DNA of 49,113 bases. Source: Candidatus Velthaea sp. Lineage in GTDB: Bacteria; Vulcanimicrobiota; Vulcanimicrobiia; Vulcanimicrobiales; Vulcanimicrobiaceae. The position numbers were made by a program, and so were the translations under genes. The DNA lies in assembly GCA_050012475.1 (NCBI GenBank), contig JBEKHC010000032.1:1-49113 (forward strand), given 5' to 3'. Below, piece after piece: positions 1 through 49,113 of this stretch. Under the pieces are notes generated by a model. The model was not told the DNA's origin. It ran no database searches and saw only the letters and a list, made by a program, of their open reading frames with translations. The first letter of the stretch is position 1; each line of letters starts with the position of its first letter.

Positions 1-2071
1 ACAAAAGAACTCGACGAACTCAAGACGCAGTTCTTTGCGAACATCAGTCACGAGCTGCGAACACCGCTGACGCTCATCATCGGTCCGACGCAGAAGATGC
101 TTTCGGTTTCCACGCTCGACGATGCAGTTCGCTCGGGGCTTGATGTCGTGCTGAGCAATGCCCGACTCCTGCACCGACGCGTCGACGATCTCTTGGAGCT
201 CTCCACGCTCGACGCCGGCAAGCTCAGGCTGGAGCGCTCGCCGGCGGATCTTGCCGCGTTGACGCGCGCGACCGCGGGGTATTTCGAGAGTCTCGCGCAC
301 GAACGGGCGCGTCTCCGACGCGGGCGTGGAGCAGCCCGGCGATGCGCGCCGACGCTGCCGGCGCCTTGGCCGAACTTCGCGTTGGAACCGCGGCGCCGGC
401 GCGCGTTGCCGCCCCCGAGGAGGGGCCGCTGCTGCTTGTCGTCGAGGACAATCTGGAGTTGAATCGGTTCATCTGTGAAAGCGTCGCTCCGGAGCTTCGA
501 TCGGCGAGCGCCTATAACGGTGCCGAGGGTTTGCGCGCGGCCCGCGACCTGCATCCGGATCTCATTTTGACGGACGTCATGATGCCGGTCATGAGCGGCG
601 ACGCATTGATCGCGCTACTACGATCGGATCCCGACTTGCAAACCATCCCGATCGTCGTGTTGACCGCGAAGGCGGATGACGGCTTGCGCATTCGGTTACT
701 GAACGCAGGCGCGCGCGACTGTCTGACCAAACCGTTTTCGGTCGAAGAATTGCGCGCTCGGCTGTTCAACATCGCGAACGCCAAACTCGGCGCCGATCGG
801 CTGATGGCGGCGAACGCCGGGTTACAGCAAGCGAAGGCCAAGGCTGAAGCCTGGCTCGCTGCCTACGAACGTTCGGAGAAAGTGTGCGCGCGCTACCAAA
901 GAGGCAGGGTTGCCGCAAATGCTGCCGGCGGTGAGCGGCTTCGTCTTCGACGCCTGTTATCGGTCCGGGCCGAGCGAGGGCGCGCTCGGCGGCGACTGGT
1001 ACGATGCGTTGCGGTTGCCCGACGGCCGGATCGTGATTTCGATGGGCGACGTCGGCGGCAGCGGTCTGGGTGCGGCGATCATCATGGCGGCGCTCCGGCA
1101 AGTAATTCGCGGTGTGGCGTACGTTCAGCCGGACCCGGCGATGATCGTCGAGGCTGCCGACGGGGGCGTTGCGCGCCGAATATCCGGATACGTATGCGTC
1201 GGCGTTCGCCGGTGTCATCGATCCGGTCGAGATGACGATGCTGTACGTCGGTGCCGGCCATCCGCCGCCACTGCTGCGCCGGCCGGACGGTGTGGTTGAA
1301 GAACTCGAGTTCGACGGGCTGCTGCTGGGCATACCGGCGCCGCTCAGTCGGACGTCCAAGCGCATCAAACTCGTGCCGGGCTCGTTGCTCGTGCTCTACA
1401 CCGACGGGTTGATCGAGGCGAAGCGCGACGTCCTGGCCGGCATGGAGCGGCTTCACGCGGCGGTGGCCGGCCTGCCGCGGGGAGCCGTCGCGCCGGCGAC
1501 GGCAATTTACGATCGTGTCCTGCTCGAACCCGCCCATGACGACGTGGCGATTCTCACCGTTGAGGTGCAGCGATCGCCATTCGAATGCCTCGCCACGTCA
1601 TCCGGGGACGGCGTCTCACGCTGGACGTTCGAGGCGGCGAACGCTGGCGAGGCCCAGCGTGCGCGAACCGAGTTCGTGGCTCAGCTGCGCGCAGCCGGCG
1701 CCGCCGATGAGGACTTGTTGGCGGCGGAGATCGTCTTCGGCGAACTCGTCGGAAACGTTGTGCGGCATGCAGCGGGCAGCGTGGACGCGATGGTCGACTG
1801 GCACGGCCTCTCGCCGGTGCTGCATGTCCGCGACACCGGCCGCGGGTTCGCCTTTGTGCCGCGCTTACCGCGCGACGTTTTCGCCGAAAGCGGGCGCGGC
1901 CTCTATATCATCGCGGTGCTGACCGACGATTTCAACGTCACCCGCGGCGACGACGGCGGAAGCCATGCGCGAGCCGTTATTGCGCAGACGCGTCATCGGC
2001 TGCCGTTTCGCGCCGCCGCGCAAACGAAACCGGATGGTGCGAATCTCGCCTGCATTTTTGGCGAAGTGTAG
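1..2071 (+). pseudogene. Disrupted hybrid signalling gene: HisKA - (HATPase missing) - REC - SpoIIE/PP2C phosphatase - RsbW-like HATPase; 5' end outside window
   Basis: Frame from nt 1 reads FFANISHELRTPLTLI (HisKA). The 342 frame has a REC domain (LVVEDN, LILTDVMMP, KPFS). The 910 frame has GGDWYD/MGDVGGSG and the 1169 frame has AGHPPP, LYTDGL, DDVAIL (PP2C), then ELVGNVVRHA, DTGRG, ESGRGL (anti-sigma kinase). The pieces lie in four frame segments. Confidence 0.8.
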
Positions 2072-2096
2072 ACCGGCGCAGGCCGTGAAGCGTACG

Positions 2097-3179
2097 TCAG
2101 GCACTCTTCTCGAGAGTCTGGTCGAGCTGCGCGGGTTTGGGCGGTGCGTCGACGACGGTGTTCTGCGGGATGCCGACGTCGGAATTTCGATACGAGAGGA
2201 AGAAGCGCACGAATTCCCAGGTCGCATCCGGTCCTTCTGGGTCGGTGTAACTTCCCGCGGCGCTGCCGCCCGACCAGGCGTGACCCTCGCCGTGGATCAT
2301 CCACTGCTCGAGCACGGTGTGACCGGCCGCGTCGGCAAACGTCGTCTGGGTGTACGAATGGCCGCCGCGCACATCTCCCGGGTGCATCTGTTTCTTACTG
2401 CCGGCGGCCGCCGCTATTTGGGCGCTGAAGTGATCGAGATTCAGCGGGTTAACGGTCGTATCACGATCGCCCTGAAACACGATGGTCGGGACGAGTCGGT
2501 GGTGGGGCCCCTGCTCGGCGATGTGTGCCAACAGGCCGCCCGCGTGACCGGTCTTCATCGCCGCAAGAGCGGACAGTGCATCGTGCGCAACGCCGCAGGC
2601 AATGCCGGAATGGACTCCGACCGCGGCATAAACGTCCGGGTAGACTTCCCCCAGGATTGCGGCAACGCCGCCCCCGGCCGATACGCCGGCGACATAGACG
2701 CGCCGCGGGTCGACGGCGTAGTCTTTCGTGACTTGACGCGTGATGCCGGCGACGAGCGACGGCTCACCGCGATCGCGTTGCTGATCCCGTCGGTTATACC
2801 AAGTCCAGCATTTCAGCAAATTCGCTGTGATGGGCTGTTCGGGATACGCAACCAGAAAGGTGAGTTCGTCGGCCAGCGCGTTCATGCGTGTACCCGTGGC
2901 CAAGTCGTCCGGTGATTGCGTGCAGCCGTGAAGCATCACGACCAAGGGGCTTGGCCTGCCATGATAGCTGCTCGGAATATAGACCTTGTACGCACGCGTG
3001 CCGGCTTCGTTGTGGAACGACAGCGCGAGGACTTTCCCCTTCGCTTTCTCATCCGGCGGCGATTTTGCCGATTTTGCCGAGCGGAGCGCGTGTTTTAAGA
3101 TGCGGGCGGCACGAGCGAGATCCCCCGCACGTGCCAAATGGACGGCAGCGAGAATGTTGCGGTAGCGCAGAGAGTTCAT
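2097..3179 (-). CDS. PHB depolymerase family esterase (LpqC-like)
   Basis: VMLHGCTQ oxyanion motif, CWTWY, GVSAG lipase box, FQGDRD, GHAWSGG. ATG at 3179 chosen as start. Confidence 0.85.
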   Translation of the reverse strand: MNSLRYRNILAAVHLARAGDLARAARILKHALRSAKSAKSPPDEKAKGKVLALSFHNEAGTRAYKVYIPSSYHGRPSPLVVMLHGCTQSPDDLATGTRMNALADELTFLVAYPEQPITANLLKCWTWYNRRDQQRDRGEPSLVAGITRQVTKDYAVDPRRVYVAGVSAGGGVAAILGEVYPDVYAAVGVHSGIACGVAHDALSALAAMKTGHAGGLLAHIAEQGPHHRLVPTIVFQGDRDTTVNPLNLDHFSAQIAAAAGSKKQMHPGDVRGGHSYTQTTFADAAGHTVLEQWMIHGEGHAWSGGSAAGSYTDPEGPDATWEFVRFFLSYRNSDVGIPQNTVVDAPPKPAQLDQTLEKSA

Positions 3180-3669
3180 GACCAACGCTTTCCGTGACGC
3201 TGAATACAGCGCACCGTGATCGAGCCTCTGACGCAACTCCGGCAAGTTCGTAAGGGAAAATGCGGGTTTGACGGCGGGACTCCCACTCGCCGTACCCAGA
3301 ACGTTCGACTTTCAGCGCGGCTTCTTGGTTTCGGCACGGGCCGTTGAGCCCGCAACGAGCGGTGCCGTCTTTTGATCGCGAAGAGGAAGCCGCGAAATCG
3401 CGTCAGTCGAGAACCGACTCTATTTGTTTGACCAGCGTCCGCTAACGCCGGGCGATGTATCCGCCTTTTTCACGATGTTTGGAGCGGTGCACGAATGGTA
3501 TGGTGTTGGGAAGTTCGACTTTGACTCTCGGTCGCACCGGGTACGCGACATATGGCGGTAGCGGTCAAGCCCTGAGGAACTGCCGGTGCGAGCGGTCAGC
3601 GTCGCGCTGCCCTTCATCCAGCGCGATCCGACGGGACTGATTTTTCGCTTGGCGGGCACTGTGCGGAGC

Positions 3670-4359
3670 ATGTCGCTCAATCGCATCGTTGTCGCCGAAG
3701 ACGAAGCGCCGATCCGCGAATTGCTCGTGCACCATCTCGTGCGTGAGGGCTTTACGTGCGTCGAAGCAGCCGACGGTCCAACCGCTCTGCGCGCCGCACG
3801 CGCTTCGGCCGACCTCATGATTCTCGACGTCGGGTTGCCGGTCATGGACGGCTTCGACGTGATCCGGACGCTGCGCCGCGAAGGACGCGCCCTGCCGGTG
3901 CTCGTTCTTACCGCGCGCGCCGAGGAAATCGATCGGGTCGTCGGCTTGGAGATCGGCGCCGACGACTATGTTACCAAGCCATTTTCCCCGCGCGAAATCA
4001 TCGCCCGCGTTCGCGCCATCGCTCGACGTGCGGGTATGTCCGCGCAGGCCCAGCCGTCGCTGCTCTCGTTCGGCCGGCTGGAAATCGACGAGGCCGCGCG
4101 TGAGGTGCGCATCGACGGGGTTGATGCCGGGCTCAAGCCGCGCGAATTCGGGCTCTTGCTGGAACTCGCGTCGAACGCCGGCGTGGCGCTGTCACGCGCG
4201 ACGCTCCTGCAGCGCGTTTGGGGCTATGATTTCGACGGCGACGAACGCACCGTCGACGTCCACGTGCGCCGCCTGCGGCTCAAAATCGAGGAGGTTCCAG
4301 GGCTTCCGCCGCTGCTGCAGACCATCCACGGATTCGGCTATAAGTTTGCGCGCGGCTGA
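3670..4359 (+). CDS. OmpR/PhoB-family response regulator
   Basis: VVAEDE, ILDVGLP, GADDYVTKPFS, winged-helix VWGYDFDGDERTVDVHVRRLRLK, GFGYKF. Confidence 0.95.
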   Translation: MSLNRIVVAEDEAPIRELLVHHLVREGFTCVEAADGPTALRAARASADLMILDVGLPVMDGFDVIRTLRREGRALPVLVLTARAEEIDRVVGLEIGADDYVTKPFSPREIIARVRAIARRAGMSAQAQPSLLSFGRLEIDEAAREVRIDGVDAGLKPREFGLLLELASNAGVALSRATLLQRVWGYDFDGDERTVDVHVRRLRLKIEEVPGLPPLLQTIHGFGYKFARG

Positions 4360-5524
4360 GCGCTCCGCTCGGCCGATCGCGATAGCGGCGCTGCACCGGC
4401 GCTTGACGGTGCAGCGCGAGCCGGCGATTCCGCTGCTCGTCGTCCGGTTGCCGGCGCTGGAACGGACGGCTTGGCGCGAGGGTCTCCGCAAGGCGCGGAC
4501 GCTCGAGCGCCGGGCCGGCTCGGCTTTCGCGTCCGCTGCGGGGCGCGTGCTGCGGGCCGAGGACAGCATCGCGCACGACATCGGCAGCGACGTGTTCATC
4601 GCCGCCCTCACCGCGCCGACCCGCGCCGATGGCGCGGCACCGATCGCCGTCGACGCGCGCTCGGCGTTGGCGCGCATCTCGGCCAGCGTCGAGTCGGCGA
4701 CGCAACTCGAGGTCGAGACCGGCTGGACGGTGTTTTCTCCCGCCGACGGCGCGGATCTGGCCGACGCGGTCGCGCGCGGCCTTTCGCGCGGCGCTCAGGA
4801 ACGCGAACGCTACGCGTTCTTCAGCGCGATCGGCCACGAATTGCGAACGCCGCTGGCCTCGATTCGCGGCTATCTCGAAACACTGCTCGACGACGAGATC
4901 GACGAGCGCACGCGCACGCGATTCTTGTCGATCGCACACCAGGAGTCGCTGCGACTCGCGCGTCTGGTCGAAGGGATGTTTGAGATCTCGCTGCTCGATC
5001 TGCACACGACGCAGGTCGTGCGTTCGAGCGGTTCGCTCGACGTCGCGCTCGATGCGGCCGCGCTGGCCTGCGCGGCTAATGCCGGCGCGCGTTCGATCGC
5101 GCTACGGCGAGCGCCGGCCGTGCGCGCAGTCGTTACGCTCGACGCCGACCGGTTAGCCTTGGTGTTCATCAATCTCATCGACAACGCGATTAAGCACGGC
5201 CGCTCCGGCGGCACGATTGCGATCGGCGCGGACGCGAGCGACCCGGACTTTGCTTGCGTGACGATCGACGACGACGGTCCGGGCGTGGCGCGGACCGATC
5301 GCGAACACATCTTCGGCCTGGGCACGCGCGGCAAAACCAAGGCCGCTGGCAGCGGCATCGGCTTAGCGCTGGTGCGCCTGATGCTCGAGCGCGCGGGTGG
5401 CCGGGTCGACGTGGGCGACTCGCCGCTCGGCGGCGCGCGCTTTCGCGTCTATCTGCGCCACGACCGGCTGCAGCAGGGAATCGCGCCGCCGGCTCGCTCC
5501 GGCGAGGCGCAGCGAGCGGTCTGA
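4346..5524 (+). CDS. Soluble sensor histidine kinase with degenerate GGDEF-like N-terminal domain
   Basis: H-box GHELRTPLASIRGY, N-box NLIDNAIKH, G1 DDGPG, G2 GSGIGL; no transmembrane segment seen. Start (TTG 4346, overlapping the regulator) is uncertain. Confidence 0.88.
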   Translation: MRAAERSARPIAIAALHRRLTVQREPAIPLLVVRLPALERTAWREGLRKARTLERRAGSAFASAAGRVLRAEDSIAHDIGSDVFIAALTAPTRADGAAPIAVDARSALARISASVESATQLEVETGWTVFSPADGADLADAVARGLSRGAQERERYAFFSAIGHELRTPLASIRGYLETLLDDEIDERTRTRFLSIAHQESLRLARLVEGMFEISLLDLHTTQVVRSSGSLDVALDAAALACAANAGARSIALRRAPAVRAVVTLDADRLALVFINLIDNAIKHGRSGGTIAIGADASDPDFACVTIDDDGPGVARTDREHIFGLGTRGKTKAAGSGIGLALVRLMLERAGGRVDVGDSPLGGARFRVYLRHDRLQQGIAPPARSGEAQRAV

Positions 5525-5801
5525 CAATCTATCTCCGAGTCGCACAGCTGCCGGCGCTCCAACTTCCGGTCTCTTCGCGCCGGCGCTGTAAAACGGCCAC
5601 GTGATGTATCGAGTGTACGGATCGGAGCGGCCGGAATATCGAACCGCTTCCGTGTCCATTCAACCGCGGGACCGCTCCATCGGCGGCGCCAGGCGGCGGA
5701 ACGACCCAAAAATAGAGCGCTCACCGAGATAGGTTTGGCGCTCGACGTGAGCGCCGGCTGCTCGACGTGGTCGCTGATACTTTCGGGCTGCGGCCACGAG
5801 G

Positions 5802-7160
5802 CTACAGGATGTGCGGCGTGATATAAAAGACGACCTCGTCGTGCGTGTGCGAGCGTTGCCGGTTGCGGAAAACACTGCCCAGCACGGGGACGTCGCCCAG
5901 AAACGGCAGCTTCGTGACCGTTTCCGAATCGATATCAGAGAAGAGCCCGCCGAGCACGATGGTTTCGCCGTCGCGCACTCGCAGCGTCGAATCGACGCGC
6001 CGATTGGCCACGATCGGGAAGGCGTTATTGAAGCCTTCGATCTGCGAATATTCGGGGTGCAGCTCGGCGGTGATCGAACCGTCGTCGCCGATCGTCGGCG
6101 TGAGCCGCAGCTTCACGCCGATGTCGATATTGGTGACCGTCGGATAGCCGGTTTGCAGATTGGTCGTGACGACCGGATAGGTTTCGCCGACGAGCAGCGT
6201 GGCTTCTTTGTTGTTGAGCGTCGCGATGCGCGGCTGCGCCAAGATCGACGCGTGTCCGGTTTGAACGAGCGCGTTGAGCTGGGCGTTGATGACCAGCGAA
6301 CTGCGCGTGAGCAAATACGGCACTTGACCGAGCGCCCCCGACCCATAGCCCGCGCCGCCGACTTGAACGCCGACGTTGCTCGAATCGATGTGCGGCGCGA
6401 GGTCGGCCACCCGAACCTCGAACATCACCTGTTTGCCGGGATTGTCCAAGCTGGCCAGCAGCGTTCCGGCCGACGCCTGGACTTCGCGATCGCCGGTCAC
6501 GACGACGACGTTTTGGCGGTCGTCGGCGACGAGCGCGTTGTCGGGCACCGTTCCTTTGAGTGCCTTGACGGCCTCGCTCGCCTTGACGTTACGCAAATGA
6601 AAGGCTCGAAACGCGGTCGCGGCGCCGCCCCCGGCCGACGGCGCGTCGAGCGCCGTGATGAGCGTGCGGGCACGTTCGATCGTGGTGGCGCTGCCGCTCA
6701 CGATGACCGACCCGGTTCGCTTGTCGCAAACGACGACCGTTCCGGCCGGCAGCGCTTCGGTGAGCGAGGCTTTGAGCTCATCGGGTTGTGCGTGCGCGAG
6801 AGCAAAGACCGCCGTCTTGCTTCCCGAGGGCTGTCCGTCGTCGGGATACCGGCGGTTCATGACTGCCGCGTCGCCCACGATGATGATGCGTCCATCGCGG
6901 TGAGCTTGCAGACCGTAGGCTTGGGAGATGGCCGCCAGCGCCTCGTCGAAGCTGACGTCACGCAAGCGCAGGGTGACGCGCAGCGGCTTGATCGAACCGT
7001 CAGGGACGAGGTTGGTCCCGGATTGCATCGCCAGCAGCCGGATGACATCGCCCAAATCGGTATCGCGGGCATCGATGGAGAGCCGCGCCGGCTGGGCGCC
7101 CGACGGCGCATCGAGCAGCAGTGCCAAGCCCAAAGCGAACGCGAGAGCGCGGCGCTTCAT
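5802..7160 (-). CDS. pilQ: Type IV pilus secretin (PilQ/GspD family)
   Basis: Signal peptide; SIDARDTDLGDVIRLLA N0/STN-like start; N-domain repeats; QVMFEVRV, QPRIATLNNKEA, GETIVLGGL, KLPFLGDVPVLGSVFR. Confidence 0.9.
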   Translation of the reverse strand: MKRRALAFALGLALLLDAPSGAQPARLSIDARDTDLGDVIRLLAMQSGTNLVPDGSIKPLRVTLRLRDVSFDEALAAISQAYGLQAHRDGRIIIVGDAAVMNRRYPDDGQPSGSKTAVFALAHAQPDELKASLTEALPAGTVVVCDKRTGSVIVSGSATTIERARTLITALDAPSAGGGAATAFRAFHLRNVKASEAVKALKGTVPDNALVADDRQNVVVVTGDREVQASAGTLLASLDNPGKQVMFEVRVADLAPHIDSSNVGVQVGGAGYGSGALGQVPYLLTRSSLVINAQLNALVQTGHASILAQPRIATLNNKEATLLVGETYPVVTTNLQTGYPTVTNIDIGVKLRLTPTIGDDGSITAELHPEYSQIEGFNNAFPIVANRRVDSTLRVRDGETIVLGGLFSDIDSETVTKLPFLGDVPVLGSVFRNRQRSHTHDEVVFYITPHIL

Positions 7161-7693
7161 GGCCGCGCCGCGGGGTCGACGCCCAGCAGTTTGCCGTCGC
7201 GCAAGCGGACGCCGTCGAGGCCGATCGAAACGATCGTGACGCCGCCGACCCGGTCGCCCAGGCCTTTGATCTCGTGGATGCCCCCGGTGTCGAGCATGGC
7301 ATACGGATGCGGACCCGTGACGAGCGCGGACACGCGCGGTGCGGCTGGGTCGGGATCCGGTGCGCTGTCCGGCAGCGCCGGTATCGTGTCGCTGGCCAGA
7401 TTGTTGGGCAGCGGTTCGACGGTTTCACTCAGCTGCGGGCCGAATTGACGGTGCGGCAAACGAACCGGCAGCGTTGCAGCGAGCACGGCCGGCGGCGTGG
7501 GCTCGGCAAACGGATCGCGCACAACGAGCACCGGAGCGACCGGATCGGCAACGCTTTGAAGGACGCGCGGCAGCGGCGGCCCGGCCGTTGCGACGAGCAA
7601 ACGCTGCGGCGGGCTTGGCGTAAGCCCGATCGCTGCCGCGGCCCCGAGCGCCGACAGCATCGCAATCGCACTGCGACTACTGAGATCGAACAT
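7157..7693 (-). CDS. PilP/GspC-like protein
   Basis: Lies between pilO and pilQ; RDPF motif; C-terminal beta domain (YAMLD...GLGDRVGGVTIVSIG). Confidence 0.65.
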   Translation of the reverse strand: MFDLSSRSAIAMLSALGAAAAIGLTPSPPQRLLVATAGPPLPRVLQSVADPVAPVLVVRDPFAEPTPPAVLAATLPVRLPHRQFGPQLSETVEPLPNNLASDTIPALPDSAPDPDPAAPRVSALVTGPHPYAMLDTGGIHEIKGLGDRVGGVTIVSIGLDGVRLRDGKLLGVDPAARP

Positions 7694-8342
7694 TACTCGT
7701 ACCGTCCTCCGGGAGTTGGTGCAGGGCTACGCCGGCCGGAACATCGTCGGCCAGCCGCTGCACCATGAGGTGGAGCCGCGCCGTCAGCGGTCCCGCGTTG
7801 TTGCCGGCTGCGGGGCCCTCGCGCTCGATCGCGGCGATCTCGATCTGCAGCGGGAGCGGCGTTCGAGCGAGATCGCGAATCGTCGCGAGCAGGGCAGCGT
7901 AGTTACCGCGCAGCGAGATCTCCAGCGGGATCGACTCGAACGAGAATCCGCCATTCGCATTTTGCCCCGGCGCGCTGGCCGGCGCGGAGGCCGCCGCGGT
8001 GCCGCGCGCGTCGACTTGATCGAGGCTGACGTGACGTTCGCCGGCGATGCGCACGGCTGACTGTACGAAGCGCGCGACGAGCGTGGCGCGATCGGCGCGC
8101 AAGTCGAAGCTGCGCACCAGCTCGTCGGCGGCGCGCTGCTCGAGCTCGAGTTGCGGACGCTGGGCGGCGATTTGCGCATTGAGCCGGACGGCGTCGGAGA
8201 CGCGCGCCGTTTCTTCGTGTTGACGGTCGATCGCGGTTGCGAGCACGACGAACGACACGTAGTAGCCGGCGCACAGCACGACGATGCACGCCAGCCAGAA
8301 AAGACGGGCGTCAGCGCCCGTCGCGCGGCCGGTCGCCTTCAC
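7677..8342 (-). CDS. pilO: PilO-like alignment protein
   Basis: N-terminal TM helix, coiled coil, FESIPLEISLRGNYAALLATIRDL ferredoxin-like motif; operon position. Confidence 0.75.
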   Translation of the reverse strand: MKATGRATGADARLFWLACIVVLCAGYYVSFVVLATAIDRQHEETARVSDAVRLNAQIAAQRPQLELEQRAADELVRSFDLRADRATLVARFVQSAVRIAGERHVSLDQVDARGTAAASAPASAPGQNANGGFSFESIPLEISLRGNYAALLATIRDLARTPLPLQIEIAAIEREGPAAGNNAGPLTARLHLMVQRLADDVPAGVALHQLPEDGTSNVRSQ

Positions 8343-8896
8343 GGCCGCGTTTCGAGCCGCAAGACATAGCGCACCCGGGTTGCCGAAGAGCCGCCGTCGT
8401 CATGCAGCGATACGAGTTGCGGCAGCGTCGCGCGCGCGGTGTCCCGCAGTGTCAGCATCGCCGTGCCGACGGCGGCGGCGCGATCCGACGTGCCCTCGAG
8501 CGTATAATTACCGTTCTCGAAGCGCAAGGCGTGCAGCCACGTGTGCGCCGGGATCCGGTTGCCGATCCAAGCCAACTCGTTGGCCCGGTCCAGGCTCGCG
8601 CGCTGCAGCCCGGCGACATAGCCGATGAGCCGATTCTCGCGTAAAATGGCCGCCCGCAGCATCCCGCTTTGACGCACGGCGGATTCGTCGGCGGTCAGCC
8701 GGATAGCGGCGCGAGCGTAATGTTCCTGTGCAACGTGCAATCGGGTGAGCTGCACGAGCCCCGCCATCGCGACTAGCGTGGTGCTGAGGACCAACGCCGC
8801 AAGCGGCGTGCGAATGGCGTTGTCGATCGCGAAGCCGCTGGGTTGGGAATCGAAAACGTTGCGCCGCGAGCCGGCAAGATAGTTAAAGCGGTTCAC
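8339..8896 (-). CDS. pilN: PilN-like protein
   Basis: N-terminal FNYL (INLL-like) motif, TM helix, coiled coil, IPAHTWLHAL...LEG; GTGA overlap with pilM stop. Confidence 0.75.
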   Translation of the reverse strand: MNRFNYLAGSRRNVFDSQPSGFAIDNAIRTPLAALVLSTTLVAMAGLVQLTRLHVAQEHYARAAIRLTADESAVRQSGMLRAAILRENRLIGYVAGLQRASLDRANELAWIGNRIPAHTWLHALRFENGNYTLEGTSDRAAAVGTAMLTLRDTARATLPQLVSLHDDGGSSATRVRYVLRLETRP

Positions 8897-9846
8897 GGCT
8901 GCGTCCACAGCGCCAACCCGTACGCCAGGCACCAGTCGGGCGCGGCCGCGCGCAGCACATCCGGCGGAAGCGTCGGGGCAACGTCGGGGGAAAGCGCCGC
9001 CGGGCGCACGCGGACGCCGGTCGCGCGTTCGATGGCCGCCGGCAGGTCGCTCAAGCGCGATCCGTTGCCGACCAGCGCGATCTCGCGCACGTCACCGAAG
9101 CCGCCCGAGCGGCATTCGGCGAGCGCGTTCGCGACGTCCGCCACGAGCAAGTCGCGCGCGGATTCGCCGCAGCCCGCGATGCCGTGGGTGAGCTTGCGGC
9201 GTTCGGCGGTCGCCGTATCGCAGCCCAGGGCGCGCGCGATCGCTTGGGTGAACGCCGCGCCGCCGACGGAAAACCGCCGTCCGATCGGAAAGCTCCCGGT
9301 AAAGACGTGCAGCCGCGAGTCGTCGAGGCCGATGTCGAGCACCGCATCGACGGCGGGCAGCGCGCGCCGCAAGCCGAAGGCGTTGTTGTCGACGGCGCAA
9401 ACGCGCAGCTTGGCCGTGTGCGCAAGCGAGACGAGCGAACCGATGACGTCTTTGCGCACGACACCAATGACGGCATCACCTTCGGACCCGACCGGAATGA
9501 CCCGGACGACCGCTTCGCGGATCGGGTAGTCGACGAACTGGGTGGCTTCAAAACGCGCAGCGCGCTCTTGTTCCCCCCGGCGCATCACAGGAAAGTGGGT
9601 GCTGCGCAATACGGCGCGCGGTTCGCCGAGTCCAAAAACGCAGCGCCGCTCGCGGGTGCGCAGTTCGGCGACTGCGTCGGCCAGCGCCGCCGCCGGATCG
9701 TCTTCGAGCGGCCGAGCCGCGACCGCGACGAGTTCGGGCCGGCCGCTGGGCGCGCGCTGCACGAGTGCGACGCGCACCCGCGCCGTGCCGAGATCGACCC
9801 CGAGCGGAAGCGTTCCCCCGCGTCGCCGCGGCCGCGATGCGTTCAC
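8893..9846 (-). CDS. pilM: PilM-like actin-fold assembly protein
   Basis: LGVDLG, VLDIG, GGAAFTQAIARAL, LVGNGSRL, AYGLAL; GTGA overlap with upstream stop. Confidence 0.85.
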   Translation of the reverse strand: MNASRPRRRGGTLPLGVDLGTARVRVALVQRAPSGRPELVAVAARPLEDDPAAALADAVAELRTRERRCVFGLGEPRAVLRSTHFPVMRRGEQERAARFEATQFVDYPIREAVVRVIPVGSEGDAVIGVVRKDVIGSLVSLAHTAKLRVCAVDNNAFGLRRALPAVDAVLDIGLDDSRLHVFTGSFPIGRRFSVGGAAFTQAIARALGCDTATAERRKLTHGIAGCGESARDLLVADVANALAECRSGGFGDVREIALVGNGSRLSDLPAAIERATGVRVRPAALSPDVAPTLPPDVLRAAAPDWCLAYGLALWTQP

Positions 9847-10463
9847 CACAGCGGCCCCCACGCGCCGACGGTCAGCCCGACAGCGGCGCCGCCGGCGATG
9901 AACGGACCGAAGCGCAACGCATCGGTGCGTCGGGCGCGTCCGCAACCGATCATGGTGACGGCGTACAGCGCGCCCAAAACGAAGGCGCTTCCGATCGCTA
10001 CAATCGCCGGCTGGAGGCCGTAGCCCAAAGCGACGGCCGCGCCCAGCTTCACGTCGCCCAAGCCGATGCCGCGGCGTCCGGTGAGCAGATACAAGCTGCC
10101 CAGGGCGGCACCGACGATGGCCGCCGCGAGGAAGCCGTCCGGCGCGTGAAAGTTCAAACCGGCGGTGATGCACGAAACGGCGGCCATGATCGCCGACAAC
10201 GCGTCGAAGATGAACCCGGTGCGGGCATCGACCAGCCCGCACACTATCGCGCCCACCAGCGCAGCGCCGGCCGGCAGCGCGACGGACGAGGGATACAGAA
10301 CCGCGGTCCCGCCGGCCGCGGCCGCGCCGAGCACGAGCAGCCAGACCGGCAGCGTTCCCAACGCCAGCGCCCGCCGGCGCGCTACGTGCCGGGCAACGAA
10401 CCACAGACACGCCGCGTAGGCGCCGCCCGCGACACAAACGATGGTGAGCAATAGCGTCGTCAT
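9843..10463 (-). CDS. Prepilin peptidase (A24), peptidase domain only
   Basis: Polytopic; catalytic Asp motifs VDARTGFIFD and GLGDVKL; FGPFI. Confidence 0.85.
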   Translation of the reverse strand: MTTLLLTIVCVAGGAYAACLWFVARHVARRRALALGTLPVWLLVLGAAAAGGTAVLYPSSVALPAGAALVGAIVCGLVDARTGFIFDALSAIMAAVSCITAGLNFHAPDGFLAAAIVGAALGSLYLLTGRRGIGLGDVKLGAAVALGYGLQPAIVAIGSAFVLGALYAVTMIGCGRARRTDALRFGPFIAGGAAVGLTVGAWGPLW

Positions 10464-10993
10464 CGCAGCTCAGCCAGGGCCGCGCGTGCGGGAGCGAAGG
10501 CGGGATCGTGAACGAGTGCGACCGAGAAAAAGCGTCGCGCGTCGCGCACGTCGCCCAGCCGCCAGGCTACCCGTCCGGCAAGATGATCGTAGCGCGGGTC
10601 GCGGCCGGCCCTTCCGGCAGCGGCGAAGTCGTGTTCGGCCGCGCGCCAACGGCCTAGACGCTGTTCGGCAAGGCCGCGATCCGCGAGCAAGGCTGCATCA
10701 TCGAGCGTGCGCGCGAGCGCGTTGGTCGCCACGCCGATCGCGGCTTGCGCGTCGCCCGGCTGACGGCGCATCGCCAAGTAGAACGCGAGCCGGTCGGCGG
10801 CGCGGGCCGATTGGGGATCGAGTGTCAGCGCTCGCGCATAGTAGCGCACCGCCGCGACGCGGTCGCCGGCGCGCAGCGCATCGTCGCCGCGCGTGATCAG
10901 CGCGCTCGCGAGTTGTCCGTGAAACAATCCGCCGGCTAGGCTCAGGGCCACCGCGGCAATCGCGAACCGGCGCCCGAGCGGAATGGCGCTCAT
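10460..10993 (-). CDS. Exported or membrane-anchored TPR-repeat protein
   Basis: Hydrophobic N-terminus, then TPR-like repeats (AVRYYARALTLDP; LLADRGLAEQRLGRWRAAEHDF; FSVALVHDP); ATGA overlaps at both ends. Confidence 0.75.
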   Translation of the reverse strand: MSAIPLGRRFAIAAVALSLAGGLFHGQLASALITRGDDALRAGDRVAAVRYYARALTLDPQSARAADRLAFYLAMRRQPGDAQAAIGVATNALARTLDDAALLADRGLAEQRLGRWRAAEHDFAAAGRAGRDPRYDHLAGRVAWRLGDVRDARRFFSVALVHDPAFAPARAALAELR

Positions 10994-11667
10994 GCCAGCA
11001 CCGCGTAATACATGCCCAGCGCGAGCATCAAGACCGCGCTCACGATGGCCGGCCCTTGGCCCCGAAAAACATTCGGCGTCCAGCGGGTGACGAGCGCGCC
11101 GATTTGTCCGGTGAAGAGCAGCGGCAGCGCATGACCGGCTCCGAAAAGCGCCAGCAGCACCGCACCCAAGAGCGGCTCGCCGGATGCCGTCGACGTTGCG
11201 ACGACCGCTGCCAGCAGCGGCGTGCAGCACGGTGATACGACGAGTGCGCTCGACGCGCCGAGCAGAAAAATAGCGCCGAGCGAACGGGGCTGCGAGCGCG
11301 TGGCAGCGGCGGTGCCGTGCGCTTCGCCGATGTGCCGGTGAGGTTCGGCGCGCACGAGCCCATAGGCCCCGCCAGCGATGAGCGCGCCGGCTAGGATTAT
11401 GTCGATCGCGCTCGACGACGACCACAGCGTTCCGAGCAGCCCGCCGCCGAAACCCAGCGCGACGTACGCGCCGATCAAACCGGCCACGAACGCCAGCGTC
11501 GGGACCAGCGGCCGCCGGTCGTGCGCGGCGAGCGCGGCGATCGCCACGTAGCGCGGCGCAATGCACGGCCCGACGCTCGAGAGCACGCCGCCGAGAAACA
11601 CCAATCCGAATGCCGTCGGCGTGTGCGCGGTCAAGGCCAGCAGGGAGGCGGCGATCGGATCGATCAT
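10990..11667 (-). CDS. ccdA: CcdA/DsbD-beta family thiol-disulfide membrane transporter
   Basis: About six TM helices; redox Cys motifs GGVLSSVGPCIAP and SPCCTPLL; FGAGHALPL. Confidence 0.85.
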   Translation of the reverse strand: MIDPIAASLLALTAHTPTAFGLVFLGGVLSSVGPCIAPRYVAIAALAAHDRRPLVPTLAFVAGLIGAYVALGFGGGLLGTLWSSSSAIDIILAGALIAGGAYGLVRAEPHRHIGEAHGTAAATRSQPRSLGAIFLLGASSALVVSPCCTPLLAAVVATSTASGEPLLGAVLLALFGAGHALPLLFTGQIGALVTRWTPNVFRGQGPAIVSAVLMLALGMYYAVLA

Positions 11668-12191
11668 TTGGCGAGCAAACCCGCTCCGGAGGCGTATTCG
11701 ATCGATTTCGTGCAGCCTTGCGCCCCGCACAGGCCGGCGGAGGCTTTGCCCGTTCCGTCGTCTTTGTTCAATTTCGCGAGCGTCGAGGCCGCGTGCGTAC
11801 CGGGGCAAACGATGAGATAACTCTGGCCGTCGCCGGTCGGCTGCGTGAACGTGTACTTCGCGGGCACGGCACCGGGATCGGCCGGATCGCGCGGCGTGTT
11901 GTTCAGATACGTTACCGTCGCGGTGTTGAGCGCATCGGGGACGGCGCCGGGATCGGGGTAGCGCTGGTTGTCCGCATAGTACAATTCCATCGCGGTGGCG
12001 ATCGCGCGCAGGTTCGATTCGCAGGCGGACGTTTGCGCTTGAGCGCGCGCGTTCACGAAATTCGGAATGAGAATTCCGGCCAGAATCGCGATGATCGCCA
12101 CGACGATCATGAGCTCGATCAGCGTAAAGCCGCGTTCGCCGGCATGCCGATCGGGTGCACGCTGCGCGGAGTGTGTTTCGATCGGCCACAT
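11664..12191 (-). CDS. Type IV (pre)pilin
   Basis: Class III signal G|FTLIELMIVVAIIAILAGILIPNF with Glu5; four Cys in the head domain. Confidence 0.92.
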   Translation of the reverse strand: MWPIETHSAQRAPDRHAGERGFTLIELMIVVAIIAILAGILIPNFVNARAQAQTSACESNLRAIATAMELYYADNQRYPDPGAVPDALNTATVTYLNNTPRDPADPGAVPAKYTFTQPTGDGQSYLIVCPGTHAASTLAKLNKDDGTGKASAGLCGAQGCTKSIEYASGAGLLAK

Positions 12192-12227
12192 AGCCGCAGC
12201 ACTCCGAGTGCCCGTTGGCCCGCGCAC

Positions 12228-12932
12228 TTATGCCACTTTCCGCTGGAGTTTTCCGAGCGCCCGTTTGATGACTTTCGACACCTGGCTTTGCGAAAGACCC
12301 AAGCGCCGGCCGAGTTGCGCCTGGGACAATCCGGCGCCGAACGATCCTAGCACCGCCAGGCGCTCGCGTTCGGCCAACTCGTCGATTGCCGTGCGCAGCG
12401 AGAGCTGCTCGTCGACGCCGATCGCCGTCGTGCCCGATGCGAGCTCGCCGGTCGGCGAGCCGGTATAGGCTTCGAGCGACACGACCGCCCCGCCCCGGCG
12501 CAGGACCCGCAGCTCGTCCACGAGGGCGGCGTCGACATGCAGTTCGGCGGCGATCTCGGCCGGCGTCGGCGTCCGTGCCAGCCGCGAAGCGAGGATCTCG
12601 CTGACGAGCGCATAGCGCTTCTCGAGCGCGCGCAATCCGCGCGGGATGCGTATGATGCGTTCGTGATCGCGGACGTAGTGCATGAGCTCACCGACTACCA
12701 GCAGCCACGCGTAGGCCTCGAACGGAGTTTGCAGTTCCGCATCGTAGCCGTGCACGGCTTTGAGCAGGCCGATCGCACCGACTTGCGCCAAGTCGGCGCG
12801 GTCGATTCCGGCGCGCCCGAATTTTTTCGCGCCGCGCAGACACAAGTACCAGTAGGCGGTGACCAGCCGGTCGCGATTGCCTTGCGAACGTTCGGCCAGA
12901 TACGCCGCGAGGGCGGTTTCTTGCGGTGTCAT
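12228..12932 (-). CDS. SigB/SigF/SigG-family (group 3) RNA polymerase sigma factor
   Basis: Region 2 DLAQVGAIGLLKAV...FEAYA...GELMHYVRD...IRIPR; region 3 LARTPTPAEIAAEL; region 4 LSQAQLGRRLGLSQSQVS. Confidence 0.9.
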   Translation of the reverse strand: MTPQETALAAYLAERSQGNRDRLVTAYWYLCLRGAKKFGRAGIDRADLAQVGAIGLLKAVHGYDAELQTPFEAYAWLLVVGELMHYVRDHERIIRIPRGLRALEKRYALVSEILASRLARTPTPAEIAAELHVDAALVDELRVLRRGGAVVSLEAYTGSPTGELASGTTAIGVDEQLSLRTAIDELAERERLAVLGSFGAGLSQAQLGRRLGLSQSQVSKVIKRALGKLQRKVA

Positions 12933-14158
12933 TGTGCGACTTGTCCAATCAACGAATAGAGCGGAAGGAAGATCGAGAAGACGATGAAGGCGACCATGCT
13001 GCCGAGGATGACGATGAGCGCGGGTTCGATCGCGGCGGCAAGCGTCGCAATCGCAGCCTCGACGTCGCTCTCGAAATACTCGGCGAGCTTGAGCAGCATC
13101 TCGTCGAGCAGTCCGGTTTCTTCGCCCACCCTTGCGAAGGCGAAAAACATCGGGTCGAAAACATCGCATTGCGCGACGGCGTTGGCCAGCGGCTCGCCGG
13201 CGCGCAAGGCATGAGCGACGTCCCCGAACGCGCGCCCGAAGCGCGGACTTCCGGCGACGGGCACGACTGCGTCGAGGGCGGACACCAAGTCGATCCCCGA
13301 GCGCAGCAGCGTGGCCAGCATGCGGATGACCCGTGCCGCGATGGCCTTCTGTAAGAGCGGACCGATGACGGGCAGCCGCAGCCGCGCGCCGTCGATGAAC
13401 AGCGCGCCAGCTGGGTGGCGGCCAACGCGCACGACCGCGAATGCCAGCAGCGGAAGTCCAAGCGCGGCAACGAGCCAAGGCAGCGGTGCGGCCAGCCATG
13501 CACCCAAGCGCAGCAGAACGTGTGTCGCCAGCGGCATCTCGACGTGGAAGCTGTCGAAGAGTTGAGCGAACATCGGCACGATTTTCACGATCAGAAAAAC
13601 CATGAGCGACGTCGCGGCGAGCATGACGATCGCGGGATAGGCGAGCGCCGTCTGAACCTTTTTGCGCAGCGCCGATTCCCGTTCGAGTAAAACGGCGAGG
13701 CGCTCGATCACGTCATCGAGGATGCCGCCTGCTTCTCCGGCGGCAATCATCGCGACGTACAGCGGCGGGAAATCGGCGGGCCGGCGGCTCATCGCTTCGC
13801 TGAGCGGCGTCCCCTGTTCGACGTCGGCGAGAACCGAGCGCAGCGCTTCGGCCAGTCGCGCGTCGGCGGCCCGTTCGATCGTGACCGAGAGTGCCTGGCC
13901 GATCGAAACGCCGGCCCGCACGAGGGTTGCGAACGAGCGGAAAAATGCGCGCAAAGCGGTGTGTGAAACGCGGCCGATGCGCAGCTCGCGCGCGATCCGC
14001 TCGGCAAGCTGGTTCTCCGCGTCGACGGCGGTGACGAAGAGCGCGCGGCTGCGCAACAGATCGAGGACGTTGCGCGGTTGCGCGGCCTGCATCGAACCGC
14101 GCACGAGTTTTCCGTCGAGTGTTCGGGCTGTGTAGTGAAAGGTGCGGACTTGGGTCAT
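12929..14158 (-). CDS. pilC: Type IV pilus platform protein PilC (GspF family)
   Basis: FHYTARTLDGK, AGEAGG, ALAYP, IVPMF, GEETGLLD, IEPALIV. Confidence 0.93.
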   Translation of the reverse strand: MTQVRTFHYTARTLDGKLVRGSMQAAQPRNVLDLLRSRALFVTAVDAENQLAERIARELRIGRVSHTALRAFFRSFATLVRAGVSIGQALSVTIERAADARLAEALRSVLADVEQGTPLSEAMSRRPADFPPLYVAMIAAGEAGGILDDVIERLAVLLERESALRKKVQTALAYPAIVMLAATSLMVFLIVKIVPMFAQLFDSFHVEMPLATHVLLRLGAWLAAPLPWLVAALGLPLLAFAVVRVGRHPAGALFIDGARLRLPVIGPLLQKAIAARVIRMLATLLRSGIDLVSALDAVVPVAGSPRFGRAFGDVAHALRAGEPLANAVAQCDVFDPMFFAFARVGEETGLLDEMLLKLAEYFESDVEAAIATLAAAIEPALIVILGSMVAFIVFSIFLPLYSLIGQVAQ

Positions 14159-15240
14159 GCCGCGCCTCGAACGGGTTCGCGCACGTCGTGCGGGCGGCTG
14201 GTGACGGCTTGTGCTTCGCGCAGTGCAATCTCGCGCCGGGCGACGAGTTCGCACAGGTGGTGTTCGAGCGTCTGCATCCCGGCGCCGCGTCCGGTGACGA
14301 TCGCGTTGCGCAGCTGATGCGTCTTACCTTCGCGGATCATCGTGCGCACGCCGTCGGTTGCAATGAGAATCTCGGCCGCGCAGCGGCGGCCGCTGCCCGA
14401 GAGGCGCGGCACCAAGCGCAGCCCGACGGTGGCCAGCAAGACCGCCGCGAGCTGCGCGCGGATCTGGTTCTGCGCTTCGGGGGCAAAGGCGTCGACGATG
14501 CGATCGATCGTTTGCGCGGCGTCGTTGGTGTGCAGCGTCGCGAGCACCAAGTGACCGGTTTCCGCGGCGGTCAACGCCGCAGCCATGGTCTCTCGATCGC
14601 GCATCTCGCCGATCGAGATCACGTCCGGGTCGGCGCGCAGCACTCCGCGCAGCGCCTCAGCGAAGTTGACGACGTCGCGACCGACCTCGCAATGCGCGAT
14701 CGCCGAACGGATGGGGTCGTGCACGTATTCGATCGGATCTTCGATCGTGATGATGTTGCGTTCGCTGGTCCGATTGATGGTATCGATCAGCGCGGCGAGC
14801 GCGGTGGTCTTCCCGCTGCCGGTCGGTCCGGTAAAGAGCAGCAGACCCAACGGCGCGCCCGCGAAGCCGCCGATCGCGGCGGGCAACTCGAGCTGTCCGA
14901 GCTGTGGCACGCTCTGCGCGAGCAGCCGCACCACGACCCGAACGCCGCCGAGCTGACGGTACGCATGGATTCTGGCTGGCCCGATGTCCGAGGCGAGGTA
15001 CGCGGCGTCGGCGGTGCCGTGGTCCGCGAGGCGGTGCAGGGCGGCCGACCCCAGCGCGGCTTCGAGAAAGACCGCGATCGCCGCTTCGGGGAGCGGTTCG
15101 TCGTCGAGCACGATGAGCCGGCCGTCGATCCGCAGCGCCGCGCGGGCGCCCCCGCCGAAGTGGATGTCGGACGCCCGCCGAACGCGCGCGTTGCGCAATA
15201 GTTCGTCGATACGGATTGCGGCGAGCTGCACGTCCATCAT
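14155..15240 (-). CDS. pilT: Retraction ATPase PilT
   Basis: ASDIHF, Walker A GPTGSGKTT, TIEDPIE, DPDVISIGEMRD, AAETGHLVLATLHT, VRTMIRE (AIRNLIRE-like), GMQT. Confidence 0.92.
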   Translation of the reverse strand: MMDVQLAAIRIDELLRNARVRRASDIHFGGGARAALRIDGRLIVLDDEPLPEAAIAVFLEAALGSAALHRLADHGTADAAYLASDIGPARIHAYRQLGGVRVVVRLLAQSVPQLGQLELPAAIGGFAGAPLGLLLFTGPTGSGKTTALAALIDTINRTSERNIITIEDPIEYVHDPIRSAIAHCEVGRDVVNFAEALRGVLRADPDVISIGEMRDRETMAAALTAAETGHLVLATLHTNDAAQTIDRIVDAFAPEAQNQIRAQLAAVLLATVGLRLVPRLSGSGRRCAAEILIATDGVRTMIREGKTHQLRNAIVTGRGAGMQTLEHHLCELVARREIALREAQAVTSRPHDVREPVRGAA

Positions 15241-16679
15241 GCGCCGTTCCAGGCGACGACGCGGACGAGTTCGGCGAAACTGGTATCGCCGGCCAAGACC
15301 TTGGCGAACCCGTCGTGGAACATCGGCCGATAGCCCGAAGCCGACGCGAGCTGCGCGATCGTCACGCTCGAGCCGCCGGCGCCGATCGCGTCGCGCAGCG
15401 CGTCGTCGACGACGAGCAGTTCGTACACGCCCACCCGCCCGCAGTATCCGGTTTGCGCGCAGGCCCGGCAGCTGCCGGGAATCCACCACTGCGCCTGTTT
15501 AGTTTCGAGGCGCGCTTTGAGGTCGGCGGGAATGTCCGCCGCGATCCGGCAGCTTTCGCACAGCCGGCGGACCAGCCGCTGCGCCAGGATCGCGGTCAGC
15601 CCCGCGGCCAGGGACTGGCGCGCCACACCCAGTTCGACGAGGCGTTCGACCGTTCGCGGAGCATCGTTGCTGTGCAGCGTGGTGAACACGAGCTGGCCGG
15701 CGAGTGAAGCCGAGATCGCAACGCCGGCGGTTTGGGCGTCACGCATCTCGCCGACCATGATGACGTCCGGATCTTGGCGCATGAATCCGCGCAACGCGCT
15801 CTCGAACGTGACGCCGGCGCGCGGGTTCACGCCGACTTGGGTGACCCCGGGCACGCGCATCTCGACCGGATCTTCGACCGAACAGACGTTGTTGAGCGCG
15901 GCGTCGAGGTCGCCGAGCGACGCGTACAGGGTCGTCGTTTTCCCGCTGCCCGTTGGACCGGTCACGACGATGAAGCCCCACGGCGAGCGCAACAGCCGCC
16001 GATAGGTCGCGAGCAGCCTGGGCGGCATGCCCAGCGCGGTGATGTCGCAGCTTTGCGCGTGACGATCGAGCAGCCGAATCACGAGCTTTTCGCCGTCGAT
16101 GGTGGGCAGCGACGCAACGCGCGCGTCGATCGCGCGACCCTCGAAGGGAATCGTCAGCCGTCCGTCCTGCGGCTGGCGTTTGTCGGCGATATCCATTCCG
16201 GCCGACAATTTGATCCGCGAGACAAAGGCGTTGTAGCGGTCGGCGGCGATCGTTTCGAGCGGAACGAGAATACCGTCCACGCGCAAGCGAATCGCTCCGC
16301 CCGCTGGGTTCGGTTCGATGTGAATGTCGCTGGCATGCGCGCCGATCGCACGCACGAACATCGAATCGACGCTGCGCACGGTCGGGACGTCGGCAGCGCG
16401 CCGCTCGCTTAGCGTCGTGCCCGAAGCATCGCGGCCATATGCCGCAAAAAGGCGTTCGCGAATGTGTTCGCGCGGCATGCGGACCGGCTCGATGCGCAGC
16501 CGCGTGGCTTGGCGCAGCGCATCGAGCACGTTGCCGTCTTCGATATCGGGCAGCGCAACGGCGAGTTTTCCGTCGTGCAGCCAAAGCGGCAGGGCGTCGC
16601 AGCGAAACGCCAGCGTGCGTCCGACGCGCGCGAGCGCTTCCGAACTGCTTGCCGTCGCGGCGTTAGCAGCCATCGGCAT
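15237..16679 (-). CDS. pilB: Extension ATPase PilB (GspE/PulE family)
   Basis: ASDIHIEP, QPQDGR, GPTGSGKTTT, EDPVE, RQDPDVIMVGEMRD, tetracysteine CESC...CRAC, GRVGVYE. Start approximate. Confidence 0.93.
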   Translation of the reverse strand: MPMAANAATASSSEALARVGRTLAFRCDALPLWLHDGKLAVALPDIEDGNVLDALRQATRLRIEPVRMPREHIRERLFAAYGRDASGTTLSERRAADVPTVRSVDSMFVRAIGAHASDIHIEPNPAGGAIRLRVDGILVPLETIAADRYNAFVSRIKLSAGMDIADKRQPQDGRLTIPFEGRAIDARVASLPTIDGEKLVIRLLDRHAQSCDITALGMPPRLLATYRRLLRSPWGFIVVTGPTGSGKTTTLYASLGDLDAALNNVCSVEDPVEMRVPGVTQVGVNPRAGVTFESALRGFMRQDPDVIMVGEMRDAQTAGVAISASLAGQLVFTTLHSNDAPRTVERLVELGVARQSLAAGLTAILAQRLVRRLCESCRIAADIPADLKARLETKQAQWWIPGSCRACAQTGYCGRVGVYELLVVDDALRDAIGAGGSSVTIAQLASASGYRPMFHDGFAKVLAGDTSFAELVRVVAWNGA

Positions 16680-17006
16680 CCGTATCCAAGCAACGTGTCG
16701 CGGCCTTTGCCGTGCGAACGACAAGCGGCGTCAAAGTGATACCACCAAGAAAAGAACCATGTGCTCGAGGATCGAGCGAGCGCGAAGAGTGTGCGAATAT
16801 CATCGCTTGATTCGGCTGCGCTGCCAATCGTCGTCAGCCGCGTGCGGGCCGGGACATTGTGTCGCAGCGGGCCGAGGACTTCGGACGGTAGTGGATCGCC
16901 GGTTTGGTGGGAAGGCGGGGTTAATACCGGCGTGCAGCGTGATTCGGCGACGTACCGCGACCGGTTCAGCGGCGGGTGTCGAGCGCGCGAAAGGTGTGCG
17001 GTCCCG

Positions 17007-17201
17007 TCAGCGCCAGGTTATCGCGGGCGCTTCGGCGATTGCGCGGCCGTCGCCCAGCACGTGGTCGCAGTCGTAGAGCGGCGGGCTGAGCGTCTTGCCG
17101 CAGAAGATACAGGGACGATCGGGCTGCTTGGAGCGGCACAGATCGAGAGCGGCCATGAAAACGGCCGTGGCGATACAAAAAAGTCCGGCGCGTAAAATCA
17201 T
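17007..17201 (-). CDS. Putative small membrane protein with Cys/His cluster
   Basis: ATG start, hydrophobic first ~20 aa, CIFC...CDH; fills an otherwise empty gap. Confidence 0.4.
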   Translation of the reverse strand: MILRAGLFCIATAVFMAALDLCRSKQPDRPCIFCGKTLSPPLYDCDHVLGDGRAIAEAPAITWR

Positions 17202-17495
17202 AATGATGCCACAGTGTACGCGCGGGACGCGGGCTGCGCGTCTCGCGCTCGGCTCACGATCGCGAGGTAAAAGACCTAACGGTTCGTCGTGTTCGAATCG
17301 TCTCCGTGGACGCGCGGGAGGCCGGCACGTTTTCGTCGAGCGGGCGCGCTACCGAAGCGCCGCTCGAGTCGTCGTCGCTCGCGAAACCGCTGCCGCGACG
17401 GTTTACCGTCCTCACGCGCGCGAGGGACGATGTCCGAACAGCGATTTGTCCGCTCGTTCGCCGGACCTCTCGCGCGGCGAACAGAAGAACCGCCG

Positions 17496-17939
17496 ATGGA
17501 CACCATCGCGCACACCGAATACCTGACGTTGCATACCAAAAAGAAGTACGAAATCATCGACATCACCGATAGCGTCGAGCGGGTCCGCGCGGCCGCGAAT
17601 CTGCGCGATGGTTACGTGCTCGTCTCGACGATGCACATTACTTCGAGCATCTTCGTGAACGATCACGAACCCGGGCTGTGGTCGGATATCTTGGCCTGGG
17701 TCGAAAAACTCGCGCCAGCGGGACTCGATTACCGGCACCATCAAACTGGCGAAGACAATGGCGACGCCCACCTCAAGCGGATGCTGCTCGGGCATCAGGT
17801 GCTCGTACCGGTAACGAACGGCGCGCTCGATCTAGGCCCCTGGGAGCGCGTGCACTACGGCGAGTTCGACGGTCAGCGCCCCAAACGAATCCTGTTCAAG
17901 GCGCTGGGCATTCCCGCCGAGGCCCGCGTTACGGTTTGA
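17496..17939 (+). CDS. yjbQ: YjbQ/UPF0047 family protein
   Basis: EIIDIT, HITSS, YRHHQTGEDNGDAHLK, LGPWE, EFDG. Confidence 0.92.
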   Translation: MDTIAHTEYLTLHTKKKYEIIDITDSVERVRAAANLRDGYVLVSTMHITSSIFVNDHEPGLWSDILAWVEKLAPAGLDYRHHQTGEDNGDAHLKRMLLGHQVLVPVTNGALDLGPWERVHYGEFDGQRPKRILFKALGIPAEARVTV

Positions 17940-19533
17940 TTTGGACGGCCAGAATCTCGGGACTCGCTTGTTCGGCGAAGACCTTGAAATTGTCGAAAAA
18001 GAGTCCCGCGAGTTTCTTGGCCTGGACGTCGTAGGCGGCCGTGTCGGCCCAGGCTCCGCGCGGATCGAGCACGTCGCTGGGGACGTCCGGGACGCTGGTC
18101 GGGATCGAGAGCCCGAAGAACGGTTCGGTCACGAACCGGACGTCGTCCAGGCGGCCTTCGATGGCGGCGTTGAGCATCGCGCGGGTATAGGCGATCTTCA
18201 TCCGGTTGCCGACTCCCGGGGGCCCGCCGAGCCAGCCGGTGTTGACCAGCCAGCAGCGGACGGCGTCCTTCTCGATGTGTTCGCCTAACAGTTTGGCGTA
18301 GACCGTCGGATGGTGCACCATGAACGGCGCCCCGAAGCACGTCGAGAACGTCGCAACCGTGCCGACGACGCCTTTCTCCGTGCCGGCCGTCTTGGCGGTG
18401 TAGCCGGAGAGGAAGTGGTACATCGCCTGCGGCACCGATAGCCGCGCAATCGGCGGCAGCACGCCGAACGCATCGGCGGTCAGCATCACGACCGTCGTCG
18501 GATGCCCGGCCCGGGACCCCGGCACGACGTTAGGGATGTAGCATAACGGATACGCGGAACGGGTGTTTTCGGTCAACGCGGCTGAATCCAGATCGAGTTG
18601 CCGCGTTGCCGGGTCGATCGCGACGTTTTCGAGGATCGTCCCGAACTGGTGCGAGGCCGCCCAGATCTCCGGCTCCTGCTCGGCATTCAGCTTGATCGCC
18701 TTGGCGTAGCACCCGCCCTCGAAGTTGAACACGCCGTCGTTGGACCAGCCGTGTTCGTCGTCGCCGATCAGCGGCCGGCTGGGATCGGCCGAGAGCGTCG
18801 TTTTCCCCGTCCCCGAGAGCCCGAAGATAACCGCCACGTCGTCGGCTTTCCCGACGTTGGCCGAGCAATGCATCGGCAGCACGTCACGCAGGGGCATCAA
18901 GTAATTCATGATCGTGAAGACCGATTTCTTGATTTCGCCGGCGTATTCGGTACCCCCGATGAGGACCAGTTTACGGGCAAAGTTGATCAAGATGAAGGTC
19001 GAGGAGTTCGTGCCGTCGCGCGCCGGGTCGGCTTCGAATAACGCCGCGTCGAGCACGGTGAACTCCGGCGTGAAGCCTTCGACGTGGTCGGCCGTATCGA
19101 TCAGCAAGTCGCGCGCGAAGATATTCTGCCATGCCGATTGGGTGATCACCCGCACCGGCAACTGGAACTGCGGGTCGGCGCCGACGTAGCAGTCGAGCGC
19201 GTACAGCTCGCGGTCTTTGAGGTATGCGGTGACGCGCCCGAGCAGCGCGTCGAACTTCGCGGCCTCGAACGGTTTGTTGGTGGTTCCCCAATCGATGTGC
19301 TGCTCGCTGCTCGGTTCGCGAACGAAAAATTTATCGTGCGGGGAGCGGCCGGTGTGCTTGCCGGTCTCGACCACGAACTGCCCGTCAGCGCCGAGCAAGC
19401 CCTCGTTATTTCGGATCGCGTGCTCGTAGAGCTCCGAAACGCTCAGGTTGCGATGGATTTTCGTGGCGCTACTGAGACCGAGAGCGGTCATCTCAGCGTC
19501 GAAAGCAAGCGCGGAATTCGGCAAAGTGAGAAT
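17929..19533 (-). CDS. pckA: Phosphoenolpyruvate carboxykinase (ATP)
   Basis: TGRSP, YAGEIKK, MHCSAN, FGLSGTGKTTLS, LIGDDEHGW, FEGGCYAK. Start uncertain (ATT 19533, TTG 19524 or ATG 19491). Confidence 0.96.
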   Translation of the reverse strand: MLTLPNSALAFDAEMTALGLSSATKIHRNLSVSELYEHAIRNNEGLLGADGQFVVETGKHTGRSPHDKFFVREPSSEQHIDWGTTNKPFEAAKFDALLGRVTAYLKDRELYALDCYVGADPQFQLPVRVITQSAWQNIFARDLLIDTADHVEGFTPEFTVLDAALFEADPARDGTNSSTFILINFARKLVLIGGTEYAGEIKKSVFTIMNYLMPLRDVLPMHCSANVGKADDVAVIFGLSGTGKTTLSADPSRPLIGDDEHGWSNDGVFNFEGGCYAKAIKLNAEQEPEIWAASHQFGTILENVAIDPATRQLDLDSAALTENTRSAYPLCYIPNVVPGSRAGHPTTVVMLTADAFGVLPPIARLSVPQAMYHFLSGYTAKTAGTEKGVVGTVATFSTCFGAPFMVHHPTVYAKLLGEHIEKDAVRCWLVNTGWLGGPPGVGNRMKIAYTRAMLNAAIEGRLDDVRFVTEPFFGLSIPTSVPDVPSDVLDPRGAWADTAAYDVQAKKLAGLFFDNFKVFAEQASPEILAVQIKP

Positions 19534-19732
19534 GGCACGGCTCCTTGGAGACGACAAGCCGATGCGGGGCAGGTGTTCGCGGGGCGAACGACATCCGCCT
19601 ATACCGGCACGGGTACTCGAGTGCTGTCACGGTAGTATAGCGGCGGCTCGGGGTCAATGGCTTTCGTCGCTGACCGAGGCAGCGCTTGTGCTCCGGAGGG
19701 GAACGTACGGGGGGCCGCGAGATGCTGTAAGC

Positions 19733-20860
19733 ATGACCCTCACGCTCCGCCTTGCCGCTGTCGCCCTGTGCGGAACGCTGCTGGCGGCGTCCCCGGTACG
19801 AGTCGGGTCGCTGCCGGCCGGTCGGGTGGATGGCATCACCGACGTGCCCGGCGTGCGCGTGGGGCAACTGACGAAGGTCGAAGGCAGCAACGTGCGGACC
19901 GGCGCTACCGGCGTAATCGGCAACGCCGATCCGTGGAACGACCGGGTCGCCGCGGCGACCTATGACCTCAACGGCAACGGCGAACTGACCGGCGCGCACT
20001 GGGTCGACCAATCCGGCTTCCTCGAAACGCCGATCGTCCTCACCGACACGCTCGACGTCGGCCGGGCCGACGACGGTGTGATCGACTGGATGGACGCGCA
20101 CTATCCGGCGATCGGGGTGCGCGATGACGTGCCCCTGCCGGTGGTCGCCGAGTGCGACGATCAGGGGCTCAATGACATCCGCGGCCGGCATGTTACCGCG
20201 ACCGACGTGGCTGCGATGCTCGATGCGGCACGCCCGGGAAATTTTACCCGCGGCAGCGTCGGCGCCGGGACCGGCATGCACGCTTTCGGTTTCAAAGGCG
20301 GGATCGGCTCGTCGTCGCGCGTGCTCCCCGCGTCGCTGGGCGATTATACCGTTGGCGTGCTCGTCAACGTCAATACGGGAGCGCGTGATGAATTGCTCGT
20401 CGACGGCGTCCACGTGGGCGAACTGCTGCGCAACGAGCTGCGGCCGGTGTACCCCGCCGCGTACGCGCCGCCCGTCCGCGGCCGGGCCGCCGACGGCAGC
20501 ATCATCATCGTCGTTGCCACCAATGCGCCGCTGGACGCGCTGCGGCTGCGCGATCTCGCGAAACGCGCGGCGCTCGGTCTTGCGCGCACCGGAGCGACGT
20601 CGCATGTTTCGAGCGGCGATTTGCTGATCGCGTTCAGCACCACGCACACGTATCCACGGGCGGGGGGCGTCGCCGGACCGCCGCTCGAAACGGATGAGGA
20701 TCGCATCGACGCGCTCTTCAGCGCGACCGTCGACGCCACGCAAGCCGCGATCTACGACGCGATCTTCAGCGCCACGACCGTTTCAGGGGCCTACGGGATC
20801 ACTTTGTACGGCTTGCCGTATTCGCGCGTCCGTCCGCTTTTACCGCCGCACGCGCACTAA
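19733..20860 (+). CDS. DmpA/P1 (S58) family peptidase with signal peptide
   Basis: ITDVPGVRVG, NGNGELTG, PVVAECDD, GSVGAGTGM, KGGIGSSSR, autocleavage G|SIIIVVATNAPL, SGD. Confidence 0.9.
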   Translation: MTLTLRLAAVALCGTLLAASPVRVGSLPAGRVDGITDVPGVRVGQLTKVEGSNVRTGATGVIGNADPWNDRVAAATYDLNGNGELTGAHWVDQSGFLETPIVLTDTLDVGRADDGVIDWMDAHYPAIGVRDDVPLPVVAECDDQGLNDIRGRHVTATDVAAMLDAARPGNFTRGSVGAGTGMHAFGFKGGIGSSSRVLPASLGDYTVGVLVNVNTGARDELLVDGVHVGELLRNELRPVYPAAYAPPVRGRAADGSIIIVVATNAPLDALRLRDLAKRAALGLARTGATSHVSSGDLLIAFSTTHTYPRAGGVAGPPLETDEDRIDALFSATVDATQAAIYDAIFSATTVSGAYGITLYGLPYSRVRPLLPPHAH

Positions 20861-20904
20861 CGTTCGTGCGGGGCGCCGCCCGAGCTCCAGCGGCGTTCCG
20901 AAAT

Positions 20905-20937
20905 TTTACAAATTCTTTCGTATCTTTACAAATTCTT
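20905..20937 (+). promoter_or_regulatory. AT-rich 13-bp direct repeat, probable transcription-factor site
   Basis: TTTACAAATTCTT at 20905-20917 and 20925-20937, upstream of the diguanylate cyclase. Confidence 0.55.
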
Positions 20938-21103
20938 GTCGGCCCGTATTTGGGCGGCCGAATGACTCGCACTATCGGCAACGAAGCCCGCATTTCGGAA
21001 CGGGAGCGACGTGACTTCGTCCTCGCGCGCAGCGCGAGCGCATAGGGGAAGCCTGCGACCACATGACGAGCTTGTGAGTGGATGCGGTAACGATACCGCA
21101 GAA

Positions 21104-22579
21104 ATGGAACACCGCGTGCGGGCACAGAACGAATGCGAATCGCAGCGTCTGCTCAACCAACTCGTCGAGCAGCATGCGCTCGTGCCGGGTCTGTTTCGCG
21201 ATCATCCTCAGCCGATGGTGCTCTACGATCTCGAAGGCCGGATCGTCATCGGCAACAAAGCCGCGATCAGCCTGCTCGGGCATCCGCCCGGAACGCTGGT
21301 CGGCTCGCATTTTTCTGCCCACCTCGCGCCGGGCTGCGTGGCCGACGCGCACGCGATGCGCGACATCGCCGTGACCGGCAACACGACGGAATTCGATGCG
21401 GTCTTCGTGCACGCCGACGGCCATCCCGTCAGCGTTTCGACCACTATCGCGCCGGCCCGGCTCGGCGAAGAAATCGTGGGCATCTACGGCATCGTGCGCG
21501 AAGTTCGTCACGAGCGCGAGGTCGCTGCCGCCGTCGAACAGGCCGACCGTTTTCGGGCGCTTTATCTCCTTGCCGCGTCGTCAGGTCGGACCGCGCAGCA
21601 GCGGATCGAAGACACGCTGACGCTGGGGAATGAGTTACTTGCCGTGGACTGCGGCATCGTCATGCGGCTCGACAACGGCGTGCTTTCACCGACCCATATC
21701 GTCGGCTCGGCGCCTTGCGAATCGCTACGCTCGCTGTCGATCGAAAGAGCGGCTTGCCGGCAACTGTTCAGCACGTTCGACCCCATCGCCGTCGACGACA
21801 TCGACCGGCCGCCGTGGGATCGCGAACCCGTGCGATTGCTCTTTCCGTGGCGCTCGTTCATCGCTACGACCTTCGAGATCGGCGGAAACTTTGCCGGCGT
21901 GATCGGCTTCGGTTCAGCGCGTGAACGGGGTGAACTGTTTTCGACCGCCGACCGTGAGTTCGTCCGGTCGATCAGCACGGTCGTCAGTTCGACCCTCGAA
22001 CGACAGGCCGAGCAGGAGCGGCTGGACGCGCTGGCCTTTACCGACACGCTCACCGGGTTGCCGAACCGCGCGCTGCTGCAGGACCGGTTGCAGCAGCTCA
22101 TCGCTGAAAGCAGGCGGAACGGCGAATCGTTCGCCGTTCATTTTTTAGATCTCGACGGATTCAAGCAAGTGAACGACACGGCCGGGCACGCCGACGGCGA
22201 TATCGTGCTGCGTCAGACTGCGACGCGGCTCAAGGACGCGTTGCGCGAAAGCGATTCGATCGCGCGGCTGGGCGGCGACGAGTTCATCGTGCTGCAGAAA
22301 CATGTTCGCAGCGCGCGCGAGGCGGTGGCGTTGGCACGCACGCTGCTCGGACTCATGCGCCTGCCGTTCGTCATCGAAAAGCGCTCGCATCCGCTGAGCG
22401 CAAGCATCGGGATCAGCATTTTTCCCGCCGACGGAGACACCGCCAAAACGCTGCTGGGGCATGCCGACATCGCACTGTACCGGGCCAAATCATTCGGCCG
22501 CGACCGGGTGGCGCTGTACACGCCGCGGGCCCCGTCCGTGTCGGCGGAAACCCGCATCGGGGAGATCGTCCGCGGCTGA
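21104..22579 (+). CDS. PAS-GAF-GGDEF diguanylate cyclase
   Basis: PAS (YDLEGRIVIGN), GAF, DTLTGLPNR, DLDGFKQVND, RESD I-site and intact RLGGDEF. Start could be GTG 21011. Confidence 0.92.
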   Translation: MEHRVRAQNECESQRLLNQLVEQHALVPGLFRDHPQPMVLYDLEGRIVIGNKAAISLLGHPPGTLVGSHFSAHLAPGCVADAHAMRDIAVTGNTTEFDAVFVHADGHPVSVSTTIAPARLGEEIVGIYGIVREVRHEREVAAAVEQADRFRALYLLAASSGRTAQQRIEDTLTLGNELLAVDCGIVMRLDNGVLSPTHIVGSAPCESLRSLSIERAACRQLFSTFDPIAVDDIDRPPWDREPVRLLFPWRSFIATTFEIGGNFAGVIGFGSARERGELFSTADREFVRSISTVVSSTLERQAEQERLDALAFTDTLTGLPNRALLQDRLQQLIAESRRNGESFAVHFLDLDGFKQVNDTAGHADGDIVLRQTATRLKDALRESDSIARLGGDEFIVLQKHVRSAREAVALARTLLGLMRLPFVIEKRSHPLSASIGISIFPADGDTAKTLLGHADIALYRAKSFGRDRVALYTPRAPSVSAETRIGEIVRG

Positions 22580-22599
22580 AGCGCCCGGGCGCGGTGCCT

Positions 22600-24798
22600 T
22601 TAGGGACAACCCGGCGTGCCCGAGTCGGGACCTTGCGGACCAAGCCCGAAACGCAGGCGCAGTCCGATACTGGGCGGCGGACCATAGCGGTCCGGGCTCG
22701 ACAGATAGCGCGTTCCGCTGAGATTGCTGGCTTCGAGCGTCAAGGCCGCGCCTTGGCCGAGCGGGCGGGTGATGTGCGCGCCCAGGATGATCGCCGCGGG
22801 GAGAATCTGCGTGTTGCGGTCGTCGGCGAACGTGACGCCGGCGTAGCCGATGTCTGCGCCGTAACCAAACGCGCCGCTGCCCGAGTCGACGGCGACGTCG
22901 CCCGAGCGCGACGGCACGTACTGCAGCCGATTGCCCAGATCGTACACCGGTCCGTTGGTGATGCGCGCATACTGCGACGTGAGATACGCGCGCAGGCGCG
23001 TGCAGCGCGCGACGCGCGTCGCATACGTGAGCGTCGTGCTGTCGGTTTGCGTGCGTCCGACGTTGCTGCGGGTTTGCGTGGTCGGTGAAGTCGGGCTGGT
23101 CACGAATTCGATCGCGTTAGTGACCCGGGTGTTGGCGTAGTCGAGCGACAACCGCCCGGCGCCCAGCAGCGCGTCGGCGCCGACGCCGTAGTTCGCGCTG
23201 CGTTCGGGAATGAGATTGGGATTGGGATTGTACGAGATGTTGCCGATCCGATAGCCGCGCACGAGTTCGTTGAGGAACGGTTCGCGGAAGCCGCCGCCGG
23301 TCGAGGCGCGCAGGGCAATGCCTTTGGTGACGTCATATCGCGCGGCAAGCCGCGGTGAAAGCACGCGATCGGTGCGCGGCTGCGGTGCGGTGAGGCTCGT
23401 CAACGTGCGCAGCGCGGTATCCGAGGTCGCAACCAGATCGCCGCGCAGTCCGGCGATCACCTGCATCCGGCCGGCCTCGTACGTATCTTCGAGAGCTAGG
23501 CCGGCATACTGCTGTTTGCCGGAGCCCTGCGACTGCAGCGCACCGGTCGGACCGGTTTGGGTGCTGACGCCGGTCACGAATTTCTCATCGGCCCGCAGCG
23601 CGATCTCGTTGTTGCCTTGGGTGAAAAACCACGATCCGGCGACGCCGCTCTCGCGGGTCGGAATCTGTTGGATGTAGCGCAGCGCGCCCGGGGTCGTCGG
23701 CGCTAGATCGTCGGTGTTGGTGATGTTCGTGTCGCGGTTGTAGGCCACGACGCTCAGCGTCGCGGCCGGCGTCGACGTCAAAAAGTGGAGGTCGGCTTGG
23801 GTGAGATCGCGCGCGAACGTATAGCTTGGGCGGCCCTCGAACTGTTCGTCGTTGGCGAACAATCCGCCGGCGGTGAGCGCAGAATGGCCGAACGTGTAGC
23901 GCATCTGCGCGCGCGTTGCGCTGCTCGTCGACGTGGCTTCGCGATCGATCGGACTCGTGTAGCCGGGCGGAAAGTCGGAGTACGCCTGGTGACCAGTTTG
24001 GGTCGTCACGGCGGCGGTGAGATTCGGCGCGACCGTGAAGCGGTAGTTGAACGTCGCGTTCGTGCGATGCGGGGTCCCGTCTTGCAGTTCGATGCTCCCG
24101 GCGGGCATCGCTCGCCAATCCGCACCCGGACCGAAGCTGCGCAGCTGCAGCACGCCGCCGATCGCGTTGGCGCCGTACAACGCAGCCCCCGGACCGCGCA
24201 GCAGCTCGACGGAATCCAGCGATCCCGGCGGATAGGCCAGCCAATTTACTTGTCCGCCGAATCCGTCTTGGGCTGGAACGTCGTCGGCGAGCACCAGACC
24301 GCGATCTTCGCCCGAGCCCGAAAACGACACGCGCAGATTGCCGTAGGCGGTGAACGCGCTATTGCTGCGCACGAAATCGAAACCGGGCAATGCCCGCAAC
24401 AGCGAATCGGTGGCAAACGCGGGCGACGTCGCAATTGCCGTGGTATCGAGGGTGGCCGCGGGAACGGCGAGCCGGTGCAGGTTGCGCGACGAGCCGGTTG
24501 CCACCGAAACTCTCCCGATGACGGTCGATTGCGCGTGCAGCACGATCGCGGCGCTGGTCGCCGGGAGGGTGATGGTGGCCGAATCGAAGCCGGCGGCGGT
24601 GACCGTCACCGATACGGCATCGAAATCGGCGGGCGCGGCGAGGTTGCCGGCCGCGTCGCTCGTTGCGCCGGCCGTCGCACCCGACGCCGAGCGGAAGACC
24701 GCAGTGGCGTGGGCGACGGGCGTTCCCCGCTCATCGACGACGTCGAGATGTGGACCAAGCACGGCGAGCAAAAGCGCCGCCAATAGAGGGGCAATCAT
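22600..24798 (-). CDS. TonB-dependent outer-membrane receptor
   Basis: Signal peptide, short N-terminal beta domain, plug motifs LRALPG and VELLRGPGAALYGANAIGGV, barrel motifs NPNLIPE and SNLSGTRY. Confidence 0.9.
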   Translation of the reverse strand: MIAPLLAALLLAVLGPHLDVVDERGTPVAHATAVFRSASGATAGATSDAAGNLAAPADFDAVSVTVTAAGFDSATITLPATSAAIVLHAQSTVIGRVSVATGSSRNLHRLAVPAATLDTTAIATSPAFATDSLLRALPGFDFVRSNSAFTAYGNLRVSFSGSGEDRGLVLADDVPAQDGFGGQVNWLAYPPGSLDSVELLRGPGAALYGANAIGGVLQLRSFGPGADWRAMPAGSIELQDGTPHRTNATFNYRFTVAPNLTAAVTTQTGHQAYSDFPPGYTSPIDREATSTSSATRAQMRYTFGHSALTAGGLFANDEQFEGRPSYTFARDLTQADLHFLTSTPAATLSVVAYNRDTNITNTDDLAPTTPGALRYIQQIPTRESGVAGSWFFTQGNNEIALRADEKFVTGVSTQTGPTGALQSQGSGKQQYAGLALEDTYEAGRMQVIAGLRGDLVATSDTALRTLTSLTAPQPRTDRVLSPRLAARYDVTKGIALRASTGGGFREPFLNELVRGYRIGNISYNPNPNLIPERSANYGVGADALLGAGRLSLDYANTRVTNAIEFVTSPTSPTTQTRSNVGRTQTDSTTLTYATRVARCTRLRAYLTSQYARITNGPVYDLGNRLQYVPSRSGDVAVDSGSGAFGYGADIGYAGVTFADDRNTQILPAAIILGAHITRPLGQGAALTLEASNLSGTRYLSSPDRYGPPPSIGLRLRFGLGPQGPDSGTPGCP

Positions 24799-24885
24799 GG
24801 GCCGCTCTTCGACACGGCCGGTGGAGTGCATGCGCCCCCGCCGAACGGATTGCGCGCGCACCGGCGCGAAAGGGCCAGCGGCCGC

Positions 24886-24970
24886 GGAGAGGTGGCAGAG
24901 TGGTCGAATGCACTCGCTTGGAAAGCGAGCATACCGCAAGGTATCGGGAGTTCGAATCTCCCCCTCTCCG
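24886..24970 (+). tRNA. tRNA-Ser (anticodon GGA); CCA not encoded
   Basis: Acceptor GGAGAGG/CCTCTCC plus discriminator G; anticodon arm CTCGC-TTGGAAA-GCGAG; long variable arm ATACC-GCAA-GGTAT; T-loop TTCGAAT. Confidence 0.97.
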
Positions 24971-25174
24971 AAGCGCCCGCTCTGGAGGCCAGGCGACCGT
25001 CGCCGACTCGCTTGGCGCACAAAGCGCTTCGGGGCCCCGTTCGCGCTCTTCAAGTCGCGATTTCGACGTTCTACGCAAACGTAGCAGCCCGGAACCTTTT
25101 TCCGGGACTACAATGAGACGACGGCACGACCAACCATCGCGCCTGCAGTCATCTAATCGGAGGGGTTCCAAACG

Positions 25175-26410
25175 GTGTCTAATCTTCTTCGCGACCGGCC
25201 TTACACTCAAGCCGATGTCGAAAAGCTTCGCGGCAGCGTGCACATCGAACACACGCTCGCCCGGCGCGGCGCCGAACGGCTGCGGTCGCTGCTTGCCGCG
25301 AATGAACCGGTGGCGGCGCTCGGCTGCCTAACGGGAAATCAAGCGGTCCAGGCGATCAAAGCCGGGCTCAAGGCCATCTATTTGAGCGGCTGGCAAGTCG
25401 CCGCCGACGCAAACTTGGCCGGTCAGATGTATCCCGACCAGAGCTTGTATCCGGCCAATTCGGTGCCCGATGTCGTCCGCCGCATCAACAACGCGCTCCA
25501 GCGCGCCGATCAGATCGACCACATGGAAGGGATCAAGGAGACGGAGTGGCTCGCGCCGATCGTTGCTGACATGGAAGCCGGATTCGGCGGGGCGCTCAAC
25601 GTTTTCGAGCTGACCAAGGCGATGATCGAAGCCGGCGCCGCGGGCGTCCATCTCGAAGACCAACTGGCATCCGAGAAGAAGTGCGGACATCTGGGCGGCA
25701 AAGTGCTGATCCCGACCCAGCAGGCCGTGAAGAATCTCATCTCCGCGCGTCTGGCGATGGACGTGCTCGACGTTCCCACCGTCTTGATCGCGCGGACCGA
25801 CGCCGATGCGGCAGCGCTGCTGACCAGCGATATCGATCCCGTCGATCGCAAGTTCTGCACCGGCGAACGCACGCCCGAAGGCTTCTATCGCGTGAACGCC
25901 GGCATCGATCAAGCGATCGCGCGCGGACTTTCGTACGCGCCGTATTGCGACTTGATCTGGTGCGAGACGTCGCATCCCAACCTTGCCGAAGCCAAGAAGT
26001 TCGCCGAATCGATTCGCGCGCAGTTCCCCAACAAATTGCTGGCCTACAACTGCTCGCCGTCGTTCAACTGGAAAGCCAAGCTCGACGACGCGACGATCTC
26101 GACGTTCCGCGACCAGCTCAACGCGATGGGGTATCGCTTCCAGTTCATCACGCTGGCCGGTTTCCACACCCTCAACCACAGCATGTTCACCCTGGCCAAG
26201 GACTTCAACCGGCGCGGAATGGCGGCGTACGCCGACTTCCAGGCGGGCGAGTTCGCCAGCGAATCGCTGGGCTACACCGCGACGCGCCACCAGCGCGAAG
26301 TCGGCACCGGCTACTTCGACGAAGTCGCGAAGATCGTGGGCGGCGGCGAATCGTCGACCACCGCGCTGACCGGTTCGACCGAAGAAGCGCAGTTCGCCGG
26401 ACACGTGTAA
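25175..26410 (+). CDS. aceA: Isocitrate lyase
   Basis: [19 protein letters not shown], catalytic [35 protein letters not shown] upstream. Confidence 0.97.
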
Positions 26411-26436
26411 GGGCGCTCGTCAGCCTTTCGCGCTCC

Positions 26437-26487
26437 GCAGCAACAGCAGTGCCCGCAACGCAAGTTGCGGGCACTGCTGTTTGCTGC
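26437..26487. terminator. Long hairpin, likely bidirectional terminator
   Basis: AACAGCAGTGCCCGCAAC-GCAA-GTTGCGGGCACTGCTGTT (18-bp perfect stem) between convergent aceA and GNAT genes. Confidence 0.8.
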
Positions 26488-26503
26488 ACCTTCGCTCAAG
26501 CCC

Positions 26504-27007
26504 TCAGGTCAGCAATTTTTCGTAGCGGACCCCGTCGAACGAACCGACGCGGCGTTCATCGACGGCGCTGAAGCCCAGCCGCTCGTAGAGTGCGCGCAGC
26601 GGCGGGCGATCGCGAGCGGTGTCCAGCCGCACGACCCCGATCCCGCGCTCCCGGCTGCGGTCTTCGCACTCCCGGACGAGCGCCTCCCCTACCCCGCGTC
26701 CGGCCGCCGAGCGCGCCACCGCGACCTTGTGGATGTATGCCGCGCCATGGGCCGGACGGTCGGGCCACCACAACTGGTCACGCCACTGCAGCAGCGCCAC
26801 GCCGCCCACGCCGCCGTCGACGCGCGCGCCGATGACCAGGCCGCGAGCGAGCGCATCATCGATGAAGCGTTCGTCGAAGATACGGGGAGACCACAACGCC
26901 AATCCGCGGTCGGTCAGCCATTGCGCTGCGTCGCGCCAGACGGGCAGCGCCGCCACCGCGGCCTCGCGGTCCAAGAGCGTGCAGGTGATGGCCGCAGTCG
27001 GTGGCAT
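26504..27007 (-). CDS. GNAT family N-acetyltransferase
   Basis: YIHKVAV, motif A AGRGVGEAL, VRLDT, LYERLGF. Confidence 0.88.
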   Translation of the reverse strand: MPPTAAITCTLLDREAAVAALPVWRDAAQWLTDRGLALWSPRIFDERFIDDALARGLVIGARVDGGVGGVALLQWRDQLWWPDRPAHGAAYIHKVAVARSAAGRGVGEALVRECEDRSRERGIGVVRLDTARDRPPLRALYERLGFSAVDERRVGSFDGVRYEKLLT

Positions 27008-27157
27008 GGCCGGACGGCTTCGCTCCGGCGGCAAATGCATCATCGCGCTGCCGGGGGACAAACGTCCTGGGATATCAGGTGAAGCGGACTGGCTCGCGGC
27101 CCGCAGCACTGCTACGATTGCCGATACAGCCCAACACGTCCGGCAGGGTGGCTCGTT

Positions 27158-27646
27158 CTGTTTCCACGACGCTTTTCAGCGGTTCTCGGCGCTCTGGTCA
27201 TCGTCAGCACGGCGTGCGGTTTCGCCGCCGCACGGTCCGGCGCTGAAAAGGTCGCCGCCGTGACCCGTCCGGGATCGGCGCCGGCGGGAATTCGCTGCCC
27301 GGACTCCCCGGTGCAAGCCGGAGCCACGTTGCCGACGGATCCTTCCCAGCCGCTCCAGGTCGCGACCGATATCTATAGCGTGTGGGGCGGACCCGAGAGC
27401 GCCGTCGAGATTGCTTGGCTGTACTTTGCCGGCGACGGCAAGACGATTTTTCTGCAATACAACTACGCGTCGATTGCGACATACGGCAAGCGTGCGCTGG
27501 GGATTTCCCTCGACTCCGTGGCGACGGCCGCCGGTTTCGGCGCAATCGTGCCCTGGAACCATCAGCCGATCGCCCGGCACTACCGGATCATCAAGTGCGC
27601 GGTGCCCGAGGCCACCGGCCCCGCGGCTCACCGCAACGAAAGCTGA
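27158..27646 (+). CDS. Hypothetical exported protein (start uncertain)
   Basis: Frame open from 27083; signal-like PRRFSAVLGALVIVSTACGFAAA lies upstream of the first canonical start (GTG 27260); protein-like composition downstream. Confidence 0.55.
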   Translation: MFPRRFSAVLGALVIVSTACGFAAARSGAEKVAAVTRPGSAPAGIRCPDSPVQAGATLPTDPSQPLQVATDIYSVWGGPESAVEIAWLYFAGDGKTIFLQYNYASIATYGKRALGISLDSVATAAGFGAIVPWNHQPIARHYRIIKCAVPEATGPAAHRNES

Positions 27647-27694
27647 CACGCTCGCAAAGGGATTCATCGCTCATCGCTGCATGTTTGCAAGCCT

Positions 27695-27898
27695 ATGGAA
27701 ATCAGCGCACGCAACCAGCTTCCCGGTAAAGTCGTCTCCACGAAGCTCGGCTCGATCATGGCCGAAGTCTCGGTCGAAGTCGACGCGGCGACGATCGTCG
27801 CTGCGATTACGCGATCGTCGGTCGAGCATCTCAATCTCGCGCCCGGCGATTCCGTCCGCGTCATCATCAAATCGACGGAAGTCATCATCGGGAAATAA
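27695..27898 (+). CDS. Molbindin/TOBE (Mop) molybdate-binding protein
   Basis: MEISARNQLPGKV...AAITRSSVEHLNL...IIKSTEV. Confidence 0.92.
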   Translation: MEISARNQLPGKVVSTKLGSIMAEVSVEVDAATIVAAITRSSVEHLNLAPGDSVRVIIKSTEVIIGK

Positions 27899-27912
27899 GC
27901 GCCGCTGAGCCT

Positions 27913-29043
27913 TCAGCGCGGTGCGGTCAGTCGTTGCAACCCGAGAAAGCCGATCGGGTGCCGGGTGGCCCCCTCGAGCGCTAAATCGGCGACGATCTCG
28001 CCGATGACGGGGCAGAATTTGTAGCCGTGTCCGGAAAAGCCGCCGGCGACGACGATGCGCGCGTCCGCGGGATGCCGGTCGACGACGAAGTGATCGTCCG
28101 GCGTGCGCGTATACATGCAGACTTTTCCGGCGGCGACCGAGTCCGCGGCGCCGGGTGCGAACGCATCAAGCGCAGCTCGCACGGCTGCGACGTCGGCGTC
28201 ATGAACCGTGCGGTCGAGCCGCTCGGGCGAAGTGGTTTCGCCCCAACCGTGCAGGGCCGCTTTCACGCCGCGGCCGCCGTCGGGAAAACCATACAAAGCG
28301 GCGGGCGCATCCGCACGGTCGACGAAGAACGCCGGAAACCGGCCGTTGTCGTAGACGTTGGTGCGCGGCCGAAACCAGACTTGGACGTTGCGCTGCACGC
28401 GCAGCGGCAGTCCCAAGTCCGGGGCCACGGCGGACAGCCACGGACCCGCGCAGATCGCCAACCGGTGCGTCGCGATCGTGGTTCCGTCGGCCAGCTCGGC
28501 GACGACGGCGGTGTCGCGCGCGGCGTAGCGGCGGACGGGCGTCTGAAAACGGACTTCGGCGCCGGCTTCCAGCGCGACGCGCAAGTGCGCCTCGATGGCC
28601 GCCTCGGGAAACACGATGCCGGCGTCGGGTTCGAACAGCGCACGTTCGTCCGGCCGCAGACGCAGCTGCGGGTAGCGCCGCAGAATTTCGTTTTGGGAAA
28701 GTTCTTCGAGCGCAATGGCGTGCAGCTGGGCGCTGCGCGCGGCACCGGCGAGGACCGTGCTCTGCGAACCGCCCACCATCAAGACGCCGCAGCGATCGAG
28801 CAGCCGCGTCCGGCTTGCACGTTCGAGTTCGACCCACAACGCGTATGCCCGGCGCAGCAGCGGGACATAGGCCGGGTCTTCGTAGTACGCCATGCGGATG
28901 ATGCGCGACTCGCCGGCCGATGAACCGCGGTCGTGCGCGCGCGCGAACTGTTCGAGTCCGAGGACGCGCCGTCCGCGCGACGCGAGGTGCGCGAGCGCCG
29001 CGCTGCCCATGCCGCCCAAACCCACGACGACGGCATCGTACAT
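27913..29043 (-). CDS. solA: N-methyl-L-tryptophan/monomeric sarcosine oxidase family
   Basis: GLGGMGS FAD motif, GSSAGESRIIRMAY, covalent-flavin Cys in CMYTRTPD, GFSGHGYKF. Confidence 0.9.
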   Translation of the reverse strand: MYDAVVVGLGGMGSAALAHLASRGRRVLGLEQFARAHDRGSSAGESRIIRMAYYEDPAYVPLLRRAYALWVELERASRTRLLDRCGVLMVGGSQSTVLAGAARSAQLHAIALEELSQNEILRRYPQLRLRPDERALFEPDAGIVFPEAAIEAHLRVALEAGAEVRFQTPVRRYAARDTAVVAELADGTTIATHRLAICAGPWLSAVAPDLGLPLRVQRNVQVWFRPRTNVYDNGRFPAFFVDRADAPAALYGFPDGGRGVKAALHGWGETTSPERLDRTVHDADVAAVRAALDAFAPGAADSVAAGKVCMYTRTPDDHFVVDRHPADARIVVAGGFSGHGYKFCPVIGEIVADLALEGATRHPIGFLGLQRLTAPR

Positions 29044-29116
29044 CAACGCGCAGTTTCGCCCATCGTGCAAGCGTTCGGAGGGCGCGGCGCTCGTTCCCCA
29101 CCTCGCGGGGCGCGGC

Positions 29117-29878
29117 GTGACGGCGCGGTTCTTGGGTTTGGATCTCGCCTGGTCCGACCGCAATCCGTCAGGGTTGGCCGTTCTCAACGCGGACGGGCGT
29201 TTGCTCGACGTGCGGGCCGACGTGCGCGACGACGCGGCGATTCTGGCGTGGGTCCGCGCGCAGCTCGGCGACTGCGGCGTGATCGGCATCGACATGCCGA
29301 CCATCGTGCGCAACGCTGACGGAATTCGGCCCTGTGAGCGTGCGTTGGGCGCGGTCTTCCGCAGCGCGCACGCCGCGCCGCACCCGGCAAACCTGCGCCG
29401 GTTTCCCGACGGGGGCCGCGCCCGGCGGCTCATCGACGCGTTGCGCCCGGACGGCGTGATCGAGACGCTCGGCGTGCGTCCGCGCGATCCGCGCATCGTC
29501 GCGCTCGAGGTGTTTCCGCATCCCGCGCACGTGCGTTTGTTCGCACTCGAGCGCGTCTTCGGATACAAAAAGAAAACGCGGCCCTGGTCCGCGGTGCTGG
29601 CCGAGTGGTCGCGCTATCGGGGCGCGCTGGCGATGCTCGCGTCAGCCGAACCGCCGCTGCTGCTCGACGCGTCGATTCCGCTTGGCGTTGGTGCTCGAGG
29701 ATACAAGCGCTGGGACGATACGCTCGACGCAATTTCGTGCGCGTACGTTGCCGCGTTCGTTTGGCGCTGGGGGATCGAGCCGCCGCACGTCCGTGTTTTC
29801 GGCGATTTGCAGACCGGCTATATCGTCGTGCCGGACCGGGTTTGGGGGGCCAAGGAGCCGGGTACTCAACCGTCGTGA
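29117..29878 (+). CDS. DUF429 family RNase H-fold protein
   Basis: FLGLDLAWS, GIDMP, RPCER, EVFPHPA, YKKK, DTLDA, GYIVVP. Confidence 0.8.
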   Translation: MTARFLGLDLAWSDRNPSGLAVLNADGRLLDVRADVRDDAAILAWVRAQLGDCGVIGIDMPTIVRNADGIRPCERALGAVFRSAHAAPHPANLRRFPDGGRARRLIDALRPDGVIETLGVRPRDPRIVALEVFPHPAHVRLFALERVFGYKKKTRPWSAVLAEWSRYRGALAMLASAEPPLLLDASIPLGVGARGYKRWDDTLDAISCAYVAAFVWRWGIEPPHVRVFGDLQTGYIVVPDRVWGAKEPGTQPS

Positions 29879-30459
29879 GTGCAACGAAAACCGATTCCAA
29901 AAATGCCCAGCCGTTTCTGACCGACGTGCAAGAGCTGCGCCGGCGCGCGCGTCAGCATTTGGAGAGCGGCAACATCACCGAGACGTACGGCGGCGACGTC
30001 AAGCAGGCGATCGCGATCCTGCAAAATGTGCTCGCGACCGAAATCGTTTGCGTGTTGCGTTATACGATGCACGCGATCTCCGCGACCGGCATCGCCAGCG
30101 AATCCGTCAAAGACGAGTTCGCGCAGCATGCCAAAGAAGAGCAAGAACACATGACCATCGTTGCCGAGCGGATCAATCAGCTCGGCGGCCGGCCGAATTT
30201 CAATCCGGAAGGGTTAGCGTCGCGTTCGGCGTCGCAGTATGCCGAGGGCGCGAACCTCGTCGATATGATCAAAGAGAATTATATTGCCGAGCGGATTGCC
30301 GTCGACCACTACCGCGAACTGATCCGCTACTTCGCCGACAACGATCCGACCACGCGCGTGATGCTCGAAAGCATCCTTGCCACCGAAGAAGAGCACGCCA
30401 ACGACATGCACGATCTGCTCGTCGCGCACGAAGGCAAACCGATGCTTCCGTCGGATTAA
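29875..30459 (+). CDS. Ferritin-like (bacterioferritin-type) protein
   Basis: LATEIVCVLRY, EEQEH, ERINQLGG, AERIAVDHY, EEEHA diiron motifs; GTGA overlap. Confidence 0.88.
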   Translation: MSATKTDSKNAQPFLTDVQELRRRARQHLESGNITETYGGDVKQAIAILQNVLATEIVCVLRYTMHAISATGIASESVKDEFAQHAKEEQEHMTIVAERINQLGGRPNFNPEGLASRSASQYAEGANLVDMIKENYIAERIAVDHYRELIRYFADNDPTTRVMLESILATEEEHANDMHDLLVAHEGKPMLPSD

Positions 30460-30520
30460 GCAGACAAGCGGCGCCACTCCCGGGTGATGGTCGCGATGCG
30501 ACGGTCGGCCCGCGGAGGAG

Positions 30521-31162
30521 TTGGTTCGAGTGGAGTTAGTCTGTGTCCGGCACGGCCGCACCGCGTGGAACGCCCAGCGGCGGTTTCAAGGGCGAACCGA
30601 TGTTCCGCTCGACGACGAGGGCCGCGCGCAAGCGCAGGCCCTTGCCGCGCATCTGGCGGCGGAACGTTTCGATCTCGCGCTGGCTTCGGATTTGTCCCGC
30701 GCCGCAGCGACGGCGGCGGCCATCGCCGAAGCCTGCGGTGCGATCGTCGTGCCCGAGCCGCGGTTGCGCGAGATGCGATTCGGCAGTTGGGAAGGGCTGA
30801 CGTGGAGCGAAATCGTCGCCCGCACGCCCGAACTTGCCGGACAGTCGCCGACCGCGCCGTCGATCTATCGGCCTGACGACGGCGAATCGTTCGACGACGT
30901 GAGCGAACGGATTCGACCGGTGTTGGCGGAAGTGACCGCCCGTCTGGGACCCGGCGGCCGCGCGCTGCTCGTTTCGCACGCCGGCGTGATGCACGCGCTG
31001 CTGCGCGTCGCGCTCGAGGAGCCCGACGAAGCATCGCTGGGCGTTACGTTTTTGCCCGCCAGCATCATGCGTCTCAGCGGCGACGGTTCGCTGCCGTGGC
31101 GTTTGGATCGGGTGAACGAAGTTGCGCCGCCGCTCGCGGGTTCGGCGGCCGTGATGCCGTAA
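30521..31162 (+). CDS. cobC: Histidine phosphatase, probable alpha-ribazole phosphatase
   Basis: RHGRT, SDLSRA, LREMRFGSWEG, GES, VSHAG; directly upstream of cobT-cobS. Confidence 0.75.
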   Translation: MVRVELVCVRHGRTAWNAQRRFQGRTDVPLDDEGRAQAQALAAHLAAERFDLALASDLSRAAATAAAIAEACGAIVVPEPRLREMRFGSWEGLTWSEIVARTPELAGQSPTAPSIYRPDDGESFDDVSERIRPVLAEVTARLGPGGRALLVSHAGVMHALLRVALEEPDEASLGVTFLPASIMRLSGDGSLPWRLDRVNEVAPPLAGSAAVMP

Positions 31163-31171
31163 AGGGGCGAC

Positions 31172-32242
31172 ATGAACCCGTGTGATTTCCGTTCGCAAAT
31201 CGTCCCAGCCGATCGGGCCGCCGCGGTTGCCGCGCGCGAACGGATCGACGGGCTGATCAAGCCCGTCGGCAGCCTGGGCCGGATCGAGGAACTCGCCGTG
31301 CAGCTATGCGCCATCGGCGGGGGCTTGCCGCGGCATGCGTACGAACGCCGCACCATTCTCATCGGCGCGGGCGATCACGGCGTCGCAGCCGACGGCGTCA
31401 GCGCGTACCCGCCGGAAGTCACCGCGCAGATGGTGGGCGGGTTTCTGGCCGGCTTCGCGGCGATCAATGCCTTTGCGCGAACGGCGCGGGCCGAAGTCTT
31501 CGTCGCGAATTTCGGCGTGCGCGAAGCGCTGCCGGTTCATCCGCGCCTCTTCGACGTCAACGCCGGTTACGGAACGGCGAACTTGGCGCACGGTCCGGCG
31601 ATCCGGCGCGATCACTTGCCGTATACGCTGGCAGCCGGAATCGCGGCGTATGACGCGGCGGCCGAGGCCGCCCCGTTCGACGTGATTGCCGTTGGCGAGA
31701 TGGGCATCGGCAACACGACGAGCGCTGCGGCGATCGTCGCGGCGTTTACCGGCCGGCCGGCGCGCGAGGTCGTCGGCCGGGGCACCGGAGTCGACGACGA
31801 ACGCTACGAACGTAAAGTGCGCAGCGTCGAGCGCGCGCTCGCGCGCTGCGAGGATTTCACCTGGGACGAAATCGCCAGCCAGATGGGCGGTTACGAGATC
31901 GTTGGTTTGGCAGGCGTGATCTTGTGCGCCGCGCGAGCCCGCGTTCCGGTCGTCCTCGACGGCTTCATCGTTGCAGCGGCGGCGCTGATCGCCGGCGCGA
32001 TCGCGCCCGATGCGCTGGGCTATTGCATTGCGGCGCACCGCTCGCAGGAACCCGGCCACGTGCTGGCGCTCGAAGCGCTCGGGCTCAAACCACTCTTCGA
32101 TCTCGAACTGCGGCTGGGTGAGGCCAGCGGCGCGGCATTAGCGCTGCCCGTGATCGAATCGGCGGCGCGCATGATCCGGGAGATGAAGACGTTCGCCGAG
32201 GCCGGCGTGGCAACTGCGCCTCACGCCGTCACCGCGCCGTAA
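31172..32242 (+). CDS. cobT: Nicotinate-nucleotide-dimethylbenzimidazole phosphoribosyltransferase
   Basis: KPVGSLGRIE, DHGV, GVSAYP, GEMGIGNTTSAAA, GRGTG, LDGF, LRLGE. Confidence 0.95.
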   Translation: MNPCDFRSQIVPADRAAAVAARERIDGLIKPVGSLGRIEELAVQLCAIGGGLPRHAYERRTILIGAGDHGVAADGVSAYPPEVTAQMVGGFLAGFAAINAFARTARAEVFVANFGVREALPVHPRLFDVNAGYGTANLAHGPAIRRDHLPYTLAAGIAAYDAAAEAAPFDVIAVGEMGIGNTTSAAAIVAAFTGRPAREVVGRGTGVDDERYERKVRSVERALARCEDFTWDEIASQMGGYEIVGLAGVILCAARARVPVVLDGFIVAAAALIAGAIAPDALGYCIAAHRSQEPGHVLALEALGLKPLFDLELRLGEASGAALALPVIESAARMIREMKTFAEAGVATAPHAVTAP

Positions 32243-32946
32243 GGGCAGCCCGGGGCGCGCGCGCCGCATTCGCGTATTTTTCGACGCTGCCCGTCGGCAG
32301 CGCAAACGCGCCGGACGCCGAAACGCTGGCCTTTCTGCCGTTGGTTGGGGCCGTCGTCGGCGGGCTCGCCGGCACCGGCGGCTGGGCGGTTTCGCTCGTT
32401 GCTCCGCACGCGCTAACGGTCGCCGTCGCGTTCGGCCTCTCGATCGCGTTTACCGGCGCGCTGCACGTCGATGGATTTCTCGATGTGTGCGACGGGGCGT
32501 TCGCCTCCGTGCCGGCGCAGCGTCGCCGCGAGATTCTCAAAGATCCGCATCACGGCACGTTTGCGATCGCATTTTTCGCCGTGTTGTGCGCCGTTTGGCT
32601 CGCAGCGCTGTGGAGTATCGATCCGCCCCGGCTGCCGCTGGCGCTCGCGTTTGCGGGCAGCGCGGCGCGCTGGATTGCCGTCGCCGTCGCGCGCGTCTTC
32701 CCGTACGGTAACGCGGGAATTCGGCCGCCGTTGGGCATCCACGCCGCGATGGGTGCCCTCGCCTTAGCGCTTGGATGGAGTTATTGGGGCCATGCGGTCG
32801 TGCTCATCGCGCTGGGCGGCGCAACGTTTGCGGCGGCGTTTTGGTTGAGATCGCGCCTCGGCCAGCTCAACGGCGATTGTTATGGTTTCTTGATCGCCTG
32901 CACCGAGGTCGCGATCCTTGCCGCGCTCCCCCTCACCTCACCGTGA
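32239..32946 (+). CDS. cobS: Adenosylcobinamide-GDP ribazoletransferase (cobalamin synthase); no canonical start at the expected position
   Basis: AFAYFSTLPV, FLPLVG, TGALHVDGFLDVCDG, ILKDP, GTFA, NGDCYG. Confidence 0.88.
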   Translation, partial: VRAARGARAAFAYFSTLPVGSANAPDAETLAFLPLVGAVVGGLAGTGGWAVSLVAPHALTVAVAFGLSIAFTGALHVDGFLDVCDGAFASVPAQRRREILKDPHHGTFAIAFFAVLCAVWLAALWSIDPPRLPLALAFAGSAARWIAVAVARVFPYGNAGIRPPLGIHAAMGALALALGWSYWGHAVVLIALGGATFAAAFWLRSRLGQLNGDCYGFLIACTEVAILAALPLTSP

Positions 32947-32954
32947 GGCTCCCG

Positions 32955-33713
32955 TCAAACCGTCGGTTCGGGTGTTCCGACGATCGGGATGTCTCGCGCC
33001 GGATCCTCGGTCGCCAGCGCTCGGTAGGCGTATCCGCCGACGAGGGCGCCCAAAATCGGGGCGACCCAAAAGAGCCATAACTGCGCGAGCGCCCAGCCGC
33101 CGACGAAGAGTGCCGGGCCGGTCGAACGTGCGGGGTTGACCGACGTATTCGTGACTGGGATGCTCACGAGATGGATGAGCGTGAGCGCCAGTCCGATGGC
33201 GATCGGGGCGAAACCGCGCGGTGCGCGGTCATCGGTCGCGCCTAAGATGACGAACAGAAAGCCGAACGTCAGCACGAATTCGGTTATGAATCCGGCGCCG
33301 AGGCTAAAGCCCCCCGGTGAATGCTCGCCGTAGCCGTTCGCCGCTAATCCGCTTGCCTGCAGATCGAAGCCCGGGTGTCCGCTTGCAATCAGCAACAGCA
33401 CCCCGGAAGCAATGATCGCGCCGACGACTTGCGCAATGATATACGGAGCGATCTCTTTGGCCGGAAAACGTCCGCCGCTCCACAAACCGATGGTCACCGC
33501 GGGATTCAGATGACAGCCCGAGATGTGGCCGATCGTATAGGCCATGGTCAATACCGTTAGGCCGAATGCAAGCGCGACGCCGGCAAATCCGATCCCAACC
33601 GGCACACCTTTCGCGGTAAGAAAGACCGCAGCGAGCACCGCGCTTCCGGTTCCACCGAAAACCAACCAGAACGTGCCGAGGCATTCCGCCGTCATGCGTT
33701 TACTTAATGCCAT
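32955..33713 (-). CDS. aqpZ: Aquaporin Z
   Basis: [45 protein letters not shown]. Confidence 0.96.
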
Positions 33714-33802
33714 ATTAAACTCACCCTCAAAGTTACCAGGCCTTGATTTAGGGTGATGCTAACACGATGACTTTGATTGTCAAATGCATTCCGGCAAATA
33801 CA

Positions 33803-34090
33803 TTACGCGTCGTCGTCGCATGCTACGATGCATGTTCCGATGCGTTGCGCGAGTTGATCGGCGTCGATACCGGCAACGTCGACATATTTGCGTCGGCCCG
33901 TCGCGCCGCGCACGATTGAAACCGAGCGCACGCTGATCCCCAGCCAAGCGGCGATCGCGCGTTCGATGGCAGCGTTTGCTCGGCCGTCGATCGCGCGTTC
34001 GCGAACGGCCACGATGAGAACGCCGTCCCGAACCGAGATCGACGCGACCTTCCTGCCGGGCTTTGCATCGACGGTCAGAAGCAAGGGCAT
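33803..34090 (-). CDS. DUF167/YggU family protein
   Basis: AKPG, AIDGRAN, IVRGATGRRK. Confidence 0.85.
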   Translation of the reverse strand: MPLLLTVDAKPGRKVASISVRDGVLIVAVRERAIDGRANAAIERAIAAWLGISVRSVSIVRGATGRRKYVDVAGIDADQLAQRIGTCIVACDDDA

Positions 34091-34117
34091 CGCTCGACGG
34101 CGCGGAAGGCGGGCCGG

Positions 34118-34690
34118 GTGAGTTTGGACGTTCGTCGCAATCGCCTCCTACTGCCTCCCGGGGATCGCGCACCCGAGGAAATCAATGTCATCGTCGAGAT
34201 TCCCAAGGGCTCGCGGAACAAGTACGAGTACGACAAGGCGCTCGATATCTTCACCCTCGATCGTGCGCTCCATTCGGCGATCTTCTATCCGGGTGACTAC
34301 GGCTTCATGCCGCGTACGCTGGCGCTCGACGGCGACCCGCTCGACGTCCTCATCCTCGTATCGGAGCCGACGTTCAGCGGCTGTCTGGTGATCGCGCGAC
34401 CGATCGGTCTGCTCAAGATGCTCGACGGGGGCGAAGAAGACGACAAAGTACTCGCGGTGCCCGTCGGCGAGCCGGACTACGCCGACATCCACAACTACAC
34501 CCAGATTTTTTCGCACCAGCTGCGCAAGATCTCGCACTTCTTCGAGACCTACAAGGCGCTCGAAGGCAAGAATACCGTAACCGGGCCTTGGACCGACGCC
34601 GCCGACGCGCGGCGGATCATCTTGGACTCGATGCAGCGCTTCGACGAGACCCAAGCCAAGAAGGCCGAGACTGAGGTCAAGAAAAGCTGA
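34118..34690 (+). CDS. ppa: Family I inorganic pyrophosphatase
   Basis: EIPKGSRNKYEYD, YPGDYGF, DGDPLD, DDKV, FFETYK. Confidence 0.96.
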   Translation: MSLDVRRNRLLLPPGDRAPEEINVIVEIPKGSRNKYEYDKALDIFTLDRALHSAIFYPGDYGFMPRTLALDGDPLDVLILVSEPTFSGCLVIARPIGLLKMLDGGEEDDKVLAVPVGEPDYADIHNYTQIFSHQLRKISHFFETYKALEGKNTVTGPWTDAADARRIILDSMQRFDETQAKKAETEVKKS

Positions 34691-35612
34691 GGGTTTCGAT
34701 CGCCTGGGCCGGTGCCGGTATGCTGGCGAGCGCCGCGGCGATGATCTCCGCGGTATCGAGCAGGCGCGGACCGGGCCGATTGACGTAGGCGTTCCCGTCC
34801 ATGACGAACGCATGGCCCGTGCGCACCGCCCGCAGCGCGGGCAAGCCGCCGCCGGCGGCGGCGTCGCCGGCCGCGGCGCGGGCTTGCGCGAGGTCGTAAC
34901 CGCACGGCGCGATGATGATGACGTCGGGATCGGCGGCCGCGACGGTCTCCCATTCCAAGCGTTGCGAGTTTGCGCCGGGGTGGGCAAGGATCGGCTCACC
35001 GCCGGCGAGTTCAACGAGATCCGGGGTCCAATGCCCCCCGCTCATCGGCGGATCGGTCCACTCCAAGAGCAGGGTGCGCGGGGCGGGCTGCGGCGCCCGG
35101 CGCCCGCGCAGTGCGGCTTCGCGGCTGCGCAGCGCGTCAACGAGTGCCTGGGCCCCGGCGCTCGCGGCGGCCAGTTCGCCGACGGTGAGGATGTTGGCGT
35201 ACACGTCTTCGAGCGATGCCGGTTCGAGTGAAATGACCGCCGGACCGACGCCGCGGATGCGCTTCGCCGCCCGCGCGACGATCTCGTAGGAGACCGCGCA
35301 GACCGCGCACAGCTCTTGGGTGACGATCACGTCGGGTGCGAGTCGGGCGAGCAGCGCGGCATCGAGCGCATAGAGGCTCGAACCCGCGTGAACGCTGGCG
35401 CGCACGTGGCGGTCGATGCGCCCGGCCCGGCCCGGCTGCGCCGGCAACCCCGGCGGCTGCAATTCGGGCGGCAGCAACGATGCGGTGAGCGCCGGCAGCG
35501 CGCGCGCAGCAGCGGGATAGTCGCATTCGTGGGTCACGCCGACGACCCGGTCTCCCGCGCCGATGGCAAAGAGTATCTCGGTCGCGCTGGGCAACAAGCT
35601 CACGATGCGCAT
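34677..35612 (-). CDS. BtuF-like (helical-backbone) cobalamin/iron substrate-binding protein, no signal peptide
   Basis: [44 protein letters not shown]. Confidence 0.85.
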
Positions 35613-35742
35613 CGCGGCCGCTTTGTGCAGGCTGCAGCGAACTCCCGGTCGACGGCAACGACCCGCCAAGCGGCAGCAGGCGTTTTACGACGATCTTCAA
35701 AGGCCCGCAGGTACTCTCTTGGCCGGTAAAGGACGAGAACGC

Positions 35743-36978
35743 GTGGCGAAAATCAAGGTGCTGAACCCGGTCGTGGAGCTTGACGGCGATGAGATGACCC
35801 GGATCATCTGGCAGTTCATCAAGGCCAAGCTGATCCTGCCGTATCTCGATGTCGATCTGCGCTACTACGACTTGGGCATTGAATACCGCGACGCCACCAA
35901 CGACCAGGTCACGCTCGACGCAGCGCGCGCGATCAAGGAATTCGGCGTCGGCGTGAAGTGCGCGACGATCACGCCGGACGAAGCGCGCGTCGAAGAATTT
36001 CATCTCAAGCAAATGTGGCGCTCGCCCAACGGCACGATCCGTAACGAACTCGACGGAACCGTGTTCCGCGAGCCGATCGTGTGCCGGAACATTCCCAAGC
36101 TCGTGCCGGGGTGGAAGCATCCGATCGTGATCGGCCGGCACGCATTCGGCGACGTCTACCGGGCGACGGATTTCGTGGTTCCCGGCGCCGGCGCCCTGTC
36201 GATCACCTTCACGCCCACCGACGGCGGTGCGCCGGTGACCCGTGACGTGTTCACGTTCAAGGGCCCCGGCGTCGCGCTGGCGATGTACAACGTCGACGAG
36301 TCGATCCGCGGATTCGCCCGCGCCTGTATGAACTACGGCCTGATGCGCAAATGGCCGGTGTACCTGTCGACCAAGAACACGATCCTCAAAGCCTACGACG
36401 GCCGCTTCAAAGATATCTTCGAGCAAATTTACCAAACCGAGTTCGAAGCGCGATTCACCGCGGCGGGCATTACCTACGAGCACCGGCTCATCGACGACAT
36501 GGTCGCGTCGTCGCTGAAGTGGCCGGGCAAATTCGTCTGGGCGTGCAAGAACTACGACGGCGACGTGCAGTCCGATTCGGTCGCGCAAGGGTTTGGTTCG
36601 CTGGGCTTGATGACGTCGGTGCTCATGACGCCCGACGGTGAGACGATCGAGGCCGAGGCCGCGCACGGCACGGTTACGCGGCATTATCGCGAGCATATGA
36701 AAGGCCGGCCGACGTCGACCAATCCGATCGCATCGATCTTCGCCTGGACGCGCGGCCTCGAACATCGCGGGAAAGTCGACGGAACGCCGGACGTCGTGAC
36801 GTTCGCGCAGACACTCGAAGCGGTCTGCGTCGATTCGGTGGAAAACGGGATCATGACCAAAGATCTCGCGCTGCTCGTCGGTCCCGATCAGCCGTACCTC
36901 ACCACGCAGGATTTTCTCGACGCGCTCGACACCGAACTCTCGCGGCGCATGGGGTCGCTCGTCGCGAGCGTGCACTGA
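35743..36978 (+). CDS. icd: NADP-dependent isocitrate dehydrogenase (eukaryote-like type II)
   Basis: [49 protein letters not shown]. Confidence 0.97.
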
Positions 36979-36980
36979 GC

Positions 36981-38156
36981 GTGCCGTCGCCGGTTCGGCC
37001 GGTGCCGTTGCCGTTCGAGCCGTCCCCCGGCGTCAGGCGGATCACGGCGTCGTCGCTGCGCCCCAGCTTCGCGCCGGTTCCCGGACTGATCTCGCTGGCC
37101 ATGGGCGAGCCCGATTTCGACACCCCGCCGGCAATCGTCGAGGCCGCCATCGATGCGCTGCACGCCGGTTATACGCGCTATACCGAACCGTCCGGCGACG
37201 CTGAATTACGCGACGCGCTTGCCGAGCAGGTGTCGCGAACGGCCGGTACGTCATACAGCCGCGATCAGGTGCTGGTGACGCACGGGTCGAGCGCCGCCCT
37301 TGCCGCAGCGGTGCTGGCCGTCGTTGGTCCCGGCGATCGGGTCGTCATTCCCGAACCATCCTATTCGTTGTATGCCGATTTGGTGAATCTCGCCGGCGGG
37401 GTGTGCGTCGGCGTTCCGCTGCGGCCCGATTTTCATCTCGATTTCGCCGCCCTCGCGCCGGCGCTCGTGGGTGCCCGGCTGCTCGTGCTGTGCACGCCGG
37501 GAAATCCAACCGGCGCCGTGTACCGCGCCGGCGAGTGGGCTCGGCTCGCCGCGCTCGTCGCCGAAACGCAGGCCTACGTGTTGACGGACGAGGCGTATTA
37601 CGCGCTGGTGTACGACGGCGTCCCCTTCGTCTCGGGGTTGACGGTCGAGGCGCTGCGCGAGCGGCTGGTCTACGCTCAAACGTTCTCGAAAGCGTACGCG
37701 ATGACGGGTTGGCGCATCGGCTATTTGGCCGGCCCGGCGGCGATCGTCAAGGCCGCCGGCGTGGTCCACCGGGCGTTCAACGCGACGAACAACGCGTTCG
37801 TCCAACGGGCGGCGCTGGCAGCGCTGTGCGACGACGGGAAGAGCGCGCGCGGCTGGCTCGAGGCGTTTCGTGCCCGGCGCGACTTTGCCTTGGACCGCTT
37901 GCGCGCCATCGACGGGCTGACGGTCGCTCCGCCCGAGGGCAGCTTCTACCTTTTCGTCCGGTATGCGGCGCCGGTTCCGTCGGCCGAATTGGCGGAACGG
38001 ATGATCGCCGGCGGCGTCGCGATTCGCGCCGGCCGCGAATACGGGCCCAGCGGCGAGGGCCATTTCCGCATTTCGTTCGCGACGAGCATGGAAAAACTCG
38101 GCGCGGGCATCGACCGGATCGCGAACGTCCTCGCGACCCTGCCCGCCGCCGTTTAA
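36981..38156 (+). CDS. Class I/II PLP-dependent aminotransferase (AspC-like)
   Basis: GEPDF, NPTG, DEAY, TFSKAYAMTGWRIG, RISF. Confidence 0.92.
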   Translation: MPSPVRPVPLPFEPSPGVRRITASSLRPSFAPVPGLISLAMGEPDFDTPPAIVEAAIDALHAGYTRYTEPSGDAELRDALAEQVSRTAGTSYSRDQVLVTHGSSAALAAAVLAVVGPGDRVVIPEPSYSLYADLVNLAGGVCVGVPLRPDFHLDFAALAPALVGARLLVLCTPGNPTGAVYRAGEWARLAALVAETQAYVLTDEAYYALVYDGVPFVSGLTVEALRERLVYAQTFSKAYAMTGWRIGYLAGPAAIVKAAGVVHRAFNATNNAFVQRAALAALCDDGKSARGWLEAFRARRDFALDRLRAIDGLTVAPPEGSFYLFVRYAAPVPSAELAERMIAGGVAIRAGREYGPSGEGHFRISFATSMEKLGAGIDRIANVLATLPAAV

Positions 38157-38210
38157 ACGCTGGCAAACCGACCAACACCTAGGGTGCCGGAACCTCAAGG
38201 ATGGACATCC

Positions 38211-39479
38211 TTAGTCCCAAGCGCGCCGAAATGTTGCGTACATGTAGGGATACTCGCGCCGGTACCAATTGCGGAAGCTGCGCCGCACGAGATTGCGCGA
38301 GGTAACCGGCGAGGCGCCTTTCATCACGTAATGTTCGCCATCGAAAAAATCGGCCGAATATGGCGGATACGTCGCCATCGGCTGGAAGCCGGCGAACGGG
38401 GCAAACGGGGTCGACGTCCACTCCCAGCCGTTGCCGACGAGATCGTGGATGCCCCACGCGCTCACCCCGCGCGGGTACGAACCGACCGGTTCGGGGTCGA
38501 ATCGTTTGAAATCGAAATTGCCGCGTGACGGGTCGGCCCCGTCGCCGCCCCAGGGCTGATGCCGCTCGTCGCCCGCGGGCGTACCGTAGGCGGCGCGGTG
38601 AAATTCGGCCTCGGTGAGTAACCGCGCGCCCGACCAGCGCGCAAACGCCGCGGCTTGCGCGTTCGTGCAATACACTGGCCAGGAATGCGGCAGCGCAATC
38701 GTGCCGGCGAACGCGCGCAGCCCCCATTCGCCGTCGCGTTCGACCCAAAACGGCGGAACCGGTCCGCCGGCGCGCACGAAGGCGAGATACTCGCCGTTGG
38801 TGACGTCGAACGCATCGCAGCCGAACGACGCCACGGCGACGGTGTGCTCAGGCAACTCGTTGTCCCAGGCGAAGCGGACCGCGTCGGCGCGAACGCCGAG
38901 CGTCGCGCTGCCCGCCGGGATGGCGATCGGATCGCGTTGCGCCGGGGGCATATCGCGATACTCGGCTGGAGCGAGCCGTTTGCGGTCGTCCGGGAGACGA
39001 TGCACGATATAGAGCAGGGTCTCGTGGTGCATCTCTTCGTGTTCGAGGATCGTGAAAGCGGCTTGCGCGCGCTCGAGTTGCGGGTCCGCCGGATCGTCGA
39101 GGCGGGCACCGGCATAGGCCGCCAGGACGCGCGCATCGCACGCGCCGGCGAAGGCCTGGACCTCGGCTCGGGTTGGCCAGTCCGAGCGCTGATGGCTGCG
39201 GGCGCTCTCGAGTGAATCCGGGTCGATCCCGCGATTGAAGAGGTCTTCGAGCCGGCGGTCGATCGAGGGTTCGCCCAGCGCATTGCGGATCAGCGTAATG
39301 AACGAAAACGCCGGAAAATGCCCGTCGTAGAAGACGAACGGGTGGCGCAGCGGGATCGGAGCTTGGAAATAGACATCCGGATCGATGATCCGGAACAGCG
39401 CCGCTGACCGCGCCCGATTTGCTTGGTACCACGCCGACAGAGCGGCACGGTCGAGAGCGAGAGGTGAAAGAGTTTCCAC
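38211..39479 (-). CDS. EgtB/OvoA-like non-heme iron sulfoxide synthase (DinB + FGE domains)
   Basis: LRHPFVFYDGH, HEEMHHE (HxxxHxE), LLTEAEF, GNGWEWT, FRNWY. Confidence 0.85.
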   Translation of the reverse strand: METLSPLALDRAALSAWYQANRARSAALFRIIDPDVYFQAPIPLRHPFVFYDGHFPAFSFITLIRNALGEPSIDRRLEDLFNRGIDPDSLESARSHQRSDWPTRAEVQAFAGACDARVLAAYAGARLDDPADPQLERAQAAFTILEHEEMHHETLLYIVHRLPDDRKRLAPAEYRDMPPAQRDPIAIPAGSATLGVRADAVRFAWDNELPEHTVAVASFGCDAFDVTNGEYLAFVRAGGPVPPFWVERDGEWGLRAFAGTIALPHSWPVYCTNAQAAAFARWSGARLLTEAEFHRAAYGTPAGDERHQPWGGDGADPSRGNFDFKRFDPEPVGSYPRGVSAWGIHDLVGNGWEWTSTPFAPFAGFQPMATYPPYSADFFDGEHYVMKGASPVTSRNLVRRSFRNWYRREYPYMYATFRRAWD

Positions 39480-39550
39480 GCCGCTCTCTTTCCCCGTCGA
39501 GTCCGCCGTCCTACCCTCGAGCGGGCCGGACGCTCACGAACGAGAGGGGC

Positions 39551-39865
39551 TTAGCTGACCCCGTCCCACATCGACGCCAGGCGCATCACGAGCGCCTCGT
39601 CGCGCGGTTGCAGTCCGTTGCCGTGGCAGATGCGGCACGATTGATCGCCGCACGCATCGCAGATGCCCGAACCGCCGCAGTGCCGGCACAGATCCTCAGG
39701 TGTTCTCCGGCGGCGGCGCTTGCGGGGCAGGGCCCAACGTGCGGCAGCCTGTCGCCGGCGTTCCACATAGGCAGCATCGGCGTCGCGCATCACAACGTAA
39801 AAGCCGAGGACTGAAATGCAGGCCAGCGCACCAACCATGAAGTCGGCGAACGAGCGATCTTTCAT
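39551..39865 (-). CDS. Small membrane-anchored protein with DnaJ-type zinc finger
   Basis: N-terminal TM helix, basic linker, CRHCGGSG-ICDAC-GDQS-CRICHGNG. Confidence 0.7.
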   Translation of the reverse strand: MKDRSFADFMVGALACISVLGFYVVMRDADAAYVERRRQAAARWALPRKRRRRRTPEDLCRHCGGSGICDACGDQSCRICHGNGLQPRDEALVMRLASMWDGVS

Positions 39866-39998
39866 TGATGAAGTATCGGACCATTCTCTGGGAAGTTAAG
39901 CGCGAACGTAAACCTTCTATTGTTGGATTGTATTGGCGCGATATCTTTTAAAGCGCGTCAGTCGCAAGCGCGCCCGTCGCCGCGAGCGAGTTAGCGAG

Positions 39999-40751
39999 TT
40001 AGCGAGGGTGGCCGTTGTCGCGCACGATTCGCGCTTTTCGCTCGGCGGCCAACGCGGCTTCGACGATGGGGAGCGCCAGCGCCGCGATCCGCGCGTGGCC
40101 TTCGTCAGACGGATGGAAACGGTCCTGCGAGAGAAAGCCCGGCATATCGCGCGCGATCCGGGTGAGCGAAAACAGGTCGACGTAACGCCCACCAGCGGCG
40201 ACGGCGGTTTCGCGTGCGGCGCGGTCGTCGGCTTGCGAGAGCCGCCGGACTTCGGCGGCATGGTCGGCGAACAGCGGACTGATCGAGACGTCGGGTACGC
40301 CGACGGCGACGAGCGCGGCGGTCGGCGCGGCTGCGCGCACGGCGGCCACGAGCCGGCGGTAATTGCGCGCGAACGCCGTGCTGGGAATTTCGCGCACGAC
40401 GTCGTTACCGCCGACGCAGAGGATAACGACGTCGAACCGGTGACCCTTCAATCGCGCGACCTGCAGTCGCAGCACGTCGGCGGCGGTGCTGCCGCCGATC
40501 GCGACATTGGTGATTTCGCTGCCCGGCCGCGTCGCGTCGATTGCCCGGTACAGCCGGAACGCGAAACCGCCCGACGTGTCGCCGGCTCCCGAACCGAAGG
40601 CGAGACTATCGCCCAGCACGGCAAGCTGCACCGGCGGTGCCGAAGGCGTCGCTGCCCGCGCGTCCGGGTGTGAATCGGCGCAGCCCGTGACGCCGGGGCC
40701 GGCGAAGATCGCCGCTGCCGCCAGAGCCATTGCGGCGAGCCGGTTACGCAA
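39999..40751 (-). CDS. SGNH/GDSL hydrolase, probable lipoprotein
   Basis: Lipobox-like VTGC; blocks GDSL, GGND, DRFHP. Confidence 0.9.
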   Translation of the reverse strand: MRNRLAAMALAAAAIFAGPGVTGCADSHPDARAATPSAPPVQLAVLGDSLAFGSGAGDTSGGFAFRLYRAIDATRPGSEITNVAIGGSTAADVLRLQVARLKGHRFDVVILCVGGNDVVREIPSTAFARNYRRLVAAVRAAAPTAALVAVGVPDVSISPLFADHAAEVRRLSQADDRAARETAVAAGGRYVDLFSLTRIARDMPGFLSQDRFHPSDEGHARIAALALPIVEAALAAERKARIVRDNGHPR

Positions 40752-41424
40752 TGAGGACACCGTCGGCGATGCGCACGATGCGCTGCGCGCGCCCGTAGAC
40801 CGCCTCACTGTGCGTGACGATCACGAGCGTGTGCCCGTCGGCGCGCGCGATGCGTTCGAGCAAGTCGAGGACGGTTTCACTGGTGCGCCGATCGAGTTCG
40901 CCGGTCGGCTCGTCGGCAAGCACGAGTGCCGGCTCGTTCACGAGGGCGCGGGCGATCGCAACGCGCTGTTGCTGGCCGCCCGAGAGCTGAGCCGGCTTGT
41001 GCCGCATGCGATCGGCCAAGCCGACGTCGGCGAGCAGGCGCTGGGCGCGTTCGCGCGCGCGGCCCGGGGCAACGCCGGCATAGCGTGCCGGGAGCATGAC
41101 GTTCTCGAGCGCATCCAGCGACGCGATGAGGTTGAAGCCTTGAAAGACGAACCCGATGCGCCGCGCGCGCAACAGCTTGAGTTCGCGCCGGCTGGCGTTG
41201 CCGATATCGACGCCGTCGACCCGGACGCTGCCGCTCGTCGGCCGGTCCAGACCGCCCAAGAGATGCATGAGCGTCGTCTTGCCGCTGCCGCTCTCACCCA
41301 CGATTGCAACGTGCGCGCCGTACTCGATGTCGAGTGAAATGCCCGCAATCGCCCGCACCTGGGTCGCGCTGCCGGCGGCGTGAACTTTGACCAAGTCGCG
41401 AATGGCGACGACGTTGTCGCTCAG
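40744..41424 (-). CDS. ABC ATP-binding protein (LolD/MacB-like); start CTG 41424 or TTG 41394
   Basis: [34 protein letters not shown]. Confidence 0.93.
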
Positions 41425-43505
41425 CGCATCGTCGTCTGCGGAGTGATGCCGAGTTCGGCATAAAACGCTGTCGGGCTCATCGGGCGGCCGAGGAACGCGG
41501 CAACTTCGGCATCGGGTTCATACGTGCGCGCGGGGGCGAGGACCGCGTTGCGATAGCGCCGGCCGACCACCGCGCTTTCGAGTCCGCCGGCTTTGAACGC
41601 GCTAAAGAGATCTTGGGCGTAGACCTTGGACCACAAATACCCGTAATAGCCGGCATCGTAGCCGCCCATGAGGTGGCCGAAACTGGCTTGCGGATGCGTG
41701 CCGTCCACAAACGGGTTGGGTGTCAGCGTGTCGATCGCGTTTTTCCAAACCCGCGTCGTGTCGACGTGTGCTCCGGACGAATGGAACGTCATGTCGGCCG
41801 TCGCGTAGGCGATCTGCTGCGTGGTGAACAGCGAGTAGTCCAGATAGCGCGCTGCGATCATTTGCCGGATGAGCGGGTCCGGCAGCGGGGCGCCGGTCGT
41901 CACGTTCGAGGAGATCAGCTTGAGAATTCCCGGATCCCAGGCCCAATTCTCGAGCATCTGCGAGGGTGCCTCGACGAAATCGGAGCGAAAACCCGAGGTC
42001 AACGTGGCGTACGATCCGTCGGCCAGCATCGCCGCCATGTTGTGGCCGAATTCATGAAAGAAAATCTCGACCTCGTTGTGCGAAAGCAGCGCGGGGCGGC
42101 CCGGAGCCGGGCGCTGCCAGTTGCCGACGATGGCCGAGAACGGCGCGCGCACCGTACCGTCGGGCAGCACCCGGCGAGCGATGATCCCGAAGTGGGCGAA
42201 GTGATCGTACTTCCCGGGGCGCGGATACAGATCGAGATAGAACGTCCCCAGCAGACCGCCCGTCGCGGCGTCGTGCACGGCGTACGCCTTGACTTCCGGG
42301 TTGTAGACGGCGGCTTGCGCAAGCGGCGCGAACGAGACGCTGAAGAGTTTCGCGTAGATGCCGAAAATTGCGTCGACCGTATGTTGGGACGGGAAATACT
42401 GCTTGATGGCGTCTTCATCGACGTTGTAGTTCCGTTGGCGAAGTTTGGCTTCGTAGAACAGCGTGTCCCAGCTCTCGAACGGCAGCGTCCCCTTGAGTGC
42501 GGCGAGTTGCGCGCGCTCGACGCGCGCCTTGGGCAAAATCTGCGTGTCGAGGTTGGCCAGGAACGTTTGGACACGCTGCGGCGTGCCGGCCATCTTGTCG
42601 GCGAGCTGGTACGCTGCCCACGACGGGTAACCCAAAAGATGCGCGAGCCGGTCGCGGATCGCGACGGCTTGCTCGAGCAGCGCGACGTTCTTGCTCGCGG
42701 CGCGATTGACGAACGCGCGATAGAATATCTCGCGAGCGCGCTCGTCGCCGGCGTTCTGCAAGAACGTTTCGTAGCTGCTTTCGTTGACCGGGACGACGTA
42801 GCCGCCGGCGCTGCGCTTGAGCCCGGCAAGAAAATCCGCCGGCAAGCCTGCGGCTTGGGCCGTCGAGACCGTCATCGACGATGCGTCGTCGGCTAAATTG
42901 CTGCCGAATCGATTCTCGAGCTCGCTGAGCTGCGCGCTGAGCTTGACGAACTCCGTGCGCGCGGCATCGGGCAAGCCCGCTCCGGCACGGCTGCTGGCGC
43001 TCAGCCAGAGTTCGGTGAGTTTTTTCTGCGCGTCGCCGGTCGCCGTATTCGACGCTTGGGCCGCTTTGAGGGCCTCGAACACAGCCGGGCGCGCGGTTAC
43101 TTCGCTTAAAAACGCGGCCTCCTGCGAGTTGCAGGCTTGTGAGGCGTCGCGAACCGATTTCTCGGTCGAAACGGAATCCAGGAATTGTTGGGCTGCCGTT
43201 GCGTCGTTGAGATCGGCCGTGATGGTGTCCAGCGGAGAAACGACGGTATCGAAGGTGCGCGCCGAACGCATGCGGGTCAGGGCGGTGATGCGCGCGTCGG
43301 CGCGGGCGATCTCCGCTTTACAACTGGCATCGATCTGCGCGGCGCTCAAATTCCAATCGATCGCCAGGGGAACGGCCGCCGGCTGCGGTTGGGCAACCGC
43401 CGTTCCGAGCGAAGTGACGAAGACGGCGGCGAGGAGCAGGCGCGAGGCTGGTCGGAGGCAAGCGACGGCGAGCGTGCGGGGCGGCAAAGCGTGGTGAAAT
43501 TTCAA
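41421..43505 (-). CDS. M3A (thimet-like) oligopeptidase with signal peptide
   Basis: FYLDLYPRPGK, FHEFGH, DFVEAPSQMLENW, GYDAGYYGYLWS; hydrophobic N-terminal signal. Confidence 0.93.
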   Translation of the reverse strand: MKFHHALPPRTLAVACLRPASRLLLAAVFVTSLGTAVAQPQPAAVPLAIDWNLSAAQIDASCKAEIARADARITALTRMRSARTFDTVVSPLDTITADLNDATAAQQFLDSVSTEKSVRDASQACNSQEAAFLSEVTARPAVFEALKAAQASNTATGDAQKKLTELWLSASSRAGAGLPDAARTEFVKLSAQLSELENRFGSNLADDASSMTVSTAQAAGLPADFLAGLKRSAGGYVVPVNESSYETFLQNAGDERAREIFYRAFVNRAASKNVALLEQAVAIRDRLAHLLGYPSWAAYQLADKMAGTPQRVQTFLANLDTQILPKARVERAQLAALKGTLPFESWDTLFYEAKLRQRNYNVDEDAIKQYFPSQHTVDAIFGIYAKLFSVSFAPLAQAAVYNPEVKAYAVHDAATGGLLGTFYLDLYPRPGKYDHFAHFGIIARRVLPDGTVRAPFSAIVGNWQRPAPGRPALLSHNEVEIFFHEFGHNMAAMLADGSYATLTSGFRSDFVEAPSQMLENWAWDPGILKLISSNVTTGAPLPDPLIRQMIAARYLDYSLFTTQQIAYATADMTFHSSGAHVDTTRVWKNAIDTLTPNPFVDGTHPQASFGHLMGGYDAGYYGYLWSKVYAQDLFSAFKAGGLESAVVGRRYRNAVLAPARTYEPDAEVAAFLGRPMSPTAFYAELGITPQTTMR

Positions 43506-44686
43506 GCGTTTCGGCGTAAAGCCTCCGTTGGGTCGAGCCGTGCGGCCGATAGGGCCGGAACCAGTCCGGCAGCGATGCTGAGAACGATCGCAAAGGCCAA
43601 CGCTCCGCCGATCAGCCGGGGCGAAAGCGCGAACAATTCGAGACTTCCGACGGCGGCGTTGCGGGCGTTGACGAAACTGACGATCAGCGCTGCGGCAATG
43701 ATGCCGACAAAGGCGCCGAGCGCTCCGATGACCGCCGCTTCGACGACGAATTCGCGCAGGATGTCGCCGTCGCCGGCGCCGATGGCCTTACGGATTCCGA
43801 TCTCGCGCGTGCGTTCGGTAACGGCGACGGTCATCGTATTCACGATCGAGAACGCGCCGACGACGAGCGCGATGAGTGCCGCGCCGAAGATGATCGAATC
43901 GAAGATCGCGGTCACGGTCGCAAAACTTGCCGCGGCTGCTTTCGGGTCGCGGGCGTGTAACTCGGTCAGCAGATTGATGCGACGTGCGAGCAAGCCGGTG
44001 TCGGCGTGCGGATCGACGACGACCATGAGGGCCGTGGCCGGAGCGCGCGGCAGCGCGGCTGCGCTAGGCGCGACGTCTTGCAGCATCAAGGCTTGGGCTT
44101 GCGCGAACGGCACGACGATTGCCGCATCGAAAAGCGTGAACGACTTCTCGATGATGCCGACGACGTGAAATGAGTTGCCGTAAATGGCGATCGTCGAACC
44201 GAGGCCGACCGCCGCGGCGGCGGCAAAATCGGCGCCGATCACGGCCGCACGAATGTCGGTCGCGCGCAAGTCGCGGCCGCTCCCAATTTGCGGCGCTGAA
44301 CTGGCATATGCGTGGGCGGCGGGAGGAAAGCCGAAAACCAGCGCGGGCGGTCCGAACCGGGCCGGGTCGCCGTCGCCGCCGCCGACCCTGCCGTACGGGA
44401 CGATGACCTCCGCGACAACGTCGCGCACGCCGCCGAAGGTCCGGATGCGGCGCGCGGCGCGAGTGAGCCCGTCGGCGGTCTCGACGCTGCTTTCGCGGCC
44501 GAAGCCGGTGCTGACGGCGAAGATTTCGTTCGCGTTGAGCGCGTCGGAGCGGCCCACGATCGTTTGCAAGCGCTCGGCGAGCGATCCGACGACCACCAGG
44601 GCGAGAATGCCGATCGCGATGCCGCCCACGGTGAGCGAGGTGCGCAGCGCCCGACTGCGCAGATTGTAGAGGACGGCTCGTATCAT
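43502..44686 (-). CDS. MacB/FtsX-like ABC permease
   Basis: RTSLTVGGIAIG, periplasmic domain, VTERTREIGIRKAIGA, PALSAARLDPTEALR. Confidence 0.92.
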   Translation of the reverse strand: MIRAVLYNLRSRALRTSLTVGGIAIGILALVVVGSLAERLQTIVGRSDALNANEIFAVSTGFGRESSVETADGLTRAARRIRTFGGVRDVVAEVIVPYGRVGGGDGDPARFGPPALVFGFPPAAHAYASSAPQIGSGRDLRATDIRAAVIGADFAAAAAVGLGSTIAIYGNSFHVVGIIEKSFTLFDAAIVVPFAQAQALMLQDVAPSAAALPRAPATALMVVVDPHADTGLLARRINLLTELHARDPKAAAASFATVTAIFDSIIFGAALIALVVGAFSIVNTMTVAVTERTREIGIRKAIGAGDGDILREFVVEAAVIGALGAFVGIIAAALIVSFVNARNAAVGSLELFALSPRLIGGALAFAIVLSIAAGLVPALSAARLDPTEALRRNA

Positions 44687-44702
44687 GCTCGTATGTTCCC
44701 GT

Positions 44703-45818
44703 ATGATTCGATCGCTGTTTCGCTTACTGGCGGCGGTATCTTTGGCATTGTTATTGCCGGCGGTGCCGCACGCCGCAGCCGGACCCGGGCTGCAATACGA
44801 CGAGATCGTGCGGATGGTGGTCGGCGGATCCACGCCGCCGCCGCCGGGCAATTTCCAAGCCGATCTCGCGGCGCTGGCCAGTCCAGCGGCAGTCGCAGCG
44901 ACGCCCGCGCCCAAGAAACGCCGCGGCTTCGGCAATCTCGGCGCGTTAGCCGGCGACCTGTTGACGGGAAACGCCGGCGGAGCGCTCGCGGGTGCCGCGA
45001 CCGATGCGGTGGTTGGCGACGCGATGGACGCGCAGATGGACCGTATGCTCTCGTCGACGATGGGCGCATTCGCCGGTGCCATGCGCGGTTTGACCCAAGG
45101 CCGCGTCGAGCGCCATAGCTTCTATGCCGGCTGGGAACGCATCGACGACGTCGCCGCGCAAACCGCGACGATTCACAAGTGCGATTTGCATCAAGTCATC
45201 AGCTTGGATCTGGCCAAGAAAACGTACTCGATCAGCGACACCAACGTTCGTTCGTCGCAGCCCGCTGCCGCGCCGGCGCGGCCGGCCCGCGAACGCGAGG
45301 CGACGCCGGCCCCGCAACAGCCCGGAACAGCGGTTGCCGATTTCAGCAACGTCGTGACCCCGCTGGGACCGCGCAAGCTCGACGGCGTCGACACGACGGG
45401 ATACGACGACAGCTCGAAATTCTCGATCAGCCAGGCGACGGGAAGCTGCCGCAACGGGAGCTTCAGCTTTCACTCCAAGACCTATTACAGCGGGCTGGCG
45501 ACGCCGCGCCTCGTGTGCCCGATCGGCGCGCCGCCGCCGCCGCAGCGCTATCCCCAGCGGCCGGAGAATTTCGTCGCTTCGGGCGGCTGCCGGCCGACCT
45601 TTAGCGGACATAACGCGGGACCGGTTCCGCCGGCGCAAAATCTGTCGCTGTATTCGACGATCGCGATGAGCGGTTCGAGCGGCGCGGCAACGCCGGCTCC
45701 GGCGGGAAGCCCGCCGCCAGGGTTCGTCTTTCTGACCGAACGCGGCAACGTCCGCACGCTGGGCGGTGCCGACGCGAAGCTCTTCGAGATCCCGTCCGAC
45801 TTCACGCGCGTGCCCTAA
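44703..45818 (+). CDS. Secreted protein, DUF4412/LolA-like features
   Basis: Signal peptide; Gly/Ala-rich segment; ERIDD...VISLDLAKKTYS; GPRKLDGVDTTGY; C-terminal LFEIPSDF. Confidence 0.7.
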   Translation: MIRSLFRLLAAVSLALLLPAVPHAAAGPGLQYDEIVRMVVGGSTPPPPGNFQADLAALASPAAVAATPAPKKRRGFGNLGALAGDLLTGNAGGALAGAATDAVVGDAMDAQMDRMLSSTMGAFAGAMRGLTQGRVERHSFYAGWERIDDVAAQTATIHKCDLHQVISLDLAKKTYSISDTNVRSSQPAAAPARPAREREATPAPQQPGTAVADFSNVVTPLGPRKLDGVDTTGYDDSSKFSISQATGSCRNGSFSFHSKTYYSGLATPRLVCPIGAPPPPQRYPQRPENFVASGGCRPTFSGHNAGPVPPAQNLSLYSTIAMSGSSGAATPAPAGSPPPGFVFLTERGNVRTLGGADAKLFEIPSDFTRVP

Positions 45819-45889
45819 AGGACGCTTGCCCGAAAGGGCAATTCGTCGCCGTCCGGCGGGCGATTTGCAAGGTTCGCGTTAAGGCCGTG

Positions 45890-45898
45890 TGCTATCAT
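45890..45898 (+). promoter_or_regulatory. Extended -10 element for SRP RNA
   Basis: TG-C-TATCAT about 12 nt upstream of the RNA's terminal helix. Confidence 0.5.
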
Positions 45899-45910
45899 AC
45901 CCGAAGCCTC

Positions 45911-46018
45911 GACGAGGGTTGGGCTTCGCGCAACGCAACCCCGTGAACCCCGCCAGATCCGGAAGGAAGCAACGGTAAGCGGGCCCTTCCGTGTGCCGCG
46001 GACCACCTGGCTCTCGTC
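45911..46018 (+). ncRNA. ffs: Small bacterial SRP RNA (4.5S)
   Basis: Helix 8 GCCAGATCC-GGAA-GGAAGCAACGG; closing helix GACGAG/CTCGTC. Confidence 0.92.
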
Positions 46019-46074
46019 CTGGCCATTAACCGCGTGTACCGACGTGAGCCGGGCACGTTCATCGCGGGAGTTTC

Positions 46075-46566
46075 GTGCAGAACCTTAGCTCAGCCGTGCT
46101 CGTCGCTCTAGGCGGCGCGCTTGTCGTGTTTGGCGGATACCACACGCTCGTCGTTGCACCGAAGCTGCGACGACTGTCGCAGGCGCTCGATGCGCACGAT
46201 GCATTGTTGAGCGGAGGCACCGGCAAAGCCACGGATCGCATCGTAGCACTCGAAACGTCGAGCGGCGATCTTGCGCGGCGCGGCGCCGAACTCGACCGGC
46301 GACTCACTGCGCTCGAATCGTCCTTCGCGGAAAAGCTTCCGCACATCGGCTTCGTGCGTTACAACGCCTTCGACAACACCGGCTCGGATCTGTCGTACGC
46401 GCTCGCACTGTTGACGAAAAACGGTGACGGCGTCGTCATCTCGAGCATCTGGTCGCGCGAGGAAACGCGCACGTTTGGCAAAGCCGTCACCGGATTCACC
46501 TCGGCGCAAGACGCTTCAGGCGAAGAGCTTGCCGCCATCGCCAAAGCGCGCGCGTCGGCGCTGTGA
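46075..46566 (+). CDS. DUF4446 family protein
   Basis: TM helix, coiled coil, IGFVRYNAFDNTGSDLSYALALL...SIWSREETRTFGK...SGEE. Confidence 0.85.
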   Translation: MQNLSSAVLVALGGALVVFGGYHTLVVAPKLRRLSQALDAHDALLSGGTGKATDRIVALETSSGDLARRGAELDRRLTALESSFAEKLPHIGFVRYNAFDNTGSDLSYALALLTKNGDGVVISSIWSREETRTFGKAVTGFTSAQDASGEELAAIAKARASAL

Positions 46567-47501
46567 AAGAAGGCTTCGTCCTCCAGGTTCTCCGGCCGGC
46601 CGGCGCTGCGATCTGCCGCCTGCACTTCCGCCGCCGTCACTTGGTGTTGTGCGGGTTGGCCGTCGTGCTGCTGGCTGGGCTCTTCGTTCTGCACCTGTAC
46701 AAGCTCCAGCGGGCGTCGGCGACCGTCGCCCGGCTGCAGGCCGAGCGCGCTGACCAGCAGCGCAAACTCGACGACATGGAGCGCCGAACGCAAGATCTGC
46801 AGCGCGCGACGATCGACAGCGAACGGTCGATCGAACGGATCGAGCGCAGCTTGGGGACGCCGCCCGGCACCAAGACAGACCAAGCGAGCCGAATTCACGC
46901 CGCGATCGAGCAGGCCGAGGTCCAGGGCGACGCGGCAATCGTGCAGCGTATGCGAGACCTGGCGCGGACGTCCGCCCAGGCGCAGGTGCAAGCCGAGCGC
47001 CTGGCCGGTTTGGCCAAACGTGTCCTCAACCTGCGGCGGCTGGCTTCGATGGCGCGGGCGCGGACGCTGGCCGCGATTCCCTCGCTCAATCCGACGGGCG
47101 GCGGGATCAACGCGGCTTTCGGCTGGCGCACCGACCCTTTCCCCGAGTTCCACAAAGGGCTCGACCTGGCGGCCGATTACGGGACGCCGGTGCACGTCGC
47201 AGCCTCGGGGACCGTCGCGTCCGCCGGCTGGGAAGGCGGCTTCGGCAACAAAATCGATATCGACCACGGCAATGGTTATCACACCTGGTATTGCCATTTG
47301 TCGCACATCGGCGTGGCCGTCGGGCAGCATGTCGTCAAAGGGGAGCAGATCGCGGCGGCCGGCTCGACCGGCGAATCAACCGGTCCGCACCTGCATTATC
47401 AGGTGATGCACGACGGCGTCGCGATCGATCCGCTGCCCTTCCTCAACGGCGTCCCGCCGAAAATCATGGCGACACTTCCGCAAAATCCCGGCGTACAGTA
47501 G
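46563..47501 (+). CDS. M23 family metallopeptidase with coiled coil
   Basis: HKGLD, YCHL, GSTGESTGPHLHY. Confidence 0.92.
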   Translation: MKEGFVLQVLRPAGAAICRLHFRRRHLVLCGLAVVLLAGLFVLHLYKLQRASATVARLQAERADQQRKLDDMERRTQDLQRATIDSERSIERIERSLGTPPGTKTDQASRIHAAIEQAEVQGDAAIVQRMRDLARTSAQAQVQAERLAGLAKRVLNLRRLASMARARTLAAIPSLNPTGGGINAAFGWRTDPFPEFHKGLDLAADYGTPVHVAASGTVASAGWEGGFGNKIDIDHGNGYHTWYCHLSHIGVAVGQHVVKGEQIAAAGSTGESTGPHLHYQVMHDGVAIDPLPFLNGVPPKIMATLPQNPGVQ

Positions 47502-47504
47502 GGC

Positions 47505-47777
47505 ATGGATCCCTTATGTCACGTCTACGGCGCGATCTACTATATCCTCAACGCCTATCTGCTGCTGATGCTGGTGTACGCGCTGGTGTCGTGGGTGCCT
47601 AGCATCCGCGGGCGCTGGAGCGACGTAGTCGCCCGGCTGGTCGAGCCGGTGCTCGTCCCGGTCCGGCGCATCATCCCGCCTCTGGGCGGGTTCGACCTTT
47701 CGTTCCTGGTCGTTATCTTGGTCATTCAGTGGGTGAACGGCGCGATCGTCGCGCGTTATGCCTGCCCGGTTTTTTAA
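47505..47777 (+). CDS. YggT family membrane protein
   Basis: LVSWVP, VEPVLVPVRRIIPPLGGFDLS. Confidence 0.9.
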   Translation: MDPLCHVYGAIYYILNAYLLLMLVYALVSWVPSIRGRWSDVVARLVEPVLVPVRRIIPPLGGFDLSFLVVILVIQWVNGAIVARYACPVF

Positions 47778-47801
47778 CAGAGATCGTCGAACAGCCAACT
47801 T

Positions 47802-49055
47802 GTGATCGAACCCCGTCAAATCGCCCCGGCGATCAAAAGCCCGGCGAACGTGCGAAACTTCTGCATCATCGCGCATATCGATCACGGGAAGACGACGCTC
47901 TCGGATCGCTTGCTTGAGGTCACCCGGACGATCGAGCAGCGTCAGATCGGCGAGCAGATGCTCGACGCGATGGACCTCGAACGCGAGCGCGGGATCACGA
48001 TCAAGATGCATCCCGTCACGCTCTCCTACATCGCGCAAGATGGGCAAACGTACGAACTCAACTTCATCGACACGCCGGGACACGTCGATTTCAGTTCGGA
48101 AGTCTCGCGCTCGCTCAAGGCCTGCGAAGGGGCATTGCTGGTGATCGACGCCGCGCAGGGCATCGAGGCCCAGACGCTGGCGAACTACCACCTCGCGCTG
48201 GACAGCAATCTGACGATCATCCCGGTCATCAACAAGATCGATTTGCCGGCCGCCGATCCCGAGAAGGTGAAGAAAGAGATCGAGGAACTGCTCATCATCG
48301 AGGGCAGCGACGCGATTCTGGCCAGCGCCAAAGAAGGCCTCGGCATCAGCGAGATTCTCGAAGCGATCGTGCATCGGATTCCGGCGCCGACCGGCCGCAC
48401 CGATCAATTGCGCGGCTTGGTGTTCGACGCGCAATTCGATCCGTATCGCGGCGTCGTGGCCTACGTGCGCGTCGTCGACGGCGCGCTCAAAGCGGGCTCG
48501 AAGTTCATGTCGATGGCGCACAAGCGCGTCTACGAAGCCAATGAAGTCGGCGTGTTCAAACCGGGGATGGTCAAGACCGGCGAACTCGAGGTCGGCAACG
48601 TCGGTTACGTGATCGCCAACATTCGGTCGCTGGGCGAGATGGATGTCGGCGACACGATCACCGAGGCGGCGAATCCCGCACTCGAACCGCTGCCCGGTTA
48701 TAAGCCGATCGTGCCGATGGTCTATTGCGGGCTCTATCCCAACGAAGGCGTCGAGGTATCCGACTTGCGCGACGCGCTCGAAAAGTTGGCGCTCAACGAT
48801 TCGGCGCTGCATTTCGAGCCCGAATCCTCGATTGCGTTAGGCTTCGGATTTCGCTGCGGATTCCTGGGTCTGCTGCACATGGAGATCGTGCAAGAGCGGC
48901 TCGAGCGCAACTACAATCTCGATCTGATCGCGACGTCGCCGTCGGTCGTCTTCCGCGTGACGCTCACCGACGGAACGGTGGCGACCATCGACAATCCGGC
49001 GAAGCTGCCGGCCCGCGACAAGATCGAAGTGATGGAGGTACCGTTAGTGGAATAG
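47802..49055 (+). CDS. lepA: Translation elongation factor 4, 3'-truncated in this sequence
   Basis: [54 protein letters not shown]; ends at 417 aa, lacking the C-terminal domain. Confidence 0.93.
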
Positions 49056-49113
49056 AGTGTTTTATGGAATGAGTTTTATGTGTGGTGTATATTGGTGTTG
49101 TCGCAGTATCTTT

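Follow-up and report, generated by a model that had tools for sequence, protein, structure and literature searches.

A gene for a group 3 sigma factor lies in the midst of a type IV pilus operon of Candidatus Velthaea sp., a soil bacterium placed with Vulcanimicrobiota (Eremiobacterota), between pilC and the pilin gene, and its position raises the question of which promoters the factor serves: that of the pilin, those of the whole operon, its own gene included, or sites elsewhere in the genome. The window considered here is the whole 49,113-nt stretch of contig JBEKHC010000032.1, and the features under discussion are collected in Table 1. We consider it likely that the operon is that of the host's retractile type IVa pilus, that the sigma factor is a SigB/F-class protein of a clade of its own, and that the two are wired as a two-tier cascade, in which the factor would read promoters of the form GnnY-N15-17-GGGYAY.

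The 13 open reading frames, all on the minus strand, follow the order pilB-pilT-pilC-sigma-pilin-ccdA-TPR-peptidase-pilMNOPQ that an earlier, sequence-only reading had assigned to them, and family scans bore out this order, with PilM, PilN and the secretin above the Pfam cut-offs, PilO weak, and PilP, which has no match, placed by position. Eleven of the 12 junctions overlap, nine of them by 4 nt (seven ATGA and two GTGA) and the others by 16 and 17 nt, the former value depending on the uncertain start of pilN. As that reading had also claimed, the sigma gene is coupled to pilC by an ATGA and directly precedes the pilin, from which it is separated by the sole intergenic gap of the operon (36 nt, up to the ATG at 12191). 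Furthermore, the scans recovered the core of a type IVa system, namely, the extension ATPase, the platform protein, a prepilin with the G|F-x3-E motif, and the prepilin peptidase. The retraction ATPase PilT, also encoded here, is absent from type II secretion. The pilin is the only one of the major type found in the whole assembly; the minor pilin set is a four-gene cluster outside the operon, on contig C20 of genome G000 (L104), in which three of the four genes carry the prepilin motif and two give an N_methyl match. The CcdA/DsbD-TM protein co-occurs with a Cys36/Cys~108 pair in the pilin. As for the TPR protein, a role as a PilF/Tgl pilotin was rejected: its structural model is confident (pLDDT 95.7), but it gives generic TPR matches only, and there is no lipobox; a weak PilW match is the remaining lead.

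Table 1. Features of the pilus operon and of the neighboring regulator-kinase pair (positions in the window)
Feature	Position	Strand	Basis or remark
pilB, extension ATPase	15237..16679	-	family scan
pilT, retraction ATPase	14155..15240	-	TIGR01420, 371 bits (cut-off 319)
pilC, platform protein	12929..14158	-	family scan
Pilus-linked group 3 sigma factor	12228..12932	-	234 aa; regions 2, 3, 4
Major pilin	11664..12191	-	prepilin Gly codon at 12131; four Cys
CcdA/DsbD-TM	10990..11667	-	family scan; both Pro-Cys motifs
TPR protein	10460..10993	-	hydrophobic N-terminal helix; no lipobox; generic TPR fold
Short prepilin peptidase	9843..10463	-	family scan; A24 domain only
pilM	8893..9846	-	family scan
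pilN	8339..8908	-	start uncertain; frame open to 8932
pilO-like	7677..8342	-	weak T2SS-M-type matches below cut-off
pilP-like	7157..7693	-	position alone; no family match
pilQ, secretin	5802..7160	-	family scan (STN, Secretin_N, Secretin)
Predicted internal promoter, GCATAA-N14-GGGCAC	12208..12233	-	SigB/F class (PMC8346170 Table 2); function predicted
sigma70-like promoter candidate, TTGGCA-17-GATGAT	16799..16827	-	upstream of pilB; predicted
Second predicted promoter copy	3634..3659	+	-10 GGGCAC at 3654-3659, 10 nt before response-regulator ATG
OmpR-type response regulator	3670..4359	+	near-leaderless; predicted regulon member
Histidine kinase	4346..5524	+	N-terminal degenerate GGDEF-like domain; coupled to regulator; convergent with pilQ

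The placement of the sigma gene after pilC is a phylum-wide inheritance, found also outside the phylum, and not a peculiarity of this genome. In particular, of the 47 class genomes for which a pilC is listed, the synteny search proposed earlier located it directly 3' of that gene in 42, and it did so in 15 genomes from other classes as well, counts that are not independent, the compared genomes being related; a genome-specific insertion was rejected in view of this synteny. The 13-gene order or close variants of it were found again in the loci of relatives, and it is therefore not due to chance. In some relatives, the operon is split exactly after sigma, and two genomes (G006 and G015) have neither the pilus-linked sigma nor the pilin.

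The protein itself matches PF04542, PF04539 and PF04545 above cut-off, corresponding to regions 2, 3 and 4 with no long region 1. Its best curated model, TIGR02980, scores 142 bits, below the cut-off of 234, and the same model is passed with 288 bits by the paralog of the rsbV-rsbW-sigB locus at C83, to which belong the rsbV/rsbW neighbors and the GEIKR-type region 2.4 that are absent at the pilus-linked gene. The sigma28 model TIGR02479 also remains below cut-off (82.8 bits versus 189.6), and a FliA/WhiG-like sigma is a separate gene of the host genome, which encodes flagellins as well. Of the phylogeny proposed earlier, against SigB, SigF and FliA, one part was obtained: a quick tree set the pilus-linked sigmas apart from canonical SigB, FliA and RpoD (SH-aLRT 92), with a long-branch warning for FliA and RpoD and with no confirmed cyanobacterial SigF among its sequences. 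With PRK07408, which we take to be the cyanobacterial SigF model, the window's sigma reaches 102.5 bits (cut-off 261) and deep-branching orthologs reach 149-203; for such deep-branching members of the family, it is the top-scoring among the specific models. All of these scores are below cut-off, and the factor may or may not share its descent with cyanobacterial SigF.

The gap between sigma and the pilin holds a putative promoter, whose -35 element GCATAA (12233-12228) overlaps the sigma stop codon and is followed, after a 14-nt spacer, by the -10 element GGGCAC (12213-12208). Across genomes, 33 of 39 loci have the -10 motif in the 70 nt that precede the pilin, where shuffles give an expectation of 5.0, and no other of the nine genes tested is comparably enriched (the highest is TPR, 9/34 versus 5.6). 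Around the sigma stop, 32 of the 34 loci with the pilin next have the motif, as against none of the five with a pilB/pilT block next and 3 of the 16 scored as lacking a pil gene there; of these last, L057 is in fact followed by pilM. The motif also accompanies the pilin to other places: among five split genomes searched, the pilin was found in four and carried the motif in all four, likewise in G056, and at locus L081, it stays beside the pilin even though about 500 nt away from sigma. Because the motif follows the pilin when the operon splits and sits in the sigma-pilin gap, the most likely targets of the sigma factor are the pilin and the genes downstream of it. The motif is missing before the pilin in 8 of the 56 sigma-bearing loci, that of the same-genus genome G001 among them. 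In the host genus, the pilin -35 element overlaps conserved last codons of sigma, an observation that counts against the reading favored here. Genome-wide counts of the full pattern are not above those of a reversed-pattern control, so that evidence for the regulon is taken solely from cross-genome conservation. A look-up of RNA data for window positions 9800-14200 listed none, a result that speaks neither for nor against expression.

Alternatively, the motif could act as an RNA element or as an operator to which a regulator binds, and sigma could owe its position to inherited synteny alone; antisense copies, which 13 of 46 loci have about 165 nt upstream of pilB and behind which no gene recurs, would suit such a role. 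However, the motif is bipartite and strand-specific, with a fixed spacer and a fixed 10-nt distance to start codons, and it matches mapped SigB-class promoters (PMC8346170); moreover, searches for a riboswitch in the pilin leader and against Rfam gave no match in window positions 3000-18000 or in 11 relatives' loci. We give this explanation next to no weight.

Upstream of pilB and of sigma, the picture is different. The tight translational coupling across all genes and the autoregulation of Synechocystis SigF (PMC2532724) would both agree with a positive loop in which sigma acts on pilB as well, and thereby on its own gene, within a self-contained module. Yet, in 70-nt windows, the sense motif is not enriched before pilB (2/31 versus 3.4 expected) or before sigma (3/58 versus 5.4), pilT and pilC are likewise unenriched, and a 450-nt scan upstream in 46 loci gave no recurring sense site. 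What precedes pilB is instead the sigma70-like candidate, which with one such element found versus 1.1 expected is not significant alone; relatives have similar TTG...-17-... elements at the same place, and in a pilus-less genus, where sigma is kept under purifying selection, a predicted sigma70-like promoter stands directly before it. As the minor pilins, too, are encoded elsewhere, a loop over the whole operon appears very improbable to us. Since the motif is enriched at the pilin and not at pilB, sigma probably drives the pilin arm and not the whole operon, and, of the two targets offered by the sequence-only reading, we retain the former and drop the latter.

Other sites appear to belong to the same predicted regulon. 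The minor-pilin operon has a copy of the motif in front of it in G000, G001, G002, G003 (as a variant), G007, G056, G151, G164 and G174. The second copy in the window precedes the response regulator, and in two families, it recurs at 29 of the 30 regulator orthologs examined, in 26 cases exactly 10 nt ahead of the start, a distance that fits the geometry of the SigF pilA1 promoter, with GGG at -15 to -13 (PMC2532724); in family f3, 1 of 14 has it. The fold of the N-terminal domain of the kinase derives from profile and Atlas matches. As the minor-pilin operon and the regulator-kinase pair share the promoter, the module is not self-contained, contrary to what had been proposed, and the split operons of relatives speak against that proposal as well.

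With regard to the factor that reads the motif, the predicted -10 letters shift with region 2.4 of the pilus-linked sigma, from GGGCAC with GELMHYVRD in family f1 to GGGTAT with GEIRHYLRD in other classes, with GGGCAT in f3. FliA/WhiG was rejected as the reader, its published consensus being different. Canonical stress SigB, present in nearly all class genomes, might read the motif mainly or additionally, leaving the pilus-linked factor redundant there or devoted to other targets: the promoter belongs to the SigB class, and SigB paralogs of Streptomyces cross-recognise GGGCAC promoters, including GCATAA-N14-GGGTAT (PMC8346170), so that canonical SigB could read pilin-type sites. Moreover, G074 and G086 (98% complete) keep the regulator promoter where the pilus-linked sigma was not found. 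Conversely, G054 and G076, genomes only 89-90% complete, have the pilin promoter where canonical SigB was not found; regions 2.4 and 4.2 of canonical SigB are nearly invariant across genomes, whereas the letters of the promoter change in step with the pilus-linked factor; and in f3, the pilus-linked and SigB promoter types differ. Canonical SigB loci show a GTTT-N16-GGGTAT promoter of their own in 3 of 20 cases. On balance, we regard a reading by SigB as rather unlikely.

In the cascade that we favor, a housekeeping-type promoter before pilB would first give rise to pilB-pilT-pilC-sigma, with translational coupling and possibly some read-through past sigma. The sigma factor would then recognize the promoters conserved across genomes, firing the one at its own 3' end, which would boost pilin-ccdA-TPR-pilD-pilMNOPQ, together with that of the minor pilins, whose operon lies on another contig, and, in two families, that of the near-leaderless response regulator-kinase pair. 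With the pilin promoter dependent on sigma, synthesis of the filament subunits would have to await transcription of the motor genes, as for sigma28 and flagellin, and, if this holds, a pilus operon would have built into it the order familiar from flagella, "machinery first, filament second".

Individual elements of this arrangement have precedents. The PilSR pair of Myxococcus and Geobacter is sigma54-dependent, and SigD of Bacillus subtilis goes on to drive a filament gene. Compactness, which had been put forward as a novelty, is shared with the pilB-pilT-pilC-pilS-pilR-pilA type IVa clusters of Myxococcus and Geobacter, which hold the pilin regulator inside, listed in Geobacter between pilC and pilA as sigma is here; different from our locus, that regulator is a two-component pair and not a sigma70-family factor (PMC6060248, PMC5065972). 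The gene for SigD, an alternative sigma, lies close to the end of the fla/che operon (10.1101/2025.01.06.631544); its subgroup, promoter and organelle differ from those described here, and no counterpart of the anti-sigma FlgM was identified in the present analysis. WhiG of Rubrobacter and Actinoplanes is a group 3 sigma whose targets include genes for type IV pili and for c-di-GMP enzymes, but it is a member of the sigma28 family that reads TAAA/CTCA-N16-GCCGA promoters and has RsiG as its anti-sigma (PMC12871210). SigB/SigF of Bacillus and Streptomyces have the same domain layout, a GGG-x-A-x -10 element, a GNNT -35 element and 12-15 nt between the hexamers (PMC8346170); general-stress SigB differs in its rsbV/rsbW neighbors and in region 2.4 (GEIKRYFRD versus GELMHYVRD). 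SigF of Synechocystis PCC 6803 (PMC2532724) and Nostoc punctiforme (PMC6495340) is, like the factor described here, a SigB-related group 3 sigma with a GGG-type -12/-10 element, has a very small regulon centered on the major pilin, and in Nostoc leaves the pilB-C operon to a different sigma, as predicted here for pilB. Different from SigF, the Velthaea gene is located inside the pilus operon and coupled to pilC, its predicted promoter is GnnY-N16-GGGYAY and not of the TAGGC/GGTAA type, and its predicted targets include pilD-pilMNOPQ, the minor pilins and a two-component pair. Both compact pil clusters and the control of pilin by a sigma factor thus have precedents; what would be new is the sigma gene between pilC and the pilin, for which no describing paper was found in a literature search whose reach was mostly that of papers open without subscription.

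Pilin control without PilSR is largely unmapped in monoderm-related and candidate phyla, and the present analysis supplies, for an entire phylum that is common in poor soils, a named gene, an exact predicted promoter and a regulon predicted to be short. We also put forward, as a speculation that we would sooner doubt than affirm, that these factors form an old, undescribed family of pilus-dedicated sigmas, located after pilC across several Terrabacterial phyla, which would be the type IV pilus counterpart of sigma28 and have a common origin with cyanobacterial SigF; in Vulcanimicrobiales, the leaderless response regulator and the degenerate-GGDEF kinase would close a feedback circuit, and a back-to-back antisense promoter at pilB would limit the factor's own operon. 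The cascade itself, if true, would offer an origin for the odd near one-to-one SigF-pilA pairing in cyanobacteria. Pili and phototaxis have been described in the cultured relative Vulcanimicrobium alpinus (PMC9758169), whose ortholog of the sigma factor, WPS_19040, is annotated only as hypothetical.

All thirteen genes that the sequence-only reading had proposed for the pilus operon (pilB-pilT-pilC-sigma-pilin-ccdA-TPR-peptidase-pilMNOPQ) were recovered by ORF reading and family scans, in that order and on the minus strand, with PilP assigned by position alone. Overlapping junctions, claimed for nearly all genes, occur at 11 of the 12 boundaries, with a sole gap, of 36 nt, from the sigma stop codon to the pilin start. 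Since PilT scores above its curated cut-off in the family scan, the operon would encode a retractile type IVa pilus; on the same ground, a type II secretion identity was ruled out. No second close pilB, pilT or pilC was found in the host assembly, where the single major-type pilin detected is the one inside the operon. At 206 aa the prepilin peptidase is short, and it matches the A24 domain only, so that the pilins may go unmethylated. Wherever ccdA is present, the pilin carries Cys36 and a second cysteine at about position 106-117 (35/35 such loci among L037-L094), and Cys36 is missing in three rearranged loci lacking ccdA (L060, L070 and L073); pilins of families f2 and f3 have Cys36, yet ccdA is absent from the locus. 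The co-occurrence of CcdA with this long-range cysteine pair suggests a role in pilin disulfide handling.

Coordinates of the features discussed in the window
Feature	Position	Strand	Remark
Kinase fragment, receiver, PP2C-like and anti-sigma-like ORFs	1-2071	+	sequence reading
GGGCAC before regulator	3654-3659	+
OmpR-type response regulator	3670-4359	+	convergent with pilQ
Cognate kinase	4346-5524	+
Prepilin peptidase	9843-10463	-
ccdA	10990-11667	-
Pilin	11664-12191	-
Predicted internal promoter, GCATAA-N14-GGGCAC	12233-12208	-	motif reading
Pilus-linked sigma	12228-12932	-
Weak sigma70-like site before pilB	16827-16799	-
GTTT-N16-GGGTAC site before an ORF	29860	+

The presence of a sigma factor gene within the pilus operon is a real and conserved feature. 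Among titled records, those nearest to this sigma come from Vulcanimicrobiota, including Ca. Velthaea (66-72% identity). The sequence-only reading had made its case depend on conservation in relatives, and 151 genomes of the phylum were searched. Of the 47 class genomes for which a pilC was listed, at least 42 have the sigma directly after it, as do at least 15 genomes of other classes; these are lower bounds, as the best 150 matches of a sigma profile search and of a PilC search were used. G022, G036, G183 and G190 entered search tallies, G024 (L015, where pilM follows the sigma) served as a locus, and G036 (L028) contributed a row each to alignment A1 and the sigma tree; no conclusion rests on any of these five genomes alone. 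As for the five exceptions, contig ends interrupt the loci of G030 and G083, the sigma has been relocated to a place before pilB in G013 and G017, and no sigma of this kind was found in G063 (300 contigs). In G001, of the same genus as the window, an insertion of about 1.1 kb separates pilC from the sigma, and the pilin lacks the motif described below (L105). In other classes, the sigma and the pilin are often set apart by genes of glycosylation-like or other type. Glycosyltransferase-like membrane genes lie between the sigma and tandem pilins in f3 and other classes (L113-L120, L164, L167), and most f3 pilins carry their own GGGCAT promoter. In a further rearranged form (L060, L063, L070, L073, L009, L014, L025), the sigma is followed by a small, lytic-transglycosylase-like gene and then by pilB. 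A search based on aligned sequences of more distant relatives gave 80 metagenome loci, 23 of which have pil-like genes near the sigma, several with pilC directly before it; one locus (L322) shows two pilins with the type of promoter described below. Seven low-GC contigs (L323-L326 and L328-L330) bear two tandem sigmas of the pilus-linked kind, adjoining pilC in three.

Directly 3' of the sigma stop codon we could recognize a GGGCAC(T) hexamer, preceded at 15-17 nt by a GnnY element, and mapped Streptomyces SigB-class promoters have the same form (GCATAA-N14-GGGTAT and GTTTAC-N14-GGGCAC; PMC8346170, Table 2). Counting one locus per genome (L037-L094) and excluding uncertain starts or too-short flanks, the hexamer occurs within the 70 nt upstream of the pilin in 33/39 loci, against 5.0 expected from dinucleotide shuffles. 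The corresponding values are 3/58 against 5.4 for the sigma itself, 2/37 against 3.1 for pilM and 9/34 against 5.6 for the TPR gene; before pilB they are 2/31 against 3.4, which speaks against the proposal that the sigma drives the whole operon. Natural rearrangements served as controls for motif position: the motif is found near the sigma stop in 32/34 loci where the pilin comes next, in 0/5 where the pilB/pilT block does, and in 3 of 16 scored without a pil gene next, one of the three having pilM next. Among five split genomes searched, the pilin was found elsewhere in four, each time preceded by the motif.

The sigma70-like site before pilB is by itself no more than chance, and relatives show similar elements there. 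In 13/46 loci, the sigma promoter recurs in antisense orientation about 165 nt upstream of pilB, back to back with the sigma70-like promoter; the window has no such copy. Because the regulator gene is divergent from the sigma in G013 and G083, this copy may be a relic or, more speculatively, a negative-feedback site.

The module does not appear to be self-contained, as had been proposed, since predicted targets lie outside the operon. On host contig C20, a four-gene cluster of minor pilins lies behind a near-identical promoter, and the arrangement recurs in G001, G002, G003 (variant -10), G007, G056, G151, G164 and G174. When 60 of 77 pattern matches, from 10 genomes, were compared, three genes recurred downstream: minor pilins, the response regulator in 7 genomes and, in 2 genomes, a gene whose C-terminal part is GGDEF-like by sequence reading. 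Among the best 30 of 57 matches to the regulator, the hexamer is present in 29, and in 26 of these the start codon follows it after exactly 10 nt; given the GGG at -15 to -13 in the SigF-dependent pilA1 promoter (PMC2532724), this distance fits near-leaderless transcripts. The hexamer was found in 1 of 14 f3 regulators scored (15 fetched), and is absent before a second host paralog (C10:53820-54491, 62% identity). At its N-terminus the cognate kinase carries a GGDEF-like domain that lacks the GGDEF motif. The ORF behind the canonical-looking site at 29860 is possibly a SigB target, and a frame change near 900-1200 apparently separates the receiver and phosphatase parts at the window's start.

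The promoter letters differ among lineages, which we count in favor of the pilus-linked sigma as their reader. The -10 is GGGCAC in f1 (sigma with GELMHYVRD), GGGCAT in f3 and GGGTAT in other classes (sigma with GEIRHYLRD; 5 of the 6 loci where a pilin is within reach, one of them as the variant TGGTAT). For the -35, the window's genus has GCAT, G056 and G042 have GAAT, and most of the remainder have GTCY. The motif is missing in 8/56 pilin loci, a count against the pilus-linked sigma. It could be hypothesized that canonical SigB reads the promoters instead or in addition, considering that SigB-class paralogs can cross-recognize promoters (PMC8346170) and that G074 and G086, in which no pilus-linked sigma was found, retain the regulator promoter. 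This is improbable, however, as the pilin promoter is present in G054 and G076, where a canonical SigB was not found, and canonical SigB, with its own GTTT-N16-GGGTAT in 3/20 loci, is nearly constant in the regions that differ among pilus-linked sigmas. Motif conservation and rearrangements lend good support to the proposal that the pilus-linked sigma drives the pilin arm of the operon, which it probably does.

In genus g34, the sigma profile matches in 25/25 genomes and pilC in 0/25 among the matches listed. In ten g34 loci a sigma70-like promoter leads directly into the sigma, and in those shown the gene downstream of it is chorismate-synthase-like. For the g34 sigma, pN is below pS in 45/45 pairs (medians 0.20 and 0.61; 0.26 and 0.74 in pilus-bearing kin), and the regulator retains its promoter; the kinase lacks the GGDEF-like domain. 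Retention of the sigma and of this promoter without the pilus argues that at least one sigma target outlives the pilus, and the pilus-linked sigma would thus be more than a pilus switch.

Single pil clusters containing the pilin's regulator are known (PMC6060248; PMC5065972), as is sigma control of pilin by SigF (PMC2532724; PMC6495340) and WhiG (PMC12871210), and the SigD gene lies near the end of its own machinery operon (10.1101/2025.01.06.631544); in the literature searched, we found no description of a sigma placed after pilC and before the pilin. For V. alpinus, pili and phototaxis were reported, with no mention of any sigma in the main text, and Table S8 places pilB/T/C at WPS_19010-19030 and pilD/M/Q elsewhere (PMC9758169). 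The ortholog of the sigma there is WPS_19040, annotated "hypothetical protein".

Regions 2, 3 and 4 are present in the sigma, whose best scores come from SigB/F/G models, under every specific cut-off. A canonical rsbV-rsbW-sigB operon lies elsewhere in the host genome, which also encodes a FliA/WhiG-like sigma together with flagellins. In a quick-search tree of 124 rows, all pilus-linked sigmas, with Armatimonadota-titled and other relatives, split from canonical SigB, FliA and RpoD (SH-aLRT 92). Kinship with cyanobacterial SigF is a lead only, since deep-branching orthologs score 149-203 bits on the PRK07408 SigF model against a cut-off of 261. Some close relatives (P0161, P0172, P0304, P0354 and others, one titled Armatimonadetes) are fused to GGDEF.
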